Below, one piece after another: positions 1 through 64,000 of a stretch of 64,000 nucleotides of DNA. A program made the position numbers and the translations under genes. Positions within the stretch are counted from its first letter, which is position 1; every line of letters starts with the position of its first letter. Location: IMG/VR virus record IMGVR_UViG_3300021137_000001, positions 265,322 to 329,321 of that record; one strand, 5' to 3'. The notes below the pieces were generated by a model, which was given only the letters and a program-made list of their open reading frames with translations, did not search any database and was not told the origin of the DNA.

Positions 1-713
1 ATTCTATGGTTAAGGGGATTAGCAACTTCGTCACGAAATACTTCAAAATGATGTTTGCCAACTGCTTTGTTAACTCCAGCATATACACCGCCTAGCGGAC
101 GATTTAAACTTTCAATACCGAACAGTTCGAAATCATTTTCATCTAATACAAATCTCGGTGCACTTAACCAACACATTAATTGACTGGGTCTACGCCACTC
201 TGGGGCATGAACAGCTTTACGCATGCTCAATATAAGAGATTCATATTCATGACATAATAAGTTTAATTGTCGAATATGCCATCGAACTCGGCTGTCTGCT
301 CGGTTATAAAATTCAGACATGCGGCCGCTAACTCCTTGTAAATCTTCAAAATATCTATGCAGATGATTCATCTTATCATGTACTACACCACCAATTTCTT
401 CAGTACCGTTGATTACTCCAGGAGATATAGTATTTTCCACAGTAAAATGATCGTTAATCTGATATCCAAGATTTGCTTGATTAATTGCCGCGATTGATAG
501 ATTAATTTGATTAGTTATATATTCTGCATTTCTGTCAGATTCAATAAATCCGTGAAAGCAATAATTTTTCTCAAGATGATAGTTTTGTTTGATTAATGTA
601 TTAAGCGCCGATAGCCATTTACGACTAAGAGAGTTATCATATACATCAATGTATATAGTAAGTATGTCGTTAGTTTTGTTATTTTTTAGATCAATTTCAA
701 TTTGATCAAGCAA
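1..713 (-). CDS. Hypothetical protein, partial (3' end lies beyond window start); continuation of the radical SAM operon
   Basis: Not in the ORF track. TTG at 713-711 overlaps the stop of 706..1995. Frame read by hand: MLDQIEIDLKNNKTNDILTIYIDVYDNSLSRKWLSALN...HRYFEDLQG...LNLLCHEYES...; open to the window edge. Confidence 0.75.
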   Translation of the reverse strand, partial: MLDQIEIDLKNNKTNDILTIYIDVYDNSLSRKWLSALNTLIKQNYHLEKNYCFHGFIESDRNAEYITNQINLSIAAINQANLGYQINDHFTVENTISPGVINGTEEIGGVVHDKMNHLHRYFEDLQGVSGRMSEFYNRADSRVRWHIRQLNLLCHEYESLILSMRKAVHAPEWRRPSQLMCWLSAPRFVLDENDFELFGIESLNRPLGGVYAGVNKAVGKHHFEVFRDEVANPLNHR

Positions 714-1995
714 TGTTTTTATACCACTCATATACTGCTGGTCTCTCTTTTAATATGTCTGCTAGTGTAAGCGTATCATTACGTATACTTTCTAATTGTA
801 ACACACGTTGCTTACCTTTGTCAAGCTCTTTCTTATATGTATCAGGCCATTGCTCGTCAAACGTTGGTCGTGATTTTAACTGTACAAGTACATCTTGCAT
901 AGCGCCGGAAGTCTGTGGAATTAGTTCGTCTAACCATGGATGTAGTAAGTCGCGTGGTAGAGCAAGGGGACTAAGGATAATGTCGGGGCTAAAGCTGAAA
1001 ACAACTTTAGCCAAGATGTCTACATTTTCTTCTGAAGCAAGGTTGGTAATGTTGATGATTTCGAACATACCGGGCAATGTGAGAGTGAAGTCGATTCGCA
1101 TTTGTCGACGATGAGTAGCTGTTTTAATTCCTTCACGGAAGTTTTCAAGCCATTGATTATAATCAAGTCCTGTTCTAATATATTCTCCAATTGCTCCCGT
1201 TCCATCAAGGCTGGCACAGATTTGCCAGTCGCGTAACCCAGATAAAATATCGCTGAAGAGATTGATACCACGATAGTTGACGCGGCTAAGATTAGTATTG
1301 TACCTTGCGTAAGCATGCTTGCCATCTCCTAAATCAATAATGCGTTTCATATAACGCCAATGTTGTTCGTACATTAGTGGTTCACCACCAACCCAATATA
1401 CTTCTTCAACTTGATGATTCTCGACTGCTTGAGCAAACTCCTGTTCTATTTGACTATCTTGAAATGCTGTGATCTCTTGTTTTACTTCTGGTTTCATCCA
1501 ATTATTCTTTGGGTTGTTCCAATTAATCATATTATGTTGTCGTTGTTCAGTTTCCCAAGCACTCGATAACATATCTCCGCACATGCGACACTTAAAATTA
1601 CATAAGTTACTAAATCTATAGTCCCAACTTACAGGGCGCATAGTTGTGTAACCTGTTGTATCTGTTGTCTCTTGTACTTGTAAATACTTATTACCAAACA
1701 TAGAATCAAAATAACTACGGTAAACTGATGTGTTCAATAGCTTGTCATTACACACTTCGCATTCAGGAAGTGTTTCCCCTGCCATCATACGCCGACGTAC
1801 TGACTTCATATGCTCACTGTTCCAGTGTTCATCTAAGGTAATTGGAATGTATTTGCCTGTGCCAGCTCGAGTATCGATATACTGTTCAAAGTTTTGCGCA
1901 GGCTCGCGACTAGCACAGCATATACGTCTTTCAGTTTGTGGTGAAAGATATGTGTGACACCATGCGGCAAGGCAAAGTGTACTAGGCTTCAACAT
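706..1995 (-). CDS. Radical SAM enzyme with N-terminal twitch (Fe-S) domain
   Basis: CxxxCxxC (SNLCNFKCRMC), GGEP, YNTN and ASLDG motifs; N-terminal Cys set CLAAW...ICC...CEVC. Confidence 0.9.
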   Translation of the reverse strand: MLKPSTLCLAAWCHTYLSPQTERRICCASREPAQNFEQYIDTRAGTGKYIPITLDEHWNSEHMKSVRRRMMAGETLPECEVCNDKLLNTSVYRSYFDSMFGNKYLQVQETTDTTGYTTMRPVSWDYRFSNLCNFKCRMCGDMLSSAWETEQRQHNMINWNNPKNNWMKPEVKQEITAFQDSQIEQEFAQAVENHQVEEVYWVGGEPLMYEQHWRYMKRIIDLGDGKHAYARYNTNLSRVNYRGINLFSDILSGLRDWQICASLDGTGAIGEYIRTGLDYNQWLENFREGIKTATHRRQMRIDFTLTLPGMFEIINITNLASEENVDILAKVVFSFSPDIILSPLALPRDLLHPWLDELIPQTSGAMQDVLVQLKSRPTFDEQWPDTYKKELDKGKQRVLQLESIRNDTLTLADILKERPAVYEWYKNIA

Positions 1996-3181
1996 AACCC
2001 ATTGCTAATGCAATTTCCTTATGTGTTGTTAGCATCGATTCTTTTCTAAATTCATCAGTCTGTTGCATTTTACGTAAGAATTCTGTGCCATCACTGCCGT
2101 TGCCATTTTCGATAAACTTAATGATACGCATAATTTCTGCTTTGTGTTTACTGCTAAACTCATGTGTGCGCAATCTATTAATAACAAGTTCTTTTGCGGC
2201 TGGTGTCATTCTAGCAATACACATGTGCCACGGGTCGTGTAACATATTAAAGTAAACATTATCAAATGTTTGTTGCGCAATCCAATCACATATCTCGGGT
2301 AAGTAATAAACGTTTTGTATGTTTATTGTTGTACATAAATGTATAGTTAATTTCTTACTTCTTAGTTCAATAAACTTAGCTATGTTTGCTTGTACTTCGT
2401 CCCACTTAGCAAGATAGCGTTCATATTCAAAACGTGCGCCCATATTGTCTATACTAAATGCAATCTCAACGTGCTTAAATTCTTTCCACACATCGGCAAA
2501 ATCTGGGAAGACAGTGCCGTTTGTATTGTAATGTATTTCAATATCTTTACTATAACCATGCTCTACTGCATAACGCAATAGTTCAAAGTGTTCTTTAATT
2601 AAGAATGGCTCACCTCCCGTAAATTCAAAGTATTTAATGTTTGGTAGCAGTGCTCGTAAGTTATCCCAAAATTGTGGATTCTCACGCGGCCATGCGCCTT
2701 GCTTAAGAAATGTATATGCTAAATGGTCTTTCTTTTTAACTTCTGGTAAGTATGCCATTTCTTCTTGTGCCCACGGACTGCTACTCCAGCTACCGCATAT
2801 ACGACATTTAAGATTACAAATATTGCCGAGCTTTAAGTCAATGAACCAAAGTTGATCAGGGTTAGTATTACTAAAGTCAACTTTATCATAGTATTCTTTA
2901 AGACGTATGCGACTGTTAATGCGCTTGCTTACTCTGCCTGCCGCCTCTTCGTCCCAACATCTTTTGCATGTTGCCGGTTGCTTACCAAGTAAAAACTCTT
3001 GACGCAGGTCTTGCATATATCCACTTTGATATATTTGTGTAAGTGTGTGTTTGTTTAAATCGTACTTGACACCAGCTGCATCTGTTATCTCATCTATAGC
3101 AAGACAACAAGGTCGACTTGTACCAATTGGACTAGTTTCAATACTAATCCAAGGTAGCATGCATATTTTACTTGACAACAT
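1982..3181 (-). CDS. Radical SAM enzyme with N-terminal twitch domain
   Basis: CMLPW...PCC...CKRCW twitch-type cysteines; GNICNLKCRIC; TGGEPF; YNTNG; FSID. Confidence 0.92.
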   Translation of the reverse strand: MLSSKICMLPWISIETSPIGTSRPCCLAIDEITDAAGVKYDLNKHTLTQIYQSGYMQDLRQEFLLGKQPATCKRCWDEEAAGRVSKRINSRIRLKEYYDKVDFSNTNPDQLWFIDLKLGNICNLKCRICGSWSSSPWAQEEMAYLPEVKKKDHLAYTFLKQGAWPRENPQFWDNLRALLPNIKYFEFTGGEPFLIKEHFELLRYAVEHGYSKDIEIHYNTNGTVFPDFADVWKEFKHVEIAFSIDNMGARFEYERYLAKWDEVQANIAKFIELRSKKLTIHLCTTINIQNVYYLPEICDWIAQQTFDNVYFNMLHDPWHMCIARMTPAAKELVINRLRTHEFSSKHKAEIMRIIKFIENGNGSDGTEFLRKMQQTDEFRKESMLTTHKEIALAMGYVEA

Positions 3182-4481
3182 ATGATTTTAAATCTATAAA
3201 CTCAGGGAATACCTGTCGGAATCTTTCGTTACGATAAATGTCCATTTGTTCGTTTACTCGAAAAAATTCACTCAATAATTCACTCTTATCATCGGCATCC
3301 ATAAAGTGCAATAAACTCTGATATCCATTGGTGGCACGTTTTAAATAATCAGAAGGTGCTAACCATTGTATATGTTCTTCTATTTTTTCCCTAGCCCGAT
3401 CTTTATATACCTTAGGCAATACATCAATACGGTCGCGTTCGGATCCTTGTAGAATATTAATGTTCCAATCTTGTGGTTTAATAAATCCACGCTCAACCCA
3501 ATCTCTATGGAAATCTGTGATGTGTAATATATTATAGATACTAACAGTAGGACTTATATAAAAGTCTACATTAGGACATTTTTCAATCATGCGGCGGCGA
3601 TTATTTTCAATGTCTGCCCACTTAGTACCTTTGCGTATATATTCGCCTCGTTCACCCATACCATCTAAACTAGCACCTACACTAACACTATCAAATAACT
3701 GCCAATAATCTAATACATCTTCATTTTTAAGATTAAGTCTGCTAAAGTTTGTGTTGTATACTAATTTAACATCAAAGCGTTCTTGACGCACTAACTCTTT
3801 TAATACTTTATAATGTTCTTCCATGATAAGCGGTTCGCCACCGGCAAAGTAAATCTGATCAAGATACGGAATGTGTTGTAGCATTTGCACCCACATGTCG
3901 TTTTCTGTACGACCTGCAAACATAATTTGTGGGTGATTACGTGGACCAAACAGTTTAGTTTCTTCTGTGTACCAACTACTGCTAAACAAACTTCCACACG
4001 TTCTGCAACTAAAGTTACATAGATTACTAAAGCGTACATCATAGTAACGTAGTTTAAAGTCCTCTACTGTGCCGTTTGCTAGTGTGTTATCAACTAATGC
4101 AATGTGTTGCCCAAAGTTTTTATTTGAACTGTTGCGCATACTCATAAAGCCACTTGCTTCTTGCTCGTAGCACTTAGTACATTCTTTACACGATTTTTCT
4201 GTAAGCATGTTTGTACGCATAGTTTTATATGCATCATCATTCCATACTTCTTCCATTGTGTTTTGTTTGAAGTTACCAATTGGGTAATCCATTTCGCCGA
4301 GACAACAAGGATATGCTCGTCCGTCTGGGAAGCCATGCATGTGTATCCACGGGATTATGCAAAATGTATCACTATCAACTAATCTCGCAAGTTGATCTTT
4401 ACGTAAATCATCTTCGCTTATATAAACTGGCTTACGTGTATGATAGTTATGATTCTTATAATATTCTGTTTCTTTTGTCAA
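3168..4481 (-). CDS. Radical SAM enzyme with N-terminal twitch domain
   Basis: CIIPW...YPCC...GNFKQNTMEEVWN...CTKCY; SNLCNFSCRTC; AGGEPL. Confidence 0.92.
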   Translation of the reverse strand: MTKETEYYKNHNYHTRKPVYISEDDLRKDQLARLVDSDTFCIIPWIHMHGFPDGRAYPCCLGEMDYPIGNFKQNTMEEVWNDDAYKTMRTNMLTEKSCKECTKCYEQEASGFMSMRNSSNKNFGQHIALVDNTLANGTVEDFKLRYYDVRFSNLCNFSCRTCGSLFSSSWYTEETKLFGPRNHPQIMFAGRTENDMWVQMLQHIPYLDQIYFAGGEPLIMEEHYKVLKELVRQERFDVKLVYNTNFSRLNLKNEDVLDYWQLFDSVSVGASLDGMGERGEYIRKGTKWADIENNRRRMIEKCPNVDFYISPTVSIYNILHITDFHRDWVERGFIKPQDWNINILQGSERDRIDVLPKVYKDRAREKIEEHIQWLAPSDYLKRATNGYQSLLHFMDADDKSELLSEFFRVNEQMDIYRNERFRQVFPEFIDLKSYVVK

Positions 4482-5812
4482 AGTGTGTTATACCAGTTAG
4501 TTAATTGTGTAAACGTGTATTTAAAGTCTTTACCTCGGCGTTGGTCGTATTGCTGATAAAAATTCTTAAAGTCTTGTAATAAGTTGTTGTCAACTGTTGT
4601 ATCTTGTTGTAAGTAATCAATCAAACGTTTAATATGTTCAAGTTCATGCTCGTGTAATGCACTATTCTTACTATTGTTAACTAAAAATTCACTAAGCTCT
4701 TTACTATATATTGCACGTAGCTCAGCTGGTAGTATCATCGGACTTTGAAAACTAGGGAAGCGCAGTATGTTTAATGTAAATGACAATGCTTCGCGGCCAT
4801 ACTTCTCTTTAAGCTTCATCATGTTGTATAAAAATTCACTAAGGCTCGGCAAGCATAATGCGTTGATAGTACACATGACATGTATGCTACGCACTTTTTT
4901 ACTGTTAAGTAAGAATATTAAATTGCCAACCCATTGTTTCCATTCTAGTCCATCACGTATATACTCTGCATGTGTGCCCATTGACTCATTGCTAGTGTAG
5001 ATATCAAGTTCAATACCCTGTGTGCTATCGAGCAAGCGTTCAAGTATATCACGCTTAAAGCCAAGATTACTATTAATAGCAAGACGTGTAGTACTCGCGC
5101 CTTTGTGTGCTTTAAACCAATCGATTAAGCGCCACGTGTTATCTGACATTAGTGGTTCGCCGCCTGTAATGCGTAGCTCTTTTAATGTTTTATGTAGGTC
5201 TGTTTCCCACCATTTGAAGAATGCTTCCACATACGGATTAACTTCATTGAGTTTAAATAATTGACTGCTACTATGCTCGTGAGTAAAATGATTTCTGCCG
5301 TCTGAAACCAAATTGGTGTATGCCCCGTTCTGATGTATGTCTCTAACCCAACTAGTGCTAAAAGCAGGGTTGCAGTAAGAACAAGCAAACTGGCAAGTTC
5401 TGTCAAAGGCAATTTCCAAAGTTTGTAAGTTAACATCTTCGTTTGCAGGTAAATTGTATGCATCATCTAAGTCCTTATCGTTATAAATTACAGTCTTATA
5501 TACACGGTCACTAACTGCATCTGTGCTCATGTCTTCTATCTTCCAGCAGTAATCACAGCCCGCAGGTCGTTCTCCTGCTTGCATTTGTCTACGCTGTTCT
5601 TTCTTTTGCGGAGTATTATGTATTGCGCTTGGATTTGTTTTAATTGCTTCTATATCAATTGCATGAGGCAATGGGTGATGACAACTTGTAGTTTGTCCAC
5701 TTCCTAACCATATAGTAGCGTTGTACCATTTTGCCGCGCAGAAGCTAGCGGACTTAATGTCAATCACTCTACGCTTATATGCTAAATCTGTTTCGTTATT
5801 AATTTTCGGCAT
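4478..5812 (-). CDS. Radical SAM enzyme with N-terminal twitch domain (SCHHP subtype)
   Basis: CAAKW...SCHHP...CDYCW; DRTCQFACSYC; TGGEPL. Confidence 0.9.
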   Translation of the reverse strand: MPKINNETDLAYKRRVIDIKSASFCAAKWYNATIWLGSGQTTSCHHPLPHAIDIEAIKTNPSAIHNTPQKKEQRRQMQAGERPAGCDYCWKIEDMSTDAVSDRVYKTVIYNDKDLDDAYNLPANEDVNLQTLEIAFDRTCQFACSYCNPAFSTSWVRDIHQNGAYTNLVSDGRNHFTHEHSSSQLFKLNEVNPYVEAFFKWWETDLHKTLKELRITGGEPLMSDNTWRLIDWFKAHKGASTTRLAINSNLGFKRDILERLLDSTQGIELDIYTSNESMGTHAEYIRDGLEWKQWVGNLIFLLNSKKVRSIHVMCTINALCLPSLSEFLYNMMKLKEKYGREALSFTLNILRFPSFQSPMILPAELRAIYSKELSEFLVNNSKNSALHEHELEHIKRLIDYLQQDTTVDNNLLQDFKNFYQQYDQRRGKDFKYTFTQLTNWYNTL

Positions 5813-7184
5813 GGTATTTACACTCCTGCCAAAAATCTTTCATTTGTGGGAATGTGTTCAAAAAGTTTAATCCTCTACGTTTATCGTATTCATTAAAAAA
5901 TCTATAGAAGTCTGCACGTTGCGTTTTTAAATAGGTCGCATCTAAGTCAGCTCCTTGTTTCATCCAATCAAGATTACGTTCCATACGTTGTATCTCATAG
6001 TCTTTAAAGCCCTCAAAGTTATCAGCACGTTCGTCTGCTTGGTTTGTTCGCATAAATGTAACAACATCTTCTAATATGCGAACATAACTTGCTGGCAGTA
6101 TTTGTAAACTTTGATATGTTGGGCTACGTAACAGTGGCGTGTCAAACCATACACGTTGATACGTTGAGCTAAACTTTTTACGCATATTTAGAATTGATTC
6201 TAACAAGCGTTGCAGGCCAAGTATGTTTAAATTGTTCATTGTAATAATAAATGTTAAACTATTGCGATATGGAATATCCGTTAGGTATCGTTGAACATAC
6301 GACCCACATCTATTCCAGTCTAATCCATCCCGTATATATTCAGCATGATCGGCAATGCCCGTATCTAAACTAACATACTGCATAAAGTGTTCAATGCGCT
6401 CGCCTTCGCATAGTTGTTTAACTTTATCTAGATACTTATTAAACAACGCGGGTTCAACACTAAAGTTACTTGTAACATCAACGTGCAAATCACTTTTCGG
6501 CAAAGCAAGTATGTAATCAAACACACGATGCGTATTCTTATCCATAAGCGGTTCGCCACCAGTCATTCTAAAGTGTTTTAGTTTAGGATATAGCTCAGGC
6601 CACCAGGCCCAGAATGCATCAACATAGGGGTTAGCTTCACGTACTGGGATTGGCTTACGTCGACCTTGAAAGTGCTCAGGTGCATTGTGCGGAGTACTTG
6701 TTGGGTATGCACCCCAACGATCAATATCTTTGCCCCACTCTGTTGAATACTGTGGACTGCAATATGAACAAGCTAAGTTACAGCCATGACTGAAGTTTAC
6801 TTCAACATAACTTGGCACAACATCTTGGTCCCATGGTGCATTTACTATCGCTTCATAGTGTTCAGCCGCCCATGGTTCACCAGAACGATAGTGTCTGTCG
6901 CTTAGTTGCTTGTTATCTTCTGCACTCCAACAGTAACTACATTCTGCTGGGCGTGTTTGCTCTAGCATAAGTTTACGTTGCTGTTTCTTGTAGTCAGTAT
7001 TGTGTAGCGCACCTGGATTGAATAACAATGGCGCACTATCAATCTCGTGCAACGGAGGGTGATAACAACTGTTAGTCATGCCAGTTGTTAAATGCAAACT
7101 TACTTGTTGCCACTTAGCCAAGCAGAGTGCAGGTCCTAACTTGTCCTTCATTTCTTCTGCAGCTGACATAAAATTGCTACTCAC
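5799..7184 (-). CDS. Radical SAM enzyme with N-terminal twitch domain (SCYHP subtype)
   Basis: CLAKW...SCYHP...CSYCW; SHGCNLACSYC; TGGEPL. Confidence 0.9.
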   Translation of the reverse strand: MSSNFMSAAEEMKDKLGPALCLAKWQQVSLHLTTGMTNSCYHPPLHEIDSAPLLFNPGALHNTDYKKQQRKLMLEQTRPAECSYCWSAEDNKQLSDRHYRSGEPWAAEHYEAIVNAPWDQDVVPSYVEVNFSHGCNLACSYCSPQYSTEWGKDIDRWGAYPTSTPHNAPEHFQGRRKPIPVREANPYVDAFWAWWPELYPKLKHFRMTGGEPLMDKNTHRVFDYILALPKSDLHVDVTSNFSVEPALFNKYLDKVKQLCEGERIEHFMQYVSLDTGIADHAEYIRDGLDWNRCGSYVQRYLTDIPYRNSLTFIITMNNLNILGLQRLLESILNMRKKFSSTYQRVWFDTPLLRSPTYQSLQILPASYVRILEDVVTFMRTNQADERADNFEGFKDYEIQRMERNLDWMKQGADLDATYLKTQRADFYRFFNEYDKRRGLNFLNTFPQMKDFWQECKYHAEN

Positions 7185-8070
7185 GTGTCATTATGCCTGT
7201 GTTCTTAAATACGCTTTTGTAATGATGCTTAAAGAATCTGCTTTGGTCTGCATTTAATTGTGGTGCAGGTAGACCCAATCGTAAATTTAACGAAAGCGAC
7301 ATTTCCCCGCATTCCTCGACTAAGTTGTACACTTTATGTTGATGCCATATTCTGTTTAGTGCATCAAAGTCTTGCACTTCTCTATAATCCCAATCTGTAA
7401 TCATTGTCATGTATGTACCAAGTTTAGCACCATACATTGCCCAGTCGCCATTCTCTACATCCATACCTACATTGTGCCATATGCTTAAATGATCATAGTT
7501 GCGATTGTGTACCCGTTTCTCAAACTCTTGCAGGCTTGGCTTAGTACCTCGAGCTAAACACATTTTAACACCTTCCCTAAAGCCTGCTCGCCACGCTTGA
7601 TACGGAGTTGCGTTTGGATATGTTGTGCTGTAACAATCGTTCATACTCCAATAGCGTGGATCAAAACAAAACTCAACAGCGGTATCATCGTCACCGTTAC
7701 TTGCTTCGTGAGTACGCATATTGTTGACAAAGTCTTTAGTCCAACAACTCATGCCGCCATTGCCGTACATTAGTCCGTTTATTTCGTTACGTGCTTTCCA
7801 GCGAAATACCACGTCACTGTTTGTGTTATCAAGTTGTAATTGTAAATTGAAAAATGCAGGATCGGGTATATTATCGCCATCGATAAGAATGAATCTATCT
7901 GTATCCGATATCGCTGCGGCGGCTTTGTGCGCAGCGTCACTACCTTTGACTCCATCTACACGTTTGGCCCACGGTACCATATTTTGTATCTTAATCCAAT
8001 TTTGCTCTTTGTTTGGCTCATCGTATGTTAGCATCACACAATCTAAATCTGCAATATCAATTAGTGGCAT
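7177..8070 (-). CDS. Putative GT-A fold glycosyltransferase / nucleotide-diphospho-sugar transferase
   Basis: N-terminal strand LTYDEP, GVKGSDAAHKAAA helix, hydrophobic strand plus DxD (FILIDGD). Start placed at MPLID (track gives 8079). Confidence 0.65.
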   Translation of the reverse strand: MPLIDIADLDCVMLTYDEPNKEQNWIKIQNMVPWAKRVDGVKGSDAAHKAAAAISDTDRFILIDGDNIPDPAFFNLQLQLDNTNSDVVFRWKARNEINGLMYGNGGMSCWTKDFVNNMRTHEASNGDDDTAVEFCFDPRYWSMNDCYSTTYPNATPYQAWRAGFREGVKMCLARGTKPSLQEFEKRVHNRNYDHLSIWHNVGMDVENGDWAMYGAKLGTYMTMITDWDYREVQDFDALNRIWHQHKVYNLVEECGEMSLSLNLRLGLPAPQLNADQSRFFKHHYKSVFKNTGIMTRE

Positions 8071-8407
8071 AGTATTCAATCTCGTTATAAGTATCAGTTG
8101 GTTCTAATATTAATCCTGCGTGTTTCTTTACTACAGCATAACCCTCAGAGCTACTGATTAATTGTACATGATAACCGGGATTGTTGTCAATCTTTTTTAG
8201 TTTACCATCTTTAATTGTGTAGCAGAAGTAGTTGTCATATTCATCTTTGCTAACAACAATATACGTTGTATCGGATGGGTGATTTATCATTGTACACATC
8301 GTAATATGCCCATCTTCATAGTGTATTCTGTATTCTTTGACTTCTTCCACAGTGGGTTGCAACATTGCAAATGCTTCAGCTAATGTATCATTTGAGTTCA
8401 TCTTCAT
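8057..8407 (-). CDS. Hypothetical protein within the glycosyltransferase cluster
   Basis: 116-aa ORF overlapping both neighbours on the same strand; no motif recognised. Confidence 0.7.
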   Translation of the reverse strand: MKMNSNDTLAEAFAMLQPTVEEVKEYRIHYEDGHITMCTMINHPSDTTYIVVSKDEYDNYFCYTIKDGKLKKIDNNPGYHVQLISSSEGYAVVKKHAGLILEPTDTYNEIEYYATN

Positions 8408-9242
8408 ATTCCTTAACTAAAGCATCTGTTATCCAACTCTTTTCATGATAGTGAATGGGATGATATTGATTTGTATTTGCTATACGTATCATCGGTAAAT
8501 CTGTTTCGCACATTACTAATTCGGGCCATGGCGTACTTGTCCACTTGTTAATAGCAGGTTTCATATGTACAAAGTTAATAAAATCTGCGCTGGGCAATGT
8601 ACAATTTTCTATGCCCAAGATCTTTGCCGCTAGTGCATACACTACATCAGTAGTCGGATTATTATCGCGACAGTTAAGTAATACCTTATCGCGAATGTGC
8701 GCCCAGTTTCTAAATAGTTGTTCTGCTAGTGTAAAAAATTGGGTTGCTTCGCGTGTGTATCTAAAATACATTAGTCCATTGTAGGTGTCGGGCAATTCAT
8801 TATCGTCAAACAACTTTCTGTATTCACGTGATCGACTTAACTCTTGTTTATAATCTCTATAGCCAGTGCTTAATACAATGTTCTTTAATCTAAAAGCGGT
8901 CCACCAGTGTGCAATACTTCTAGTGAATACAATATCACTTTCAAGTTTAATTGTTTCTTTGAATGGTGTGAGATAAAATGCTTGCCATTCGTTACTTAAC
9001 TTCCAAGCTTCGTCTACGGCTAAGTCATTCTCAATTGTAATTACATAATCAAACACTCGACGATGCTGTTCGGTTACTCGCGCTAGTGTATTCTTATCAA
9101 CTGCAACTGCGTATAAGCTATTGGGCATTGTAAGTTTAATGCTCATTGCCTGCACGTAAGCAAGACGCAAATAATCGACATCTGCGGTGTTTTGCGCAAT
9201 TGTCATAAAGCCTTGCTGTGCTTGATGGGGTGTTATTCGCAT
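8388..9242 (-). CDS. Putative glycosyltransferase (GT8/mannosyltransferase-like GT-A fold)
   Basis: GFMTIA...YLRLAYVQAMSIK...TPFKETIKLESDIVF (DxD variant ESD)...NGLMYF...TTDVVYALA...FVHMK. Confidence 0.7.
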   Translation of the reverse strand: MRITPHQAQQGFMTIAQNTADVDYLRLAYVQAMSIKLTMPNSLYAVAVDKNTLARVTEQHRRVFDYVITIENDLAVDEAWKLSNEWQAFYLTPFKETIKLESDIVFTRSIAHWWTAFRLKNIVLSTGYRDYKQELSRSREYRKLFDDNELPDTYNGLMYFRYTREATQFFTLAEQLFRNWAHIRDKVLLNCRDNNPTTDVVYALAAKILGIENCTLPSADFINFVHMKPAINKWTSTPWPELVMCETDLPMIRIANTNQYHPIHYHEKSWITDALVKEYEDELK

Positions 9243-9994
9243 AAGGTATCTACCAATTTATCAAAGTCGGCACTTAATAAGTAATCTTTATCCATTATGT
9301 GTACGTTTTGCAGGGCAATGACATGTGCTATATTTTCTTCACGTATAATCATCTTTTCACCTGTTATTTCGATGTTTTTGACTAGTTTATCTATGGTTAG
9401 CATAGTAAAAGGGATACTTTGTGATAGGTCAGTAGTGTAACCACTAATAATATTGTTAGCAATTGCAAATGCGTAATCATTGCGAAAGTTGCGTTCTCTA
9501 ATGTGATACAACTTTTGATAATAAGCATAGTTACGTTCAATTCTGCCTACTAAGTCAAACAATGCTTTCGTTTTATCAGTGCGCTTAAATGTTATAGCAG
9601 TTGCCCACACATAATCTAAACTCATTTGCCCCATGTTGCCCGACATTGACATTGTAGGACTTTGATTGTGATGCATTAACTTGTAATCAATTGTAGTGTC
9701 AAGTATGTTTAATAAACTCGTATCAAATTGTAAATAATCGCTATCAAGTAATATAGTTTCATCATACGGACTAAGTTCATACGCACGATATCTACCACCG
9801 TTCTTCCATTGTGTTCCACCTGCGTGACCTGTTCTAAAGTTTTTAGCAGATGTAACGCCAGTATCTGTTATAATAGTAGTTGGTAGATTTAATGTGTGCT
9901 CAATCAGTCGTGCGGCTTGCTCAGCGATTTTAATGTAATCAACTGTATCTGTGTTAACAGCAAATAATATTACGCCCTTAGACTTTTCTTGCAC
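9233..9994 (-). CDS. Putative glycosyltransferase (GT8-like GT-A fold), paralog-like to 8388..9242
   Basis: KGVILFA...YIKIA...SPYDETILLDSDYL (DxD)...RNDYAFAIA...VHIMDK. Confidence 0.7.
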   Translation of the reverse strand: MQEKSKGVILFAVNTDTVDYIKIAEQAARLIEHTLNLPTTIITDTGVTSAKNFRTGHAGGTQWKNGGRYRAYELSPYDETILLDSDYLQFDTSLLNILDTTIDYKLMHHNQSPTMSMSGNMGQMSLDYVWATAITFKRTDKTKALFDLVGRIERNYAYYQKLYHIRERNFRNDYAFAIANNIISGYTTDLSQSIPFTMLTIDKLVKNIEITGEKMIIREENIAHVIALQNVHIMDKDYLLSADFDKLVDTLCE

Positions 9995-10295
9995 GTTTAA
10001 GTTCTTCGTGTTGTATATGCCACAAGTTCATTGCCTGCTGATAGTGTTGTGTGCATATATCTAAAAATTCCGATCGTTGCACAAAGATTGGGTTCTCGTA
10101 CGTATCTTCTAAGTATAGCGCAACACTGGGCCATGTTGAGAGAAACGCAATAAGCTCTGGTGTTACCTTAAAGAGCCCATTGTTATATGGTACGTGCAGA
10201 TCTGTTTGCACTTTCTCTTTAAGTATACGTTTGTTTGTTTGATAATCCGTTGCTTGTTTAATTTGAGCAACTAGTTGATTGATTTCTGTTGTCAT
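9978..10295 (-). CDS. Hypothetical protein, first gene of the GT/radical SAM operon
   Basis: 105-aa ORF overlapping 9233..9994; ATG preceded by TAATTA-N5. Confidence 0.7.
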   Translation of the reverse strand: MTTEINQLVAQIKQATDYQTNKRILKEKVQTDLHVPYNNGLFKVTPELIAFLSTWPSVALYLEDTYENPIFVQRSEFLDICTQHYQQAMNLWHIQHEELKRARKV

Positions 10296-10311
10296 AATAG
10301 TAATTAGCCAT

Positions 10312-10341
10312 AAAAATAGGTAAGTGTTTATTCTTACCTAT
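10312..10341 (-). terminator. Intrinsic terminator
   Basis: Minus strand ATAGGTAAG-AATAAACA-CTTACCTAT-TTTT, 9-bp perfect stem downstream of 10374..11327. Confidence 0.75.
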
Positions 10342-10370
10342 AGTGTACTACATTTATACGAGTATGTCAA
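10342..10370 (-). promoter_or_regulatory. Sigma70-type promoter upstream of the GT/radical SAM operon
   Basis: Minus strand TTGACA-17 nt-TACACT. Confidence 0.65.
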
Positions 10371-10373
10371 CTA

Positions 10374-11327
10374 TTATGCAACTACCGGAGTGCCCCATTG
10401 AGATACCAAATATGTTGTTTCTGGGTAAACAATATCAACTCGATGATTAAGTGTTACACTTAACACTGCGTTAAGAGCATGAGTTGGTGCGTTTAAATAT
10501 AAGTTAAAAGAAACTACTGCACCTTTATCACCATGCGCCGATACATTTTGCGCACTTGATAGCATTTGAATTTGTGCGTAATCCGTAGTATATGCGGCAG
10601 TTGTACTTGTAACTTGTATAAGAGACACTGCGCCCGTTGTAAGTCCTTGATACCCAATTGTAGTCGAATTAGTATTAAGCGTACCCCCTGTGCCAGTACG
10701 TCCGCCATTTGATGCGTTACGGAATGCGGTCATACCACCGACATTAGTTACTAGTAATGTAGATACATCGACGCTACGTGCAGTAGCATTATTAGTCGAT
10801 GATATTATAACAAGATTCAATTGCCCGCCTGCATTAAAAAAGTAACGTGCAGCATCACCACTGGCAAATGTTACTGTTCTAGTGGCAAATACTGCGGCAT
10901 ACGCCACACCTGTTGCTGCCGAAATTACTGGGGAAAATGTAGCACCAGTAGTAGTTGCGCCTTGTGCAGTAAATGTTGAACTGTTGGTGTTAATTGTTGT
11001 AACTGCGGTATTTAATGCGGCGCTATATGTAGCGGTTGCGCCAGATGTAAGGGTTGGTACGGAGATAGCAGCGGCAGCCCCACTCTGATGTTGTACACAT
11101 ACATTAAGTGCTGTTAATAATCCGCTCCATTGTGTTGCTGTTACAATGCCTGCAGCCGATATAGTATTGAGATTAGTAACTACTTGCCCATAGCCAACTG
11201 CTCCGGAACCAACACCGAGTACGTAGGCAATATTAACTGGCGAGGTAGTATAAGTGCCCTGTGTACCACCCCATGCTAATGCATTAAAATCGGCTGCTTG
11301 AATTGTTCCAGTTGATGCGTATGACAT
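10374..11327 (-). CDS. Virion structural protein (Thr/Ala/Ser/Gly-rich, fibre/baseplate-associated), paralog A
   Basis: Very low charge, beta-rich composition, ARYFFNAGG motif, at the end of the tail module; clear paralog of 11450..12406. Confidence 0.7.
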   Translation of the reverse strand: MSYASTGTIQAADFNALAWGGTQGTYTTSPVNIAYVLGVGSGAVGYGQVVTNLNTISAAGIVTATQWSGLLTALNVCVQHQSGAAAAISVPTLTSGATATYSAALNTAVTTINTNSSTFTAQGATTTGATFSPVISAATGVAYAAVFATRTVTFASGDAARYFFNAGGQLNLVIISSTNNATARSVDVSTLLVTNVGGMTAFRNASNGGRTGTGGTLNTNSTTIGYQGLTTGAVSLIQVTSTTAAYTTDYAQIQMLSSAQNVSAHGDKGAVVSFNLYLNAPTHALNAVLSVTLNHRVDIVYPETTYLVSQWGTPVVA

Positions 11328-11384
11328 TTTCTATTAATTCCTTTACTGCAATATAATAATTACTTATCTTCAATGCATTGCATT

Positions 11385-11454
11385 CATAAAAATAGGTAAG
11401 TGTTTATTCTTACCTATAGTGTACTACATTTATATTAGTATGTCAACTATTATG
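11385..11454. repeat. 70-bp direct repeat, copy 2
   Basis: 68/70 identical to 10309..10378; contains hairpin plus T-tract 11388-11417 and TTGACA-17-TACACT at 11446-11418 (minus). Confidence 0.95.
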
Positions 11455-12406
11455 TAATTGACACTGTACCCCATGAGTTAGTTGTTAAGTAGGTTGATTC
11501 TGGATAAACAACATCAATCTGGAAGTTTAACGTAGCATTAATTGTGTCGTCCCATGCATGATCGGCAACTACATAGCCCAATCTAAAAGCAACACCATAT
11601 CCAGCTGCACCGTTAGTAGTGTCGGGATTGAAGCCATAAACTTGTAAATATGAATAATTGGCAGTATATGCCGCAGTAGTGTCAGTTACTTGTACTAGTG
11701 TATTTGCCACGCCTTGTACATTATTTCTATATCCATATGCTGTATTATTTGTATTCTGTGTAAGGCCAGTACCGCTGCGCCCAGCATTTGTTGTTTGACG
11801 AAATTGTGTTATTCCGCCGACTGCATTAATTACACGTACAAAACTTTGGCTTGACAAAGATCCATTAAGATCAGTTGCAGAAACGCGAACATTTAAATAG
11901 CCGCCTGCATTAAAGAAGTAACGTGCAGCTTGTGCACCTGATGAAAAAGTCGCAAAGTGATCAGTATATGAGTTTACCCCTGTTGTACTACCGGCACCTA
12001 TGTTTGTAGTTGCAAGCGAACCAGTAGTTGTAGCACCTTGCGCTGTATATAATGCAGAATTTGTGTTAATTGTTGTTACAGCCGTTGCCACTGTACTAAA
12101 GTAAGTAATTTTATTACCAGCAGTAATAGTCGGGCTCACTGTTAATTGTGCGCCTGCGCCACTTTGATGACCCAACGCAGCATTTAATGTTGTTAACAAC
12201 CCGCTCCACTGTACCGCAGTAACAGTACCTGCTGCTGCAACTGTGTTAATGGCAGTAACAGACTGGCCGTAGCCCACTGCGCCAGAACCAACTCCCATAA
12301 CATAAGCAATGTTAGTTGGGCTTGCTGTGTAAGTACCTTGTGTACCACCCCATGCTAAGTTATTATAATCCGTTGCTTGTATTAAGCCAGCTGATGCGTA
12401 TGACAT
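11450..12406 (-). CDS. Virion structural protein, paralog B
   Basis: Shares MSYAS..IQA.D.N.LAWGGTQGTYT.SP.NIAYV.GVGSGAVGYGQ, ARYFFNAGG and VYPE.TYL..WGT with 10374..11327. Confidence 0.7.
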   Translation of the reverse strand: MSYASAGLIQATDYNNLAWGGTQGTYTASPTNIAYVMGVGSGAVGYGQSVTAINTVAAAGTVTAVQWSGLLTTLNAALGHQSGAGAQLTVSPTITAGNKITYFSTVATAVTTINTNSALYTAQGATTTGSLATTNIGAGSTTGVNSYTDHFATFSSGAQAARYFFNAGGYLNVRVSATDLNGSLSSQSFVRVINAVGGITQFRQTTNAGRSGTGLTQNTNNTAYGYRNNVQGVANTLVQVTDTTAAYTANYSYLQVYGFNPDTTNGAAGYGVAFRLGYVVADHAWDDTINATLNFQIDVVYPESTYLTTNSWGTVSIT

Positions 12407-12417
12407 ATTTGTTATCC

Positions 12418-13908
12418 TTAACTATTTAATTTAACTATTGCTTCAACAGTGCCTTCGCCCATTGATGTTTTATTTTCTAACGCACGACCAATAACATTAA
12501 ATGCTGTCATTTCGCTACGTGTTGCAGCTCGAGCTAAACCACGACCTGCACTTACTAACCTATCACCCTTTTTAACAGTACCAATTACACGAACTGGCAC
12601 ACGACCATTGACTGCAACTGGTGGGTGAGTAACATCGTTACCTGCTCCACCGTTCATTAAGAAGCCTGCTTTCATACTTATCACTCCAAACACTGCCTCG
12701 CTTAAATCCTGAACCACGGCAGTGATTTCTTTAAGTCCGCCAAGTTCAACAACTGTTCCTGGTGTATATGATGCGTCTGATTCAAAGCGTTCCGCTAAGT
12801 CAGCGTATAATGAAGTAGTCGATGTACCAATTAAGTTACCGTAGAATGTAGAAGCAATTGCGTTAACTGCATATACGTTAGCAAATTTAGTACCAGTTGC
12901 ACCAATGTTAATTGTATTTGGGCTGTTTGGTAAGATTGTGTTTGATGCAATAGTAATACCTTGATTTAATGTATAACCAGTTACTGTTAAGTTACCAGTA
13001 ACACTTGCTGTACCTTGTGTAATAAAATTACCCGGTAATGTAACTGCTGAAGTAGTACCGTTAATACCAATTGCTTTAGTACTAACCCCACCCATCTTAA
13101 CCCATAAGTTCAAGTCGCCGTTATTGAAACTGTTAGTTAAACTAACTGCTCCGCCAGTAGAAACAATAGTTAAATCACTACTTACTACCAATCCACCATT
13201 TACTGAAAGTTGATAGTTAGTACTTGTATTTTGATCATTACGTAAGTACGAACCGCCAGTAACACCATTGACTGTTAGTGCGTTACTTGCATCGCCTGTA
13301 AATTGTGCGCCAGTAAGTGTACTTGAACTAATTAAGTTCATACCAGGTTTAACTGTTGTAAATCCTGCAATTGATGTTTGTGGAGTAAATGTACTATCTT
13401 TACTTAGAATAGCAATTACGCTATTTGAAATATAAAATTTAACAACAACGTGACTAATTGAACTACTATCTAAAATAGTTTCAACTACTGCACCACTTGT
13501 TCCCGATGTTGCAGTGTATGATGGGCCAATTGTTACCCACGCACTACCGCTCCATACTTTAAGTTGAGCATTATTAGTGTCCCACCATAAGTCACCAGTC
13601 ACTGGGCTAGTCGGCGAACTGCTAGAAGCAGCAGAACTACTAATTGGTTTCCATCCTGCAGAACCACCAGCATAAACTTTCAATACATTATTAGTACTAT
13701 CGTACCAAAGTTGACCAGTTAATGCAGCACTTGGTGCAGTTGTATTAGAAAAGTTTTCAAGCAACTTAATATAGTTTTCATTTAAGAAAATACCATAACC
13801 TGCATAGTTTTTACCGATTAAAGTTAAACTAGTTGTTGTGGAATTGACTGTTCCGTCTGCTATAGTTGCGAGTGTAACACCTGCTGTTGTAGTTATTGTA
13901 TATGACAT
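12418..13908 (-). CDS. Tail fibre/baseplate-attached protein with C-terminal intramolecular chaperone (peptidase G2/S74-like) domain
   Basis: N-terminal LIGKNYAGYG..NENYIKLLENF domain, repeated G(Q/D)LW(Y/W)D..LKV, C-terminal YADLAERF...PGTVV...GVIS...GRVPVRV. Confidence 0.65.
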   Translation of the reverse strand: MSYTITTTAGVTLATIADGTVNSTTTSLTLIGKNYAGYGIFLNENYIKLLENFSNTTAPSAALTGQLWYDSTNNVLKVYAGGSAGWKPISSSAASSSSPTSPVTGDLWWDTNNAQLKVWSGSAWVTIGPSYTATSGTSGAVVETILDSSSISHVVVKFYISNSVIAILSKDSTFTPQTSIAGFTTVKPGMNLISSSTLTGAQFTGDASNALTVNGVTGGSYLRNDQNTSTNYQLSVNGGLVVSSDLTIVSTGGAVSLTNSFNNGDLNLWVKMGGVSTKAIGINGTTSAVTLPGNFITQGTASVTGNLTVTGYTLNQGITIASNTILPNSPNTINIGATGTKFANVYAVNAIASTFYGNLIGTSTTSLYADLAERFESDASYTPGTVVELGGLKEITAVVQDLSEAVFGVISMKAGFLMNGGAGNDVTHPPVAVNGRVPVRVIGTVKKGDRLVSAGRGLARAATRSEMTAFNVIGRALENKTSMGEGTVEAIVKLNS

Positions 13909-13940
13909 TATTATTACCTATTATATGTTATTTATCTGCA

Positions 13941-15338
13941 TTAAGCCGTACGTTGAAACCAAAAGTCGCCATCATGTGAACCGCTATCGTTAACACCTGC
14001 TTGCGGAGCATCGACACTAACAATCTTAGCACTACCACCCCACCATTGTCCTGCTGTTCCTACATATTCAGTTGTTGCTACCGCAGCATTGCCTGCACTT
14101 GTATAATCTTGTGATTGTGTCACTGCTACTGCGCCATTTCTTAAATTTAAACCGCTTGCACTTGCAGTTGCAACACTAGTGCCATCAATTACTAAATTGG
14201 CACTACCTGTATCTACATCAAGTATTTCCAAATAGCTGTTGCCTTGGTATATTTTATTCTTTAAGAATCCAGAGTTATTAACTACGTATTCTGTTGTTGC
14301 TACTGTAGTATTAACTGTGCCAGCAAGTTGTGTTGGTGCTGTTAAATCGCCTGAGTAAGAACCAGTGCCAATAACATTCAATGCACCAGTTACTGTCGCA
14401 CCGGCACCTAGTAATAAGCCGCCCGATAGCGTCGCACTTAAAAGCGAAGCAGTACCAGTTGCGCCATCAATACCAAATGCCAATGTATTAACTCCACCTA
14501 CTGCCGCATAAAAGTTAATATCGCCATTTGTAATATTATTTTTAACACTAACATCGCCTGCTGTGGTTGTTGTAATTTGTAAGTTACTAGTAAGTCCGAC
14601 AGTAATGCCACCGTTATTAACAATAGCAAGTGTACCTGTACTACTATTGTTAATATCTGTACGTAAGTAGTTAGTTGCAATAACGCCACCTAAGTAACTA
14701 GCATTGTTAGCAGTACCCCAAAACGTTTCGCCTGAATGTATGTTATAGCCTGTTTGAATAGTTGCGTAGCCAGCAATCGGAGTAAGTGGAGTAAATTCAC
14801 TGTCTTGACTGATAATGCCAGAACGTGTTCCACCTACGTACATTGAGACAACATCATGCATAGCTGTCGTTGTATCTTCAATTCGTTCCCAAATTGCGCC
14901 TGCCTTGCCATATACTTTGCTCCATGTTGGACCAACTAATTGCCAACCAGCAAGTGCATATGGTGTAGTACCATCGTATACGTACAATTGATTAGCATAA
15001 GTATCCCACCAAATGTCGCCAGCAATTGTAGTTACTGGGGCACCAAGTGTACTGCTATTTTGTGCAGTTGCACTACTGATGATTTTAAAATATGTGCCGG
15101 TATATACTTTCAATAAACTATCGGCTGTATCCCACCATAATTGTCCGCTCAGTGGATTACTTGGGGAAATGTCATACGCAAAGTTTTCAGTTAGTTTAAC
15201 TAAGTCATCAGTCATTATCTGACCGTAGTTACTATAGTTACGACCAACTAATGTTAAACTAGTATGCGACGTATCCACTGTACCATCTAAAATAGTACCA
15301 AGTGTTGTTCCGTTTGTTTTTCTTATTATATACGACAT
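13941..15338 (-). CDS. Tail fibre/baseplate-attached protein, paralog of the N-terminal half of 12418..13908
   Basis: LVGRNYSNYG...KLTENF, GQLWWD, GDIWWD; VATTEYV fibre-type repeats. Confidence 0.65.
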   Translation of the reverse strand: MSYIIRKTNGTTLGTILDGTVDTSHTSLTLVGRNYSNYGQIMTDDLVKLTENFAYDISPSNPLSGQLWWDTADSLLKVYTGTYFKIISSATAQNSSTLGAPVTTIAGDIWWDTYANQLYVYDGTTPYALAGWQLVGPTWSKVYGKAGAIWERIEDTTTAMHDVVSMYVGGTRSGIISQDSEFTPLTPIAGYATIQTGYNIHSGETFWGTANNASYLGGVIATNYLRTDINNSSTGTLAIVNNGGITVGLTSNLQITTTTAGDVSVKNNITNGDINFYAAVGGVNTLAFGIDGATGTASLLSATLSGGLLLGAGATVTGALNVIGTGSYSGDLTAPTQLAGTVNTTVATTEYVVNNSGFLKNKIYQGNSYLEILDVDTGSANLVIDGTSVATASASGLNLRNGAVAVTQSQDYTSAGNAAVATTEYVGTAGQWWGGSAKIVSVDAPQAGVNDSGSHDGDFWFQRTA

Positions 15339-15351
15339 TGTCTTTTCCTAG

Positions 15352-16014
15352 TTATACTGTAGTGCTTAAATTAGTCAGTGTTTGTATGCGCACTGTGTAA
15401 TCAATTTGTATTAGTCTGTTTAGCGATTTTTGCACTGGGCTAAAAATCACGTGTGTTAGTAGTTTACCGAGTCCTTCGCCTGATGCATTAAATCCTTTTA
15501 AACCCAATTCGTCAAATACAAATTGTCCGTTTAAGTCTTGACTGTTATCAAACACTGCTTGCCCATTTGGTTCGCCATAGTCTAATAGACAGCTTATAAT
15601 AATATCACTATAAATTTGTCCCGGTACGTGGGTAATTGAAATTTTATTTCTTAGTGGGTCGCCGTTTGCAGCATTAGTATCATCTACAATTTTGTAGTAT
15701 TGCGGACTATATAAATCAGCATTTTGTACGTTTGTGTTTGTTGGCAAGTATGTAATAACACCAGTTGGATCAACTGTAGTTCCGCCATTACCAAAATGCA
15801 TCTCAGTAATAAAATTATTACCTTTGTTGCCTAAACTTGTAGCAATTGCTTCACTCATATTTTCATAATGAATGGCATTGCGTTTGTTTACAAACACTTC
15901 TTTAGTCTCAGGGTCAAATATTTTAATATGCCCTTGCACACTGATTCCGCCGCGTTCATCGGGTTGTTTAGCTGGCTGTGGTTTAATTATTGATTCTTGC
16001 ATTTTTTTATCCAT
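15352..16014 (-). CDS. Conserved baseplate/tail-fibre attachment protein
   Basis: GHIKIFD...NAIH...FGNGG...FDELGL...THVIFSPVQKS...IDYTVRI pattern resembling fibre-attachment domains; between the wedge and fibre genes. Confidence 0.55.
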   Translation of the reverse strand: MDKKMQESIIKPQPAKQPDERGGISVQGHIKIFDPETKEVFVNKRNAIHYENMSEAIATSLGNKGNNFITEMHFGNGGTTVDPTGVITYLPTNTNVQNADLYSPQYYKIVDDTNAANGDPLRNKISITHVPGQIYSDIIISCLLDYGEPNGQAVFDNSQDLNGQFVFDELGLKGFNASGEGLGKLLTHVIFSPVQKSLNRLIQIDYTVRIQTLTNLSTTV

Positions 16015-16071
16015 ATACTTATTTATTTCATTCCTTTACGACTACTAACAGTTATAGTATTTACCGTATAT

Positions 16072-19000
16072 TTAAGGTGCAATTAATGTAGCTGTACTAT
16101 TTTTTAAGAATAATACTTGCGGTGTTATTGCTCCATTAAATCCAGTTCCGTCTGTTGCTGTTGTTGCACCATGATTTTGCCATACATTTGCAGTAATTAG
16201 CGTTACATTTGCAGCAATAGTTACTGTACCCGCAGTGCCAACTAATCCAGCTTTTGTCATACTTAATGGATATACATTTCCTGTACTTGTTCCATTAATT
16301 ATCAACGCAGATCCAACCGTTGGGTTAGTAGTTATAGTTACTGGGTATACTCTGCTATCAACTCCGTTAATTGCAATGTTTCCAGCGCCAGTTACTAATT
16401 TAGCCATACTATTATAGCTTACTGCTATAGTATTAATAGTTGCACTATCACGGGTTACATATAAGTTAGCGCCAGTTAATCCCTGGGTTACGATATCACC
16501 AGTTACCACAGTAACATTGCCACTTAATTTTACATCATTTTCTAAATATCTAAATGGGTTCGTAGAATTTGATGTAACTAATACTATATTAGTTGATGTG
16601 TTGACACTAGATATTGTTGCGCTTGCACCTAATATTGATTGTGTAATAACATCACCGATATTAGCAGTAATTCTGCTTGATAAATCAAGATAATATGACA
16701 CAGTATCAGTGACCGAATATGTTGTAGTGCCTAATGTCATTGTACTGTTAGCAGTTGCATTCGGAACAAGTTGTGACGTACTTGCATCAACTACACGCAA
16801 TCCACTTACATGCATTAATGGAGTACTTGTTCCTTGTGTACCGCGACGTATTTGCCCTAATGTATTCGCAATTAAATTAATTGTGTAATATGTTATTCGT
16901 TCACCATTGATAAACACTACGCCCGGAGTTGCACCAGCAAGATTAGGCACAGACAATAGACTTGCATTAGTTACAATAATAGTTGTATCACCAATATGCA
17001 AATTAGCCGCAAGTGTTGTCGAATGTGCAGTCGCAATACGTAAATAACTTTCTTCACGCATCATGTTACTAAACATTCTGTATCCGATTACATCAACATT
17101 GCCATTGATTTTAGTATATACTTGCATATCTAATGTATCAAATACAATGCCCGGGACTAATTCTTCTGGAGCATGACTTGAATATGTATCAACATACGCA
17201 CCACCAACAACATCAATATCTTCTGCACGTGTGCCAAGAGCTAAATCGGTGTAATTGCTTTGTATCAATGAATCAACTGTTGCGTCAGATAACATCGGCA
17301 AGCCATCTGCAGCATATTGAATGTTGTCAAACATACCATTATCAAATGGTGTTGCACCACTAAAGCCCGGAGCTTGTTCAAAACCAAGTCCTTGTACTTG
17401 TACACCCGGATAATCAATACCACGCAATAATTGTTTTAAATCTCTTGCTGGCATAGTTGCACCTGGTTCGTAGTAGCCAGTGATACGATCATTTGCATTA
17501 GTAAAGTTCGATGCATTATAAACAGTATAATCATTCGAAATAAACGTAGAACCAGTTGTTATATTTGCATTAACTGTAAACGCTTGACGTTTTGCTCCGG
17601 CCAATGTACCGATATGAGTTATGATATCACCAGCAGTGTAAGATGTGTTTGCTGCCCATTCTTTAACTGAACTAGTGTAACTAATTCTATCAAATTTCAG
17701 TGTTGTATCAAAGCTTCTAACTTGATTATTTTTAAGTACAGCATACGCAGTTGCTGGTGTTGTATTACTACCATTAAGAACTACTGTTGGCGTTGTATAA
17801 TATCCACTACCATTTTTAATCATATCAATTCTAATCACTGCACCGGTATCATAGTTAATAATTGCACGTGCTGTTGCACCAGTACCAACACCAACGATAG
17901 TAACAATTGGTTCAGCAGTATAACCACTACCTGCATTTTCAACTAAAATACTCTCAACACGATGATTTCTATTTGCATACCATTGATCGTATGGTGCAGT
18001 TTGCCATAGTGCTTCATCTTTGGCAACTTGCTCACCACTCGGACTACGGAATACTTTCATATCTGTATCATAATATGCTGGTAAATCAAAGTCAGTTACG
18101 CTACCAGCAAATTCATCTGTACTATTATAGCTAATTAAATATTCACGCAATTTAGTTGCGTACGGTTTAACTTCTGTAATATAGTCTTGATAATAAGTTT
18201 GATTATCCTTAATATAGTTAGGGTATTGTACTAATGAACGCAATTGATGTATTACACTAATGAAACTAGTTTTAAATATCCAATCAACATATTTTTGTTC
18301 ATTGAATAGATAGTTAACCATTACAAAGAATAGTTTATTAAATTCGGCAGCTAGCTCGCCGATGAATATATCTTCTCTGAGTGCAGTAAGAATCGAACGT
18401 ATTTCAATATTTGGGTTTTGGTCGAATCTCTTAGACGAAAATCCTTGATTGCCAAATCCTAATTCATTATCAGCAAAATTGCCAATTGATGTATCTAGTT
18501 GCACAGTTCCGTTTTGTATTCCAACAACACTAAAACTAAGATTACTGTTTACAACAATTAAACTCCAGCCATGACTCCCGCCATTGCTTACTCTGACAAG
18601 TATTTCGTTGCCCGGAGCAACTGATAATTTTAATGCATCAACTAGTGTAGGTACAACATATGTAATTTGATCAGCGATGCTATATCCCGCTGCATACCAA
18701 TCAACATAATGCCAGTATAAATTAGTTTTGTAACTTTGTACTCTACTAATTTCCCATGTTTTGCTCATTGATAATTCGTACACTACCCATAAATTATCTT
18801 GTGTAGTATCTTGATCTACTAATACTTTATAACCTGTAGCCAATGTTACTGTATCGATATATGCTAGCTCTGCATCTGTTGCAATTTTTTGGTCGTATTC
18901 ACCAAGTTTAGCACTAGGTTGTGGCTCTGATGAATTTAACATAGTTAAATCATATTCACGTGCAATAGGCTTAGTTATTAATACACTGTTAACATAATCC

Positions 19001-22000
19001 ACTAAATTAGTTAATGCAGGCATTCTGTCAGAGAATACTGATTGACGTGGTCTAGTCCCTAGTCCAAATCTATCAGCTAAACTAAGTGTTGGGTCTGGCA
19101 CCACTGCACCCATTATATCAACTCCAGCCAAACTATCAATTAATTTATTGATAATTTTAGGAGATATTATACTATCTGCATTGCCTTTTTGTACCAATTC
19201 ATATTCACTATGAATAATATTAGTATTCTTAATTGTATTGTAGTCAAGATGCAATATAGTATTTTGCGAAGATAGATACGGACTCACATTGTATACCGCA
19301 AGTGCATTGTCCTGTATAATCGCTGCGTATGGTATGCCTTGATTTTTAGGATTAGCAATTATATCTTGTACAGCAACAATAGGTAATTTTCTAGTAGAAT
19401 TATTAGGATCTACTGTTGTTTTATTTTTAACCCAATAGTAGTACTTGATACTAATAATATTAGTAACTGGATCTACAAAAACAAGTTCAACATACGCACT
19501 ATTATCTGCATATTTTGGTATGCCATCTGCACCACTAGCAACATACGCACTTGGTAATACAGTGCTTTCTACCCACTCCAATACTTCAACAGTTGAGCCC
19601 GGGAATAAACGACCCCAGTTAATACTGCGATATGTTAATGTATCTTGCTCATAATCAATATAGCTAAGTTGTGTTAAATCCCACCACACGTTACCAAGTT
19701 GATTACTACTCCAATATATGCTGTTGTTTAAACTTACTGCACTATTAGTACCGCGATTATATACTGCTGGGTCAAATCCAGTTTTGTATGATATTTCTTG
19801 ATCTGCACGTCCAAGTATTTTACCTTTTGCTGGATCGATAAATTCCAATGAAGATAAAATAGTATTTGATAAATTGCTGTATACGTATATTCTGTTAATA
19901 GCTTCTACATCTACGGTTGGTTGTTGATATCTAATTAAATTCCATCCACGTGTATGTAATGGGTTTTCAAATAGATATACAGACCCTGCATCAGTAAGTA
20001 TAGTATCGTCACTTGGTGCACTTGCTATTATATAACCACCAACAACATCAATTGCACTACCAAATTTGTCGCCTATGTTTAAATCACCGGTATTAAGTTG
20101 TTGACAGAATGCATAACGACCCGGATGAGTAAACGCATCGCGTGGGTCATCGTATAATTCATAAATGTATACGCTACCACTACCAACAATACTATCAAAT
20201 AAACTAGTAGAATTATTATCAAATGTTGTTGCATCAGTATCTATAATTGTATATGTACGTGTTGTACCGCGTTCACTTGATATTACAAGCATATATGCAT
20301 TTGATGCTAATATTACTTTGCTGCCAAAGTATTCGCCTGGGGTATGATATGGGTTAACAATAATCTGCATCTCAGCAAATATTTTCATGCCTGCAGCAGC
20401 GTAAACACCAGTTGCTCCAGATGGTTGTCCAGATAAAATACGCAATCTATTTTTAGCAACTGTCTTATCACTTAATAATAGTAAGTAGCCATTTTCATTT
20501 GCAGCAGTTACACCAAGCAAGTTAGCAGCGTTGATATCATATACTAACGAATCCAATGATGACATTAATACCGGCGCCAATGTAATTGGGTCTATATGAT
20601 CGACATGCAATGGTTGTACTTCGATAGAGAAGTTATCTAAACGAATTGTATTGCCCGGAGTAAACACTGGGTTGTGTACGTAACCAATATTTGTACCGTA
20701 TAATCTTCCTCTATTATGGAATTTAAATACTGCTCCGGTATTGTACGCTGTTCCACTATTATAATACGGAGCACCCACATAAATTGCACAATTATTAGAA
20801 CAGATAGTTAGTGCTGTACCAAATTGTGCTTGCGCAACTGGTGCATCACCAGTTAATACTTCAAGTAAATTAAATTGATTTACTTCAACAAATATTATTT
20901 GCCCAACTGCTGGCGGAGTAATGAATCGAATTGTATTTGTTCCAACCACAAAATAATCAGTTGTTTCAATATTATCGATTGTTACTCTATGTACTGGCCC
21001 GATATTACTATCAGTGATATAATCCGAAGTACCAGTACTATTAAATGCTTCAATTACTCTATCGTAAACATAAACAGCACCTGCATTAGTTAATCCGTTA
21101 CTTGAATCAAGCGGAGCACCAACGCCAAGTTGCGCACCGTCCCAGCTTGCATCTAACGCACTACCAAAGTTACTACTAGCATTACCTGTTAATGTAGTTA
21201 CTCGTGTGTAGTATGGTTGTTGAACAATAGAAATATCATTTTGTACAATATTTGCCGCAAATGTAACCACGTTGCCCAACACGGTGTAATCGATGTTTGG
21301 GATATATGTTTTATTAGACGTTGTAATTAACAATGAGTTTGCATCATCGGCAACGTCCGGTGTGAATACTGTGTTAAGTGTGTTAGTTATAGATAACGAG
21401 CTCGATGCTAGTGCATATTTTGTTGAATCAATTCCATCAACTAAAATAGTAGCAGTAATATTACCAACAATAATGTTTGTTAAGCTGCTAACTTTAAGTG
21501 CGGCCCAATTAGTAACAGATTCTAATAGTACCACACTAGCATCCGACGATGTTTGCGTAATAATCGCACCAGCATTGGCAGTAATGTTACCACTTAGTGT
21601 TAGTATGGTTTGATCGTTAACTGATATAATTGTTTGTTGTTTAGAAACAAATTTATTCAAGCCGTAAACATAAACTTTATTATTACCCGGTGCGCCGATA
21701 TATAACCATGTTCCGTGCTCGTCAAACGCAATACTTGAACCAAATCTGTCGCCTGATACTATGTTGCCTACAATGACCTGCGCTCTATTAAAGCTAGTTG
21801 TTGCTACTGGGTTGCTATAAACATAAACATAACCAGTATTACTATTTCCACCCGGTGCACCAACTGCTAATAAATTAGTTGCAAAATCTATACTATGTCC
21901 GTACTCTCGTGTGTTTGCCGCATCCGGAGATATAGTAAATTGTTGGGTGAATTCGCCAGTGTGTCCTTTGGCAAATGTACTTACTGTTCCTGTTGATGCA

Positions 22001-25000
22001 GATAGCGGCGTACCTGTAGCTGCAATTAACCCATCTGCGCTCATTCTTACACTAGTTCCGAATCCATCATTTGCAGTATATTCAGTTTGACCTTTAATTA
22101 AACTTTGTTTAATATTCCATGGGTGTGTCTTTTCATATACTTTCCATGTGTTAGTCGGAGTCTCCGCAGGTTGCCCCTGACCGATAGTTGTAGCGGCATC
22201 GTCGTCGATCCATATCTTTTCACCTACATGCCATCCGTGTGGTGGAAGATAATTACGTGAATCTTCCATATACGTAAAGCGTAAGCTATCAAGTGAAAAC
22301 AATAATCCGTTACCAGAGATTGTATCTAATTTTGATGTGTTGCCTGTGTACTTAACTAATATATTGTTAAGATCGACTACTGTATCGACTTGATAGAAGC
22401 CATCAAATGCAGCATTAAAGTTGCGAGTCATAAACACATCACCAACAACAAATGCATGCGGTAATGCTGTTGTAAATGTTATATAGCCACCAAGCGAGTT
22501 AGAAACTAATATAGTTTGATTATTGGTTTCAGTTATTCTGTATATATTCCATTGTTGTGCAAAGTCTCTTGCGCACCAGATAGTATACCCACTGCCCATT
22601 GTACTTAATCTATCATCTAAGTTTACAAAATTAGCAAGGTCGAATATAGTAGTATTAACATCGTCGATGTTTACATATCCTGCTCCGGGAATGTCATTGC
22701 TGTAATCACTATTATCATTTCTGTTTAATGCAATCTTGCCATTAAATTGCTCAGTTGATTTATACAATTGCGACTTATTAAATATTGTAACTCCGTTGCC
22801 GTCAATACTGTCTGCACCAGCGACAAATTGTGCTGTGGCAGGGTTAACACCAAATGCTTTTTCATCAAGTGCAATTTCTAAATACGGATTAGTGTCTAAT
22901 GCACCATACTCGCCTACGCGAATTGCCCACTCTTCGTAAAATGTAATTGCACTGTTTAAATTATTAAATTCTGCACTAGTTAATTGATTAATTGCATTTG
23001 CAGAACCTTTTTGCTTAATAAAGCCTTTATATAATTCAATTTGTGTTGTATCACTTAGTCCGAGATCTGCTAAGTATTGGCGCGGTTTAAAGCCAATTAA
23101 ACCATGACTGTATTTGATTTGATCTGCATCTTTAAAGTTTGTATACGAATCATAGTACGCTTGAGATTTAGTTGCAATCGTAGCAAAGTTTGGCAACAAG
23201 CCTTTTTTAAGTTCACTTGCAGCAATTGTTTTCCAATATGCAAATACAAATTCAATCGATGCTACAACATTCTGTAACGCAACATAATATTGATTTTTAT
23301 ATTGTACTAAGTCGCCTTTTAAGTAATCTTTACTACCGACCCACGCCGGCACATTACCAGAATTATACATAAAGCCCGGTGCACTTAAACTACCATCCCA
23401 GTCTGCTGTTTTTTGTCCAATTAGTTTTAATCTAAATTGTCTATTACCTAGCTCTGGTTTGTAGATAATGTCGTTAAACACTGTTGTATTATCAAATACT
23501 AATACGTGTTCGTATTGTACTAAGTTTAGTTCAGCATAACCAACAACTGCATCGTTAGTTAGTGTTAGTTTAAATGCGGTTGGGCTACGTAATACATTAT
23601 AATTTACGTTCTTAACTAAGTTAAAGTTTTGATCTAATACTTTTGAACCGTATTGTGTATCTGTGATACCGTCTGTAATTGCACCAATGGTAATAGCATT
23701 TAATACATTAGCAACTGGGCTCAATACAATAATACTACCTGTTGCCCAACCTTGTTGTGCCCAGAATAAAAATTCTTTAGCTGATAGTTTAAAGTTACGT
23801 AGTTCATTTAATGTTTCGTCCGTGTCATTAAATGTAAAGCCTTGTGCAACTAAATGTCTTTCGTAGCTAATTAAGAAATCAGCTATTTGTTGTAGACTAT
23901 TAAATTCATAACCATATGATACTGTTAGTTTTAAGTTTTGATAATCCTTGAATACAGTTACTGATTGATCTAATACAGTAATTTTGTATCCATTTGAATT
24001 AACAACACTAGGAATAATAGTGAAGTACGGGTTGGCTAAGTTATATCCACGTACACTATAGCCATTACTAGTTTTTTCAATAATAACACTACTATATACT
24101 ATTTTTTGTACAGGCGTCGATTTATACAAATGTACATTATAGTTTTCATTTGGAATAATAATGCTGTCATTTGTGCTTGTTGGTGAGCTTTGTTCTGCTA
24201 ATACTTGCAGATATTTTTGATCACTGAACCCAGCCATTTTATATGCAAGATTAACTTGATAATTTTTCAGTAGCGGAGTAATAACAGTAGACGGATTAAT
24301 GCCTTGACTAACTAAGTAATCTGCAATCCAATTTATATAGCCCGCTGTTCTAACTAATGTACCAGATGATGCGTCGCCATTAAACGTCAATGACGTTTGC
24401 TTAATATGATCATTTGTGTCAGTTAGATATTGATTTAATACATAATTTCTTGTATAGCGTGAGTTATCCATTAACAAGCCAAAGTATCTGGCTGGTTTGG
24501 CTAAGGCAAGGGCTTGCTGTGCCGCAAATGCATAGTCACTACTATTACGCCATGCTGTTTCAACCGGCCCAAAATTCCCCATTGCCCATGCTGTTGCGGC
24601 ACGAGATGAAGTAAAGTTTGCTGTCATAATTGCAGCAGGGCTTAATAAAAAGCCATTTACATCTACAGGAATAACAGTAGACAAACCAGGACGTGCAAAG
24701 TTAGTATCTACACCCACACGTATTCCGCTTCGGACCATTCCTGCTTCTAAGTCATCCCATAGTAATTTATTTCCACCAGTATATGGCGCAGGGCCGTATT
24801 CAGCTTCCCACCATAACGGCATCGCAGTAAAGCCTAGCATTTCCCACGGTGATGTATGCGGGCGAATTGTATCGTAATAATATTCATAACATGCCTTCCA
24901 ACTGCCCGGCAATGCTTCGCCATCTAGTCTATCAACGAAACGACTATAGTTCCATGTAAACGGATCATTGCTTTGGAATGTATCGTTTACTGTATAATCA

Positions 25001-28000
25001 ATTTTGTTATTGCCAATCCATATAAGAAAGCTCTTAGATATTAATTGATTCGCTTCAGCAAGTGAGTAATAACTATTTCTAAATTTGCCCGGAACAATTT
25101 CAAAGATATCTTGGTAACTACCGACATCCGGTAATTTAATATTGTTGTATATACGTTTTTCTAATTCCAGTAAGAAACTATCTCTATAATCTTCAAACGC
25201 TGGTGTTATACTACCATCATGTCCACGTATAACATTAATCGGTGTGCGATAGGTATCATCTAAAAAGATTTCTGGGATATAGCGTGGGAACAATCCTAGT
25301 TTAGTAGGAGTTTCTGGAATATAACATCCGTTTGTGTCTTGATATTCCACAAATTTAACAACGTCGCCTACTAGCAAAATAACTGCGTCAGTGAATGTTA
25401 TCCCTGGACGAGTGGTATCAAAGGTATAATCATTGATGGCTATTAATTGCACATCATTTAAGTAAACAAGTACAGCTAAGTTACTTAATATATATGTGTC
25501 AAATACATTAGTGATTTCATATGATCGAACTAACGGATCAAATATTGAATAGGTAACTGTGTTTTGCAATGTGCCAAACGGAACCATGTCACTATAATAC
25601 CATGGAAATGATTTATTTTTAATTTTGTTAATTTCAGTTATAATTAAATCAACACTTGCTATCGGGTCAGTTGGTTGTATGCCAGTTAATGTCGCACTTA
25701 ATTCTAAGAATTTATTTTTAAATCTTGCGTATTCTTGTTGTGCATAACGTGTTGCATCAATAAAGTTTGTGCTATCATTTAATAGAAATAATGCGGCATT
25801 AGATACAGGAGCGGCATGTTGTAGTATGTTTCCACCTTGCGCTGTAATCTCAATATCTCGAAGATTACTTTGTCCTAGTATATCACCCGCCACTTCTGTA
25901 CTGTTTTGACTTAGTGCAACTAAGTGATTTCTAATTTGCCCAAGTGTCAATGATGTTAAGTCAATATTTTGTGCATTTAAATCTAAGTTAGTAGGGACTT
26001 GATATTGACCCAATTTACTTACTTCGTAACTGTATACTAAAATATCAATTTTATCACTAAGTGCAGGCGCAGTTACTAATGTCAATGCTCCGTTACTAAT
26101 AGACCATTGTGTTGTTTTTAAATATGTATTATTTTTATAAACTTTAACGTGTGGAATAGTTGTTTCTGGTGCAATAGCAACATCAATCTTAAATGGACTG
26201 TTAATACCATCATAGATGTAAGTGATTAATTGATATTGAGTAGTTGGCTCAACTACGGTTGCCCAGTTATTGCGTGGCGCAAGTGTATATCTGTCTACTA
26301 TTTTTTGTACAAAACCCGTTGCAACTGCTGGAGTATGTGTTACTTGATCGACTACGTAATTATACGTATCGGCATCAAAATAGTTAGAAAATTCAATGTC
26401 GCCTTGCGCTTGAAATGTTCTGTATTTTAATGGGAATTTAAGTACTGTATCTACTACTGTACTTGTACTTGTTCTGTTATACCCAAATAGTTTAGTACCG
26501 GCAAAAGTACTACGTGGGTAAGTTGCAAAACTAGTACCCGCTAAGTCAAGTACATCAAACAACGGGTCTTGCTGTAATGCTATTTTTTGTTGACTTTCTA
26601 ACCACTGTGCGCCATCGTACCACCATTGTGTTCCTTTGTAGGCACCTTCAGTTACAACTACAGTATCATAAATTTCAATAGCACTATCGGCGGCTAAGTT
26701 TAAATTTACATATATAGGACCAGACGGAGTACCATTGATATCAACCGCTGTTTGTACTAAACTAAGCACGTAAATTTTATTGCGTACTAGTGGGTCTATA
26801 TCATTGGCAAATATTACTCTCATACCATCAACTAGAGTAACACCAAATGCAACTGTTAACACTTGTCCTTCTAATTCATTAAATGCATCGCGTGTTGTTG
26901 TATCAAGTATAGTAATTGGTGTTTTGCCAATTCTGCCTGCATTAAATAATTGTATGTCTGCTTCGAACTGTACAATCGGACGTTGAGCACGATGAGTTTG
27001 ATCATATGTAACTTGTACATTATTATAGTCAGCAGTTGCATTAATTACGTCACGGTGAAACCAACGATTGTTACGTGACCATGCATTTAAATCTTTACTT
27101 GCACGATTGATTGTAATATAGTTAGCATTAGGAATATTTCCCGGTAATCCAGTAGGATAGTTTAACGCTAGTTCATCATTGTACAGCTCAGGAGTAACTA
27201 ATAAAGTTACATCAACTAAGCGTATGCCAGATGGTGCGCCAACTCCTTCAACATAATATTCTTTATTTTGATATGTTGTTGGAGTAACATCAGTGCCAAA
27301 CTTTACTTTTAATCCACTTGTAAAGATTATGCCATTAGGACTAGTATACGTGGTTTTTCCTAAAATGTCAACCTCAATATCAATGTCCCATCCTGCAATA
27401 TCAACAAGTTTAATTGTTCCATAAATTGCAGGGTTAACGCCATCTTGAAAGTATAATGTATTTTGTATACTTGATATTACAGGAACGACATGCAAGAAGT
27501 CATCGTAGTCCTTAAAGAATTCTTTATTAGCATTCATAAGACCCGACTTGATGTATACTTTTTCATTAAGCAATACATCTTGTACATGCACCAATCGTAT
27601 TAGTGGATCAAATGCAGCCGCATCAGTAAATTGTACACGCCACACACCAAAGCGTTGTGCATCTGGGATTATTGTTCCGGCATCGTACCCAGGTATAACT
27701 AAACTAGTATTTGGATCGATAACTTCAGGCATTGTCCATGCTGCTTCGCCTGCGTTTGTTAATAACTCTTGATTAACAAAAATCATTGTCTTACCATCAA
27801 GTTGACCTGTAAGACCAGCATACTGTGGATATAGTGCAATAAATTGACTTAGATATTGATTTTGTATTTCTGAGTATGCGATCGGAAGCGCATATTCTAC
27901 ATTAGCAACTACATTCATTAATACATATCTATCTTGTGCATTTGCTTGTGGTACATTAAATGTAACTGTGCCTGCTTCTGCCCCATTGTTAACAACACCA

Positions 28001-28662
28001 AATACATCGCGTGTACTGATTGTTGGGGTTGCATTCACTAAACCATCTACTCCCGGTTCAGTTTGTATCCAAAAGCCTGCGCCCATTTGATCTACATTAA
28101 ATGTGTAGCTTCCGCCACGTGCAAGTGTTAGTGTGTTTTTTACTAATCCGCCTGTTGTAAAATCATAACGTGAAGTATTCCCATTACGAACAACGTCAAA
28201 TGTTCGTGTTAACTCAACTCCACCAGTATTAACATCTACTGGGTCCGGGCCATTAGCAAGCCAATAGTATTGACTAAAGTTAACAAATTTATCAAATGAT
28301 ATTAGTGGAGCAAAACTATAGTATTCGCCGTCAAACATTCTGTTATGATTGCTGGCTAAACCACTATAGTAATCAATTTTATTTAATACATCAATATAGC
28401 TAGCAAAGAATGTAATTTCATTTTGTTCATCACGTACAACAATGCTTGGCTCAAGTTGATACTTTTGTCTTTCGGCTGAGCTCTCGATAACATAGCTATC
28501 TTTACTCTTATATGTAGGAGCAAACGTTCTTCCGATATAACCATATATGTTTCTTAAATTAGGTTCAGTTACTAACTGATCTAACGTAGCAGACAAAAAC
28601 TTATTGTTAGTGTCTGTTTGAAATATGGTAGGAAGAAAATTGGAGGTCTTTTTTGTCGCCAT
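16072..28662 (-). CDS. Giant (4196 aa) baseplate wedge protein, gp7-like position, with FG-GAP-like beta-propeller repeats and CBM-like motifs
   Basis: Directly after the gp6-like gene. Repeats FGxS/A..L.VGAP....G.VY(V/I)Y; WxxxxxYxxGDxV motifs; GSGYT..P.V repeats near the C-terminus. Confidence 0.7.
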   Translation of the reverse strand: MATKKTSNFLPTIFQTDTNNKFLSATLDQLVTEPNLRNIYGYIGRTFAPTYKSKDSYVIESSAERQKYQLEPSIVVRDEQNEITFFASYIDVLNKIDYYSGLASNHNRMFDGEYYSFAPLISFDKFVNFSQYYWLANGPDPVDVNTGGVELTRTFDVVRNGNTSRYDFTTGGLVKNTLTLARGGSYTFNVDQMGAGFWIQTEPGVDGLVNATPTISTRDVFGVVNNGAEAGTVTFNVPQANAQDRYVLMNVVANVEYALPIAYSEIQNQYLSQFIALYPQYAGLTGQLDGKTMIFVNQELLTNAGEAAWTMPEVIDPNTSLVIPGYDAGTIIPDAQRFGVWRVQFTDAAAFDPLIRLVHVQDVLLNEKVYIKSGLMNANKEFFKDYDDFLHVVPVISSIQNTLYFQDGVNPAIYGTIKLVDIAGWDIDIEVDILGKTTYTSPNGIIFTSGLKVKFGTDVTPTTYQNKEYYVEGVGAPSGIRLVDVTLLVTPELYNDELALNYPTGLPGNIPNANYITINRASKDLNAWSRNNRWFHRDVINATADYNNVQVTYDQTHRAQRPIVQFEADIQLFNAGRIGKTPITILDTTTRDAFNELEGQVLTVAFGVTLVDGMRVIFANDIDPLVRNKIYVLSLVQTAVDINGTPSGPIYVNLNLAADSAIEIYDTVVVTEGAYKGTQWWYDGAQWLESQQKIALQQDPLFDVLDLAGTSFATYPRSTFAGTKLFGYNRTSTSTVVDTVLKFPLKYRTFQAQGDIEFSNYFDADTYNYVVDQVTHTPAVATGFVQKIVDRYTLAPRNNWATVVEPTTQYQLITYIYDGINSPFKIDVAIAPETTIPHVKVYKNNTYLKTTQWSISNGALTLVTAPALSDKIDILVYSYEVSKLGQYQVPTNLDLNAQNIDLTSLTLGQIRNHLVALSQNSTEVAGDILGQSNLRDIEITAQGGNILQHAAPVSNAALFLLNDSTNFIDATRYAQQEYARFKNKFLELSATLTGIQPTDPIASVDLIITEINKIKNKSFPWYYSDMVPFGTLQNTVTYSIFDPLVRSYEITNVFDTYILSNLAVLVYLNDVQLIAINDYTFDTTRPGITFTDAVILLVGDVVKFVEYQDTNGCYIPETPTKLGLFPRYIPEIFLDDTYRTPINVIRGHDGSITPAFEDYRDSFLLELEKRIYNNIKLPDVGSYQDIFEIVPGKFRNSYYSLAEANQLISKSFLIWIGNNKIDYTVNDTFQSNDPFTWNYSRFVDRLDGEALPGSWKACYEYYYDTIRPHTSPWEMLGFTAMPLWWEAEYGPAPYTGGNKLLWDDLEAGMVRSGIRVGVDTNFARPGLSTVIPVDVNGFLLSPAAIMTANFTSSRAATAWAMGNFGPVETAWRNSSDYAFAAQQALALAKPARYFGLLMDNSRYTRNYVLNQYLTDTNDHIKQTSLTFNGDASSGTLVRTAGYINWIADYLVSQGINPSTVITPLLKNYQVNLAYKMAGFSDQKYLQVLAEQSSPTSTNDSIIIPNENYNVHLYKSTPVQKIVYSSVIIEKTSNGYSVRGYNLANPYFTIIPSVVNSNGYKITVLDQSVTVFKDYQNLKLTVSYGYEFNSLQQIADFLISYERHLVAQGFTFNDTDETLNELRNFKLSAKEFLFWAQQGWATGSIIVLSPVANVLNAITIGAITDGITDTQYGSKVLDQNFNLVKNVNYNVLRSPTAFKLTLTNDAVVGYAELNLVQYEHVLVFDNTTVFNDIIYKPELGNRQFRLKLIGQKTADWDGSLSAPGFMYNSGNVPAWVGSKDYLKGDLVQYKNQYYVALQNVVASIEFVFAYWKTIAASELKKGLLPNFATIATKSQAYYDSYTNFKDADQIKYSHGLIGFKPRQYLADLGLSDTTQIELYKGFIKQKGSANAINQLTSAEFNNLNSAITFYEEWAIRVGEYGALDTNPYLEIALDEKAFGVNPATAQFVAGADSIDGNGVTIFNKSQLYKSTEQFNGKIALNRNDNSDYSNDIPGAGYVNIDDVNTTIFDLANFVNLDDRLSTMGSGYTIWCARDFAQQWNIYRITETNNQTILVSNSLGGYITFTTALPHAFVVGDVFMTRNFNAAFDGFYQVDTVVDLNNILVKYTGNTSKLDTISGNGLLFSLDSLRFTYMEDSRNYLPPHGWHVGEKIWIDDDAATTIGQGQPAETPTNTWKVYEKTHPWNIKQSLIKGQTEYTANDGFGTSVRMSADGLIAATGTPLSASTGTVSTFAKGHTGEFTQQFTISPDAANTREYGHSIDFATNLLAVGAPGGNSNTGYVYVYSNPVATTSFNRAQVIVGNIVSGDRFGSSIAFDEHGTWLYIGAPGNNKVYVYGLNKFVSKQQTIISVNDQTILTLSGNITANAGAIITQTSSDASVVLLESVTNWAALKVSSLTNIIVGNITATILVDGIDSTKYALASSSLSITNTLNTVFTPDVADDANSLLITTSNKTYIPNIDYTVLGNVVTFAANIVQNDISIVQQPYYTRVTTLTGNASSNFGSALDASWDGAQLGVGAPLDSSNGLTNAGAVYVYDRVIEAFNSTGTSDYITDSNIGPVHRVTIDNIETTDYFVVGTNTIRFITPPAVGQIIFVEVNQFNLLEVLTGDAPVAQAQFGTALTICSNNCAIYVGAPYYNSGTAYNTGAVFKFHNRGRLYGTNIGYVHNPVFTPGNTIRLDNFSIEVQPLHVDHIDPITLAPVLMSSLDSLVYDINAANLLGVTAANENGYLLLLSDKTVAKNRLRILSGQPSGATGVYAAAGMKIFAEMQIIVNPYHTPGEYFGSKVILASNAYMLVISSERGTTRTYTIIDTDATTFDNNSTSLFDSIVGSGSVYIYELYDDPRDAFTHPGRYAFCQQLNTGDLNIGDKFGSAIDVVGGYIIASAPSDDTILTDAGSVYLFENPLHTRGWNLIRYQQPTVDVEAINRIYVYSNLSNTILSSLEFIDPAKGKILGRADQEISYKTGFDPAVYNRGTNSAVSLNNSIYWSSNQLGNVWWDLTQLSYIDYEQDTLTYRSINWGRLFPGSTVEVLEWVESTVLPSAYVASGADGIPKYADNSAYVELVFVDPVTNIISIKYYYWVKNKTTVDPNNSTRKLPIVAVQDIIANPKNQGIPYAAIIQDNALAVYNVSPYLSSQNTILHLDYNTIKNTNIIHSEYELVQKGNADSIISPKIINKLIDSLAGVDIMGAVVPDPTLSLADRFGLGTRPRQSVFSDRMPALTNLVDYVNSVLITKPIAREYDLTMLNSSEPQPSAKLGEYDQKIATDAELAYIDTVTLATGYKVLVDQDTTQDNLWVVYELSMSKTWEISRVQSYKTNLYWHYVDWYAAGYSIADQITYVVPTLVDALKLSVAPGNEILVRVSNGGSHGWSLIVVNSNLSFSVVGIQNGTVQLDTSIGNFADNELGFGNQGFSSKRFDQNPNIEIRSILTALREDIFIGELAAEFNKLFFVMVNYLFNEQKYVDWIFKTSFISVIHQLRSLVQYPNYIKDNQTYYQDYITEVKPYATKLREYLISYNSTDEFAGSVTDFDLPAYYDTDMKVFRSPSGEQVAKDEALWQTAPYDQWYANRNHRVESILVENAGSGYTAEPIVTIVGVGTGATARAIINYDTGAVIRIDMIKNGSGYYTTPTVVLNGSNTTPATAYAVLKNNQVRSFDTTLKFDRISYTSSVKEWAANTSYTAGDIITHIGTLAGAKRQAFTVNANITTGSTFISNDYTVYNASNFTNANDRITGYYEPGATMPARDLKQLLRGIDYPGVQVQGLGFEQAPGFSGATPFDNGMFDNIQYAADGLPMLSDATVDSLIQSNYTDLALGTRAEDIDVVGGAYVDTYSSHAPEELVPGIVFDTLDMQVYTKINGNVDVIGYRMFSNMMREESYLRIATAHSTTLAANLHIGDTTIIVTNASLLSVPNLAGATPGVVFINGERITYYTINLIANTLGQIRRGTQGTSTPLMHVSGLRVVDASTSQLVPNATANSTMTLGTTTYSVTDTVSYYLDLSSRITANIGDVITQSILGASATISSVNTSTNIVLVTSNSTNPFRYLENDVKLSGNVTVVTGDIVTQGLTGANLYVTRDSATINTIAVSYNSMAKLVTGAGNIAINGVDSRVYPVTITTNPTVGSALIINGTSTGNVYPLSMTKAGLVGTAGTVTIAANVTLITANVWQNHGATTATDGTGFNGAITPQVLFLKNSTATLIAP

Positions 28663-28691
28663 GTTGTTATAATCTCAAGTGTTATATGTAT

Positions 28692-31600
28692 TTAAGCCAG
28701 AACAGTTTGGTTGATTTGTGCCGCGGTAATTGCAGTAATTATTTGCACATTATCAACAGTTGCTGCACTAACAATAATTTCATTGTATTCTGCATTAATT
28801 TGTAGCAAGCTACCAAATGTACTAGTTGCACTAAATGGTACAATAGTTATACTTGCAATGTTTGGGGCAAGTACACTATGCAAATATGCACTTAATTCAC
28901 TGAAGTAAAACGTTTCGCCAAAGTCCCAGTTTGCAACATCAAAGTAACTATTAATAGCAGCAATTACACTGGTTTTAATATCATTATCACTAATAACAAT
29001 ACTTGGATTTTTAACTACTTTAAATGTTGCTTGCAATGCTATCGGGGCTTTTGCTCCGAAGATTGGTTTAAACTTAGCAGGGTTGTAAATAATTGTATCT
29101 GTTAAACTCTTATAATTTTCCAGTGTTCCGAACTCTATACCCAATGATTCTACGCTCGGAGCAGTCGGCTCGACTATTGTATTAGTCGAATCTTGAATCC
29201 ATGCTGTGTAATCAGTTGAGTATTGTTTTGTTAACAAGTATAAGTCAATAATATTATTTGGGCTAGGATCAATACGACGATAGTTTGGACTGTTGTGTCT
29301 ATACTGGAAGTAAATGTCTTGTCTACCAGTCTTAGCGGTATAATCAGTAACTAGATTTAACACGTATGCTGAACCAGTTACAGTTAACTGATAGAATGCA
29401 TTATCAGGAGCAATATAAAATAATTGCCCAGATGCATATAATGTTGCAGATATTTGTGCATCTCGCAATGTTAAATAAGTGGCATTAACAAGCGCATTAC
29501 TAACTGGAGTTTGTGTTACAAAATTATCATATCCATAAGTAGCTTGAAAATATACATATTTGTTTGTTGTATCAATCGATGGATTAACAATTAACTCAAA
29601 TAGTTCTGGGTTATCCGGAATGCCATTACTATCAGCATCAGGAAATGTTATTAAAATTTTATTTGGATTTTCGTATCCATCAACTTCGATGATATTTTTA
29701 TATATGTACCATGTATAATCCAATGCAAGCGGATTAGCATCATCTGGATTAGCATTTACTTTTAATACCTTAACTTGATCGTGTACAGTAAGTCCAGTCT
29801 TTGGATCGAATACTTTAACTGTATTGTCAAAGTAAAAATTAGTTTCTTTTACACTTTCAAATATATAGTTTAATCCTTGATAGTAAACTGTATATGTTTG
29901 TCCTACTGTTTGGAATCGAATTAACCAGCTTGCATCTAATCCTTGACCGCTAGTATCGCCTGTGTATGCTAGACTAAAATTCCCAGTATTTAAATCACCA
30001 GGTAAAATTAATACCCAACTTGTAGTATTAATGTCATAACGTAGTCCAAAATCTTCATATGCTTGTATATAGCCTACCATAGAATCTACTAGAGTAATCG
30101 GAAAATCAACGTTGAACACTGCATAAACTGTAGTGGCAATTGCACCTTCTGGAACAATTTCATTTAATACAAGTGGGCCACTTCCGTTAGACAAGTTACC
30201 TGTGCCGCCATTTGTGCCATCACCAACTAATTGTTGAACAGCCGCATAGATATAATATTTGTCGCCAGACTTGCTCGGTGTTCCAACCCGAATAATATTT
30301 CTCGCGTCGAAATAATTGCCTAGTCCTGCACTAAATTTAATAATAGCACTTTGCTTAATATATTTGTTATTGTTTTCTACTGCACCATCTACTTGTAATA
30401 TTGACCCTGCTTGATTATATAAGTAACCAGTAGATCCGTTTGCTATAGTAGTCGAATAATGCCAGTATGCATCACTAATAGTAATCGCAGGATATTGACT
30501 ATAGAAAAACTGTAGTGTTTCTTGTGCAGCCGCAACTGGTTTAACTTGATTATAAATTGCTTTGTAAATATCATTTTTTGTGTTATAATCAAACGAGAAC
30601 GTATTAACGAATGGGTCGCGATATAACATACCATCTTCTGCAAAGATGTTAGTACTTGAATATTTTCCAGTTGTATCAATAACATCTAAGTAACGACTGA
30701 TACCGCTTGATGTACGATTAACTGCTTTAACTTTAAGCACATTACTAAACAACGTATAAGGAAGAATATTGTAATCTTCGCCTGTAACCATACGATCTTG
30801 TGTGTAATATTGTTGTGGTGCTTTTTGACGTATTTCCTCAAGTGTTTCACGTGAGCTAGCATTAGCAACTGTATAATGTAAACTAGCACGAACCGTTAAA
30901 GTTTCAACTCTACCAGAACGACTTGTATAGTTAATAGGCATAATAACACCCTGCATTTCATTTGGTGTAATTTTATAGTCTGCGCCGTTACTTACTCTAT
31001 AATATAATCTGTAATTACCTTGTGGAATGTTAGCAAAACTGCCATCACCAAATGTTAAATCAACTTGGTCATTTGCGCGAGTATTAACTTGATACACAGT
31101 CTTGCTAGTACTCTTATTATAGATAACATTTGTGTTACCGACTGATGGAACTTGTGTCCATAATGTGTGTGGTAATCCTTGTCCGTCTAAACTATATAGC
31201 CATAGATCAGTATTATTAACATTATCTACATTAACACTATACACACGATTTGGAGTGCTTTCTTGGAAAGTAAAGTCGAGTGTCTTTAATTCGCCTTGTT
31301 TAAAGTATGTGAAGAAGCCTGTGTTTGCACTTGAATTTCCTAAATTATCATTTTTGTATAACAAATTAAATGGCTGATTTGGGCGAGGAGCGATTTCATA
31401 TATATAAGTTTTACCTGCACTAGTAGGGCTAGTCATTTCAAACTTAGAAGTTGTTCCTTCTATACTGGCTGCAAAACTATAGGTTGCAATAATACTCGAA
31501 ACTAAATTAACTTGATATTCATCATTTGTAATTCCATTAATAATTTGACTATTGCTTGGTTTCCCAATCATTTGATTTGATATTAATCCTGCATTAATTA

Positions 31601-32075
31601 CCGCAGTGAATTGTTCCTGCCAGTTATCGTTGCCACTGTCTGCCCATGAAATTACCAAGCCTGCTAAATTAATGCCGTTGCTATCGTAAACAGTTTCGGT
31701 TGTACTTACACTATTAATTTTTAAAAAGCCGCTTGATGGAATATTACGTTTAGGGTTATAGCTAATTAGTTTAGCAAGTTTAAGAATACTATCACGACGT
31801 TGTGCAGTATCCATAAAGTTTTCACGTGCGTTTAAATCGCCACGGAAAGCAAGCGATTGGCCTAAGAATGCAACTAAGTCAATTAATGCAATGAACTCAC
31901 TTGATTCAATAAAGTCGTTAAAATCTTCTGGGTAGTATAAGCGTAAATAATCAATCATTGACTTACGAAGTGTTTCGTAGTCATAGCTCTGAAAGTCCGC
32001 ATTACGGAAGGTTTGATACAGTTTAGTCCAGTCTTCTGCAACTAGTAAACCTGTTTGTCGTGTAGTAATAGCCAT
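28692..32075 (-). CDS. gp6: Baseplate wedge subunit, T4 gp6-like
   Basis: DYETLRKSMIDYL...DF.ESS...LIDLVAF...ENFMDTAQRRDSILKLAKLISYNPKR; FGDG..ANIP; ETLEEIRQKAP..Y.TQDRMVTGEDY. Confidence 0.88.
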   Translation of the reverse strand: MAITTRQTGLLVAEDWTKLYQTFRNADFQSYDYETLRKSMIDYLRLYYPEDFNDFIESSEFIALIDLVAFLGQSLAFRGDLNARENFMDTAQRRDSILKLAKLISYNPKRNIPSSGFLKINSVSTTETVYDSNGINLAGLVISWADSGNDNWQEQFTAVINAGLISNQMIGKPSNSQIINGITNDEYQVNLVSSIIATYSFAASIEGTTSKFEMTSPTSAGKTYIYEIAPRPNQPFNLLYKNDNLGNSSANTGFFTYFKQGELKTLDFTFQESTPNRVYSVNVDNVNNTDLWLYSLDGQGLPHTLWTQVPSVGNTNVIYNKSTSKTVYQVNTRANDQVDLTFGDGSFANIPQGNYRLYYRVSNGADYKITPNEMQGVIMPINYTSRSGRVETLTVRASLHYTVANASSRETLEEIRQKAPQQYYTQDRMVTGEDYNILPYTLFSNVLKVKAVNRTSSGISRYLDVIDTTGKYSSTNIFAEDGMLYRDPFVNTFSFDYNTKNDIYKAIYNQVKPVAAAQETLQFFYSQYPAITISDAYWHYSTTIANGSTGYLYNQAGSILQVDGAVENNNKYIKQSAIIKFSAGLGNYFDARNIIRVGTPSKSGDKYYIYAAVQQLVGDGTNGGTGNLSNGSGPLVLNEIVPEGAIATTVYAVFNVDFPITLVDSMVGYIQAYEDFGLRYDINTTSWVLILPGDLNTGNFSLAYTGDTSGQGLDASWLIRFQTVGQTYTVYYQGLNYIFESVKETNFYFDNTVKVFDPKTGLTVHDQVKVLKVNANPDDANPLALDYTWYIYKNIIEVDGYENPNKILITFPDADSNGIPDNPELFELIVNPSIDTTNKYVYFQATYGYDNFVTQTPVSNALVNATYLTLRDAQISATLYASGQLFYIAPDNAFYQLTVTGSAYVLNLVTDYTAKTGRQDIYFQYRHNSPNYRRIDPSPNNIIDLYLLTKQYSTDYTAWIQDSTNTIVEPTAPSVESLGIEFGTLENYKSLTDTIIYNPAKFKPIFGAKAPIALQATFKVVKNPSIVISDNDIKTSVIAAINSYFDVANWDFGETFYFSELSAYLHSVLAPNIASITIVPFSATSTFGSLLQINAEYNEIIVSAATVDNVQIITAITAAQINQTVLA

Positions 32076-32125
32076 ACTATTTCCCTGTTATAATGTATTT
32101 ATTTAAGGAAAAAGTGCGCAGTTTA

Positions 32126-32503
32126 TTAGCGGGCAGTAAGTGTTCTACTTTGATTATCGAATCGAAGATTCATTAAATTAGTTTGATTCGTTTGTAAATA
32201 TCGTAATTCAAGTTCAATTTGTATACCTGTTTCAAACTCTGTAATTACAATATTATCAATAGCAACCCGTGGATCGTAACTAGCAATTGCTTTTACATCT
32301 GCTGCAATGGCACTTCTAAGCGATTCAGTAAATGGATCGTATAATACATTCCAGATAATAGTGCCAAAATTTGGATTCATCAATTTCTCGCCCTTGCGAA
32401 TTTGAAAGTGATTCATTAAGTCTTGTTTAACTAGCTCAAAGTCAGTTAGACGAAACTTTTTGTCGCGTCCAACAGTTGAGAAACCTTTATAGAATATAGC
32501 CAT
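32126..32503 (-). CDS. gp25: Baseplate wedge subunit, gp25-like
   Basis: LVKQDLMNHF..RKGEKLMNPNFGT.IW..L.DP...YDPRV (GPW/gp25 signature). Confidence 0.9.
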   Translation of the reverse strand: MAIFYKGFSTVGRDKKFRLTDFELVKQDLMNHFQIRKGEKLMNPNFGTIIWNVLYDPFTESLRSAIAADVKAIASYDPRVAIDNIVITEFETGIQIELELRYLQTNQTNLMNLRFDNQSRTLTAR

Positions 32504-32511
32504 AATAATAT

Positions 32512-34647
32512 TTATCCTGCTCTAAGTGCTGCTACTTTTGGTGCCATAACTGCAACGGCATATTTTCCTTTTTGGAAGTAACTTTCGCCGGATGTGCCAT
32601 TATTAATATCTGAACCAACTCCTGTACGTGCAAATGTATTTGCTCCACCGGCGCCTAACATATGAGCTGCCATTAGTAATCCACCAATTTCTTCATTTGA
32701 TGTAGAAGTTGTAATTGCTTTTTTAGATACTAATATGTTATAGTTAGATTTAGTAAAGTTAAAAATTGCCTGCTCTTGTATTGCTGGAGTATTAAGAAAC
32801 TTATCTCGACTTAGCCCGCCTAGCCACATTGCATCATTGCCCAAACTTGCAGTGCCTTTACAGTTACTACTAACAAAGCCAGCAGTTTGTAATGCAGCAT
32901 AGCCCATCTGATACTTGCCTAAGAATCCGCATTGATTAATTGCCATATACCCTGCTTGTCCATTTTGTAAGCGTGGAGAATATGACTGTGGTACTTTACA
33001 ATCTACACTCATCGGAGTTGCACCACTACTTTCACTTTTGGCAATTTGCGCTAGCAAAGCAATTACTTCATCTTTGCTTAACGGTCCTATCACACCAAGT
33101 CCATCAGCATTAATTAATTGATCTCTAACATTCGTATCAGTTAGTGTACCCGACACTCCTTTTAACTTTTTATACGCCGGAGTAAAACTAGTATCTGGTG
33201 TGCCCGGTGGAGTTGATACCGGTGCTGTTTCTTCAGTAGCCCTACCTCCACGATTAAATGGTTCGTGAGTCGGTGCTACAGATACAATGGTTGACAATTT
33301 TTCAGATTGAGTGTATAATCCAGTACTACTAAGCGCCACATCAGTTAAACTATTTGGAGTTATTGGTGTCGGTGCAGTAACAGGTGCACCAGCAACTGAA
33401 TTTTGAAGTATTGTTCCGTTTAGTACTAGTTTACCACTTGCATTTATCGATACCGTTGCTGCATCAATATTATATGCACCACCCGATTTAAATTCTATTC
33501 CACTTGCGCCTACACTTAGTTTGCCAGTCGATAGTAGATTAATACCCGCCGCATTAATTTGTAATTTATTGCCTGCGTTTATGTTAATATTATTAGTTGC
33601 ATTAAGATTGATATTAGTATCTGAATGAATATTAACAGTACCCTCACTTCTTACATTAAATCCAGCTTTTGAATATATATGCACTTGCCCATCATTTGAT
33701 AACTCGATCCAACTTGTTCCGTCACTGTGTGCAATATATAAAGTGTTTTGTATATCGTTCATCATTATCTGATGCCCAGTCGCAGTACGTAATCTAATTA
33801 ACTGATCTTCGCCTGTTACACTTCCGTCATCCATGACAAATGTGTGACCTCCTCGACGAGTTGTGTATCTATAATCATCTTCAGTAAGCGTACCTGCATT
33901 TACTTTAGCTAGAAATGCTGCAGGATTATCGGCAGGATCATCATACGGGCGACCTGGGGTACTAATACCAAATACAGTACTTGGACTTTCGCGTTGACTA
34001 CTACTAGAAATTGTGCCGCGAGCAGTATCTCTATCTAGTCCTTGCTTTTTTAATATATCATATTGTGGTTCGTGAATTGGTTTAGGATTACTAAAAAAGT
34101 TTGACTTTTGAGCAATAATAGGATCATTTTCATTAAATTCAACTACCGGAGCATTTGTTCCAGGTTGATATGATTGTTTAGTTGCATCATTTGCTCCAGA
34201 TAAATCAACATTGACGCTACTTGCCAATCCTGGTAACATAGTTCTGCTTATATGTGAGTTAACACACGCAATAAAGTATCCACGCAATGGGTCGCCGCCA
34301 ATAAACATTACAATAACTTCTATACCAACATCAGGCGGAACCATCCACATACCATATGTATGTGGTACATTTCTAAATTTGTTGTCAGTATTAGGTAATT
34401 TATTTGCTGTTTTTGCAATATCTGTTGTACCCATAAATGGGCTTGCATAACTTACAGTACGCCAATTTTGCGGTTCATCAGGATTACCACCAAAGTCCGG
34501 AATCCAAACTTGAAGCCTACCGCAGCGGGTTGGGTCAAGATTATTTTTTACAACCCCTATATACGGATGTGGGTCAACTCTGGTTGCAGCAGCTTCTTCT
34601 TTACGCAACTGTTTACTAACTTTATTACCGACTCTATGATCTAACAT
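32512..34647 (-). CDS. gp5: Baseplate central spike gp5-like with C-terminal lysozyme/transglycosylase-like domain
   Basis: OB-fold GVVKNNLDP..CGRLQVWIP...PPDVG.EV.V.F.GGD; GGHTFVMDDG...GHQIMMND beta-helix; C-terminal KSESSG...N..GFLGKYQMG...AAHMLGAGGA. Confidence 0.8.
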   Translation of the reverse strand: MLDHRVGNKVSKQLRKEEAAATRVDPHPYIGVVKNNLDPTRCGRLQVWIPDFGGNPDEPQNWRTVSYASPFMGTTDIAKTANKLPNTDNKFRNVPHTYGMWMVPPDVGIEVIVMFIGGDPLRGYFIACVNSHISRTMLPGLASSVNVDLSGANDATKQSYQPGTNAPVVEFNENDPIIAQKSNFFSNPKPIHEPQYDILKKQGLDRDTARGTISSSSQRESPSTVFGISTPGRPYDDPADNPAAFLAKVNAGTLTEDDYRYTTRRGGHTFVMDDGSVTGEDQLIRLRTATGHQIMMNDIQNTLYIAHSDGTSWIELSNDGQVHIYSKAGFNVRSEGTVNIHSDTNINLNATNNININAGNKLQINAAGINLLSTGKLSVGASGIEFKSGGAYNIDAATVSINASGKLVLNGTILQNSVAGAPVTAPTPITPNSLTDVALSSTGLYTQSEKLSTIVSVAPTHEPFNRGGRATEETAPVSTPPGTPDTSFTPAYKKLKGVSGTLTDTNVRDQLINADGLGVIGPLSKDEVIALLAQIAKSESSGATPMSVDCKVPQSYSPRLQNGQAGYMAINQCGFLGKYQMGYAALQTAGFVSSNCKGTASLGNDAMWLGGLSRDKFLNTPAIQEQAIFNFTKSNYNILVSKKAITTSTSNEEIGGLLMAAHMLGAGGANTFARTGVGSDINNGTSGESYFQKGKYAVAVMAPKVAALRAG

Positions 34648-34666
34648 TATTTACTTCCTTATTTTA

Positions 34667-37600
34667 TTATGCCGCTCTTGAATATGCATCTAACGCATTA
34701 ACATAAGTAGTCTGCGCGGCTTTGTTGGCTGTGTCTAATGAATTAAAATTTGACTGCGCAGCGGGTAACTGGGCTTGCATTGCTGGCAGATCAGCTTGAA
34801 GTTGTGCCAAGTTTGTTGTTGCAGTTGCTTGGAGTCCTGCATTGATATTAGGATTAGTCAATTGAGTTTGATATCTTGCAATCCTCGACTGCGTATATTC
34901 AATATTACTTTGTAGTGTATTAAGTGAGTCTAACGCAGTATTTGCCGCTGCTTGTGCAGTATTTCTATCAGCAAGGGCCTGATCTGACAGGGCTTTTAGT
35001 GATAGTTTAGCATCACTCGGTGGAACCGGACTCGGCATGGCTATTGGTTCAGTAGTAGATGTAATTGCAGTTTCGGGTGCAGTAGAATCAACTTTAGCTA
35101 GTGCCTTTTCTTCTGCGGTTTGTGTCGGTGCTTCTTTGTCTACAGTCGGATTACTACCAGGTGCTTTATCGTCACCTGTTGTTTTAGCTGGCTGTGCAGT
35201 TGGCGGCGCATTAGTAGTATCAACAGGTGCAACAGCTCCTGCGACTTCAGTTCGCTCAACACTAACTGGTTTAGGTTTATTCACATAATCGTACATCGTT
35301 TGTCGTGGTAAGCGTACTATGTTTAAGGTTTGTGTGAATTGTCCACCAGAAAATACACTATCGACAGTCAATACTTTATACATACCCGTAAATACACTTT
35401 GCTGATATTTTGATTCAAACTTCATTAACCCAGTTTCTTCGTCTATGTCTGACGGGGTTCTAAATGTTATTTGTATATATACTTCGCCAGAATCCATTTC
35501 TAAGCTACCATTTGCAATAAGTCTTGAGTCAGGACCGGTATTGTCAACTTGTTCGGATGTTACTTCCATGTTAGGTGCACGAAATACATCATCTTGTTTA
35601 ATATATTGCGGATCGCCTATAATTTTCAATGTAACCCCAATCATATCTCCACTCCAACTAGAATACAATGATTGTTCAACATCACTTGCAGCAATTTGAT
35701 GTATACTCGTGTCGCCACCAGTGGCACGTGCCGCCGAGTTAGTAGTTTCGGGACGTTCTTTTTGTTTTTGTAACGCCGTCGGGTCTGCACTAGCACTATA
35801 ATTTGCTGGATTATTTACTTGATCAGACGAATCAGTGGCGCCAGCAACTACTCCCATACTCCCTTTGTATGCGGTAGTTGCATTATAATACAATGCCTTA
35901 AATTCAACATTAAAGTCAAGTATATCATCATTTTTACCAGTATACCAATAATTGTGCTCTTTAACCGGAGATTCAATTATGCCCTGAGGAGCAATTGATA
36001 ATTTAGCATTATATATTTTATATGGAATTACATTGTATGTAATTGTTCTTGCCCATGTTCCTTTTATATCATCATAATCGCCTAATATTACAGATGGAAC
36101 AATCTTAAACCATTTAAGCGGTTCGTTAAGTACTTTCTTCTTAGCATCGCCCCATTTTTTCATATCGCCAGCAAAATCCTCAGGTACCACTAGCTGATCC
36201 TGAATGTAATTACTGTTACGCATAACAAAGTTGATTACTTGATCGATACTAGTCCCAGTATTAATCGAAAATATTCTCGAATTATACGACATCGCCGCTG
36301 TTTCTGCACCAATATTACCTTTTCTAATATTTGCAGTGTCACGAACATTGCCCATCTGTGTATCTTTTGGACTTAATTTTTTCTCAAGTACAAGGGTCGA
36401 ATTAGCGATATCAGGATGAAAATTAAATACATACTTGTCTGCATGTGTAATTTTATTTGTGTTAACCAATTCATCATTCCATGCGTTAATTGCACTTGCG
36501 TAAGATTTTACATCATATACTGGATCGTTTGCTATCGAATTAATACCAGCGGCACTTACTTTACTCATTAACGCAAGTCCAACAACTTCGTTTGTACCAC
36601 CGTTTACAGTTAATGTTCCATTTGCTGCCTGAGTGTATGCTCCTGTTGCACCAACTACTTTTTCTCGTTCTGCGGCTACATCAGCAAATGATGTTTCTTT
36701 TTCATTGCCTTGAAACATTGATGCAACTGTACCTGCTGCAATTTCAAAGTGGGCAGGTGTCTGCACTGTTTGTACATCATATGCAGAATGATTATATGCA
36801 GCGGCAGTTATATTATATTCGCTTCCTTTACTGGATGCTTTAATTTCCATTGTCAGAATACGAATCGGGATATGTTTAGTTTGTCCAGGAATAGCACCTA
36901 TTATTTCTCCTGCATTATTAATTGCAAAGAAATCAATTTGCAACATATACGGTTGCTCTGTATAGTTTGGTGTTTTCATTTCATCGGATGCACACATATC
37001 AATGATACGATTCAATAATGTCATTCCATATGGTTCCATTATGGAAAATGATATTTCAACTGCATTAGTCGCACGATTGTTATCATTCATACCAATGACT
37101 GTTTTCATATTAAGCTGTTCAAAGTAAAAATCTTCATTAAAAAATGAACTACGGACAAACTGGCTCGCGCCAACTGTGTTGTTGTATCTTCCTGCACTAG
37201 CAATAATCACCCGATTCGGAACATACGATTCTGGCTTTTTAACTATATCGTTATATTCTTTTTTTGTTAACATAGCAAGGCTAAGCCCGTATGTATATGA
37301 AGGGTAATCTAATAAAGGGTTAGGAATTGGTTTACTCTGATCAACTGTCGACTTTGGAGTAGTTTTTACTGCATCTGCAGCAGTTACTTCGGATGCCTTT
37401 GAAAAGTTTGGAGCAATGTCGTAATTATTAAGAGCTACTCCTGCACCTGCGGTATTAACTTTTAGATTAGTTTGCTCACCGGCTGACAATGTGCTGTCTT
37501 CGGCTGGTGGTGCAGGAGGTGCCACAGTATTTTGTGTAGCAACTGTTGGTTCGGCCGTTGGCGGATCGTTTGCTACTTTATTTGCTGCTGTATCCGATGT

Positions 37601-37867
37601 CACAACCGGTGCTTCTTGTAATTGCGTATTTAAGTCTGCGATTGCCAATCCTTGTCGACGCACAATATCAGAGGAATTTGCAATTTCTACTTGTAAATCT
37701 TCAGCATCTTGAAGTAAATTTGCTCGCATACTACTATTGCCGGGCGAGTTAGCTGCTATCACTTTTGCATCATACTGACTTTGCAAACTTGCAAGAGTAG
37801 CTTGATTAGCTGAAAGATTTTGTTGAGCTATTGATATCTGTTGCTGTAATTGTGCTGCCGTTGCCAT
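34667..37867 (-). CDS. Baseplate hub protein (gp27/gpD-like) with coiled-coil termini
   Basis: NPLLDYPSYTY..., FSIMEPYG, LKIIGDP.YI, G.Y.V..V.S.FSGGQFTQTL; lies between the gp53- and gp5-like genes. Confidence 0.6.
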   Translation of the reverse strand: MATAAQLQQQISIAQQNLSANQATLASLQSQYDAKVIAANSPGNSSMRANLLQDAEDLQVEIANSSDIVRRQGLAIADLNTQLQEAPVVTSDTAANKVANDPPTAEPTVATQNTVAPPAPPAEDSTLSAGEQTNLKVNTAGAGVALNNYDIAPNFSKASEVTAADAVKTTPKSTVDQSKPIPNPLLDYPSYTYGLSLAMLTKKEYNDIVKKPESYVPNRVIIASAGRYNNTVGASQFVRSSFFNEDFYFEQLNMKTVIGMNDNNRATNAVEISFSIMEPYGMTLLNRIIDMCASDEMKTPNYTEQPYMLQIDFFAINNAGEIIGAIPGQTKHIPIRILTMEIKASSKGSEYNITAAAYNHSAYDVQTVQTPAHFEIAAGTVASMFQGNEKETSFADVAAEREKVVGATGAYTQAANGTLTVNGGTNEVVGLALMSKVSAAGINSIANDPVYDVKSYASAINAWNDELVNTNKITHADKYVFNFHPDIANSTLVLEKKLSPKDTQMGNVRDTANIRKGNIGAETAAMSYNSRIFSINTGTSIDQVINFVMRNSNYIQDQLVVPEDFAGDMKKWGDAKKKVLNEPLKWFKIVPSVILGDYDDIKGTWARTITYNVIPYKIYNAKLSIAPQGIIESPVKEHNYWYTGKNDDILDFNVEFKALYYNATTAYKGSMGVVAGATDSSDQVNNPANYSASADPTALQKQKERPETTNSAARATGGDTSIHQIAASDVEQSLYSSWSGDMIGVTLKIIGDPQYIKQDDVFRAPNMEVTSEQVDNTGPDSRLIANGSLEMDSGEVYIQITFRTPSDIDEETGLMKFESKYQQSVFTGMYKVLTVDSVFSGGQFTQTLNIVRLPRQTMYDYVNKPKPVSVERTEVAGAVAPVDTTNAPPTAQPAKTTGDDKAPGSNPTVDKEAPTQTAEEKALAKVDSTAPETAITSTTEPIAMPSPVPPSDAKLSLKALSDQALADRNTAQAAANTALDSLNTLQSNIEYTQSRIARYQTQLTNPNINAGLQATATTNLAQLQADLPAMQAQLPAAQSNFNSLDTANKAAQTTYVNALDAYSRAA

Positions 37868-37870
37868 TTA

Positions 37871-38176
37871 TTATAATCCTAATGCTGCGGTAATAGTTGC
37901 TTTTTTAGGAATATATATTGTTGTTCCCGGAACAAAATCAAATACTGGATCTTGTATTGTATTTGGATTACGCATGGCAAATACCCACCATAATGCACTA
38001 TCACCATATAAGTCAAATGATAGCAGGTCTGGACGATATTTGTATATTGCGTCAATTTGATATACTACATCAGCCGGATCAGCTGGAATATCCCTAAATG
38101 TTGTAATATCTAAAAAGAAACTGTAAGTCGATGTATCTGAATATGGACTAGTTTTACTGTATGTTACTGCGGCCAT
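37871..38176 (-). CDS. gp53: Baseplate wedge subunit gp53-like (LysM-like)
   Basis: YRPDLLSFDLYGDSALWWVFA.RN...DP.FDF.PG..IYIP. Confidence 0.85.
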   Translation of the reverse strand: MAAVTYSKTSPYSDTSTYSFFLDITTFRDIPADPADVVYQIDAIYKYRPDLLSFDLYGDSALWWVFAMRNPNTIQDPVFDFVPGTTIYIPKKATITAALGL

Positions 38177-39378
38177 TATAGGAATCCTCCATAACCCAAA
38201 TCTTTATCTTGTAGCAATCTACCTGCAGCAAACGAGTCAAGATTGAATCTATCATGCAGATTTTTACGACTGTATACTGGTTTTAATGTAATCGATATTG
38301 TACTTGTTGCAGGAACACGAGTCGATGTTGTTACTGATTTATATGCTGTTTTTGTTTTGTTTGCAACACTCATAGGAGTTTCGGGTGTAACTAATGATTC
38401 TGTTAACGTTGCTGTAGTAACTGGAATTTCTATATAATCTACCTCGTTAGGCAAAGTATGCGAAAAGTTACTAATTACACACGGAATATGTGGGAAATAA
38501 TGACTACCGTATCCATCTAAGAATACAATTGGTGGTGGGTTACCTGCATTAGCACCTTGTCCAAAAAACATTTTAGTGGCCGATCTAAAAAAGTATATTG
38601 CAGCAAGCAAGTATTTGCCCTCATCAATACCTTGAACTGTAAATTCACCAGAAATAGTAATATCGCTTACTTCACTGTTATTATAGAATTGTTGCGGATA
38701 GTTACTATGAGTTGGAGTTGCTGGAGTGTAGTTTGCTACATGCGAAGTAGTAATGCTTGGTGTATAAGGGAAAATTACACCGTTAGTATCTTTAAGTGGT
38801 GCCATAAGACTATTTGGATTAGGGCCAGTTTCTTTATAAAATATAGTCGACAGATCAGCTAAACTTATGCGAACTCTCCAATCATCGGATGCACCGGAGC
38901 TATCTCCTCCGGTTTGAGTTTGAAATGCAACTTGTGGTGCTGTCTTGGCATCACTTGCAGCTCCGCCATCCTTAAGTCCTGAAATTGCTTTACGTGCATC
39001 TGTTGATTCGTATGAGCCTGCATCTTTTGATGGATCATATCCGCCGTTAACTGATTCTTCTTGTCCGGGAATATATCCACCACGTGTATCATATGTTCCA
39101 GCTAATGCACTGCCAGTTGTATAATCCTGACTAATTGCAGCCTGGCCGCCAATTGAATCAGTTCCTGTTAAATATGCACTCGGGTTACTTGCATTGTATC
39201 CGCCACCACTACTTAATGCTTGCGCACCGTTATATCCGCCGGCAAAACTTGGCGCATACGCACCGGTATAGTTTTGCGGAGCATAAGGGTCGTAGCCACC
39301 ATTGGTAGAATCAACTTGTCCGGGCACGTAACCACCTCTATTATCAAATATAGGTGCGTCTGTAGGATTTAGAGCCAT
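38176..39378 (-). CDS. Tail-tube initiator / baseplate tube cap (gp48/gp54-like) with N-terminal GGY-rich extension
   Basis: GVIFPYTP.I...Y..NS.V..I.ISGEF...GNPPPIVFLDGYG...PCVI.NFS..LP..VDY; upstream of the gp53-like gene. Confidence 0.65.
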   Translation of the reverse strand: MALNPTDAPIFDNRGGYVPGQVDSTNGGYDPYAPQNYTGAYAPSFAGGYNGAQALSSGGGYNASNPSAYLTGTDSIGGQAAISQDYTTGSALAGTYDTRGGYIPGQEESVNGGYDPSKDAGSYESTDARKAISGLKDGGAASDAKTAPQVAFQTQTGGDSSGASDDWRVRISLADLSTIFYKETGPNPNSLMAPLKDTNGVIFPYTPSITTSHVANYTPATPTHSNYPQQFYNNSEVSDITISGEFTVQGIDEGKYLLAAIYFFRSATKMFFGQGANAGNPPPIVFLDGYGSHYFPHIPCVISNFSHTLPNEVDYIEIPVTTATLTESLVTPETPMSVANKTKTAYKSVTTSTRVPATSTISITLKPVYSRKNLHDRFNLDSFAAGRLLQDKDLGYGGFL

Positions 39379-39399
39379 AGTAAAACCTCTGTTATAGTG

Positions 39400-39405
39400 T
39401 ATTTA
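39400..39405 (-). promoter_or_regulatory. Late promoter (TAAATA) heading the baseplate operon
   Basis: Minus strand AATAAATA upstream of RBS GAGG and the ATG at 39378. Confidence 0.65.
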
Positions 39406-39450
39406 TTGTCGGAGAAATAGTAGCAGTTAAAGAATAACCAGATAAATAGG

Positions 39451-39479
39451 TTGTATAGCGCAATACTATATGTTATAAT
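39451..39479 (+). promoter_or_regulatory. Sigma70-type (early) promoter for the gp55-gp47-gp46 operon
   Basis: TTGTAT-17 nt-TATAAT with extended -10 TG. Confidence 0.65.
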
Positions 39480-39509
39480 AATTAAAAGGAATCTATTCAC
39501 ATCATAATA

Positions 39510-39536
39510 AGTAAAGTAAATTACCTAAATAGATAA
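39510..39536 (+). pseudogene. Fossil 5' fragment of gp55 (SKVNYLNR*)
   Basis: AGT AAA GTA AAT TAC CTA AAT AGA TAA mirrors the gp55 start MARRVNYLNNK. Confidence 0.6.
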
Positions 39537-39558
39537 ATATATAAAAGGTAATATAAAT

Positions 39559-40236
39559 ATGACAACTTATTATGTATATGCATATATTCGTAGCAAAACT
39601 TCGCTAACTGCTAGCATCGGCACCCCGTATTATATAGGTAAAGGAATAGGGCAACGTGCGTTTACTAAACATAATTGTCCAGTTCCGATAGATAAAACAA
39701 ATATTTTGTTTATTAAAGAAAATTTAACAGAAATTGACGCACATTTATTAGAAATACAGCTCATAGAACAATATGGGAGAAAAGATTTAGGCAACGGAAT
39801 ATTACATAATCAAACGAATGGCGGAGAAGGCATAAGCAATCCATCTAGCACTACTAGAGAAAAAATGGCGGCTGCTAAAAGAAATGAATCCGCTGATACT
39901 AGATTAAAACGATCAATTGCAGCAAAGAATAGAATCCGCACACCACTTAGCGATGAAACAAAACGTAAGATTAGCGAGGCTAATACAGGTAAAAAAAGAA
40001 CAGACGATGCTAAATTAAAGCAGTCGGTTGCTAAGAAAGGTAGAACGTGGGAAGATATTTTTGGTATCGAAGAGGCAGCTAGAAGAAGGGATATACTTGC
40101 AAGTGACGAAGTTAAGTTAAAAATGAGTATAGCTGCGTGTAACAGAAGTGACGAAGGTGCCGCCAATATAGCTGAAGCAAATAGGAAAATTGGTATATTA
40201 AGAAAAGAAGCAAATAACAAATTAAAGGGTGTATAA
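39559..40236 (+). CDS. Free-standing GIY-YIG homing endonuclease with NUMOD3-like repeats
   Basis: YYVYAY...PYYIGKG..RA...E..LI..YGRKD...L.N.T.GGEG; SDETKRKISEA.TGK. Confidence 0.88.
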   Translation: MTTYYVYAYIRSKTSLTASIGTPYYIGKGIGQRAFTKHNCPVPIDKTNILFIKENLTEIDAHLLEIQLIEQYGRKDLGNGILHNQTNGGEGISNPSSTTREKMAAAKRNESADTRLKRSIAAKNRIRTPLSDETKRKISEANTGKKRTDDAKLKQSVAKKGRTWEDIFGIEEAARRRDILASDEVKLKMSIAACNRSDEGAANIAEANRKIGILRKEANNKLKGV

Positions 40237-40239
40237 TAT

Positions 40240-41139
40240 ATGGCAAGACGTGTGAACTATTTGAATAATAAAGACATTTTAAAAGAAATCGCTAAAAGTA
40301 AATTAACATATTGTAGTTTCATTAATAAAGATGTAACTATGTACGATGCTATTGTATTAAACGTAAGTGCAATTACTAAAAAATCCGTAGCAGAAGCCAG
40401 AGCAACAAGAGCAACAAGGCTTGCTAAAGAAGCACAAGAAGCTGAATTATTGCTCGGTAACAAACGCAAGTTAGATGAATTTGCAATCCCAGTAGAAAAT
40501 ATCCCAGTAACAGACATTGTATTCCGTGTTATGACATGGGAACATATACCAATCGACGAAGTTAAACAGAAAAAATCCGACGCTAAAGCACAAGAAGCGT
40601 ACGACGAAGATTTGTTCGAAACTGAATACGATGAGCCTGCACCAGTTGTTAAAGTCAAAGGTGCTGTTAAGTACGTTAAACTAAACTTTCCTCCTTTCTT
40701 TCATTATTCAGTAACCGAAGACTTAACTCCAATTGTTGTTGGTAAGAGTCACTGGAAAGGCGACTTTGAAACTGGCGGTTTTGTTAAAGATCATGGTAGC
40801 ATGACGGCTAAGTTAGCTCATATGTTTGTTAAACTATGTGAACGCTATGCTACACGTAGTAACTGGCGTGGTTATACATACAATGACGAGATGCGTAGCC
40901 AAGCATTACTTCAATTAAGTCAAATTGGGCTACAGTTTGACGAAAGTAAATCAGACAATCCATTTGCTTATTATACAGCCGCAATTACAAACAGCTTTAC
41001 TCGTGTATTAAACATCGAAAAGCGCAATCAAAATATTCGTGATGACATTTTAGAGATGAACAACTACGCACCAAGCTATACTCGACAGAATCAAGGCGGT
41101 AACTGGGGCGGTGGTGGTGGACACGGAGCCGACGAATAA
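40240..41139 (+). CDS. gp55: Late-transcription sigma factor, T4 gp55-like
   Basis: VNYLNNKDIL; L..R...RSNWRGYTYNDEM...AL...FDE.KS.NPFAYYT....NSF.R.L..EKR. Confidence 0.88.
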   Translation: MARRVNYLNNKDILKEIAKSKLTYCSFINKDVTMYDAIVLNVSAITKKSVAEARATRATRLAKEAQEAELLLGNKRKLDEFAIPVENIPVTDIVFRVMTWEHIPIDEVKQKKSDAKAQEAYDEDLFETEYDEPAPVVKVKGAVKYVKLNFPPFFHYSVTEDLTPIVVGKSHWKGDFETGGFVKDHGSMTAKLAHMFVKLCERYATRSNWRGYTYNDEMRSQALLQLSQIGLQFDESKSDNPFAYYTAAITNSFTRVLNIEKRNQNIRDDILEMNNYAPSYTRQNQGGNWGGGGGHGADE

Positions 41140-41201
41140 CCGCAAATTATTTTATCTGCCAGTCGCCCATAACTAAATACATTTACAGGGGATTGGCAGA
41201 T

Positions 41202-41864
41202 ATGAAATACAAAAAAGATTACTATGGTTATGTATATGAATGGATAAATTCCACTAATAATATGAAATATATCGGATCGCATTACGGAGCAGTCGATGAT
41301 TATTATAAAGGATCCGGCAAAGATTTTATGGTAGCATATAAAAATAACCCACAACACTTTACTATGAGAGTATTAGAATATGTTTCTGAAAACAATAAAA
41401 AATTAGTATTAGAAACAGAAAAAAAATGGCTTGATACAGTAGTAAATATTAAAGATGATCCAACATATTATAATCTCAATAATGATGCGACAGGCGGATT
41501 TGGGTATTTAGATGAATCTCATATCGTTAAACGAGCAGAAACATTAAAGAAGAAACACGCTATCCACGGATTAAGTACCGAAGAAATACAATCATATAAG
41601 CAAAAAATACAAACCAGACTCGATAGAATAGCAACTACTGGGTTTACCGATAAAGAAAAAGAACAACATGCAAAATACGGAATTAAATTACAAGTCACCT
41701 TACCCTCAGGAGAAGTACGAATATATAATTCCATCGGGGCTGCCGAACGTGAGTTAAAACTTAACATTAAGTATGGATTAAAAATATGTGCCAAAAAACT
41801 TGACTTCAAAGGGTACATTCTAGTAAAATTAAATGAACCACTAATCGATTGTAGGAAAAAATGA
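41202..41864 (+). CDS. Free-standing GIY-YIG (Seg-like) homing endonuclease
   Basis: YGYVYEWIN..N.MKYIGSH...DDYYKGSG...E...L...YYNL; C-terminal NUMOD1-like YNSIGAAEREL. Start moved to the ATG after RBS GGGGA (track gives 41193). Confidence 0.85.
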   Translation: MKYKKDYYGYVYEWINSTNNMKYIGSHYGAVDDYYKGSGKDFMVAYKNNPQHFTMRVLEYVSENNKKLVLETEKKWLDTVVNIKDDPTYYNLNNDATGGFGYLDESHIVKRAETLKKKHAIHGLSTEEIQSYKQKIQTRLDRIATTGFTDKEKEQHAKYGIKLQVTLPSGEVRIYNSIGAAERELKLNIKYGLKICAKKLDFKGYILVKLNEPLIDCRKK

Positions 41865-42874
41865 ATTTATTCAAAAAAGCTGCGGTATTTACAGATTTAC
41901 ATCTAGGACTAAAGTCAAATAGTACACAACATAATGAAGATTGCCTTGCGTACATTAAATGGTTTATTAGTAATGCAAAAAAAGAAGGGTGCGATGTTTG
42001 CTTTTTTCTTGGAGACTATCATAATAATCGAGCGGCAATTAATGTAGTCACGTTAAACTATAGCCTAACAGCGTTAGAGTTGTTGGGCAAAGCGTTTGAC
42101 CGTGTTATCTTTATTCCGGGCAATCATGATTTATATTATCGTGACAAGCGTGATATACAATCTGCACAATGGGCAAAGCATATTCCAAACATTGAGATTA
42201 TTAATGATTTCTATCAAGAGGGTGATGTAAGCATTGTTCCGTGGCTAGTAGGAGATGATCATAAAAAGATACAAAAGATCAATGCAAAGTATATGTTCGG
42301 GCACTTTGAGTTACCGGGCTATTATATGAATGCAATGGTGCAAATGCCAGAGCACGGTGAGATTAGACGTGAGGATTTTGGGCATATTGATCATGTGTAC
42401 AGTGGGCATTTTCATAAACGTCAAACAGGTAAGAATATTACATATATTGGCAATGCGTTTCCACATAATTATGCAGATGCAGGTGATGATGAACGTGGTA
42501 TGATGATACTTAACTGGGGAGAAGAGCCAACGTTTCATGCATGGCCTGATCAACCCAAGTATCGTGTATACACACTAAGCGACATTTTGCAAACTCCAGA
42601 TACGTTGTTACAAAAAGGTATGCACTGTCGAGTAAACATCGACGTGGATATTTCATATGAAGAAGCAACATTTATTAAAGAAACTTTTGTAGGTACATAT
42701 AATTTGCGTGAGCTTACATTAATTCCAGTAAAGCACACTGATATCGGCACAGATATTATGCTAGGCAATATTCAATTCGAAAGTATTGATACAATCGTGA
42801 CAAGTCAACTAACAGCTATCAACAGTGAGCATTATAATCCAGCATTGTTATTAGACATCTATAGGAATTTATAA
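41861..42874 (+). CDS. gp47: Recombination nuclease subunit, gp47/Mre11/SbcD-like
   Basis: Metallophosphoesterase motifs DLHLG, GDYH, GNHD, GHFE, SGHFH. Confidence 0.93.
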   Translation: MNLFKKAAVFTDLHLGLKSNSTQHNEDCLAYIKWFISNAKKEGCDVCFFLGDYHNNRAAINVVTLNYSLTALELLGKAFDRVIFIPGNHDLYYRDKRDIQSAQWAKHIPNIEIINDFYQEGDVSIVPWLVGDDHKKIQKINAKYMFGHFELPGYYMNAMVQMPEHGEIRREDFGHIDHVYSGHFHKRQTGKNITYIGNAFPHNYADAGDDERGMMILNWGEEPTFHAWPDQPKYRVYTLSDILQTPDTLLQKGMHCRVNIDVDISYEEATFIKETFVGTYNLRELTLIPVKHTDIGTDIMLGNIQFESIDTIVTSQLTAINSEHYNPALLLDIYRNL

Positions 42875-42910
42875 TTGTTTAAAATAAAAAATCTTACAGT
42901 TAACAGGTAA
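42875..42910 (+). pseudogene. Fossil 5' fragment of gp46 (MFKIKNLTVNR*)
   Basis: TTG TTT AAA ATA AAA AAT CTT ACA GTT AAC AGG TAA abuts the gp47 stop; 14-bp ATAAAAAATCTTAC shared with 43542-43555. Confidence 0.7.
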
Positions 42911-42939
42911 ATGTATAAATAGTTATATAGGAGTAATAT

Positions 42940-43530
42940 ATGGCTAAAAGAAGAATATTTACAGAGGACGAATTGAATTTAATCATTGATTTACAACGGT
43001 CGGTTACTGAGATATGCTTACTAGTTAGTGCATCACATCCAACAATAACTAAGATCAGAAAAGAGGTAGGTATCGTTACTATTAGAGGTAGGAGAGGTGG
43101 GTCTGTTGTTCCGTCTCAACGAAGAACTATTTACTGTGTATGCCAGAATGCGGCGTGTAAAAAAGAATTCGAATCAATAAAATCAACTCCTCGTAAATTT
43201 TGTAGCCACACGTGCCAACAACGAGCTGCAAATGTTGCTGCAAAAGGAATCGGTTCAAGAAAAATGCGTAACCCTAACACTCCTGTATATAAAAAATATG
43301 CTAGAATAGTACATGGGATGAGTCATAAGATATATTTGTCAAACATAGCTATTATTAACCCTAATGGATATGTTAGAACATTATGCGGAGTTAAAGATGG
43401 ATGGCAATTAGATCATATCATTCCTATTAAGGAATGTTTTGAAAGAAATATACCCCCAGAAGAGGCAGCTAGTATTAATAATCTTAGGATGCTTCCATGG
43501 AAAGATAATTTAATGAGACAATATAAATAA
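42940..43530 (+). CDS. HNH endonuclease (N-terminal HTH and Zn-finger, C-terminal HNH)
   Basis: C..AACKKEF...RKFCSHTC; WQLDHIIP...NLRMLPWKDN; own TATAAATA at 42914-42921 and AGGAG RBS. Confidence 0.8.
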   Translation: MAKRRIFTEDELNLIIDLQRSVTEICLLVSASHPTITKIRKEVGIVTIRGRRGGSVVPSQRRTIYCVCQNAACKKEFESIKSTPRKFCSHTCQQRAANVAAKGIGSRKMRNPNTPVYKKYARIVHGMSHKIYLSNIAIINPNGYVRTLCGVKDGWQLDHIIPIKECFERNIPPEEAASINNLRMLPWKDNLMRQYK

Positions 43531-45302
43531 TGGCATTCCGTATAAAAAATCTTACCGTGAAAAATTTCATGAGTGTTGGTAATGCAACGCAAGCAGTGGA
43601 CTTTGATCGCAATGATCTCACGTTAGTGCTTGGTGTCAATGTTGATTTAGGTGGTGACGACAGCGGCGCACGTAACGGCACTGGTAAAACAACTATCATC
43701 AATGCGTTAAGCTACAGTTTGTTTGGGCAAGCGTTGACTAATATTAAACGTGATAACTTAATTAATAAAACTAATGGTAAGAACATGTTAGTCACAGTTG
43801 AGTTCGAACATAACGGGCAAGATTATAAGATTGAGCGTGGACGTAAGCCAAACGTAATGAAGTTTTACGTGGGTGATGAAGAAAAAGAAATTACAGACGA
43901 ATCGCAAGGTGATAGCAGAGAAACGCAAGCTGAGATTGAGCGTATGTTAAGCATGAAGCATGATATGTTTAAACACATTGTTGCTCTTAACACGTACACT
44001 GAACCGTTCCTTAGTTTAAAGTCGGGTGATCAACGTGAGATCATCGAGCAGCTACTCGGTATTACTATGCTTAGTGAAAAGGCTGAGAATTTAAAAGAGT
44101 TGACTCGTGCTACAAAGGATGCAATTCAGCAAGAAGAATACAGTATTAAGGCGATTGCAGACGCAAACGGACGCATAAAAGAACAAATTGAGAGCTTAAT
44201 TCGTCGACAAAATATGTGGACTACTAAGCACACAGATGATGCAGCAAAGTTAGAAAATGCGTTAGCAGAGTTGCATAAAATTGATATTGAACAAGAACTT
44301 GCAGCACACACTGCGCTTACTGCATATAATCAACAGCGCAAAGACTTAGATGATTTGGGTAAAGCTATATTGCGTGGTGAGGCAGATATTGCTCGCGAAC
44401 AAAAAACTATAGACAAAGTTACTAAAGAAATTGCCGATTTAGAAGCGCACACTTGCTATGCTTGCGGGCAACATTTTCATGATGATAAACATGAGTCGGT
44501 ATTAGCGGCTAAACGTGTTTCACTTGAAACCGCAACAAATCAATATTTGTCAGATCAATCACAGTTGCTTGCACTTACTGGTGCTAAGGCAGAAATTGGT
44601 GCCCTTGGTGCACAACCTCGAGTATATTATGATAAAGAAGCAGATGCATTCCATCATAAAGGTTCAATTACTAGTTTAGAAACACAGTTAGCAACTAAGA
44701 GTGCGGAAGTTGACCCATATGCTGAACAGATTGAAGAAATGACGCATACTGCTATGGCAGAAACTGATTTTACTACAATGAATGAGCTCGTTAAGTTAAA
44801 GGAACATCAAGACTTCTTGTTAAAACTATTAACTAACAAAGATAGCTTTATCCGTAAGCGTATTATTGATCAGAACTTGTCGCATCTAAACGCAAGATTA
44901 AGTCAATACTTAGATCGCATCGGATTGCCACACACAGTAACGTTCTTAAATGATTTAAGCGTTGAAATTACAGAGCTTGGGCGCGAGTTAGACTTTGATA
45001 ATTTATCACGTGGTGAACGTAATCGCTTGATCTTAAGTTTAAGCTGGGCGTTCCGTGATGTGTGGGAGAGTTTATACAATCCGATTAACTTATTGTTTAT
45101 TGATGAGCTTATTGATAGTGGCATGGACAGTAGCGGAGTTGAAAGTTCACTAGGCATACTTAAAAAGATGTCGCGTGAACATGAGAAAAGTATTTGGCTT
45201 GTTTCGCACAAAGACGAACTTGCGGGTCGTGTAAACAATATCATGACTGTAACAAAAGAGAATGGGTTTACTACATACAGCACCGACGTTGAAGTAATTT
45301 AA
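43530..45302 (+). CDS. gp46: Recombination ATPase subunit, gp46/Rad50/SbcC-like
   Basis: Walker A RNGTGKTT, coiled coil with CYAC Zn-hook, signature LSRGE, Walker B LLFIDE, H-loop VSH. Confidence 0.93.
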   Translation: MAFRIKNLTVKNFMSVGNATQAVDFDRNDLTLVLGVNVDLGGDDSGARNGTGKTTIINALSYSLFGQALTNIKRDNLINKTNGKNMLVTVEFEHNGQDYKIERGRKPNVMKFYVGDEEKEITDESQGDSRETQAEIERMLSMKHDMFKHIVALNTYTEPFLSLKSGDQREIIEQLLGITMLSEKAENLKELTRATKDAIQQEEYSIKAIADANGRIKEQIESLIRRQNMWTTKHTDDAAKLENALAELHKIDIEQELAAHTALTAYNQQRKDLDDLGKAILRGEADIAREQKTIDKVTKEIADLEAHTCYACGQHFHDDKHESVLAAKRVSLETATNQYLSDQSQLLALTGAKAEIGALGAQPRVYYDKEADAFHHKGSITSLETQLATKSAEVDPYAEQIEEMTHTAMAETDFTTMNELVKLKEHQDFLLKLLTNKDSFIRKRIIDQNLSHLNARLSQYLDRIGLPHTVTFLNDLSVEITELGRELDFDNLSRGERNRLILSLSWAFRDVWESLYNPINLLFIDELIDSGMDSSGVESSLGILKKMSREHEKSIWLVSHKDELAGRVNNIMTVTKENGFTTYSTDVEVI

Positions 45303-45357
45303 TTTTACCATCCACTACAGGGTGGTTAAATACATATAACAACAAGGAGAAGTAAAC

Positions 45358-45543
45358 ATGGCAATTCATGATGATATTTTAGCAGCAGTAGAATTATACG
45401 TTTCAGAATCAGAAAAATTTGAAGTTAAAGGTGTTAAAGCTGCAGCGGCACGTGCTCGCGGTGCATTAGGCGATTTAGGTAAGTTAACTAAAGCTCGTCG
45501 TGCAGAAATTCAAACCAAAAAGAACGAACTGTCCGCTAAGTAA
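45358..45543 (+). CDS. Small basic protein resembling histone H1-like Hc1 family DNA-binding proteins
   Basis: KF..KGVKAAAARAR.AL..L.KL.K..R.EIQ pattern; AAGGAG RBS; TAAATA at 45327-45332. Confidence 0.6.
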   Translation: MAIHDDILAAVELYVSESEKFEVKGVKAAAARARGALGDLGKLTKARRAEIQTKKNELSAK

Positions 45544-45634
45544 TAACGGAAAATGCTGACATTTTGAATAAATAGTAGTGTAGTTCGCGGGTGTAGGAAC
45601 CCCAACTACTCTAACATTGTAAAGGAATGTCAGC

Positions 45635-46213
45635 ATGAATATTTATTACGTATACCAGTACCTTAGAGAAAAGGATTCGTCTACTGCTCTAGCAGGTACA
45701 CCATACTATATAGGAAAAGGTAAGAACAACCGAGCATATATAGGACACAATAATAGAATACCTTCAAATAAAGAATATATTCAAATTATTAAAGATAATT
45801 TAACTGAACAAGAAGCAATGGACCTTGAAATTATGCTAATTAAAAAATATGGTCGTAAAGATTTAGTAACAGGTATTTTAATAAATCTTTCAAACGGCGG
45901 CGAAGGAGCAAGCGGATCTGTTCGTTCGCAAGAGCACAAGACACGTATATCTCAAGCACAAACAGGAAAAATTGTTTCAGATTCAACAAGAGAAAAATTA
46001 AGTAAGGCATTATCAGGTAAAAAACGATCAGATATTGCTAAGTTTAATATTAGCAAAGCACACATAGGTCAAGTTCCTTGGAATAAAAACATACAAATGA
46101 CAGAAGAGTGGAAGGCAAAACGCCCTTGGCATAGTTGTGATATTTGTGGTATTCAATCCCAAAACCTTACTAATATTAAAAGATTTCACAATAGCAATTG
46201 TAAAAATAAATAG
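45635..46213 (+). CDS. Free-standing GIY-YIG homing endonuclease (paralog of 39559..40236)
   Basis: YYVYQY...GTPYYIGKG...YGRKD..GIL.N...GGEG; NUMOD3-like repeats; C-terminal CDIC..H..C. Confidence 0.88.
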   Translation: MNIYYVYQYLREKDSSTALAGTPYYIGKGKNNRAYIGHNNRIPSNKEYIQIIKDNLTEQEAMDLEIMLIKKYGRKDLVTGILINLSNGGEGASGSVRSQEHKTRISQAQTGKIVSDSTREKLSKALSGKKRSDIAKFNISKAHIGQVPWNKNIQMTEEWKAKRPWHSCDICGIQSQNLTNIKRFHNSNCKNK

Positions 46214-46217
46214 CATT

Positions 46218-46670
46218 ATGGCATATGATAATCCCTGGATCTATAATGGTACAACTTTTGATTCAGGGGATATCGGTGAATACTACGGCTTCATTTATAG
46301 AATAACTAATATCACTAACGGACACGATTATGTGGGCCGCAAATATTTTAAAACTATTAAAAAAAGACCACCACTAAAAGGTAAGAAGAACAAACGTTTA
46401 GAAACAATTGAAACTGATTGGAAAGACTATTGGGGTTCATCAAATCGTTTAGTAGCAGATATACTAGCACTAGGTAAAGAACAGTTTACCCGTGAAATTA
46501 TACATTTATGTAAAAGTCGCGGTGAAACTAACTATATGGAAGCGCATTATCAATTTAAAGAAGAAGTACTGTTAAGGGAAGATAACTATAATGGTATTAT
46601 ACAACTTAAACTAGGTAAAAACTCCGTTAAAGATGTAAAAATTAATAAATCAGTTGACCAACGACACTAA
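46218..46670 (+). CDS. Compact GIY-YIG nuclease without DNA-binding repeats
   Basis: W.YNG...YGFIYRITN..NG..YVGRK...ETDWKDYWGSS...FTREII.LC...YN. Start at MAYDNPW, following TAAATA-N5 (track gives 46137). Confidence 0.8.
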   Translation: MAYDNPWIYNGTTFDSGDIGEYYGFIYRITNITNGHDYVGRKYFKTIKKRPPLKGKKNKRLETIETDWKDYWGSSNRLVADILALGKEQFTREIIHLCKSRGETNYMEAHYQFKEEVLLREDNYNGIIQLKLGKNSVKDVKINKSVDQRH

Positions 46671-46682
46671 ACGTAATACAAT
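46654..46682 (+). promoter_or_regulatory. Sigma70-type promoter facing the endonuclease and structured RNA region
   Basis: TTGACC-17 nt-TACAAT. Confidence 0.55.
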
Positions 46683-46792
46683 AAACACATAACTCACACA
46701 GACACCAAGTCGCTCTCATAGAAACAAATTCCAACTCCGTAATAAAGTAGTAAATGTTTTAACCGCAGGTGGAACAAGTGATAAATAACTGT

Positions 46793-47467
46793 ATGAACTA
46801 TACCGAATTAATCACCGAAGAAATACGTAGTAAATTTAAACCCACTTGGCTTTATATTAAGCAACACAATGATACAGGATTACAGTATTTTGGTAAGACT
46901 ATTGTAGCAGATCCATTTAAATATAAAGGATCAGGCACTAGATGGTTATATCATTTAAACTTACATCATAATAATGTAACCACAGTCTGGTGTAAGTTAT
47001 TCACAGATGTTGATCAATTAGTAGCATACGCTATTGATTTTTCGCTTAATAATAATATTGTAGAATCAGATAAGTGGGCAAATTTAATTATTGAAAATGG
47101 GTTAGATGGAGGAACAACACCATCCGACTGTACTAAAGAAAAAATGAGATTAGCGAATACTGGTAGAAAATATTCAGAAGAAACAAAACAAAAAATTAGA
47201 GCCACAAAGGCAAATTATGTAATAACAGAAGAGACTAGAAAAAAAATGTCACTTGCCCAAAAAGGCAGAATAGTTTCAGAAGAAACAAAACAAAAATTAA
47301 AAAGAACTAATACCGGCAAAAAACACCACATTAGTTCAATCGAAAAGATGAAGGTTAGTAGAAGTGAAGTTGTTTATAAATCGGTTGTTTGCCCGCATTG
47401 TGGTAAAGAAGGCGCAATAAACAATATGCCTAGATATCATTTTGATAAATGTAAGGCTAAGAAATAA
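46793..47467 (+). CDS. Free-standing GIY-YIG homing endonuclease with NUMOD3 repeats and C-terminal Zn motif
   Basis: LYIKQH..TGL.YFGKT..DP..Y.GSG..W; NL..ENGLDGG; SEETK.K repeats; CPHCGKEG...HFDKC. Start at the ATG after TAAATA-N5 (track gives 46769). Confidence 0.85.
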   Translation: MNYTELITEEIRSKFKPTWLYIKQHNDTGLQYFGKTIVADPFKYKGSGTRWLYHLNLHHNNVTTVWCKLFTDVDQLVAYAIDFSLNNNIVESDKWANLIIENGLDGGTTPSDCTKEKMRLANTGRKYSEETKQKIRATKANYVITEETRKKMSLAQKGRIVSEETKQKLKRTNTGKKHHISSIEKMKVSRSEVVYKSVVCPHCGKEGAINNMPRYHFDKCKAKK

Positions 47468-47468
47468 A

Positions 47469-48030
47469 ACAGACACTGATGAGGATTTTATATCCTTGCT
47501 GTATGAGGAGATTTCGGTCGCGTAATGGCCCCGAATGGAACCGTTAGACTAGACTAACGACGCAGCGTCAAACAAACCGTATTGCGCTATAAAAAGCGAA
47601 TAACAATATAAAATTAGGCTTAAAAGCCGAATGAATTGGGCACTGTGAAAAAGATACAACCCATAAGCATACTATAGTTGGCTAACTACGGCTATGGGTG
47701 CTACCGTCGTAAGAAGCAAGAGTAGGGAGTACAGGGCGACCGCTTCCGTAATAATATGTATATTATAATATATAAAAAGCAAGTAAGATAACAAGACTTT
47801 ATATATTATAGTGTATAATTTACACATCTCTTTTAGTTAGTATGATAGAAGAACTCGGATGAAGTTTTCTGTTATGCTTTGCCTTTAGTGGGTGAAGTAT
47901 GACTGTAATCTGGATGAAGCAGTATTAAAGTCAAAAGCAATACAGTAAGTATCAAAGTAATTTAGAATATATAAATTAGAAGAAAAAGCATTAAGCGAAG
48001 CGTAAATGCGAATGTCGTAAGACATTCTTT
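47469..48030 (+). ncRNA. Candidate large structured non-coding RNA (family unassigned)
   Basis: ~620 bp with no tracked ORF in a gene-dense genome; succession of stems, several with G-U pairs on the plus strand (see findings). Confidence 0.5.
48010..48030. terminator. Hairpin at the convergence point, likely terminator
   Basis: GAATGTC-GTAA-GACATTC-TTT (7-bp perfect stem, GNRA loop) between convergent transcription units. Confidence 0.5.
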
Positions 48031-48089
48031 AAAGTGTTTCTAAATTAGATAATATGTTTTATGCTCTAATAACGACTTTAGCTTACGTA

Positions 48090-48836
48090 TTATCTATTTG
48101 CATATTTGGCTATACGTGCTTCTGATATTGCTTTTTTATGTGCTTCTGACTTTGGTTTACGCATCTTTTGTTTTGTTTCTTCACTTTTTGGCGGTAACTT
48201 TTTTCCTTTATTAATCGCAGAAAGTTTAGCTTTAGTTTCATCGGACATAACTCTACCTTTACCTGCTGCAGATATTTTTGCTGATATTATATTCTTTTCT
48301 TCTTGAGAATATTTTTTTGCTACTCTTCCTTTTTGAGCAATACTCATACGTTCTTTCTGTTCCGCTGTTCTTTTTTTACCTATACAAGATGCACTACGTT
48401 TATCTATAGTTTCTTGCGAATGTACTCTTCCTTTTCCTGCTGCAGATATTTTAGCTTTCTGTTCCGCCGACATAGTCCGACCTGTAAGTCGAGCAGAATG
48501 TATTTTACTAAATTCTTCTTTAAGATTAGCAAATACACGACTGGTAATTTTAGTAATATATCGTTCTTGTTGATGAGTGCGTGATACCCGTCGCATACCA
48601 TTTAATGCATATATCATTTTTTCACGATTGCTACCTGTTGTTATTTTAATTAACAACCAATGACATATAAAATGCTCTCGCCCTGACAAATGAACAAGAT
48701 TATTCTTGCTATCTTGTCCTCCGATTGATTTCGGTATGATATGATGCTTTTCACTGTAAGAAAGCGGTGTTGATCTCAATTGCGCATTACTGACAATTGC
48801 ATCATACCACCGCTTGTATTTGTTTTTAATAAACAT
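48090..48836 (-). CDS. Free-standing HNH homing endonuclease with NUMOD3 repeats
   Basis: YSEKHHIIPKSIGG.D...NLV.L..REHFICHWLL; repeated K.KISAA.KGR; TAAATA at 48860-48855. Confidence 0.88.
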   Translation of the reverse strand: MFIKNKYKRWYDAIVSNAQLRSTPLSYSEKHHIIPKSIGGQDSKNNLVHLSGREHFICHWLLIKITTGSNREKMIYALNGMRRVSRTHQQERYITKITSRVFANLKEEFSKIHSARLTGRTMSAEQKAKISAAGKGRVHSQETIDKRSASCIGKKRTAEQKERMSIAQKGRVAKKYSQEEKNIISAKISAAGKGRVMSDETKAKLSAINKGKKLPPKSEETKQKMRKPKSEAHKKAISEARIAKYANR

Positions 48837-48894
48837 ATAAATCTCCTATATGTTTATTTATCTGCTTTACTTAAAAATGTGGATTAGTGTTTTA

Positions 48895-49113
48895 CTAAAA
48901 AAAAGGCAGCCCCGACTTCTGGGTCGTTTCCATATTCTCTTTAATTAACTTATTAATTATATTTCTATCAATAATACCTAGCATCATAGCTTCACTATAC
49001 GATACTGATCCTCGCATATACCAACAAATTCTTAATGCTTCGTCCTTAAAGGCTTTTGCTTCTTTTTCCATTGATTCTAACTCAGATTCTATTTCTTCGT
49101 TAGATTGACTCAA
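48895..49113 (-). CDS. gp51-like baseplate/tail assembly chaperone segment, probably expressed as a -1 frameshift extension of 49119..49964
   Basis: ICWYMRG.VSY.EAM.L...DR.II..LI.EN pattern; no ATG or well-spaced RBS; in the -1 frame of the upstream slippery site. Confidence 0.7.
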   Translation of the reverse strand: MSQSNEEIESELESMEKEAKAFKDEALRICWYMRGSVSYSEAMMLGIIDRNIINKLIKENMETTQKSGLPFF

Positions 49114-49118
49114 AAGCC

Positions 49119-49964
49119 TTATGCGAAAAAACTTGTTTGATTGAACTCCAATTTAACTTTATATGATTTCTCACATTCATTGCATACTAGTTCTACTGGC
49201 TCTAATGCGTTGGCACCAACAGTTTCTTCGATTAGTAACTTTACACCATCATATGTTTTTCTATCTGTGTTGACTAAAAAGTCTTGTATTAACACAGCTT
49301 CAGCTACTTTAATTCCATCTTCAGTTGTAATAGATTCTATACATGATACTAGTGTACCTATGTTAAGTTCAGTCAACTTATCAAATGCTTCTTGGAATAG
49401 TTTTTGTTTTTCCGTTTCCTCTAAGTCACTGCTAGAAATAACACTAACTAATTTTTGCTGTTCGAATGATATTAATCCTACGCGATTTAAATCATTGTAC
49501 GTTTGTGGTTTTAATTTAAACAGTAAACCATTTAAATGAGTTGATTCTGTGTATTTTCTTAACGGTGCTACGTTGTCTAATACATGGCGTAAATCGACTG
49601 TGTGTTCGTTTTCTCCTTGACAATGTGGGCAAGTACTGGTCATATCCATGCCACTACCGTAACTTGCTAGCCTAATTGCAATTAAGATAGAATCTAAATC
49701 AATTAATGGAATAATCCACGGATCTTTAATATTAGGACAACAGCTGGCAATCATATCACGCATGCCTGCACCGTTCATTAGTGCATCTGGTGTTTTTAAT
49801 AAAATTTCGTCTTTAATTGTCATTGGGTAAATTGGAATTTCACCAGTTAGTGATATGTCTAATGAACCTTGCGGGTAAAACTTACCACCGCTGGGTAGTT
49901 TTAAATAAATTGAAGGCTGTCTGAAATGACTTGCTAGCGGATTATTTGCTATTGAATTGCTCAT
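49119..49964 (-). CDS. gp26: Baseplate hub assembly protein / tail assembly chaperone, gp26-like
   Basis: NPL..HFRQP.IY.KLPSGG.FY...PMT.KDEI.LKTPDAL.NG...DLD.ILIAIR.ASYG...CPHC...C.EC. Start at MSNSIA after GGAG (track gives 50084). Confidence 0.8.
   Translation of the reverse strand: MSNSIANNPLASHFRQPSIYLKLPSGGKFYPQGSLDISLTGEIPIYPMTIKDEILLKTPDALMNGAGMRDMIASCCPNIKDPWIIPLIDLDSILIAIRLASYGSGMDMTSTCPHCQGENEHTVDLRHVLDNVAPLRKYTESTHLNGLLFKLKPQTYNDLNRVGLISFEQQKLVSVISSSDLEETEKQKLFQEAFDKLTELNIGTLVSCIESITTEDGIKVAEAVLIQDFLVNTDRKTYDGVKLLIEETVGANALEPVELVCNECEKSYKVKLEFNQTSFFA
49125..49131 (-). other. Predicted programmed -1 ribosomal frameshift site (T TTT TTC)
   Basis: AGT TTT TTC GCA TAA; the -1 frame reads TTT CGC ATA AGG CTT TTG AGT CAA, continuous with ORF 48895..49113. 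Confidence 0.7.
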
Positions 49965-50024
49965 AGGGGTTTTAAACTCCATAAATATACTATGTAATAC
50001 CATATATTTATTTGGATAAAACCC

Positions 50025-52178
50025 ATGGCAATTAAAATAGACATTCCTGGCTTCGGCGAAGTTACTGTAGAAGGAGCTGCACAAGAGGATACAATGCAGG
50101 CCATCCTTGCAGCTGTTAATAAAACAGACAAAAGCAAAGCCGCCGACGAAAAGAAAAATAAAAAAGCCACAGACGATGCCGCTAAATCCGCAGCGACTAT
50201 GGCACTAGGATTAGATGACGCTGTAGAAGCTGCCAAAAAAGCAACAAAAGAAGAAAAATTAAGAACTGACAAACGTGAGAAAGAAATAAAACACGCTACT
50301 AAAGAAGCGATAGCGCAAGTTGGCAACTTTGGAGTTGCTCTTGCATCAACTGCAGCCAGTGTTGCAACTAGCATGATTAAAAACATTGATGCAAATGCAG
50401 AAAATCCAATTGCTTTAGGTGCCGGGCTTATTAATACTGGCCTTGACATGGTCGGAGCTGCACTTAAAATTGGGGTCGATGTTATTTCATCATTTACTGG
50501 CGCATTAGCTGGTGCAATACCTGTTGTTGGCGGTGGAGCACAACGACTCAATGACGGACTTGCAAATGTAGCAAAAGAAGTAATTGACTTTGGTGTGCAA
50601 GTTGCTAAAGCTGCAAATGACTTTATGGCCGCAGAGTTTGAAAAAACTGCTGCATCGATGAAAGCAATGACAGCATCAGGCGCAAGTTTTGCTGGCGGCA
50701 TGACAGAATTACGGCAAATTGCAAATGACAGTGGAGTTGGGTTGACTGTATTTACTAAAGTAGTACAAAATAGTCAAAATTATCTACACACATTTGGTAT
50801 AACCGCAACAGAATCAACAGCGTTAGTGTCATTGGGAATGAAAACATTAGCAAATACCACACGAACTGTGAATGGTGTGCAAATGAAAGCACGTGATCAA
50901 CTATTAAATCTAGGCTATAGCTATGAAGAACAAGGTGAGATCATGTCACAGTACATGGTATCACAAAAATTAGCAGGGAAAAATCTTGCTGATATGACGC
51001 CAAAAGCATTAACTGATGGTGTATTAGAATATGCAAAAAACTTAAAGGTTATTAGTGATATAACTGGTCAAGATGCTAAGAAGTTAATGGAAAAAGCGCA
51101 AGCAGAAACCATGCGCGGAGCAATGCTTGGTAAGTTAGATGAAAAACAATCTAAGGCATACGCCGAGTCATATGCTGTATTATCAAAAGCAGGTCCTGAA
51201 ATGGGTGCTAAAATGCAAATTGCATTAACACAAATAATGTCAGGTAATGCTATTACAGATCCTATTATTGCTGGTAATAGAACTGTAATGGATATGTTAC
51301 ATAAGACTGCAAGTGAAGCTATGGAAGGTCAAACTGGCATGGCAGCTAAAACTTTTGATAATATGCAAGAGGCAGGCGCAAATATTAAAAAATTCGGTGA
51401 ACGAGCAACCGATACTGCTGCATTAGAAGGAGTAATGGATCCTACAGTTAAAGGATTTGCGGAATTAAATAATTCATTAATAATGCTAACACCTGCTATG
51501 GCAGCATCAGGTACAGCCTCAGAAATCGCAGCCAAAGCACAATCTGAAACTACAGACAAAGTATCACAAGATTTTGCTAAAGCATCAAACTCTGCAGCTC
51601 ATTTTGGGGTAGCATTAGAAACAATTGCTACAGATAATATGGCTGCTTATGCTGATGTATTAGTAAAAGCAATTGGAGTAACACAAACTGCAATCCAAGA
51701 TGGTATTGCAGCATCGTTAGATTTTAAAAAGTGGGCTGCAGCTAAAGGTAAAGAACTAGCAGAAACGGGTCCAGAAAAAGAAATGAGTACTGGGCGTAAA
51801 ATATTAGATTATGGAGCAACAGCAATTGGTGCAACTGCTGGTGCATTAATAGGTGGAGGTACAACTGCCGGTCTCGGTACTGTTGTTGGCGGAGTTGCTG
51901 GTGGTAGTTTAGGGCATGAAGCAGGCTCGTGGGCTGCTGATAAATTAGGATTTGCTAAAGGAGGTATTGCATCAGGATCAATTGGCGGCTATCAAGAGTT
52001 ACTGCACGGTACAGAAGCAGTTGTACCATTACCAGACGGTAAATCAATACCAGTTAGCTTAGATAGTAGTTCATTAAATGCATCGATACAACAACAAACT
52101 ATGATTTTAAATGGAATACTTGCGGCAATGAATAAAAATAATCATCTATCGTCTGGAATATTACAGAACAGTTACTAA
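50025..52178 (+). CDS. Tape-measure-like protein (gp29-equivalent)
   Basis: Ala-rich helical protein with glycine-zipper/hydrophobic segments, C-terminal FAKGGI..G...LHGTEAVVPLPDG; adjacent to the chaperone pair. Confidence 0.7.
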   Translation: MAIKIDIPGFGEVTVEGAAQEDTMQAILAAVNKTDKSKAADEKKNKKATDDAAKSAATMALGLDDAVEAAKKATKEEKLRTDKREKEIKHATKEAIAQVGNFGVALASTAASVATSMIKNIDANAENPIALGAGLINTGLDMVGAALKIGVDVISSFTGALAGAIPVVGGGAQRLNDGLANVAKEVIDFGVQVAKAANDFMAAEFEKTAASMKAMTASGASFAGGMTELRQIANDSGVGLTVFTKVVQNSQNYLHTFGITATESTALVSLGMKTLANTTRTVNGVQMKARDQLLNLGYSYEEQGEIMSQYMVSQKLAGKNLADMTPKALTDGVLEYAKNLKVISDITGQDAKKLMEKAQAETMRGAMLGKLDEKQSKAYAESYAVLSKAGPEMGAKMQIALTQIMSGNAITDPIIAGNRTVMDMLHKTASEAMEGQTGMAAKTFDNMQEAGANIKKFGERATDTAALEGVMDPTVKGFAELNNSLIMLTPAMAASGTASEIAAKAQSETTDKVSQDFAKASNSAAHFGVALETIATDNMAAYADVLVKAIGVTQTAIQDGIAASLDFKKWAAAKGKELAETGPEKEMSTGRKILDYGATAIGATAGALIGGGTTAGLGTVVGGVAGGSLGHEAGSWAADKLGFAKGGIASGSIGGYQELLHGTEAVVPLPDGKSIPVSLDSSSLNASIQQQTMILNGILAAMNKNNHLSSGILQNSY

Positions 52179-52180
52179 GC

Positions 52181-52188
52181 TATAAATA
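52181..52188 (+). promoter_or_regulatory. T4-type late promoter TATAAATA for the portal gene
   Basis: Exact T4 late consensus 24 nt before the ATG. Confidence 0.75.
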
Positions 52189-52212
52189 CACTATCGTAAA
52201 GAGAATATAAAC

Positions 52213-53922
52213 ATGGCTGGATGGAAAAAACATTTTAGAACTGCAAACACTAGTGGACAAATGAGTCCGATTGGCAACAATTCATCTGCTGATCCAAGCT
52301 ATCGTAATTTTGCCAGTCAACTACCTGAAGTATATATCGGGCACCCAAATCGTACTGAACGTTATAATCAGTATGAGCAAATGGATATGGATAGTGAAGT
52401 CAATGCTGCACTTGATATTATTGCAGAGTTTTGTTCACAACCTAACACAGAAAATGGCACAGGCTTTGATTTATACTTTAAAGAAAAGCCAACAGACAAC
52501 GAAATCAAACTACTTAAAGATCAACTGCTACAGTGGGTTAATCTAAATCAATTAAACAAACGCTTATTTAAACTTGTACGTAATACATTAAAGTATGGCG
52601 ATCAAGTATTCTTACGTGATCCGGAAACATTTAAGTTATACTGGACAGAAATGGGCAGTGTAATCAAAGTTATTGTTAATGAAGCAGAAGGCAAAGAGCC
52701 AGAGCAATATGTAATTAAAAATCTTAATCTTAACTTTCAAAACTTAACTGCTACTGCATTAAGTTCAAGCGATACATATACAAATCACCCGCAACAAGGT
52801 GGTAGTGGTGGACAAGGTTCTTATGTACAACCTAATGTTCCGTACAGTGGCGGTTCACGCTTTAGTCATGCGCAAAACGAAGCAGTGCTAAATGCAGAAC
52901 ACGTTGTACATATTAGTTTAACAGAGGGCTTGGATGTAAACTGGCCGTTTGGTACTAGTATTCTTGAAAGTATATTTAAAATCTTTAAACAAAAAGAATT
53001 GTTAGAAGATGCTATTATTATCTACCGCGTACAACGTGCGCCAGAAAGACGTGTATTTAAAATTGATGTTGGTAATATGCCAACCCACATGGCTATGGCG
53101 TTTGTGGACAGAATTAAAAATGAAGTACATCAACGTCGCATACCAACACAAACTGGTGGCGGTGCAAATATGATGGATGCAACATACAATCCACTATCAA
53201 CAAATGAAGACTTTTTCTTCCCAGTTGGCGCAGAAGGGCGCGGTTCAACAGTCGAAGCATTGCCGGGTGGTAGCAACTTAGGTGAGATTACAGACTTACG
53301 TTTCTTTACTAATAAAATGTTCCGTGGCTTACGTATTCCTAGTAGTTACTTGCCGACTGGTGCAGATGATAGTTCATCTACATTTAATGACGGACGTGGT
53401 ACTACGGCGTTAATTCAAGAATGGCGCTTTAATCAATACTGTATGCGTTTACAAACTATGATAGTTGAAAAACTAGATAGTGAATTTAAAATGTTTATGC
53501 GCTGGAGAGGTATTAATATTGACGGACAGTTATTTGAATTAAGACTAAACGAACCACAAAACTTTGCAAAATATCGTCAAGCAGAAGTTGATGCAGCACG
53601 TATTACTGCATTTACACAACTAGAAGCAGTTCCTTACTTGAGCAAACGCTTTTTACTTACTAGATACTTAGATTTAAGTGAAGAAGAAATGCAACAAAAT
53701 GACGAGATGTGGGCAGAAGAACACGAAGATAGTGCTGCACCAGTTGATACTGATGCTGGCTTACGTGCTGTTGGAGTAACACCAGCAAGTATCGAAGGCG
53801 ATATGAGTAATTTAGAGATGCCTGAAATACCAGCAGAAGGTGAACCAGCACCAGAAGCTGGTGGATTACCTCCACCGACGGGTGTACCGCCTGCATCAGC
53901 TCCTCCACCAGCCGGAATGTAA
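52213..53922 (+). CDS. gp20: Portal protein, T4 gp20-like
   Basis: MDMDSEVNAALDII; KQKELLEDAIIIYRVQRAPERRVFKIDVGNMP; EDFFFP...GS.VE.LPGG.NLGEI.D..FF..K..RGLRIP.S. Confidence 0.95.
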   Translation: MAGWKKHFRTANTSGQMSPIGNNSSADPSYRNFASQLPEVYIGHPNRTERYNQYEQMDMDSEVNAALDIIAEFCSQPNTENGTGFDLYFKEKPTDNEIKLLKDQLLQWVNLNQLNKRLFKLVRNTLKYGDQVFLRDPETFKLYWTEMGSVIKVIVNEAEGKEPEQYVIKNLNLNFQNLTATALSSSDTYTNHPQQGGSGGQGSYVQPNVPYSGGSRFSHAQNEAVLNAEHVVHISLTEGLDVNWPFGTSILESIFKIFKQKELLEDAIIIYRVQRAPERRVFKIDVGNMPTHMAMAFVDRIKNEVHQRRIPTQTGGGANMMDATYNPLSTNEDFFFPVGAEGRGSTVEALPGGSNLGEITDLRFFTNKMFRGLRIPSSYLPTGADDSSSTFNDGRGTTALIQEWRFNQYCMRLQTMIVEKLDSEFKMFMRWRGINIDGQLFELRLNEPQNFAKYRQAEVDAARITAFTQLEAVPYLSKRFLLTRYLDLSEEEMQQNDEMWAEEHEDSAAPVDTDAGLRAVGVTPASIEGDMSNLEMPEIPAEGEPAPEAGGLPPPTGVPPASAPPPAGM

Positions 53923-53941
53923 CAGTTAGATAAATAATACT

Positions 53942-54166
53942 ATGAACTTACTTGAAATGTTTAATGATGATATAGAACTAGGTCACCGCACTGAAGAGGA
54001 GGACAATACACCTCTTAAACTAAGTGATCTACGTAAAACTAAATTAACATTAACACAATTACATCGTTTACGAATTATGAATGATGTACGCAGACTAGAG
54101 AAAGAACAAGATTTAGAAAGAGTAAGAAGTCAATACAAACCGGCGGAAGTTGCACCACCGATGTAG
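53942..54166 (+). CDS. Small head-morphogenesis protein (hypothetical)
   Basis: Between the portal and core genes; N-terminal LLE; TAAATA-N5-ATG. Confidence 0.65.
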   Translation: MNLLEMFNDDIELGHRTEEEDNTPLKLSDLRKTKLTLTQLHRLRIMNDVRRLEKEQDLERVRSQYKPAEVAPPM

Positions 54167-54293
54167 TTATCAATCAGAATCAATCAAAAAACACGCATTT
54201 AACTTCAATTTTTCAATAAACCAGTAAATAATATTACAGAGATAATACATTGATGTATATCTCACCTAGACACACATTTTAAGGAGTTCTTTT

Positions 54294-55133
54294 ATGAACA
54301 AGTATGAACAGTTAATAGAACATATCATTAATGACGAAACAGATAAAGCTCGCGAATTATTCCACAACATCGTTGTTGAAAAATCACGTGACATTTACGA
54401 GTCATTAGTTGACGAGTCAGATTTAGAAGAAGTTGGCGGTAACCCAGTTAAAAGTTTCCGTAACGAAGTTGAACTTGACGAGCAAGGTATCACTGAAGAA
54501 GAATTTGACGGCGAAGAAGAATTTGGCGCTGAAGAAGAATTTGACGGCGAAGAAGACGAAGGCGGCGAAAGTGATTTCGACAACGGCGGCGAATTTGACG
54601 GTGAAGAACAAGGCGAAGCTGAAATCGAAGATCGCGTAGTTGATCTTGAGTCTGCACTAGACGAACTTAAAGCTGAATTTGATGCTTTAATGTCTGGTGA
54701 AGAAAATGAGCCAGAACACGCTGACATGTTCGGTGGTGAAGAAGAAAATGAATTTGACGGCGAAGAAGCTGGCGAATTTGATGGTGAAGAAGAAAACGAA
54801 TTTGGTGAATCAATTGTACGTGAATACGTAGAAAAAGTTGCTGCACCGAGCAAAACTGAAGGCGGCGAAGTTGGTCGTGGCGGTTCTGTATCAGTAAACA
54901 AACAATCTACAGTTGCTAAAAAGAATGATATGGGTGGAACATCATCTAATATCGCTCGTGGCGGTGTAGCAGTTGGCGGTAAATCTGCTCCAAAAGGTCG
55001 TTTGATTGGTGATGTACAAAATACAGCTGGTGGTTCAAAGAAACTATCATCAGTAAGTAAACCAGCAGGTGCAGAAGGCCAAACAACTGACGGTAAATTG
55101 CCAGTTGCAACTAAAAGCCCGTTAGCACGTTAA
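54294..55133 (+). CDS. Acidic prohead core/internal protein
   Basis: Very Glu-rich with EFDGEEE repeats; immediately upstream of the prohead protease; AAGGAG RBS. Confidence 0.7.
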   Translation: MNKYEQLIEHIINDETDKARELFHNIVVEKSRDIYESLVDESDLEEVGGNPVKSFRNEVELDEQGITEEEFDGEEEFGAEEEFDGEEDEGGESDFDNGGEFDGEEQGEAEIEDRVVDLESALDELKAEFDALMSGEENEPEHADMFGGEEENEFDGEEAGEFDGEEENEFGESIVREYVEKVAAPSKTEGGEVGRGGSVSVNKQSTVAKKNDMGGTSSNIARGGVAVGGKSAPKGRLIGDVQNTAGGSKKLSSVSKPAGAEGQTTDGKLPVATKSPLAR

Positions 55134-55146
55134 TTAGGACAAAATC

Positions 55147-55788
55147 ATGGCTTCATACTTAAAAGAAAATTTAACGTTTGATAATGCTAGAATGGAAATT
55201 CTAACAGAAGATAGCCATGATGGTAAAAGCAAACATCTATACATGAAAGGTATATTCATTCAAGGCGGCGTTAAAAACCACAATGAAAGAGTATATCCTG
55301 TAAGTGAAATTGGTAATGCTGTTGGTTCCATCATGGAACAAATCAAAGGTGGCTACAGTGTATTAGGTGAAGTAGATCACCCAGATGATTTAAAAATTAA
55401 CTTAGACCGCGTAAGTCACATGATTACAGATATGTGGATGGACGGGCCTAATGGCTTTGGCAAACTAAAAATATTACCTACTCCGATGGGGAAGTTAGTA
55501 GAAACGATGTTAGAAAGTGGTGTTAAACTTGGTGTTAGTTCTAGAGGTAGCGGTAACGTTAGCGAAGGTAACGGTCAAGTGAGTGACTTTGAAATAGTCA
55601 CAGTAGATGTAGTTGCGCAGCCTAGTGCTCCAGCTGCATATCCAACAGCGATTTATGAAGGACTGTTGAATATGCGTGGTGGACATAAAGTGTTCGAGAT
55701 GGCACGTGATGCCAGCGCAGATCAAAAGGTACAAAAGTATTTGAAAGAGCAAGTTACTCGCTTAATCAGAGATTTAAAATTAAAATAG
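55147..55788 (+). CDS. gp21: Prohead protease, T4 gp21-like
   Basis: GIFIQG.VKN.N.RVYP; LGEVDHP; GVSSRGSG; DVVAQPSAP.AYP. Confidence 0.95.
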   Translation: MASYLKENLTFDNARMEILTEDSHDGKSKHLYMKGIFIQGGVKNHNERVYPVSEIGNAVGSIMEQIKGGYSVLGEVDHPDDLKINLDRVSHMITDMWMDGPNGFGKLKILPTPMGKLVETMLESGVKLGVSSRGSGNVSEGNGQVSDFEIVTVDVVAQPSAPAAYPTAIYEGLLNMRGGHKVFEMARDASADQKVQKYLKEQVTRLIRDLKLK

Positions 55789-55797
55789 GAGATCAGT

Positions 55798-56895
55798 ATG
55801 TTAAAAGCTATCAAACCTTTGTTAGATAGTGGCATCATTAACGAAGATACTCAAGCAGCTATTACAGAAGCTTGGGAATCACAAATTAATGAAGCTCGTG
55901 AAACTGTTCGTGCAGAAATGCGCGAAGAATTCGCAGGCCGCTACGCTCATGACAAAAATGTTATGGTTGAAGCTCTAGACAAAATGGTTACTGAAAGTCT
56001 TACTGCCGAACTTAATGAGTTCGCTAGTGAGAAACAAGCTCTTGCAGAAGACCGCGTGAAATTTAAACGTCATATGGTAGAAAGCTCAGGCAAATTTAAT
56101 AACTTTTTAGTTACTAAATTAGCTGAAGAAATCAACGAACTACGTGCAGACCGTAAACTACAAAACGAAGCAATTGCTAAGTTAGAAAAGTTTGTTATCC
56201 GTGCGTTAGCTGAAGAAATCAAAGAGTTCGATGCTGACAAGAAAGCAGTTGTTGAAACTAAAGTTAAACTAGTAGCAGAAGCTAAACAAAAATTAGCTAA
56301 ACTACAAGAAGCTTTTGTTAAACGCAGTGCGCAACTTGTTAAAGAATCAGTAGCACAAAATCTAGGCACAGAATTGACACAACTAAAAGAAGATATCCAA
56401 AGTGCTCGTGAGAACATGTTTGGTCGTCGCTTATTCGAAGCATTTGCTAGCGAATTCAGTGTTACTCATTTAAACGAGAACAAAGAAATTGCTAAATTGC
56501 ACCAAGCACTTACAGCGAAAGATGCTGTTATTGCAGAAAGCAAAAAAGCAATTGCACAAAAATCAGCATTAGTTGAATCAAAAGACCGTGAAGTACGTAT
56601 TATGAAAGAAGGTGTTAATCGTAAAGATACACTTAATGGATTACTAAGTACATTAAATAAAGAGAAAGCAAGTGTAATGTCTAGCTTACTCGAAAGTGTG
56701 CAAACCGCAAAATTGCAATCTGCATATGATAAGTATCTACCAGCAGTTTTAAACAATGCTCAACCACAAGTAAAGGCTGTAAAGTCTGTACTAGCTGAGA
56801 GTCGTGTAGAAGTAACTGGTGATAAATCTGCTAAAACAGCCGTTCAAACCAATGACAACGTCGTTGAGATCAAACGTTTAGCAGGGCTAAAGTAA
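55798..56895 (+). CDS. gp22: Prohead scaffolding/core protein, gp22-like
   Basis: Long coiled coil between protease and capsid genes; FGRRLFEAF.SEF. Confidence 0.8.
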   Translation: MLKAIKPLLDSGIINEDTQAAITEAWESQINEARETVRAEMREEFAGRYAHDKNVMVEALDKMVTESLTAELNEFASEKQALAEDRVKFKRHMVESSGKFNNFLVTKLAEEINELRADRKLQNEAIAKLEKFVIRALAEEIKEFDADKKAVVETKVKLVAEAKQKLAKLQEAFVKRSAQLVKESVAQNLGTELTQLKEDIQSARENMFGRRLFEAFASEFSVTHLNENKEIAKLHQALTAKDAVIAESKKAIAQKSALVESKDREVRIMKEGVNRKDTLNGLLSTLNKEKASVMSSLLESVQTAKLQSAYDKYLPAVLNNAQPQVKAVKSVLAESRVEVTGDKSAKTAVQTNDNVVEIKRLAGLK

Positions 56896-56922
56896 TATAA
56901 CTTAAAAAAGGAAAATAAAGAA

Positions 56923-58098
56923 ATGACAACCCAACTATTAGAAGGCCGTTGGAACGAAACTAAGGATGCCCTGTTAGAAGGTCTACAAGGTTCAAAACGT
57001 TCTACTATGGCTGTAATCTTAGAAAACACACGTAAGCACTTGGTTGAGAATGCAACAGGCGGAGCAACAGCAGTAGGTAACGTTGCAACATTAAATCGCG
57101 TAATTCTTCCAGTAATCAGACGTGTAATGCCAACAGTTATTGCAAATGAAATCGTTGGTGTACAACCAATGACAGGTCCAGTTGCACAAATCCATACTTT
57201 ACGTGTACGTTACGCTGATAGCGTTAGTGCAGGTTCAAGTGGTGGTGATGCAGCAACAGCTGGTGATGAAGCGTTAAGCCCATTCCGCATTGCAACAACA
57301 TACTCAGGTGCACAAACTGGTAAAGCTAGTTCAACAGCTTCATTAGAAGGTACTCCTGGTAACCGTATCAATGTACAAATCTTAAAACAAGTTGTTGAAG
57401 CTAAGACACGTAAATTGTCTGCTCGTTGGACATTTGAAGCTGCGCAAGATGCACAATCTATGCACGGTTTAGATGTTGAAGCTGAAATTATGGCTGCACT
57501 TGCTCAAGAAATTACTGTTGAGATCGATCAAGAAGTTCTAGGTTCATTAGCAGCTTTAGCTTCTACTGCAACTGATAACTACAACCAAGCTACTGTTTCT
57601 GGTACTGCTACATTCGTTGGTGACGAACACGCTGCTTTAGCTGTTTTAATTAACCGTTCTGCTAACAAAATTGCACAACGTACACGTCGTGGCGCAGGTA
57701 ACTGGGCAGTTGTAAGTCCATCAGCTTTAACAGTGTTACAATCTGCAACTACTTCAGCTTTTGCTCGTAGTACAGAAGGAACATTTGAAGCTCCTACAAA
57801 CACTAAATTCGTTGGTACTTTAAACAGTGCTATGAAGATCTATGTTAACACATACGCTTCAAACGATACAGTGCTTGTTGGTTACAAAGGTTCTTCAGAG
57901 TCAGATGCGGCAGCTTTCTATTGCCCATACATTCCGTTAATGTCTTCAGGCGTTGTGTTAGATCCAAACACGTTTGAACCAGTAGTTGGTTTCATGACAA
58001 GATATGGTTACGTAGAGCTCAGTAATACTGCATCATCTCTTGGTAATGCAGCTGATTACTTAGAAAAAATCACAGTAGCAAACTTATCATTCCAATAA
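56923..58098 (+). CDS. gp23: Major capsid protein, T4 gp23-like
   Basis: LPVIRRVMP..IA.EIVGVQPMTGP; V.AKTRKL.ARWT.EAAQD...HGLDVEAE; YKG..E.DAAAFYCPYIPL; DP.TF.P..GFMTRYG. Confidence 0.97.
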   Translation: MTTQLLEGRWNETKDALLEGLQGSKRSTMAVILENTRKHLVENATGGATAVGNVATLNRVILPVIRRVMPTVIANEIVGVQPMTGPVAQIHTLRVRYADSVSAGSSGGDAATAGDEALSPFRIATTYSGAQTGKASSTASLEGTPGNRINVQILKQVVEAKTRKLSARWTFEAAQDAQSMHGLDVEAEIMAALAQEITVEIDQEVLGSLAALASTATDNYNQATVSGTATFVGDEHAALAVLINRSANKIAQRTRRGAGNWAVVSPSALTVLQSATTSAFARSTEGTFEAPTNTKFVGTLNSAMKIYVNTYASNDTVLVGYKGSSESDAAAFYCPYIPLMSSGVVLDPNTFEPVVGFMTRYGYVELSNTASSLGNAADYLEKITVANLSFQ

Positions 58099-58124
58099 GA
58101 TTTATTTCTTAAAGGTATTATAAT

Positions 58125-58150
58125 AAAAAAGCCCCGCAAGGGGCTTTTTT
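58125..58150 (+). terminator. Intrinsic terminator after the major capsid gene (potentially bidirectional)
   Basis: AAAAAA-GCCCC-GCAA-GGGGC-TTTTTT. Confidence 0.92.
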
Positions 58151-58154
58151 GTGG

Positions 58155-58202
58155 TTGACAATAACATAAAAATATGTTATATTTGTTAATTCGGTATAAA
58201 TA
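58155..58202 (+). promoter_or_regulatory. Sigma70-type promoter plus late promoter for the HNH gene
   Basis: TTGACA-17-TATATT (58155-58183), then TATAAATA (58195-58202) 5 nt before the ATG. Confidence 0.6.
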
Positions 58203-58207
58203 CTATT

Positions 58208-58957
58208 ATGAACAAATATAAAAATTGGTATAATTCTATTATTGCTACCGCAACACATAGAATATTAACTACATATACAGAAAAACATCACATCATTCCA
58301 CGTAGTCTCGGTGGAGATGACAGTTCCACTAATCTTGTTGATTTAACTGCTCGTGAACATTTTATATGTCATTGGCTATTAACTAAAATACATACTGATT
58401 CTGCAAAATATCTTATGCTTAATGCATTACAAGGTATGCGCCGCCAAAATAAAAATCAACAACGATACAAAACAAAAATTACCGCAAGAGTATATGCTAA
58501 TCTTAAAGAAGAATGGGGATTACTATCGTCTGAACGTATTAAAGGCGACAAAAATCCTATGTGGGGTAAACATCATACAGCCGAAGCCAAAGAATTAATC
58601 CGGCAAAAGAATTTAGGTAATAAAATAACAGATGAACAACGTGCTAAAATATCGGCATCTCAGACTGGCAAAAAGCGTAAACCGTTTAGTGAAGAATGGA
58701 AAGCAAAATTATCAGCATCGGGATCGGGCAAAAATAATAGTATGTACGGTAAAACACACTCTGATGAAACTAAAGCTAAACAACGTGAACGTGCTATCGG
58801 TCGCAAACAATCAGCTGAAACTATTACTAAAAAGGCAGATGCAAATAGAGGTAAAACTCGTGAGAAACTATTATGCCCGCATTGTAGTAAACTTATAGCA
58901 GTAAATACCTATCCCCGTTGGCACGGTAAAAATTGTAAATTATATACAGAACACTAA
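58208..58957 (+). CDS. Free-standing HNH homing endonuclease with NUMOD3 repeats (paralog of 48090..48836)
   Basis: YTEKHHIIPRSLGG.D...NLV.LTAREHFICHWLL; NPMWGKHHT; NSMYGKTHS; CPHC...WH..NC. Confidence 0.88.
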   Translation: MNKYKNWYNSIIATATHRILTTYTEKHHIIPRSLGGDDSSTNLVDLTAREHFICHWLLTKIHTDSAKYLMLNALQGMRRQNKNQQRYKTKITARVYANLKEEWGLLSSERIKGDKNPMWGKHHTAEAKELIRQKNLGNKITDEQRAKISASQTGKKRKPFSEEWKAKLSASGSGKNNSMYGKTHSDETKAKQRERAIGRKQSAETITKKADANRGKTREKLLCPHCSKLIAVNTYPRWHGKNCKLYTEH

Positions 58958-59039
58958 ATACTATAGTTCACTCTTGAATGAGAGTTTATGCGGTCCCAAC
59001 CGCGTAGATTGTAGAACAATTATATAAAGGAGAAAACAA

Positions 59040-59978
59040 ATGGGACGTCCTATTAAGAAAAAGTTTTTTGGTACAGATAATGTTAATGATGGTTTAGTAT
59101 ACAATGATGCAGGTGGCGAAGGTGTTGCAAGTTTAACACCAACAGCAGGTTCAAACTATTCAGCTGGTGTTACAGCTACGGTAGCATTATCACCAATCGG
59201 TGGAACACGTGCAACAATTAGTTCAGTAACTGTTACAGCAGGCGCAATTGCTTCTGCTACAGTAGGTGTTGCTGGTACAGGTTACACATCGGCTCCAGCA
59301 GTTACATTAGTAAAACCGGGTAATGTAATTGTAACTGGTACTAACGATGCATTTTGGTCAGATGGTTCTAACTTACGTTTATCAAGCACTGCTGGCATTT
59401 ATGTTGGTATGTTTTCAAACGTTGCAGGTAAATCAACTGTTACCGTTTCTACAATCTACACAGATGGTAACATCAGAGGTAGTGCTACATTTGGTAACGT
59501 AACAACTGGTACAGTAATTACATTTGGTGATACTGGTACTGGTGGTGCATTAACAGCAGTTCTTGCTCCAACTACAACATCAGCAAACACAATCCAAGCT
59601 AACGCATGGGTTACTGGTGGTACAATTGGTAAACAAGCTGATATCGTTTCACAACGTAGTTCACGTCGTTACAGAGTTACAAACGCTGACGGTACAAGCA
59701 CAACACGTTTAGTCCCAACATTGTTAAATCTTCCTACAGTTGCAACAGTTATTGCTGCTGGCGGCCCAACAGCAGTAGGCGAAATGACATTATTAGCTAC
59801 TGATAGTGTTGGAGGTGTTTACTTAGTTGGTAAACTTGAAGGACACACAGCTTTATTGTTCCCAGCTGCAATTGGTGGTAGTGCAGGTACGCAATTTGCT
59901 GCAAACTCACAAGTTACATGGACAAGTACTGGTTCGGCAGTTATAAACGTAAGTGTAAAACTTGCAACAAATGACTAA
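59040..59978 (+). CDS. Virion structural protein (possible head decoration)
   Basis: Thr/Gly/Ala-rich, GTGYTSAP.V repeat, strong AAGGAG RBS, own late promoter and terminator, directly after the capsid block. Confidence 0.6.
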   Translation: MGRPIKKKFFGTDNVNDGLVYNDAGGEGVASLTPTAGSNYSAGVTATVALSPIGGTRATISSVTVTAGAIASATVGVAGTGYTSAPAVTLVKPGNVIVTGTNDAFWSDGSNLRLSSTAGIYVGMFSNVAGKSTVTVSTIYTDGNIRGSATFGNVTTGTVITFGDTGTGGALTAVLAPTTTSANTIQANAWVTGGTIGKQADIVSQRSSRRYRVTNADGTSTTRLVPTLLNLPTVATVIAAGGPTAVGEMTLLATDSVGGVYLVGKLEGHTALLFPAAIGGSAGTQFAANSQVTWTSTGSAVINVSVKLATND

Positions 59979-59992
59979 TTAACTATTAGTTT

Positions 59993-60021
59993 AAAATAAC
60001 AGCTTCGGCTGTTATTTTTTT
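59993..60021 (+). terminator. Intrinsic terminator
   Basis: AAAATAACAGC-TTCG-GCTGTTATTTT plus T-run (cUUCGg tetraloop). Confidence 0.9.
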
Positions 60022-60070
60022 GACTATACTATCTACAACTAGCATAAATAATAGAAACTAGGATATTTAA

Positions 60071-60655
60071 ATGGCAGCGGTCAAAAAATTTAATACGTCA
60101 TATACGCTTGATACAACCGATGTTATCATCACTGGTAACTTAACAGTTAACGGCTCACAAACTGCAATTGAATCTATTAACACTGTGTTAAAAGATAATA
60201 TTATTACATTAAATGATGGTGAAACTGGTGCAGGAGTTACATTAGGCACTGCTGGTATTGCTGTTAACCGCGGAATATCACCAAATGTTGCAATACGATG
60301 GAATGAAGCCAACGGCGGAACATGGCAAACTGCAAATTCGATTGGAACTTATGCTAATATTGCATCATCAGTTACTGGATTAACTCACGTAATCGACGAT
60401 GTTGCTCCGGCACTTGGCGGAAATTTAAATACAAATAGTTACACAATTTCATCTAATGTCGGCAATGTAAAATTTGAAGGCAACGTACAACTAAAATATA
60501 CTACTATTCCAGCAACAGCCACAACAGGTGCTATAGTAGTAAATGCGGCAGAAGAAGGCGCTGGACAAACAGGATTATACGTAACTGGTGATGCATCGGT
60601 TAACGAAGAACTAATTACGAAAAAACGAGCATTTGCTTTTTCACTAATATTATAG
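60071..60655 (+). CDS. Virion structural/fibre-associated protein
   Basis: ITGNLTVNG...KDNIITLN.G...GIAVNRG...IRWNE; D..P.LGGNL motif; TAAATA at 60045-60050. Confidence 0.6.
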   Translation: MAAVKKFNTSYTLDTTDVIITGNLTVNGSQTAIESINTVLKDNIITLNDGETGAGVTLGTAGIAVNRGISPNVAIRWNEANGGTWQTANSIGTYANIASSVTGLTHVIDDVAPALGGNLNTNSYTISSNVGNVKFEGNVQLKYTTIPATATTGAIVVNAAEEGAGQTGLYVTGDASVNEELITKKRAFAFSLIL

Positions 60656-60664
60656 GACAACACA

Positions 60665-60976
60665 ATGGCAATTTCTAACACAGTACTAACAACAATAGCA
60701 TCAAACGTATATGTAAGTTCGGGCAACTCAGTTGTATCTGTTATGTACTTTTGCAACACAAACGGAAGTGCGCAAACATTTAATTTATATGCTGTGCCAA
60801 GTGGTACATCAACAATTAATGGCAACGTACAAATATATGCAAATGTGCAAATACAAAGTGGTGACACATTTGTTGTTGACATGGAAAAAATTGTACTAGC
60901 AACAGGCGATACATTATGTGCCAATGCATCAGCAAACTCAGCAATAACAACAACAGTTAGTTATGTAGGAATGTAG
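60665..60976 (+). CDS. Small beta-rich virion protein
   Basis: 103 aa, composition and context consistent with a structural operon. Confidence 0.6.
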   Translation: MAISNTVLTTIASNVYVSSGNSVVSVMYFCNTNGSAQTFNLYAVPSGTSTINGNVQIYANVQIQSGDTFVVDMEKIVLATGDTLCANASANSAITTTVSYVGM

Positions 60977-61396
60977 ATGGGACACTTACTTAAAAATACA
61001 GTATTTAAAAACGGTAGTCATGCACTTGGATTACCATCGGGCGCAAGTGCAACACGACCTGATCACTCAGTTAACGGACAAACACGATACAACACAGATT
61101 CAGGTAAAGTAGAATTTTACAATAATTCAGTATGGAATGCCATTGCTAAAGAGGGCAATGCAACGATAGGTAAAGATTCATTTACCGGTAATAATGTTGC
61201 TACTGATTTTACAATGACATCAAGTTATACTGCTGGTCAAGAACCACAGGTACTGGCATTTGTCAATACAGTATATCAAAATCCTGGTGTTAATTATACA
61301 TTTAATGGTTCAACAACTATACATTTTACTAGTGCTCCTGGTGCAGCCGCAGTTGTATTAGTATTACACGGAATTGGTAGCACAACCGCAGCCTAA
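60977..61396 (+). CDS. Small virion protein (fibre-associated)
   Basis: P.G.SA.RP....G..RYN......EFYN...W motif followed by an F.GN...F...VN.VYQ.P...Y domain, both also seen in 61431..63149. Confidence 0.6.
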   Translation: MGHLLKNTVFKNGSHALGLPSGASATRPDHSVNGQTRYNTDSGKVEFYNNSVWNAIAKEGNATIGKDSFTGNNVATDFTMTSSYTAGQEPQVLAFVNTVYQNPGVNYTFNGSTTIHFTSAPGAAAVVLVLHGIGSTTAA

Positions 61397-61430
61397 CTCC
61401 TGCGATAAATATTAAAATAGGAGTCAGTGA

Positions 61431-63149
61431 ATGGCAATAGGTCGCGTACCCGGCGCTGCACTGTTAGGAAATTTAGATAGACAAGGTCTTGATCTAGGAT
61501 TTACTACTAACAGTACAACGTTACTACAGTTAGATTTTACTAACTATCGTCTCGGTATCAACACCGCCACACCTCAACAGGCTTTAGATGTTACGGGCAA
61601 CGTACAAGTAGCCGGTAATGTTGTACCATCAGCTAATCTAACATATGACATCGGTACAACTAGTGCATGGTGGAATCATATATATGCTGGCAATATAACC
61701 AGCACTAACTTAACTGGCACGTTAACAACAGCTGCACAAACAGCAATCACATCAGTCGGTACACTAAGTTCATTAACAGTAAGCGGCAATATCATTGCGC
61801 AAAGTTCTGTTGTACCAACTAGTAATATTGCTGGTAATATTGGATATGCAGATAAATGGTGGAGTGCAGTATACGCTAACACTATTAATGCAACAAATTT
61901 AAATGGTACAATTCTTACAGCAAATCAACCTAATATATCAAATCTAGGTAATATTAATGTTACTAGTATTTCTGTTGGTGGTAATGTTGTAATTGGTGGT
62001 AATATTAGTGGTTCTACTATTACTGCAAATTCATTTATTCAAAATGGACATGCAGTATTAGATACTATTACGTCATTTACGGCCACTGGTGATGCAACTG
62101 GCTCTGGTGTATATTCTAATATTGCGCTAACACTAGCAAGTTCGGGTGTCACTGCGGGTGTGTACGGTTCTGGATTATCTATACCACAAATAACAGTGGA
62201 TAGCAAAGGCCGCGTTACTATAGCATCAAACATATCATTGACGCAGGTAGCTAATGTTTCATTTAATGATACGACTATATCATCGGCAAGTAGTCTAACA
62301 TTAAATTCGGCAAATAATGGAAACATTATATTAAATGCTAACGGCACCGGTACGGTTCAATTTATAGGTACTGATGCTGTGGGTATCCCATATGGTAATA
62401 CTGCGGCACGACCAGCTAATGTACAACTAGGCTATATAAGATATAATACAGATTTAGGAACGATTGAATTTTATAATGGTCTTGATTGGGATAATAATCA
62501 ATCAGGTATTATTACATCGCAAACTATTACACCCACAGGATTAACTAATTCTTACACTCTATTAGATGACGCAACAACAGATGGTGTACTAGTTAGTATT
62601 AACGGTACATTGCAACAACCGACACTTGCTTACACAGTCGCTGGTAATGTAATTACGTTCACCGAAACACCGATTACGTCTGATATAATCGAAGTCAGAG
62701 CAATATCAATAGCAATTCACTCAATTACTGCTATTTCGGATGGTAACACTCGGGTAGAAACTAATGCAGTCAGCGGCGAAATTTCATTATATAGTTACGG
62801 CACAGAATATTTAAAAATAAATCAAGCTGGCGTAATTGTGGGCTTATACCCAAATACTGCGATTGCAACCGGCGCAGTCGCAACAACAATCGATACATAT
62901 GATAATACACTTTATAGAACTGCAAAATATGTTGTACAAGCAACTCGTACAACTAATATGGAAAGCTATGAAGTATTAGTAACTCACAACGGCGCAACTG
63001 CATATTCAACAACTTATGGTGTTATTAATAGTGGAACATCACTGGGTACAATTAGTGCAACAATATCGGGCTCAAATGTATTAGTTCAGTATACTGCAAC
63101 TGGCACAAACACTAACATCCGCTTGTCAAAAAACTACCTCATAATTTAA
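61431..63149 (+). CDS. Tail fibre-like virion protein
   Basis: RLGINT..P..ALDV.G; TAAQ.AITSVGTL; GVTAG.YG...TVD.KGR.T fibre repeats; C-terminal YRTAKY.VQ...E.LV.H.G domain. Confidence 0.7.
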   Translation: MAIGRVPGAALLGNLDRQGLDLGFTTNSTTLLQLDFTNYRLGINTATPQQALDVTGNVQVAGNVVPSANLTYDIGTTSAWWNHIYAGNITSTNLTGTLTTAAQTAITSVGTLSSLTVSGNIIAQSSVVPTSNIAGNIGYADKWWSAVYANTINATNLNGTILTANQPNISNLGNINVTSISVGGNVVIGGNISGSTITANSFIQNGHAVLDTITSFTATGDATGSGVYSNIALTLASSGVTAGVYGSGLSIPQITVDSKGRVTIASNISLTQVANVSFNDTTISSASSLTLNSANNGNIILNANGTGTVQFIGTDAVGIPYGNTAARPANVQLGYIRYNTDLGTIEFYNGLDWDNNQSGIITSQTITPTGLTNSYTLLDDATTDGVLVSINGTLQQPTLAYTVAGNVITFTETPITSDIIEVRAISIAIHSITAISDGNTRVETNAVSGEISLYSYGTEYLKINQAGVIVGLYPNTAIATGAVATTIDTYDNTLYRTAKYVVQATRTTNMESYEVLVTHNGATAYSTTYGVINSGTSLGTISATISGSNVLVQYTATGTNTNIRLSKNYLII

Positions 63150-63289
63150 CCGCTCACTTAGTTTTTATTAAACTAATACTAAATACATATAACAAACTGT
63201 GCCAGCCCAGGGAATATGGAACCGCCGCTACCATTCAGTTTATGCAGTAGAATACTAAACTAATAACAATATGCGGAGCATTACATCAG

Positions 63290-64000
63290 ATGGCAAATCT
63301 AACCAGAATTAAGAACAACCAGATCACAGACTCGACAATCCTTGCTAATACCAAGATTGTTCCAGGATCTATAGTAGGATCATTATTCAATAGTTCGCTG
63401 ACTATTGCAAGTGATATTACAATTACAGGTAACTTGACAGTACAAGGCTCTAGTAGCTACCTTACAGTTGCATCAACAAACACATACGTAAACGATCCAT
63501 TAATTGTATTAAACAATGCATTTAGTGGTACTAATACATATGACATTGGTTTGTTATTTAATCGTGGCAATCAAACAACAACTGCTCTAGTTTGGGAAGA
63601 AACTGCTAAAGAATTCCAACTAACCTACACAACAGATAATGGTACTACTTACGGTGCAATTAACAACAGTGGTTATGCTAACTTAAAAGTTGGTAACTTA
63701 ACAGTTGCTACAGCATCTACTTTAGGTAGTTTGGCTGTTACTGGTAATATTAGTGCATGGTACGGTACATTAAGTGGTAACTTATTAATTGGTGGCGGAG
63801 CATTAACTGCGAACACTGCAACGTTTGATTTATTAAACTCTACAGTAACTACATTAAACTTCGGTGGTGCAGCAACTACAGCAAACGTTGGTGCTGGAAG
63901 CGGTACTATTACTATTAACAACCCAACATTAGTTGGACAACAAGCAACACAAGCATTGTATAATACCGTTGCAACTACAATGAACTTTGCTGGTGCTGCA
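63290..64000 (+). CDS. Tail fibre-like virion protein, partial (runs off window)
   Basis: Not in the ORF track. GGAG RBS then ATG at 63290: MANLTRIKNNQITDSTILANTKIVPGSIVGSLFNSSLTIASDITITGNLTVQG...; open to the window end. Confidence 0.8.
   Translation, partial: MANLTRIKNNQITDSTILANTKIVPGSIVGSLFNSSLTIASDITITGNLTVQGSSSYLTVASTNTYVNDPLIVLNNAFSGTNTYDIGLLFNRGNQTTTALVWEETAKEFQLTYTTDNGTTYGAINNSGYANLKVGNLTVATASTLGSLAVTGNISAWYGTLSGNLLIGGGALTANTATFDLLNSTVTTLNFGGAATTANVGAGSGTITINNPTLVGQQATQALYNTVATTMNFAGAA

Follow-up and report, generated by a model that had tools for sequence, protein, structure and literature searches.

Gene content of the island

We analysed a 64,000-nt window of the genome of an uncultured 329-kb jumbo phage (IMGVR_UViG_3300021137_000001). 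Positions 1-10295 of the window hold ten complete minus-strand genes and the start of an eleventh, each overlapping the next by 4-26 nt. Five of these genes, namely, rs461 (5799-7184), rs444 (4478-5812), rs437 (3168-4481), rs399 (1982-3181) and rs429 (706-1995), encode proteins of 399-461 aa which match the N-terminal-twitch radical SAM (rSAM) family, NCBIfam NF033640 (N_Twi_rSAM), with scores of 294.1, 299, 406.5, 337.6 and 285.5 bits, respectively, far above the cutoff of 170 bits. All five proteins contain the CX3CX2C and GGEP motifs and four aligned N-terminal cysteines. The Pfam SPASM profile matches the N-terminus in three of the five proteins, with two of the matches exceeding the Pfam cutoff; for instance, SPASM is found at residues 41-104 of rs437 (E=4.8e-12), the best match to the family model, and at residues 7-76 of rs399, where it is followed by Radical_SAM at residues 118-300. 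Pairwise identity among the five proteins is only 19-33%, indicating that these are old paralogues rather than recent duplicates. rs461 and rs444 (33% identical) form a subfamily, and rs437 has bacterial relatives at 33-43% identity.

Three further genes encode candidate glycosyltransferases (GT), although the original prediction of three GT-A-like proteins needs nuance. The products of g284 (8388-9242) and g253 (9233-9994) are paralogues (hhalign probability of 99.1%), and the g284 profile hits glycogenin-1, a GT8 enzyme, at E=7e-4, with its invariant ExD aligned on the DxD; g253 carries a DSD motif. By contrast, g300 (7177-8079) belongs to an unrelated, GT2-like family with an invariant DGD, comprising more than 8000 clusters at 90% identity and 1391 clusters at 50% identity, all unnamed in the case of the former. 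The AlphaFold model of g300 retrieves almost only GT-A-type folds, that is, glycosyltransferases and sugar nucleotidyltransferases, but weakly, with Foldseek E-values of 0.004 or worse against annotated glycosyltransferases, and none of the three proteins reaches a Pfam cutoff. The remaining genes encode conserved proteins of unknown function. The small proteins u105 (9978-10295), the first gene of the island, and u116 (8057-8407) have orthologues in nearly all and in most of the relatives surveyed, respectively, but yielded no family hit, nor, in the case of u116, a PDB hit. The truncated gene at 1-731 is the 5' two-thirds of e363, which encodes a 363-aa protein; the full gene was identified on the same contig (L002, a stretch of that contig, 13751-14842) and is present after the last rSAM gene in nearly all relatives. 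Its AF2 model (pLDDT 82.5, pTM 0.82) has no PDB fold match, and no Pfam or NCBIfam hit was obtained.

The island lies behind a fibre module on the same strand. The genes t317 (10374-11327) and t318 (11450-12406) encode paralogous (54% identical), low-charge Ala/Gly/Ser/Thr-rich proteins (A+G+S+T of 49-51%, K+R of 2-3%), which are always directly upstream of u105 and carry a GYGQ motif invariant in 24 of 24 family members, but have no family or PDB hit. They are preceded by t496 and t465 (12418-15338), encoding tail-fibre-like proteins with an N-terminal match to the virion structural protein phrog_14394; t496 also has a C-terminal Peptidase_G2 intramolecular-chaperone domain. The location directly behind the tail module, as originally described, is therefore true in position, but the island is a demarcated unit, because a terminator-like hairpin and a late-promoter-like TATAAATG separate the last fibre-like gene from the first island gene. 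Both are part of a 90-nt minus-strand element (10309-10398) which overlaps the 3' end of t317, includes the TATAAATG box, a 9-bp hairpin and a T-run, and is repeated at 11385-11474, so that t317 and the island are preceded by the same element. The two copies are 89% identical, compared to 72-76% for the flanking coding repeats. Furthermore, all 5 occurrences of TATAAATA in the window lie upstream of same-strand gene starts, and a gp55-like late sigma factor is encoded at 40240-41139.

Extent and conservation of the island

As predicted, the operon continues past the window edge. On the same contig, e363 is followed by genes for two SGNH/DUF6071-like proteins, an O-carbamoyltransferase, a P-loop kinase, a dCMP deaminase and e442, a DxD-less paralogue of g300, and the block ends against convergent genes for a DegT/DnrJ/EryC1 sugar aminotransferase (E=6e-84) and an SDR protein with hits to the NDP-sugar epimerase and GDP-mannose dehydratase families. 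The carbamoyltransferase hits PF02543 and PF16861 at E=8e-36 and 6e-48, and its best PDB relatives are NovN, GdmN and TobZ. Thymidylate synthase (ThyA) and DHFR genes lie within 5 kb.

The same gene order recurs in all of about 80 loci fetched from IMG/VR with g300 and about 80 fetched with e442, with 4-7 rSAM genes per island, far beyond chance. The orthologues of rs429, for instance, are 66-92% identical in these relatives, and 100% of 347 distinct rSAM orthologues retain CX3CX2C and GGEP, consistent with active enzymes. A lack of co-occurrence of rSAM and GT genes in relatives had been put forward in advance as an outcome that would count against the predicted system; instead, the two always co-occur. 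Thus, the observation behind the original prediction holds and extends beyond the window. A mini-version of the island with a single rSAM gene is present in the cultured Ralstonia phage RsoM2USA, in which ORF349 is 33% identical to both rs444 and rs461 (E=7e-86 for the latter, the core type and the only one kept in this phage), g300 is 42% identical, and ORF352, ORF353 and ORF354 are 33%, 29% and 35% identical to g284, g253 and u105, respectively. The fibre-then-island synteny survives in RsoM2USA, where the SDR gene lies among virion genes, including ORF356, which was confirmed in virions by mass spectrometry (PMC8504454).

Bacterial homologues of the island proteins

We also examined the bacterial contexts of g300 and the rSAM family. 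In bacteria, the g300 domain (36-40% identity, E=7e-54 and 1e-47) is fused to GT-B enzymes. In 4 of 4 bacterial loci long enough to judge, the fusion lies beside a Peptidase_C39-ABC exporter, and in 5 loci it lies beside small ORFs with classical double-glycine leaders, whose cores all contain a PYG-type motif. One of these glycocin-like clusters also holds a bona fide N_Twi_rSAM (339.9 bits). However, the two families co-occur in only one of the four bacterial clusters, and no g300 hit was found in the roughly 70 other bacterial rSAM loci. The latter are heterogeneous. One N-twitch rSAM lies within a polysaccharide cluster on a Methylomagnum plasmid, with GT39, GT2, GT4, UbiA, AsnB and an ABC transporter, and GT4, GT2, PhyH, UbiA and AsnB recur among 145 neighbours of bacterial members. 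By contrast, the rSAM arrays of Bacteriovoracaceae lack adjacent glycosyltransferases, whereas an Elusimicrobia MAG encodes fusions of TPR protein-binding repeats to N-twitch rSAMs.

A putative glycoconjugate pathway

The original interpretation, namely, a multi-step pathway that builds and radically tailors a glycan, most plausibly on the adjacent virion proteins, is partly supported. The sugar chemistry is well supported by the GT-like, carbamoyltransferase, SGNH-like, DegT and SDR genes, all conserved together in relatives, and the claims that the rSAM family has no assigned function and that no RiPP-like precursor is evident also hold: within the island, all genes overlap and no double-glycine leader is present. 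The preferred target gained independent but indirect support from the bacterial contexts of g300, together with the fibre-gene synteny and the shared late-promoter-like element, but is not proven.

In the most likely scenario, to which we assign a probability of about 0.45, the island is self-contained, consists of soluble cytoplasmic enzymes, and builds and tailors a glycoconjugate. The SDR epimerase/dehydratase and the DegT aminotransferase would turn a host NDP-hexose into an NDP-amino/deoxy-sugar, and the GT-A-like enzymes (g300, the GT8-like pair g253/g284, and e442) would transfer sugars to an acceptor. Each of the five rSAM paralogues would then use a 5'-deoxyadenosyl radical, with an auxiliary N-terminal Fe-S cluster, to alter one position of the sugar or the glycan, possibly by oxidation, epimerisation, deoxygenation or C-C/C-methyl chemistry, in the way BtrN, DesII, NeoN or AprD4 act on sugars, and the carbamoyltransferase and the two SGNH-like proteins would finish the hydroxyl groups. 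What our analysis demonstrates is the gene content, family memberships, conservation, synteny and bacterial contexts of g300, whereas every enzymatic step, the order of the steps and the acceptor are inferred. The acceptor is most probably a phage protein, with t317/t318 (and t465/t496) being the prime candidates, in which case the product would be a glycosylated receptor-binding or surface structure. However, no glycosylation of any protein has been observed, nor was it shown that the rSAMs act on the glycan rather than on the acceptor; moreover, the argument for a protein acceptor rests on homology of a single domain, g300, a probable peptide/protein glycosyltransferase domain, to bacterial enzymes that are themselves uncharacterised, and the GT-A assignments are weak. 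The apparent absence of transmembrane segments from the island proteins speaks for a protein acceptor.

Alternative functions

The main rival, although less likely, is DNA hypermodification, whereby the GT-A-like enzymes, the carbamoyltransferase and the rSAMs would decorate a hydroxylated pyrimidine (5hmC, 5hmU or 5hoC) in phage DNA with a tailored sugar and/or carbamoyl group, to evade restriction and CRISPR. This is a stronger rival than originally implied, because a phage carbamoyltransferase of the same Pfam architecture makes 5-carbamoyloxymethylcytosine and, in modified contigs, co-occurs with dCMP deaminase and ThyS (PMC8670742), resembling the neighbourhood of kinase, dCMP deaminase, e442, ThyA and DHFR described here. 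Phage GT-A and GT-B enzymes put mono- to trisaccharides on 5hmC, and such clusters can sit next to structural genes (bioRxiv 10.1101/2023.12.21.572611), and phages encode NDP-sugar synthesis genes for DNA arabinosylation (PMC13326640). Late expression does not separate protein from DNA targets, because post-replicative DNA decoration is also late (PMC13326640), and no modification of phage DNA was shown here. However, the adjacent ThyS is canonical (361 bits), with Asn at E. coli position 177 (PFNIAS), His147 retained and DHFR next door, which is the signature of unmodified contigs (PMC8670742). No second ThyS-like enzyme or dioxygenase turned up among the genes annotated across the roughly 81 kb examined, although the annotation was partial and no dedicated search was made. 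Furthermore, the bacterial homologues of g300 sit in peptide rather than nucleic-acid clusters, and RsoM2USA keeps the GT and rSAM core among fibre genes, with no carbamoyltransferase homologue in the 25-kb region compared.

RiPP-like maturation, in which the rSAMs would act directly on amino-acid residues of a phage protein (a fibre protein, u105 or u116), forming cross-links, epimerising residues or methylating carbons, with sugars added separately by the glycosyltransferases, appears somewhat less likely still. In its favour, an N-twitch rSAM lies in a bacterial cluster with a double-glycine-leader peptide and a C39 exporter, TPR repeats are fused to N-twitch rSAMs in Elusimicrobia, SPASM/twitch enzymes are mostly peptide maturases, and the best PDB hit of the core is a RiPP cyclopropyl synthase. 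However, the island has no leader peptide, RRE domain or protease, all its genes overlap, and the rSAMs always travel with sugar-nucleotide and sugar-tailoring genes. In addition, other core hits, namely, viperin, BlsE and MoaA, act on nucleotides or sugar nucleosides, and some bacterial members lie in polysaccharide clusters.

Remodelling of the host LPS or capsule during infection, for example, to block superinfection, as glycosyltransferase clusters of jumbo cyanophages have been interpreted (PMC7824862), appears improbable. Although some bacterial N-twitch rSAMs sit in polysaccharide clusters, no membrane protein, flippase, polymerase or lipid-carrier enzyme is present among the island proteins checked (one of these, c332, reaches the 1.6 hydropathy threshold when rounded), the island is universally conserved at a fixed position next to fibre genes rather than sporadic and polymorphic, and its likely late expression in a lytic phage gives little time for surface turnover. 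Least likely is a diffusible aminoglycoside- or aminosugar-like metabolite acting, for example, on host translation or on competitors: the enzyme set echoes aminoglycoside pathways (twitch rSAM plus DegT aminotransferase, as in BtrN with BtrS; DesI with DesII; TobZ-type carbamoyltransferase; glycosyltransferases), and sugar-derived secondary metabolites have been predicted for carbamoyltransferase clusters in cyanophages (PMC7824862), but there is no cyclitol synthase, exporter or resistance gene, the g300 homologues point to peptide acceptors, and the island is tightly linked to fibre genes.

Relationship to known systems

Similar to the virion glycosylation systems of Che8/Corndog-type mycobacteriophages, Mimivirus and chloroviruses, glycosyltransferases are here encoded next to structural genes, and the virus carries its own sugar-nucleotide enzymes, a 4,6-dehydratase-type SDR and a DegT-type aminotransferase, as in Mimivirus viosamine synthesis. 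The Che8 glycosyltransferase Q855A2 and Ardmore gp87 are among the fold matches of g300. However, no rSAM enzymes are known in those systems, compared to five or more here together with a carbamoyltransferase and SGNH-like proteins, and the GT families differ, g300 having no Pfam family.

The phage DNA hypermodification clusters (T4 glucosyl-5hmC, the 5hmC-glycan clusters of Pyle et al., 5cmdC of Yang et al. and arabinosyl-5hoC of Lee et al.) similarly combine GT-A-like enzymes, an O-carbamoyltransferase, dCMP deaminase, ThyS and sugar-nucleotide genes in one neighbourhood, sometimes adjacent to structural genes. In the present locus, by contrast, ThyS is a canonical dUMP-type enzyme and no base hydroxylating or hydroxymethylating enzyme was found among the annotated genes, whereas no rSAM is reported in those sugar clusters ('radical' occurs 0 times in both papers examined).

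The juxtaposition of double-glycine-leader peptides and C39-ABC exporters with bacterial g300-domain proteins is the hallmark of glycocin clusters (sublancin SunS/SunT, glycocin F), and SunS appears among the weak fold hits of g300 (rank 44). However, the phage island has no leader peptide, protease or exporter, and the bacterial enzymes are GT-B-g300 fusions, not SunS-type GT2 enzymes.

Sugar-acting rSAM enzymes (BtrN, DesII, NeoN, AprD4 and BlsE) carry out radical chemistry on sugars or aminocyclitols and are often paired with DegT-family aminotransferases (BtrS, DesI), and BtrN and BlsE carry twitch/SPASM-type auxiliary clusters. In those enzymes, the auxiliary domain is C-terminal, whereas here it is N-terminal; similarity is limited to the rSAM core (E=5e-5 at best), and no more than one or two such enzymes occur per known pathway, against 4-7 here. 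Neither the g300 family nor NF033640 has a characterised member, and no paper in the library searched names the latter, but the bacterial NF033640 proteins share full-length matches far above cutoff and the same Cys pattern with the phage paralogues, and are found in polysaccharide clusters, tandem arrays, TPR fusions and one glycocin-like cluster.

Gene content of the island and its genomic setting

The 64-kb window comes from the 329,321-bp IMG/VR contig IMGVR_UViG_3300021137_000001, which represents a T4-core jumbo myovirus. Its baseplate wedge protein is about 35% identical to those of Atu_ph07 and the Rak2/GAP32 group, and the window also encodes a baseplate hub, a gp55-like late sigma factor, SbcCD, the portal and the major head protein. 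Positions 1-10295 hold ten complete minus-strand genes and the start of an eleventh, each overlapping the next by 4-26 nt. From 5′ to 3′, these are u105 (9978-10295), g253 (9233-9994), g284 (8388-9242), u116 (8057-8407), g300 (7177-8079), five genes for N-terminal-twitch radical SAM (rSAM) enzymes, namely, rs461 (5799-7184), rs444 (4478-5812), rs437 (3168-4481), rs399 (1982-3181) and rs429 (706-1995), and e363 (731 to beyond the edge). The original prediction, that five N-twitch rSAM enzymes and three glycosyltransferase-like proteins are encoded in one operon behind the tail module, is confirmed as an observation and enlarged.

Indeed, the co-directional block continues on the same contig (loci L002 and L169) with e363 (L002 13751-14842, of which the 5′ two-thirds lie at window 1-731), followed by the paralogous e232 and e212, of which e212 is DUF6071/GDSL-like, the O-carbamoyltransferase e498, whose best PDB relatives are NovN, GdmN and TobZ, the P-loop kinase e137, the dCMP deaminase e166 and e442, whose C-terminal half is homologous to g300 (hhalign 99.1%) but lacks the DxD motif. 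An HNH/NUMOD3 homing endonuclease (L002 16235-17026, minus strand) is inserted between e212 and the carbamoyltransferase gene, on the strand opposite to the block; it is absent from most relatives and is, thus, a recent mobile insertion in the island. Beyond e442, the strand flips, and the convergent genes encode a DegT/DnrJ/EryC1 sugar aminotransferase, an SDR NDP-sugar epimerase/dehydratase, an unknown 332-aa protein, thymidylate synthase (ThyS) and DHFR. In some relatives (L171, L179, L200 and L207), an additional, very divergent N-twitch rSAM (23-25% identical to rs437) is encoded on the convergent strand between the SDR and ThyA genes, in the position held by the 332-aa gene in this contig.

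N-twitch radical SAM enzymes

All five rSAM proteins belong to the NCBIfam family NF033640 (N_Twi_rSAM), with scores of 285.5 (rs429), 337.6 (rs399), 406.5 (rs437), 299.0 (rs444) and 294.1 (rs461) bits against the curated cutoff of 170 bits, and with each match covering about 390 of the 398 model positions. The CX3CX2C cluster motif and the GGEP motif are invariant in the five paralogs, and every one of 347 distinct orthologs keeps both catalytic motifs. Four aligned Cys residues (C41, C60, C101 and C104 of rs437) lie upstream of the core, placing the auxiliary domain N-terminal to it, although cluster binding was not assayed. Consistently, Pfam SPASM matches residues 8-104 in rs429, rs399 and rs437; the matches in rs399 and rs437 exceed the Pfam cutoff of 21.5 bits, whereas that in rs429 (15.4 bits) does not.

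The paralogs are only 19-33% identical to one another, whereas bacterial genes in a Bacteriovoracaceae array are 43-52% identical to individual phage paralogs. This rules out recent duplication as the source of the five genes, and the paralog set is therefore old and functionally differentiated. Among 38 distinct related loci, the number of rSAM genes between g300 and e363 is 4 in 5 loci, 5 in 17, 6 in 13 and 7 in 3. No solved structure belongs to the family: profile hits to the PDB cover only the rSAM core and include a RiPP cyclopropyl synthase, viperin, BlsE, GDGT-MAS and MoaA. No paper in the literature library searched names the family.

Bacterial members, for which genomes were scanned with an alignment of three paralogs, occur in mixed contexts. 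One lies inside a polysaccharide cluster on a Methylomagnum plasmid and, among 145 immediate neighbours of bacterial members, the recurrent families are PhyH, other rSAMs, TPR, GT4, GT2, UbiA, GDSL and AsnB, which supports in part a role in sugar chemistry. By contrast, Bacteriovoracaceae UBA6144 (L103, 6061-18057) and Oligoflexia (L100) contain tandem arrays of 4-8 N-twitch rSAM genes beside housekeeping genes (Obg, ABC transporter), with no adjacent glycosyltransferase. In the Elusimicrobia MAG MJ-2014_bin-0981 (L108, L117 and about 15 other contigs), there is a massive expansion, with dozens of 540-1130-aa proteins that fuse long TPR arrays to an N-twitch rSAM, 6-7 in tandem per contig, whose function is unknown. 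An exact-sequence look-up of a Reichenbachiella rSAM returned no match, probably due to the choice of the start codon.

Glycosyltransferase-like and unassigned proteins

None of the three glycosyltransferase-like proteins reaches a curated family cutoff, and g253 and g284 have no Pfam, NCBIfam or PHROG hit, so that membership in GT8 (glycogenin/LgtC-type retaining GT-A enzymes) is not supported at the level of Pfam Glyco_transf_8. The two proteins are paralogs (hhalign 99.1%), and a profile of g284 orthologs hits 19 glycogenin sequences at E=7e-4 to 4e-2 over the N-terminal 110 residues, with the invariant ESD aligned on DAD. The g253 profile alone finds nothing and, given that the fold of neither protein was modelled, the remote similarity leaves their assignment to GT8 undecided.

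The g300 protein is unrelated to this pair. It has a GT2-like N-terminal strand and a DxD motif, D67-G68-D69, that is invariant in 23 sequences, with a weak Pfam Glyco_tranf_2_3 hit falling exactly on residues 53-83. The AlphaFold model of g300 (pLDDT 77) retrieves almost only GT-A or nucleotidyl-sugar folds from the PDB (BcsA, ArnC, STIV A197, GtrB, ppGalNAcT), but with E of 0.014 or worse and TM of 0.37 or lower. From BFVD, it retrieves two strong uncharacterised phage proteins followed by annotated viral GT-A enzymes, including the mycobacteriophage Che8 glycosyltransferase, at E=4e-3 to 0.3. Whether g300 adopts the GT-A fold is not settled by matches this weak, and the designation 'GT-A-like' is, accordingly, probable but not proven. 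Nevertheless, association with glycosylation is evident from the fusion of the g300 domain to GT1/GT28-type GT-B domains in proteins of 715-809 aa.

Profile searches of the PDB with g300, g253, e363, u105, u116, e442 and the fibre-module protein t317 found nothing significant. The model of e363 is confident (pLDDT 82.5, pTM 0.82) but has no structural neighbour in the PDB (best E=0.6), so that this protein may represent a new fold or a family not yet solved. Large protein searches with g300 and rs437 were dominated by close, unnamed phage orthologs and gave no functional names.

Conservation across jumbo phages

Co-occurrence of rSAM and glycosyltransferase genes in related phages had been put forward in advance as a criterion on which the interpretation would stand or fall, and a survey of gene neighbourhoods bore it out. 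All of about 80 loci fetched with g300 show the same order, namely, t220, the tail-fibre-like t465/t496, the Ala/Gly/Ser/Thr-rich t317/t318, u105, g253, g284, u116, g300, the rSAM genes, e363 and onward, and all of about 80 loci fetched with e442 show the downstream half, including DegT and the SDR. At least 600 IMG/VR contigs carry g300 in such loci. It is the most conserved island protein among those compared (64-89% identity), with more than 8000 90%-identity clusters, all unnamed, and 1391 50%-identity clusters. The island is therefore a core trait of a large, uncultured clade of environmental, apparently largely freshwater, jumbo phages. Contigs binned as Legionellales, Polynucleobacter, Porticoccaceae, Flavobacterium, Rickettsiales and Haliscomenobacter MAGs (GTDB genome contigs, L092-L098) also carry this island with fibre genes, but these are probably misbinned jumbo-phage contigs and are unreliable as host evidence.

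Among GenBank phages, megablast with the island found no match, whereas tblastn found only the cultured Ralstonia phage RsoM2USA for g300 and three phages, weakly, for the rSAM. RsoM2USA encodes a mini-island annotated entirely as hypothetical, which includes ORF358 (SDR), ORF356 (a virion protein confirmed by mass spectrometry; PMC8504454), ORF355 (fibre-like), ORF354 (u105-like), ORF353 and ORF352 (GT8-like), ORF351, ORF350 (g300, 42% identical), ORF349 (a single rs461/rs444-type rSAM) and ORF348 (g300/e442-like).

Bacterial homologues of g300 and the proposed acceptor

To gain insight into the acceptor, we examined the genomic contexts of bacterial g300 homologues. In the library of 50%-identity representatives, a group of 715-809-aa proteins carries the g300 domain C-terminal to a GT1/GT28-type GT-B domain, with 36-40% identity to the phage protein (E=7e-54 and 1e-47). 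In four of four bacterial loci long enough to judge (L250/L251, from GCA_036320465.1; L252, from GCA_039187085.1; L254; and L255/L256), the fusion lies next to a Peptidase_C39-ABC exporter, with HlyD- or OEP-type partners. Furthermore, in five loci, small neighbouring ORFs have textbook double-glycine leaders, and all six core peptides contain a PYG-type motif. In L250, a bona fide N_Twi_rSAM (339.9 bits) is encoded between two fusions, and this locus also encodes a 229-aa DDD-motif protein (x229) that is not detectably related to either g284 or g300. Together with L249 and L253, these loci appear to represent an undescribed family of glycocin-like RiPP clusters, with a GT-B-g300 fusion, a C39-ABC exporter and precursors of 65-78 aa. 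In bacteria, therefore, the g300 domain, and once its rSAM partner, works in glycocin-like peptide maturation, which favours a protein acceptor in the phage. The precursors with double-glycine leaders and the C39 exporter of glycocin-type clusters are absent from the phage island and were found only in the bacterial loci that hold g300-domain fusions.

Several features of the phage locus are consistent with a protein acceptor but do not prove it. The island always follows the fibre module, even in the distant RsoM2USA, and t317/t318 are low-charge proteins with 49-51% Ala+Gly+Ser+Thr and an invariant GYGQ. No island protein has a membrane segment. In addition, t317 and the island are each preceded by the same 90-nt element (window 10309-10398 and 11385-11474), which begins in the last 25 nt of t317 and of t318 and extends past their stops. 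The two copies are 89% identical, compared to 72-76% for the duplicated coding sequence, and contain TTGACA-N17-TACACT, TATAAATG, a 9-bp hairpin and a T-run, so that the element could be a terminator, a late promoter with a 5′-UTR, or both. The possibility that TATAAATG plus the hairpin is a general promoter motif was rejected because the 12-mer is not enriched; only the 8-mer TATAAATA shows the upstream bias. All five occurrences of TATAAATA in the window (39552, 42914, 43522, 52181 and 58195, plus strand) lie 7-32 nt upstream of same-strand gene starts, including that of the portal gene, which fits T4-type late promoters read by the gp55-like sigma factor encoded at 40240-41139. A further potential link to fibres, through Peptidase_S74 neighbours seen in the census, was dropped, as an HMM of the t496 C-terminus hit only misbinned phage contigs and the proteins selected for Pfam analysis were housekeeping enzymes.

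Proposed function

The gene content says sugar chemistry, with an NDP-sugar dehydratase/epimerase, an aminotransferase, four GT-like proteins, a carbamoyltransferase and SGNH-like proteins. The original interpretation, a pathway that builds and radically tailors a glycan, is only partly supported, namely, in its sugar part. Whereas the composition of the island, its conservation and the bacterial neighbourhoods of g300 were observed directly, its biochemical role is inferred from these observations, and the target is unproven, although protein is now favoured. We estimate the probability that this is a glycoconjugate pathway at about 0.8, whereas the assignment of a phage protein as the acceptor, at about 0.45, is tentative. 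Attachment of a glycan to a virion protein was not measured here, and the study of RsoM2USA reports SDS-PAGE and LC-MS/MS identification only. Virus-encoded glycosylation is already known, but nothing like a battery of 4-7 N-twitch rSAMs has been described in any glycosylation or DNA-modification system that we could find.

If the product is a virion glycan, this would be the most elaborate phage-encoded glycosylation pathway known and the first to use radical SAM chemistry, with implications for host range, immune or defence recognition of virions, and glyco-engineering. If the product is on DNA, it would be a new class of base hypermodification. In either case, the island combines two protein families without a characterised member, N_Twi_rSAM and g300, with e363, and RsoM2USA offers a direct experimental route to the answer. 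A more specific reading, which is compatible with the data but unlikely, is that the island is a viral protein-maturation system of a new kind, in which g300-type transferases would glycosylate a tyrosine, or a neighbouring residue, in a (G/P)YG motif. This motif is invariant as GYGQ in the t317 fibre-module family and is present in PYG-type form in every core peptide of the related bacterial clusters. In this view, the N-twitch rSAM enzymes would then rewrite the attached sugar in situ, yielding a hypervariable, radically tailored glycan on the receptor-binding apparatus that would help set host range or shield the fibre. This would also provide the first function for both the N_Twi_rSAM and g300 families.

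Alternative explanations

The main alternative, DNA hypermodification, appears unlikely but cannot be dismissed. Phage carbamoyltransferases of this architecture make 5-carbamoyloxymethylcytosine and, in modified contigs, co-occur with ThyS and dCMP deaminase (PMC8670742). Similarly, phage GT-A and GT-B enzymes build glycans on 5hmC, sometimes next to structural genes (10.1101/2023.12.21.572611), and arabinosylated 5-hydroxycytosine needs phage sugar-nucleotide genes (PMC13326640). The island does have group-transfer enzymes next to nucleotide-metabolism genes, given that the carbamoyltransferase, P-loop kinase, dCMP deaminase and e442 genes are contiguous. However, the only ThyS found is canonical, with Asn177 rather than Asp177, His147, a score of 361 bits to the Pfam TS model and an adjacent DHFR gene. 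No enzyme that would create the hydroxylated base (an Asp177 ThyS homologue, 5hoC synthase or 5mYOX/TET) was seen among the genes annotated in the window and 17 kb beyond; this annotation of roughly 81 kb was partial, and about 250 kb of the contig was not examined. The lesser alternatives, namely, direct RiPP-like action of the rSAMs on protein, remodelling of host polysaccharides (PMC7824862) and a small-molecule product, are progressively less likely.

Other features of the window

A single minus-strand ORF of 4196 aa (16072-28662) lies between the fibre genes and the baseplate wedge gene and presumably encodes a giant structural or fibre protein, which was not analysed. A 63-nt direct-repeat family (39958-40020, 47132-47194 and 47234-47296) resides inside the ORFs at 39559-40236 and 46769-47467, where the encoded motif, although not compared with Pfam, looks like the NUMOD3 repeats of further homing endonucleases. 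Finally, a 279-aa ORF (54294-55133, plus strand) between the portal and major head genes contains seven copies of a 25-nt repeat encoding an acidic Glu/Asp-Phe-Gly-rich unit; it has no PHROG hit and may be a scaffold or prohead core protein.

What the first reader, a model, noticed from the sequence alone, without database searches (positions are those of the whole stretch)
46207..46220. Recurrent TAAATA-N5-ATG: a class of apparently leaderless late mRNAs
Seen: exactly 5 nt, ending in T, separate TAAATA from the start ATG, with no Shine-Dalgarno between. This occurs at 46218 (gcatt), 46793 (actgt), 53942 (atact), 58208 (ctatt), minus 32503/gp25 (ttatt), minus 16014 (agtat) and, with the variant TAATTA, minus 10295 (ctatt). 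In several leadered genes the same position is also an A preceded by T (42927, 45338, 54236, 63191). Inference: +1 is the sixth base after the hexamer, so these genes start at the first nucleotide of their mRNA. This is unlike typical T4 late genes and hints at a host that translates leaderless mRNA well.
Basis: partly seen in the sequence, partly recalled or inferred. Interest (0 to 1): 0.65.

Follow-up and report, generated by a model that had tools for sequence, protein, structure and literature searches.

The report
Late promoters fused to start codons
In this 329-kb freshwater T4-like jumbo phage, about 17 genes (mostly homing endonucleases plus a few virion proteins) have the late-promoter box TAAATA exactly 5 bases before their ATG and no ribosome-binding site. 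Their late mRNAs therefore probably begin at the start codon, and the same layout is conserved across uncultured relatives and in the cultured SAR11 phage HTVC008M.

Summary
TAAATA-N5-ATG occurs 8 times in the window against 2.9 expected. In the 329-kb genome it occurs 27 times against about 7 at neighbouring spacings (Poisson 6e-9). No spike appears for GTG or TTG, or for any one-base variant of the hexamer. Seventeen sites head real genes. All 17 have T at -1 and ATG as start, and 16 of 17 lack a Shine-Dalgarno (SD) sequence. Other TAAATA-led genes have it 16-26 nt upstream with an SD in between, and spacings 8-12 are almost empty. A gp55-type late sigma factor is encoded in the window. Three sites sit just behind intrinsic terminators and three head divergent units. 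The arrangement is kept in 77 of 77 gp25 orthologues and 71 of 78 post-portal genes in related metagenomic phages, although the spacer sequence drifts. The best reading is leaderless late mRNAs, but no transcription start was mapped. Ten of the 17 genes are unrelated homing-endonuclease-like genes. I propose that the fusion restricts their translation to transcripts started at their own late promoter. Of 14 cultured phages checked, only Pelagibacter phage HTVC008M shares the feature.

The parts
46207..46220 (+). TAAATA-N5-ATG heading the 150-aa GIY-YIG-like homing-endonuclease-type gene 46218-46670 (the flagged site). The TAG stop of the upstream endonuclease gene (45635-46213) lies inside the box.
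   Evidence: phrog_447 7e-41, protein residue 2 aligned to profile position 5. About 20 related loci keep aaaTAAATA-N5-ATG before the MxYxYPWTYNG orthologue with different spacers.
46782..46795 (+). TAAATA-N5-ATG heading homing-endonuclease-like gene 46793-47467 (224 aa)
   Evidence: (phrog_314 and phrog_655, about 7e-12)
53931..53944 (+). TAAATA-N5-ATG heading the 74-aa gene 53942-54166 just after the portal gene. Its PA5oct orthologue is annotated as a structural protein found by mass spectrometry.
   Evidence: TAAATA is present in 78 of 78 related loci, at N5 in 71 of 78, with 27 different spacers.
58197..58210 (+). TAAATA-N5-ATG heading homing endonuclease gene 58208-58957 (249 aa)
   Evidence: (phrog_655 7e-50)
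58131..58150 (+). Intrinsic terminator (GCCCC-GCAA-GGGGC followed by six T) after the major capsid gene, 46 nt upstream of the 58197 box. It should stop read-through into the endonuclease gene.
32501..32514 (-). TAAATA-N5-ATG heading gp25-like baseplate wedge gene 32126-32503. The TAA of the box is the stop codon of the upstream 711-aa gene.
   Evidence: phrog_43 6e-15, residue 5 aligned to profile position 5; 77 of 77 informative orthologous loci keep the exact spacing
16012..16025 (-). TAAATA-N5-ATG heading the 220-aa gene 15352-16014, annotated as a structural or baseplate protein in relatives
   Evidence: phrog_11259 4e-70; N5 in 27 of 80 loci, N4 or N6 in 14 more
40240..41139 (+). gp55-type late sigma factor gene (299 aa), the presumed reader of TAAATA
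   Evidence: phrog_12791 4e-79; phrog_234 8e-23; phmmer 2.5e-12 to HTVC008M gp55
42916..42942 (+). Example of the leadered class: TAAATA, predicted +1 A at 42927, GGAG, ATG at 42940
45327..45360 (+). Leadered example: TAAATA, predicted +1 A at 45338, AAGGAG, ATG at 45358
54225..54296 (+). Leadered example with a long leader: TAAATA, predicted +1 A at 54236, AAGGAG, ATG at 54294
63180..63292 (+). Leadered example with a long leader: TAAATA, predicted +1 A at 63191, ATG at 63290

Best explanation
TAAATA (mostly ATAAATA) is the late promoter of this phage, read by host RNA polymerase carrying the phage's gp55-type sigma factor. As in T4, transcription should start at the sixth base after the box. 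In about 17 genes that base is the A of the ATG, so the late transcript is a leaderless mRNA with a 5'-terminal AUG, translated without a Shine-Dalgarno sequence. All other genes with a nearby TAAATA carry the shortest workable leader instead. It is 11-21 nt long and often begins with the SD itself.

Inferred function: the ATG has no SD, so it should be read poorly on read-through transcripts coming from upstream. It becomes an efficient start only when it is the 5' end made by its own late promoter. Promoter and start codion fused in 14 bp therefore form a minimal, portable, late-only expression cassette. That would explain why 10 of the 17 genes are unrelated free-standing homing-endonuclease genes. 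A few small virion genes (gp25, the 74-aa post-portal protein, a 69-aa virion protein, a baseplate protein) use the same device.

Shown: motif, spacing statistics, absence of SD, ATG-only starts, T at -1, terminator and divergent contexts, conservation, presence of gp55. Inferred: the position of the transcription start, leaderless translation, and the gating role.
For: - Spacing: there is a sharp spike at N5 only (27 against 6.9). For genes the distribution is bimodal, with 17 at N5 and about 50-60 at 16-26. Only 4 sites lie at 8-12, and 2 of them are alternative pairings or internal starts.
- Specificity: no spike for GTG or TTG, and no real ORF behind TAAATA-N5-GTG or -TTG. No spike for any one-base variant of the hexamer.
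- Base at -1: T in 17 of 17 genic sites, against 32% at all predicted starts. In related loci the base is always a pyrimidine. This fits the pyrimidine(-1)/purine(+1) rule for transcription starts.
- SD 4-mers: found in 1 of 17 leaderless sites, 33 of 55 leadered TAAATA genes, 48% of all genes and 6.5% of random positions.
- Sigma factor and geometry: a gp55 homologue lies in the window. T4 numbering places the box at -13 to -6 (PMC2988020).
- Context: canonical terminators lie 8-46 nt upstream of the box at G000 73866, G000 147833 and window 58208. Three sites head divergent units and have no same-strand upstream gene.
- Conservation with drifting spacer sequence: gp25 in 77 of 77 loci; post-portal gene in 71 of 78 at N5, with the rest at N4-N8.
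- Homing endonucleases: 10 of 33 endonuclease-like genes are leaderless, against 8 of the other ~360 genes (odds ratio about 17, p = 3e-7 on the first-pass set of 36). The set was refined to 33. The 10 are mutually unrelated or under 44% identical over parts.
- Independent cultured case: in HTVC008M, 12 of 14 sites are annotated CDS starts. These include two divergent genes whose start codons are 26 bp apart, a gap filled by two back-to-back boxes.
- 5' ends of the leaderless genes are slightly less structured than those of other genes (p = 0.03).
Against: - No transcript 5' end has been mapped. The metatranscriptome contigs do not cover 53800-53999 or 58200-58999 and cannot show ends in any case.
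- Seven of the 17 sites lie 4-26 nt behind an upstream same-strand gene. At gp25 the TAA of the box is that gene's stop codon, so termination-reinitiation could translate these genes without a leaderless mRNA.
- At gp25 the conserved GGA before the box could act as a distant SD.
- A good sigma-70-like promoter (58155-58183) could give the 58208 gene an 18-nt SD-less leader early in infection.
- No gp33 or gp45 homologue was detected with the queries used.
- The gp55 homologue is 299 aa against 185 aa in HTVC008M gp55, so the start-site distance could differ from T4's.
- The closest cultured relatives (Vibrio phage 2.275.O, PA5oct, 121Q) lack the feature and use an SD at the orthologous post-portal gene.
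Confidence: 0.62

Rival explanations
1. Translational coupling on polycistronic late mRNAs. The genes are read by ribosomes that terminate just upstream and reinitiate at a nearby SD-less ATG. TAAATA is either an internal promoter serving downstream genes or partly a stop-codon context, and the tight spacing reflects genome compaction rather than a 5'-terminal AUG.
For: Seven of the 17 sites have 4-26 nt between the upstream same-strand ORF and the ATG. The TAA of the box is the upstream stop at gp25 and at three HTVC008M sites (7551, 11961, 142349). SD-less coupled homing-endonuclease genes are known in T4 (PMC2988022).
Against: Coupling does not need an invariant ATA after the stop, an exact N5 spacing or T at -1. 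Ten of the 17 sites have gaps of 57-812 nt or no same-strand upstream gene. Three sit behind terminators. The HTVC008M divergent pair cannot be coupled. Spacings 0-4 and 6-12 are not enriched.
Confidence: 0.2
2. The arrangement reflects the host. The phage infects a bacterium whose ribosomes translate leaderless mRNA especially well, and that is why the class exists.
For: The only cultured phage that shares the feature infects SAR11, an alphaproteobacterium. Relatives that infect enterobacteria, Vibrio and Pseudomonas lack it.
Against: Most genes of this phage use strong canonical SDs. The phage's bS21 gene is closest (56-62% identity) to those of Burkholderiales MAGs. To my knowledge that group is not known for abundant leaderless genes. 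Phages of Caulobacter and Sinorhizobium showed no excess, but two of them had no matches at all and may use another late motif. Leaderless AUG mRNAs are translated in all bacteria tested (established knowledge).
Confidence: 0.12
3. TAAATA-N5 acts in the RNA as an A/U-rich, SD-independent translation enhancer (for example a site for ribosomal protein S1) just upstream of the AUG, not as a promoter at these sites.
For: The element is A/U-rich and lies directly 5' of the AUG. Such enhancers exist in E. coli (established knowledge).
Against: An enhancer would not require an exact hexamer, an exact 5-nt spacing and a pyrimidine at -1. The same hexamer sits 16-26 nt upstream of SD-led starts, where it behaves as a promoter box. 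Sites behind terminators would have no mRNA carrying the element.
Confidence: 0.04
4. Chance co-occurrence in an AT-rich genome, or wrongly chosen start codons.
For: Nine or ten of the 27 genome matches are background, preceding ORFs of 3-46 codons or a doubtful internal ATG.
Against: Poisson 6e-9. Shuffles and reversed-pattern controls argue against chance. Protein N-termini are conserved from Met1 in orthologues. Profile alignments begin at residues 2-5. GenBank annotators independently called 12 of 14 such ATGs as starts in HTVC008M.
Confidence: 0.02

Closest known systems
Phage T4 late promoters (TATAAATA read by gp55, with gp33 and gp45)
   Same: The core box is the same and no -35 element is conserved. 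The downstream segment is AT-rich, with a purine at the sixth base after the box in 12 of the 15 forward-strand T4 sites. A gp55 homologue is present. The box precedes virion genes.
   Different: T4 late mRNAs carry SD-containing leaders. The only N5 match in T4 is not a gene start. Here positions -13 and -12 are relaxed, and gp33 and gp45 were not detected. ATAAATA was already predicted as the late motif in the related phages CBB and GAP32 (PMC5259590), but without any mention of fusion to start codons.
Late-only translation of T4 homing endonucleases (I-TevI, I-TevII, I-TevIII, segB; Aeh1 mobE)
   Same: The endonuclease gene has its own late promoter immediately upstream. Translation is meant to occur only from the late-promoter transcript and not from read-through early or middle transcripts (PMC2988022).
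   Different: In T4 an SD is present and is sequestered by a hairpin that forms only on the longer transcripts. Here there is no SD and no hairpin requirement, and the discrimination would come from the AUG being 5'-terminal or internal. The proposed logic is the same but the mechanism differs.
Classical leaderless mRNAs (lambda cI from PRM, Tn1721 tetR; abundant in Actinobacteria, Deinococcus-Thermus and archaea, and in some of their phages)
   Same: 5'-terminal AUG, no SD, strict need for AUG rather than GUG or UUG, and a promoter -10 element at a fixed short distance from the start codon (my own knowledge; Brock et al. 2008 is cited in PMC5312081).
   Different: Those use sigma-70-type or host promoters. 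Here a phage-specific late sigma would make a whole temporal class. No paper in the searched library describes this for T4-like phages.
Pelagibacter phage HTVC008M (cultured T4-like pelagiphage)
   Same: It has TAAATA-N5-ATG 14 times against 4 for the control. Twelve are annotated CDS starts (a baseplate wedge subunit, the putative tape measure, the DNA end protector, head closure, tail completion and others), with a pyrimidine at -1 in 11 of 12. It also has a leadered class with SD at 18-30 nt, and it encodes gp55 and bS21.
   Different: It is a 147-kb marine phage with a different host. Its leaderless class is mostly structural genes, not homing endonucleases. I found no paper that reports the feature.

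Membership tests
T4-type gp55-dependent late promoter | Conserved TATAAATA-like box about one helical turn upstream of the start, with no -35 element | tested here: met
   TAAATA is invariant and -12 is A in 14 of 17 leaderless and 28 of 49 leadered sites. Position -13 is not conserved, and nothing is conserved from -25 to -14. One-base variants are not enriched.
T4-type gp55-dependent late promoter | Phage encodes a gp55-family sigma factor | tested here: met
   Window 40240-41139: phrog_12791 4e-79 and phrog_234 8e-23; phmmer 2.5e-12 to HTVC008M gp55
T4-type gp55-dependent late promoter | Precedes late (virion) genes | tested here: met
   The box lies upstream of the portal gene, gp25, the baseplate and giant structural genes, the post-portal virion protein and others
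T4-type gp55-dependent late promoter | Co-activator gp33 and sliding clamp gp45 | tested here: inconclusive
   phmmer and tblastn with HTVC008M gp33-like, Syn9 gp33-like and HTVC008M gp45 gave no hit. The same absence is reported for the related phage CBB (PMC5259590). Remote homologues could be missed.
T4-type gp55-dependent late promoter | Transcription starts at the sixth base after the box, late in infection | not testable with these tools
   The only RNA data are metatranscriptome contigs that do not cover the sites
Leaderless mRNA | Transcript 5' end coincides with the A of the AUG | not testable with these tools
   Inferred from T4 geometry (PMC2988020) and sequence context only
Leaderless mRNA | AUG only (GUG and UUG not tolerated) | tested here: met
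   17 of 17 are ATG. There is no N5 spike for GTG or TTG and no real ORF behind them, whereas several leadered genes use GTG or TTG.
Leaderless mRNA | No Shine-Dalgarno sequence; -10-type element at a fixed short distance from the start codon | tested here: met
   SD 4-mer in 1 of 17 sites against 33 of 55 leadered genes; spacing is exactly 5
Leaderless mRNA | Protein really begins at that ATG | tested here: met
   N-terminal residues are conserved from Met1 in 77 gp25 orthologues and 78 post-portal orthologues. Profile alignments start at residues 2-5. In 12 of 17 the ATG is the first possible start in the open frame. No proteomic confirmation exists for this phage.
I-TevI-type hairpin gating of homing-endonuclease translation | SD present and sequestered by a hairpin that forms only on transcripts from upstream promoters | tested here: not met
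   No SD is present at the 10 leaderless endonuclease genes. The proposed logic is the same, but this is not a member of that mechanism.

The most novel reading that the evidence does not exclude
A lineage of aquatic T4-like phages (a large freshwater jumbo clade and, independently, the SAR11 phage HTVC008M) has turned the gp55 late promoter into a combined transcription and translation start signal. Promoter and AUG are fused, so that translation of these genes depends on initiation at their own late promoter. Diverse homing endonucleases have adopted this 14-bp cassette as a portable, self-limiting expression module. Late-expressed phage ribosomal protein bS21 might further tune ribosomes between SD-led and leaderless starts.
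Probability: 0.3. Interest if true: 0.75.

Novelty: new variant of a known kind. Interest (0 to 1): 0.58.

Why it matters
- It would add a temporal class of leaderless mRNAs to the T4 superfamily, whose late transcription is a textbook system in which late mRNAs are thought to be SD-led.
- It offers a very simple way for selfish endonuclease genes, and for small virion genes inside operons, to be translated only when their own late promoter fires.
- It gives gene callers a rule for start codons in these phages. Several of these ORFs extend upstream to GTG or TTG codons that a longest-ORF caller would pick.
- Because the cultured HTVC008M / Pelagibacter HTCC1062 pair shows the same architecture, the idea can be tested directly.

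Tried and rejected
- RNA evidence. Public runs were searched. Four freshwater metatranscriptomes were laid on 53000-58999. Only contigs were available, mostly from 90-95% relatives, and they covered the protease, scaffold and capsid genes. Nothing covered 53800-53999 or 58200-58999, and contigs cannot show ends. The result is uninformative and does not count against the claim.
- Cultured relatives. Vibrio phage 2.275.O, PA5oct and 121Q show no excess, and they have an SD at the orthologous post-portal gene. T4, KVP40, Syn9, P-SSM2, S-PM2, Cr30, phiM12, Phosso and SCTP-2 show no excess, and Atu_ph07 shows at most a weak one. Cr30 and phiM12 had no matches at all and may use a different late motif.
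- Duplication artefact. The 10 leaderless endonuclease genes are mutually unrelated or only partly similar, so this was rejected.
- TAATTA, or any other one-base variant, as a second box. There is no enrichment.
- Link to phage bS21. This phage and HTVC008M both encode bS21, but so does PA5oct, which has no leaderless excess. bS21 is therefore not a sufficient correlate.
- Host identification. The search for homologous proteins on bS21 returned no organism names. The genome-contig scan points to Burkholderiales at only 56-62% identity, which is a hint and not an assignment.
- Divergent back-to-back boxes like those in HTVC008M. None were found in this genome or in the fetched loci.
- Literature. 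No paper in the searched library combines leaderless mRNAs with T4-type late promoters. The Syn9 transcription-start study was not found in the library.
Full report
WHAT THE WINDOW IS. The window is bases 265322-329321 of a 329,321-bp IMG/VR phage record with direct terminal repeats. GC content is 37%. It carries T4-type core genes: portal (52213-53922), prohead protease (55147-55788), major capsid protein (56923-58098), gp25 (32126-32503, -), gp46/gp47-like nuclease subunits, and a gp55-type late sigma factor (40240-41139; phrog_12791 4e-79, phrog_234 8e-23). The capsid protein is 62-67% identical to those of Vibrio phage 2.275.O, Sinorhizobium phage Phosso, PA5oct and 121Q/PBECO4, that is, the RaK2-like jumbo myoviruses. 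DNA of this phage occurs in freshwater and lake metagenomes. Hundreds of related IMG/VR contigs exist, with 70-98% portal identity.

THE OBSERVATION. TAAATA-N5-ATG occurs 8 times in the window against 2.9 expected. It occurs 27 times in the genome against 8 for the reversed-pattern control. In the genome-wide histogram of distances from TAAATA to any ATG, spacing 5 holds 27 sites and the neighbouring spacings average 6.9 (Poisson 5.7e-9). A second, broad hump lies at 17-23. None of the other 14 permutations of the hexamer shows such a spike (ATAAAT has 23 at spacing 6, the same sites read one base earlier).

Seventeen of the 27 matches head real genes, and 12 of them are the first possible start codon in their open frame. 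The other matches precede ORFs of 3-46 codons or a doubtful internal ATG, which is about the number expected as background.

ANATOMY OF THE TWO CLASSES. I made a simple codon-usage gene call (394 genes, 91% coding). With it, TAAATA boxes near gene starts fall into two groups. Seventeen lie at exactly N5, and about 50-60 lie at 16-26 nt. Only 4 sites lie at 8-12 nt, and 2 of them are alternative pairings or internal starts.
- The N5 class has T at -1 in 17 of 17, against 32% at all predicted starts, although the search pattern did not require it. It uses ATG in 17 of 17. It has an SD-like 4-mer in only 1 of 17; the exception is gp25, where AGGA comes from the last codons of the upstream gene.
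- The long-spacing class has an SD 4-mer in 33 of 55 and a GGA/GAG/AGG triplet in 50 of 55. The random expectation is 6.5% and 22%. The SD often begins at the predicted +1, which shows as an AAG excess at spacing 5. These leaders are therefore about as short as an SD-led mRNA can be.
- The box is usually ATAAATA. Position -13 and everything further upstream are not conserved.

T4 numbering puts the 8-mer at -13 to -6; PMC2988020 writes 'A(-13) in place of T'. A fixed -10-type box, a pyrimidine at -1, a purine at +1, AUG-only starts, no SD, and an avoided zone of leaders too short to hold an SD together form the expected signature of leaderless genes. Part of this is established knowledge, and Brock et al. 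2008 is cited in PMC5312081.

CONTEXT THAT ARGUES FOR A 5'-TERMINAL AUG. Canonical intrinsic terminators sit just upstream of three boxes. One lies 8 nt upstream at G000 73866 and one 14 nt upstream at G000 147833. The third is GCCCC-GCAA-GGGGC plus six T at window 58131-58150, after the capsid gene and 46 nt before the 58197 box. Three further sites (G000 10811-, 45727-, 133584+) head divergent units and have no same-strand gene upstream. In these six cases translation by coupling to an upstream ORF is impossible or unlikely, and there is no room for a leader between box and ATG. The first 30-40 nt of the leaderless genes are slightly less structured than those of other genes (p = 0.03).

CONSERVATION.
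- gp25: in related IMG/VR contigs, the orthologue (68-100% aa identity) keeps TAAATA-N5-ATG in 77 of 77 informative loci, with nine or so different spacers.
- 74-aa post-portal gene: TAAATA is present in 78 of 78 loci. It lies at N5 in 71 and at N4, N6 or N8 in the rest. There are 27 different spacer sequences, and -1 is always a pyrimidine.
- Orthologue of the flagged 46218 gene: it keeps aaaTAAATA-N5-ATG in about 20 loci, with spacers that differ at almost every position.
- 220-aa baseplate-type gene: N5 in 27 of 80 loci and N4 or N6 in 14 more.
- Five large contigs of the clade together hold 51 matches against 20 for the control.

Spacing and box are therefore under selection, while the spacer sequence is not. 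In the more distant cultured relatives the orthologous post-portal gene has a normal GGAG, and there is no genome-wide excess. The state has evidently switched during evolution.

WHICH GENES. Ten of the 17 are homing-endonuclease-like genes of several families (GIY-YIG, HNH, endonuclease VII-like; phrog_314, 655, 447, 7168, 5104, 1035). The genome holds about 33 such genes. The enrichment has an odds ratio of about 17 and p = 3e-7, computed on the first-pass set of 36, which was refined to 33. The ten are mutually unrelated or share under 44% identity over parts, so this is not one duplicated cassette. The other seven are:
- gp25;
- the post-portal protein, whose PA5oct orthologue is a virion protein by mass spectrometry;
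- a 69-aa virion-protein homologue;
- the baseplate-type 220-aa protein;
- three genes of unknown function.

MECHANISM PROPOSED. Shown: the sequence architecture and its conservation. Inferred:
(a) gp55-RNA polymerase starts at the A of the ATG.
(b) The resulting 5'-AUG mRNA is translated without an SD.
(c) On longer read-through transcripts the same ATG is internal and SD-less, and so is read poorly. Translation therefore depends on firing of the gene's own late promoter.

T4 reaches the same end for I-TevI, I-TevII, I-TevIII and segB, as does Aeh1 for mobE, by a different means. There an SD is hidden in a hairpin that forms only on the longer transcripts (PMC2988022). The leaderless fusion would be a simpler, 14-bp, portable equivalent, which is attractive for mobile endonuclease genes inserted between early or middle genes such as 46/47/55 here. 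For the small virion genes, it may simply add an internal late start in a tightly packed operon.

RIVALS.
- Termination-reinitiation is a genuine alternative or addition for the seven sites that lie 4-26 nt behind an upstream ORF. At gp25 the TAA of the box is that ORF's stop codon. It does not explain the invariant ATA, the exact spacing, T at -1, or the terminator and divergent contexts.
- An RNA-level A/U enhancer is contradicted by the same facts.
SD use is strong. The phage's ribosomal protein bS21 gene (G000 99896-100132; PF01165 6e-16) is closest, at 56-62% identity, to Burkholderiales and betaproteobacterial MAGs, which is only a weak host hint.
- Chance is excluded by the controls.

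COMPARISON WITH KNOWN SYSTEMS. ATAAATA was already predicted as the late motif of the related phages CBB and GAP32 (PMC5259590), so the promoter itself is not new. In T4 the listed TATAAATA..ATG pairs have SD leaders. The single N5 case lies between genes 31 and rIII and is not a gene start. Of 14 cultured phages checked, only Pelagibacter phage HTVC008M shows the excess, with 14 matches against 4 for the control. Twelve of the 14 are annotated CDS starts, including a baseplate wedge subunit, the putative tape measure, the DNA end protector, head closure and tail completion genes. Two divergent genes there have start codons only 26 bp apart, and that gap is filled by two back-to-back boxes. 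That arrangement leaves no space for any leader and is the strongest single piece of support for the interpretation. I found no paper that describes leaderless late mRNAs in T4-like phages. The library is incomplete, and the Syn9 start-site study was not in it.

LIMITS. No transcription start, protein N-terminus or expression timing was measured for this phage. The one RNA look used assembled contigs, mostly from 90-95% relatives, which did not cover the sites. My gene calls are home-made. gp33 and gp45 were not found. The gp55 homologue has a long N-terminal extension, so start-site geometry is assumed from T4.

VERDICT. The leaderless reading is the best-supported explanation (about 0.6), and the host inference is not supported. 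The homing-endonuclease enrichment, the clade-wide conservation and the HTVC008M parallel are new facts that make the idea more interesting and directly testable. I class it as a new variant of known kinds (T4-type late promoter plus leaderless mRNA), of moderate to good interest.

Noticed in passing
window 39559-47467 and 58208-58957; genome-wide (G000): The genome carries about 33 homing-endonuclease-like genes, roughly 8% of all genes. Seven lie in the window, interleaved with gp55, gp47 and gp46 (39559, 41193, 42940, 45635, 46218, 46793, 58208). Eighteen of the 33 have their own TAAATA box: 10 leaderless and 8 leadered.
   Followed up: partly
window 45602-45616 (+); G000 237432, 246487, 240032, 69522, 69149, 59087 and others: A second recurrent motif, CCAACTACTCTAACA followed by AAGGA and an ATG, precedes a subfamily of endonuclease-like genes that lack TAAATA. 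There are 10 copies with up to 2 mismatches against 1 for the control. It could be another promoter type or part of the mobile cassette.
   Followed up: partly
G000:C1:99896-100132 (outside the window; locus L276 97-333): The phage encodes ribosomal protein bS21 (PF01165, 6e-16), preceded by TAAATA at N23 plus an AAGGA SD, so it is probably a late gene. Its closest bacterial homologues (56-62%) are in Burkholderiales and betaproteobacterial MAGs. PA5oct and HTVC008M also encode bS21.
   Followed up: partly
window 58155-58183 (+): A near-consensus sigma-70-type promoter (TTGACA, 17 nt, TATATT, with a TG extension) lies between the capsid-gene terminator and the late box of the 58208 endonuclease gene. 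It would give an SD-less leader of about 18 nt, so the gene may have dual early and late control.
   Followed up: no
window 16072-28662 (-): A giant 4196-aa ORF sits next to the baseplate genes, with TAAATA 26 nt upstream of its ATG. The identical terminator GCCCC-GCAA-GGGGC plus T-run recurs at window 58131-58150 and upstream of G000 147833.
   Followed up: no
Pelagibacter phage HTVC008M, NC_020484 (loci L273-L275), e.g. 18914-18945: This cultured pelagiphage has the same leaderless-type late architecture: 12 annotated CDS starts at TAAATA-N5-ATG, and two divergent genes separated by 26 bp that consist of two back-to-back boxes. A thirteenth site at 142681-142694 precedes an unannotated ATG upstream of phoH and out of frame with it.
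   Followed up: yes
window 55400-58000: Lake metatranscriptome contigs 90-99% identical to the protease, scaffold and capsid genes exist in four public runs. DNA carry-over in these libraries was not ruled out, but they suggest that phages of this clade are being expressed in freshwater lakes.
   Followed up: partly

Follow-up and report, generated by a model that had tools for sequence, protein, structure and literature searches.

A conserved large structured RNA of uncultured freshwater jumbo phages, predicted from compensatory base changes

The window examined here is a 64,000-nucleotide stretch of the viral record IMGVR_UViG_3300021137_000001, a phage genome of 329 kb, and its longest gap between ORFs of 80 aa or more lies between two convergent inserted homing-endonuclease genes, downstream of genes for a gp46-like recombination nuclease and a GIY-YIG-only nuclease (Table 1). 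The upstream nuclease was identified by matches to Pfam SegE_GIY-YIG (2e-36) and phrog_447 (7e-40), the homing endonuclease that follows it by matches to NUMOD3 and phrog_314/655, and the downstream endonuclease by HNH and NUMOD3 matches and a match to phrog_655 (4e-42). Neither of these two homing-endonuclease genes is part of the ancestral unit. The first is absent in the related locus L004, where ...TTTTAAC|AGCCC... is contiguous, and an RNA-library contig of a relative joins 46763 to 47579 across 102 other letters, that is, without this gene; in place of the second, relatives have a small convergent ORF or the baseplate-hub gene. The GC content of the ORF-free stretch is 0.43–0.49 at 47450–47750, against 0.18–0.37 afterwards and about 0.30–0.35 in the flanks, and no tRNA or tmRNA was found in the window.

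Table 1. Features of the locus (window coordinates; loci L004 and L005 are related viral loci)
Positions	Strand	Feature	Elements
43530-45302		gp46-like recombination-nuclease gene	
46137-46670	+	GIY-YIG-only nuclease gene	homology starts near 46230; about 146 aa
46654-46682	+	sigma70-like promoter candidate	TTGACC-17-TACAAT
46683-46768	+	leader	~85 nt
46769-47467	+	inserted homing-endonuclease gene	
47468-48089		ORF-free stretch	622 nt
47469-48030	+	structured RNA as a whole	conserved span; exact ends unknown
47481-47702	+	clade-specific 5' domain	H1, H2, H3, H5, H6, H7 and a closing helix
47481-97	+	hairpin H1	GAGGAT/ATCCTT, 47481-86/47492-97
~47499-502/47562-65	+	closing helix in the 5' domain	
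47513-35	+	hairpin H2	TTCGG/CCGAA, 47513-17/47531-35
47542-59	+	hairpin H3	CGTTAG/CTAACG, 47542-47/47554-59
~47570-47607	+	insert shared only with L004 and L005	contains the CGCT/AGCG hairpin
47617-28	+	hairpin H5	GGC/GCC, 47617-19/47626-28
47636-64	+	hairpin H6	TGGG/CCCA, 47636-40/47660-64
47666-47702	+	hairpin H7	AGCAT..TATAGTTG hairpin, 47666-80/47689-47702; loop GCUAACUA
47706-47747	+	pseudoknotted core	PK, 47706-10 (GUCGU) with 47736-40 (GCGAC), the latter inside the loop of P_b (47725-29/47743-47)
47719-47831	+	helix P_a	47719-22 (AGAG) with 47828-31 (CUCU); closes a three-way junction with P_b and P_c
47749-47826	+	variable hairpin P_c	~60-nt AT-rich extension with 20-bp stem 47757-76/47798-817
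47840-47877	+	twin-loop hairpin 1	stem 47840-50/47867-77; loop holding ACUCGGAUGAAG (47853-64)
47857-64 and 47912-19	+	repeated GGATGAAG	
47877-47897	+	hairpin P_d, between the twin loops	
47898-47925	+	twin-loop unit 2	GUAUGACUG, then AUCUGGAUGAAG (47908-19), then CAGU
47988-48027	+	3' module	P_e (47988-92/48005-09) enclosing the conserved GAGCG.AAGCGAAA-type internal loop; hairpin T (48010-16/48021-27), followed by UUU
48090-48836	-	inserted HNH homing-endonuclease gene	

A sequence-only reading had proposed that 47469–47960 is a large, heavily structured candidate phage ncRNA under RNA-level selection on the plus strand, and this core claim is supported, although the conserved element is larger than reported and runs on to about 48027. 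The listed stems given in Table 1 are present, and those of H2, H3, H5, H6 and H7 covary in relatives; however, the 20-bp AT stem and the CGCT/AGCG hairpin are lineage-specific insertions absent from most relatives. While the 20-bp stem has a fold z of -3.7 on + and -1.9 on -, the single-sequence folding energy of the 5' 292 nt is no better than shuffles (z = -1.0 on + and -1.5 on -), and the evidence that this element is more than chance comes from conservation and covariation. The sigma70-like site noted in that reading exists and matches 10 of 12 consensus positions, but such sites occur at chance frequency here (13 found against 9.7 expected), and the promoter call is weak.

Searches with nhmmer and with a covariance model (R1) identified one plus-strand homolog downstream of the gp46-like gene in 57 of 77 related loci searched, with scores of 53–151 bits, and the 329-kb genome itself holds one copy. 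The gap is ORF-free (380–1100 nt) in all of these loci, and a 142–146 aa ortholog of the GIY-YIG-only nuclease, the conserved upstream neighbor of the RNA in all relatives, ends 0–25 nt before the RNA in most of them. The leader sequence is conserved in the related loci L003–L006. Column entropy by position modulo 3 was 0.73/0.85/0.75 in the RNA core, against 0.80/0.66/1.32 in the neighboring ORF, showing no codon periodicity, and stops occur in all frames.

At least nine helices and one pseudoknot carry compensatory base changes: none of 500 shuffles reached the observed covariation, 12 pairs carried two-sided changes, and 87–91% of cells paired, against 44–64% when partners were slid. In the 5' domain, H2 (41/41), H3 (54/54) and the inner stem of H7 (77/81) consist almost wholly of standard pairs, with 3–6 covarying pairs each in 9 sequences. 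In the core, PK showed 262/275 standard pairs in 55 sequences, with two or more pair types at four of its five pairs (pair 5 is UA 28, AU 14, GC 8), and P_b showed 219/220 standard pairs. P_a was paired in 49–55 of 55 sequences per position, with 3–5 pair types each once the clade register is respected, and all 5 modelled pairs showed two-sided changes. P_c, in contrast, is a 4–5 bp covarying hairpin in relatives, or is missing, and its expansion in the window is absent both from relatives' DNA and from RNA-library contigs. P_d was 72/72 paired in clade 1 and 96.7% paired, with 4 two-sided covarying pairs, in 57 sequences. P_e was 42/44 paired, with GCA/UGC changing to GCG/CGC, and becomes UUGAU/AUCAA in clade 3; the 3' module had a fold z of -2.9. 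Notably, the G-U pairs work only on the plus strand: P_b has 26 G-U against 1 A-C, and P_d and P_a have many U-G and G-U pairs.

The most unusual feature of this RNA is its two hairpin loops, ACUCRGAURAW and AUCURGAURAW, which keep identical letters at three variable positions. They agree at p5 in 54/55 sequences, at p9 in 55/55 and at p11 in 54/55; all 8 haplotypes occur and each is concordant in both loops. On a gp46 tree each position changes 7–9 times per loop, and independent pairs go the same way 16 times and the opposite way 0 times, which implies a common or symmetric partner. Hairpin 1 folds in the window, and in relatives its RUGAC/GUCAY outer stem plus a variable inner stem recurs in single-sequence folds; the ACUG/CAGU closing stem of unit 2 changes to GCUG/CAGC in the related locus L007, but is not consistent in all clades. 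The repeat units are not tandem identical copies. We sought a partner for the loops, yet found no covarying RNA column, no covarying column in the adjacent GIY-YIG protein, no complementary site within 1.5 kb, and no enrichment of the motif or its complement in the 329-kb genome. Other readings fit poorly: GGA becomes AGA in many members, unlike CsrA-type sites; the GA required for a box C/D or k-turn changes; the "spacer" of a mini-CRISPR array would be a conserved hairpin; there is no reading frame for translational bypass or a start-stop signal; block recombination is at odds with the concordance of all 8 haplotypes; and gene conversion is at odds with p2–p4 staying different between the loops.

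We looked for the RNA beyond these contigs. PA5oct and Atu_ph07, the closest cultured relatives by the gp46-like protein (50% and 43% identity), gave no nhmmer or model hit, and the four ncRNAs reported for PA5oct lie elsewhere in its genome. About 500 cultured phages carry the phrog_447 gene, but none of the six whose locus was searched (Melnitz, phiN3, ACP17, Moby, S-SRM01 and Bellamy) has the RNA; most have little or no non-coding space after the gene, and Bellamy has a tRNA cluster in that place. A degenerate core pattern searched against bacterial genomes gave mostly chance matches; only two tiny MAG contigs were real.

Based on these results we are confident that 47469–48030 encodes, on the plus strand, a multi-domain structured RNA of about 550 nt (about 450–480 nt in relatives that lack the window's two insertions), a single-copy gene inherited vertically in a clade of uncultured freshwater T4-like jumbo phages, lying downstream of the GIY-YIG-only nuclease gene and convergent with the baseplate-hub module. 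It combines a clade-specific 5' domain, a universally conserved core with an optional arm P_c, the twin-loop hairpins on either side of P_d, and a 3' hairpin pair that probably ends the transcript, although the latter does not meet the U-tract rule of our terminator scan. Its transcription has not been demonstrated: RNA-library contigs of close relatives span leader-to-core and core-to-twin-loops, but at a depth of 2–3, no higher than the neighboring genes, and could be DNA carry-over. How the RNA acts is a more tentative matter, and we hold our explanation as a whole with less than even confidence. We speculate that the RNA is made as the 3' part of the nuclease-gene transcript, or from a promoter at that gene's end, and acts in trans as a folded scaffold, in which the pseudoknotted core gives a rigid body and the twin loops are two equivalent docking sites for one common partner, such as a dimeric or two-site RNA-binding factor of the phage or its host, or a second copy of the RNA itself. 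This would explain why the loops must stay identical at three positions that are otherwise free to change; however, a dimeric protein that tolerates several letters would not by itself force this identity. The dense cluster of homing-endonuclease genes fits a highly conserved RNA gene, flanked by dispensable spacer, being a good homing target.

A cis-acting role is less likely, but is the strongest of the alternatives: the structure could be a 3' UTR that stabilizes the nuclease mRNA or controls its translation and insulates two convergent transcription units, with the last hairpin a bidirectional terminator. In clades 1 and 3 the conserved RNA begins 0–25 nt after the stop codon, leaving no room for its own promoter, the RNA is never seen without the gene, and in relatives the stop codon of a convergent small ORF abuts hairpin T. 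Yet the six cultured phages examined have the gene without the RNA, the RNA stays intact in the window despite the 700-nt homing-endonuclease gene inserted before it, and 450 or more nt with a pseudoknot and concertedly evolving loops is far more than stability or termination needs. It is also possible, if doubtful, that the RNA self-assembles into a dimer or ring, through kissing of the self-complementary AUCURGAU of loop 2 (whose best complement within 3 kb is itself), through pairing of loop 1 with loop 2 (7 of 8 pairs by hand pairing of the consensus loops), or through a symmetric like-with-like contact, which would demand identity rather than complementarity at p5, p9 and p11. The RNA is, in keeping with this, large, multi-domain and phage-borne. 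Ordinary antiparallel kissing does not predict the parallel changes, however, since G to A in both loops breaks one pair and improves another and p9 and p11 lie outside the palindrome, and there is no Rfam match to the known ornate RNAs. At its most speculative, and improbably, this would be the founding example of a new class of large phage RNA in which G with G, A with A and U with U pairs, within one RNA or between two copies, force the direct repeats to stay identical, a contact detectable by an "identity covariation" that standard covariation tools do not look for; a variant is that the RNA is an obligate partner that targets or gates the bare GIY-YIG nuclease.

A partnership with that nuclease, which the RNA would guide, activate or inhibit in the manner of omega-RNA with TnpB or IscB, or of a type III antitoxin RNA, is in itself unlikely. 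The two are strictly adjacent on the same strand, with the RNA downstream of the nuclease ORF as with TnpB, and the protein is a bare GIY-YIG domain with the conserved GFvY/kYiGkK blocks in place and no DNA-binding domain of its own; against this, the protein family is widespread while the RNA was absent from the six cultured phages, the protein has no extra domain in RNA-bearing phages, none of its columns covaries with the loops, and no guide-like hypervariable segment was seen. A DNA-level element, such as a protein-binding site or a replication origin with a primer or R-loop RNA, of which the sequence-only reading had offered the latter as an alternative, is not supported and appears very unlikely. 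There are two 12-bp direct repeats that evolve in concert, as iterons do, an AT-rich inverted repeat, and a position between divergently organised gene modules, but the helices around and between the repeats show compensatory changes with G-U pairs that work on one strand only, repeat spacing varies from 49 to 60 bp, the AT-rich stem is window-specific, and the global cumulative GC skew peaks at 258.5 kb, 54 kb away, not at 312.8 kb, while local skew just follows gene direction. Least likely is a decayed gene or a remnant of a group I intron or other mobile ribozyme, despite the three homing-endonuclease genes that crowd the locus and the pseudoknotted multi-helix fold: no Rfam intron or ribozyme match appeared even at E up to 10, there is no split host gene, no exons and no plus-strand ORF downstream, and relatives keep the RNA without any homing-endonuclease gene.

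Among known RNAs, the closest is the orphan Polynucleobacter-1 motif (RF01718), which was described downstream of one gene family (GOS11034/phrog_447), rated a likely cis-regulatory element and found in no purified phage (PMC2864571). In a sister clade the first ~140 nt of the orthologous RNA is this motif: RF01718 scored 71–120 bits (gathering threshold 37 bits) at the start of the orthologous region in clade-3 loci and in near-complete 345–354 kb phage records, and these RNAs continue into the core that the window shares (nhmmer E-values from 1e-7 down to about 1e-25 after one iteration; R1 scores of 93.6 bits in the window and 115–147 bits in clade 3). The 141-nt motif is therefore only the first third of a much larger RNA, and its placement in jumbo-phage genomes answers a question left open in 2010. 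The proposal that the RNA is novel is thus only partly right; however, the pseudoknot core, twin loops and 3' module are not part of the described motif and are unmodelled in Rfam, and can now be searched with a covariance model. The window's own 5' domain, moreover, showed no match to RF01718 at the gathering score or at E up to 10, nor did the clade-1 relative L032, scans of both giving only chance-level hits (RAGATH-6, atoC, STnc350, 5.8S fragments). A model built from 20 clade-3 copies (R2; positive control 144 bits), representing two 5' hairpins, GGGAYGGAA, a third hairpin and a multi-stem 3' half, found nothing in window 46000–48500 or in nine clade-1 and clade-2 loci, and only UGGAA plus a hairpin with an AGUAG-type loop look alike by eye.

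The cow-rumen-2 RNA (RF02947) has, by eye, the same order of elements as the core, namely a hairpin with a UAGC-type loop, CCGCC, a long closing helix, GGAGc-ACAGG-AUGAC-CG-auCC and GUAA, and a potential pseudoknot between CCAUC and GAUGA that matches too. This is a lead and not a demonstrated relationship, as the only hit is weak (17 bits against a gathering score of 66, E 1.9, in the relative L045), there is none in the window, and a pattern scan of viral contigs returned no true examples. As with the large ornate bacterial and phage RNAs GOLLD, ROOL, OLE, HEARO and raiA, the RNA described here is large, multi-domain, strongly covarying and often phage-borne, with no known biochemical function, and may self-associate, and it joins the short list of very large, highly structured phage RNAs; however, it matches none of their Rfam models in a whole-window gathering scan or a regional scan at E up to 10, it is not next to tRNAs, the 13 tRNAs of this phage lying 190 kb away, and it has twin loops with identity covariation.

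The 329-kb IMG/VR phage record, of which the window is the last 64 kb, has direct terminal repeats, and Pfam searches identified several marker genes in the window, including a gp46-like recombination nuclease, a T4 baseplate protein, and a T4-type portal (see the table below for all coordinates). The closest cultured phages by the gp46-like protein were PA5oct (50% identity) and Atu_ph07 (43% identity), and the phage is therefore an uncultured T4-like jumbo phage; all sequencing runs that hold the stretch are freshwater or lake metagenomes. The structural-gene block also includes a single ORF of 4196 aa. The stretch in question has no ORF of note, lying between the stop codons of two convergent ORFs, both of which are homing-endonuclease genes, the upstream one with matches to NUMOD3 and phrog_314/655 and the downstream one to HNH plus NUMOD3. 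The rise in GC content in its first half that was noted in the sequence-only reading is real, as are all of the stems listed there and the duplicated GGATGAAG. Folding energy alone was unconvincing for the 5' 292 nt (z of -1.0 on the + strand and -1.5 on the - strand), although it was better for sub-domains, e.g., -3.7 for the AT-rich stem, -2.5 for the twin-loop domain, and -2.9 for the 3' hairpins, as compared with -0.35 for the 5' hairpins.

Coordinates of the features in the window; helices are given as paired segments
Feature	Coordinates	Strand	Remarks
ORF of 4196 aa	16072-28662	-
gp46-like recombination nuclease	43530-45302
Hc1-like ORF	45358-45543	+	61 aa
Homing-endonuclease gene	45635-46213	+
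GIY-YIG gene	46137-46670		homology from about 46230
Promoter-like site	46654-82		TTGACC-17-TACAAT
Homing-endonuclease gene	46769-47467	+
ORF-free stretch	47468-48089
GAGGAGAU	47505-47512		in the 5' domain
Lineage-specific segment	~47570-47607
Pseudoknot	47706-10 with 47736-40
Helix P_a	47719-22 with 47828-31
Helix P_b	47725-29 with 47743-47
Variable arm P_c	47749-47826
AT-rich extension	47767-47825		60 nt
AUCUCUUU	47826-47833		overlaps the 3' strand of P_a
Twin loop 1	47853-64		ACUCGGAUGAAG
Hairpin P_d	47877-84 with 47890-97
Twin loop 2	47908-19		AUCUGGAUGAAG
Helix of the 3' module	47988-92 with 48005-09
Last hairpin	48010-16 with 48021-27
Homing-endonuclease gene	48090-48836	-
T4 baseplate protein	49119-50084	-
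T4-type portal	52213-53922
freshwater-2 RNA (RF02980)	58970-59042	+
ORF at the end of the freshwater-2 match	59040-59978

To examine conservation we fetched 80 viral contigs that encode a relative of the gp46-like protein (65–100% identity). A single-sequence nhmmer search with the ORF-free stretch hit 37 of them and, after one iteration, 65 rows, with every hit on the gp46 strand and downstream of gp46. A covariance model of the core (R1) found one copy in 57 of the 77 loci searched, at 53–151 bits, most of the other loci ending too soon after gp46, and exactly one copy in the window's own genome. Two very short contigs binned into Flavobacteriales and Bacteroidetes MAGs (L166, 1746 nt, and L169, 1507 nt) also carry the RNA core, at 126–131 bits, and are probably phage DNA mis-binned into bacterial MAGs. 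In every relative the hit lies in a 380–1100 nt gap without ORFs of 80 aa or more. Column entropy showed no three-base periodicity in the RNA core (0.73/0.85/0.75), while the neighboring ORF showed it clearly (0.80/0.66/1.32); the RNA is thus about as constrained as first and second codon positions. Two parts of the window's copy are lineage-specific insertions: the AT-rich extension is absent from all relatives, and the segment further 5' is shared only with the related contigs L004 and L005.

Support for the structure came from covariation. On a plain MAFFT alignment of 50 core sequences, 22 proposed pairs were 86.7% paired, as compared with 44–57% when partners were slid; twelve pairs carried two-sided changes and none of 500 shuffles reached the observed covariation score. 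On the model-based alignment of 60 rows the corresponding figures were 90.7% and 51–64%, again with 0 of 500 shuffles. With anchors chosen independently of pairing, the pseudoknot is standard in 262 of 275 cells (its fifth pair being UA 28, AU 14, GC 8, UG 2), helix P_a is paired in 49–55 of 55 sequences at each position with three to five pair types, and helix P_b is paired in 219 of 220 cells, including 26 G-U pairs and one A-C. Hairpin P_d is 97% paired, with four two-sided covarying pairs. The 5' hairpins behave the same way in the nine sequences of clade 1: H2 is 41/41, H3 is 54/54, and the inner stem of H7 is 77/81, each with three to six covarying pairs. As the many G-U pairs would be A-C mismatches on the other strand, the folded molecule is the + strand RNA. 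We also noted that GAGGAGAU in the 5' domain is complementary to AUCUCUUU, which could represent an alternative pairing or switch; however, both segments are invariant in the nine clade-1 sequences, so covariation cannot test this.

The arm P_c is variable, being a 4–5-bp covarying hairpin in clades 1 and 2 and missing in most of clade 3. It is expanded in the window and, differently, in three clade-3 relatives (L022, L023, and L059), which carry an insert of tandem CTATAGTCAA-like units (alignment A2, columns ~190-225) exactly where the window has its AT-rich extension; the P_c site tolerates, or attracts, insertions. The 3' module consists of a helix (GCAUU/AAUGC in clade 1, UUGAU/AUCAA in clade 3) around a conserved GAGCG.AAGCGAAA-type loop, followed by a hairpin. 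In relatives, the stop codon of a small conserved convergent ORF (40–58 aa, ending ...KDNLET.KKS..PFF; L032 14745-14921 (-) and L040 14282-14404 (-)) touches this last hairpin, while in the window the HNH gene occupies the place of this ORF. The hairpin is therefore probably the end of both transcripts, although it failed the U-tract rule of the terminator scan.

The gene upstream of the RNA is a bare GIY-YIG domain with matches to Pfam SegE_GIY-YIG and to phrog_447, the latter labeled "NAD synthetase", which is evidently a misnomer. Just upstream of it, in L004 as well as in the window, is a conserved ORF that in the window matches the chlamydial histone H1-like protein Hc1 (PF07432, 4e-8). 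A tblastn search found the GIY-YIG gene in 505 cultured phage records, mostly T4-like cyanophages; in the six that we opened the RNA is absent, with either no gap after the gene or, in cyanophage Bellamy, a tRNA cluster. The gene therefore does not need the RNA, while the RNA was never seen without the gene. The 13 tRNAs of the phage examined here are in one cluster (genome 117294-123356, outside the window) about 190 kb from the RNA. In the window a homing-endonuclease gene has been inserted exactly between the leader and the RNA, where L004 reads TTTTAAC followed immediately by AGCCC. In all, three homing-endonuclease genes sit within 3.2 kb around the RNA and its upstream gene, and the relatives L004, L032, and L040 have none at these positions; the locus is a homing hot spot.

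The promoter-like site overlaps the end of the GIY-YIG gene, but such sites are at chance frequency in this AT-rich DNA. Three metatranscriptomes hold short contigs of L004-like relatives. One of these contigs, of 344 nt, runs from the leader (46708-63), across 102 other letters, to 47579-47749, and therefore lacks the inserted gene, while one contig in an RNA library and one in a library labeled RNA-Seq but flagged as probably DNA cross the P_c site without the window's extension. The depth is 2–3, no higher than for neighboring genes, and DNA carry-over cannot be excluded; a transcript is therefore plausible but not shown.

Notably, P_d is flanked by two hairpin loops, ACUCGGAUGAAG and AUCUGGAUGAAG, that evolve in concert. 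Across 55 sequences, position 5 is G/G in 42, A/A in 12, and discordant in one; position 9 is G/G in 41 and A/A in 14; and position 11 is A/A in 25, U/U in 29, and discordant in one. Positions 2–4 differ in a fixed way (CUC versus UCU) in all but a few divergent members, and the spacing between the loops varies from 49 to 60 nt. All eight combinations of the three variable letters occur and each is concordant in both loops; therefore exchange of the whole module between phages cannot explain the pattern, and gene conversion would also have homogenized positions 2–4. On a tree of the gp46-like protein, each position changes 7–9 times in each loop, and in phylogenetically independent pairs on supported branches the second loop follows the first 6 of 7 times at position 5 (never opposite), 5 of 5 times at position 9, and 5 of 5 times at position 11. 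Searches for something that tracks these letters identified no other RNA column, no column of the GIY-YIG protein, no complementary site nearby, and no enrichment in the genome. The plain reading is that both loops make the same contact with one partner, or with each other in a symmetric way, although we could not identify which.

Based on these findings we conclude that this is a genuine, conserved, highly structured RNA gene of about 550 nt, with the reservation that its transcription is plausible rather than shown. While its function is unknown, we tentatively favor a trans-acting scaffold with two equivalent docking loops. A cis-acting 3' UTR role appears less likely, and self-assembly less likely still. 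The alternative raised in the sequence-only reading, that the region is a replication origin, was not supported: cumulative GC skew peaks at 258.5 kb and not at the RNA (312.8 kb), local skew simply follows gene direction, the AT-rich stem is not conserved, and the one-strand G-U covariation speaks for RNA.

With regard to known families, nothing in Rfam matched the RNA in the window or in the clade-1 relative L032, although elsewhere in the window there is a full-length match to freshwater-2 RNA (58.6 bits against a gathering score of 49.9), a second orphan freshwater RNA motif in the same phage. The core of one relative, L045, gave a weak match to cow-rumen-2 (17 bits, E-value of 1.9); the order of elements is strikingly similar, but we could not substantiate this relationship. 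In clade-3 relatives, however, the first ~135 nt of the orthologous region matches Polynucleobacter-1 (RF01718), starting at the stop codon of the upstream gene and scoring 71–120 bits against a gathering score of 37, and two of those records are 345–354 kb and 98–99% complete. The 2010 description of this motif (PMC2864571, supplement) stated that it lies downstream of one gene family, with possible homology to a cyanophage P-SSM2 gene, that its 3' half is not always found, and that no purified phage carried it. The Polynucleobacter-1 domain of clade 3 contains a third GGAYGAWG-like element (CC..GGAUGAAGAUCGC; alignment A5 of clade-3 5' domains, columns ~113-122), but its variable letters do not track the twin loops. 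Our own model of this domain (R2) found nothing in the window or in clade-1 and clade-2 loci, and the clades therefore share the core and 3' part but have different, or unrecognizably diverged, 5' domains. The RNA in the window is a divergent ortholog of a larger RNA whose 5' third is known as an orphan Rfam motif in a sister clade, while its conserved core, pseudoknot, and concertedly evolving twin loops are undescribed.
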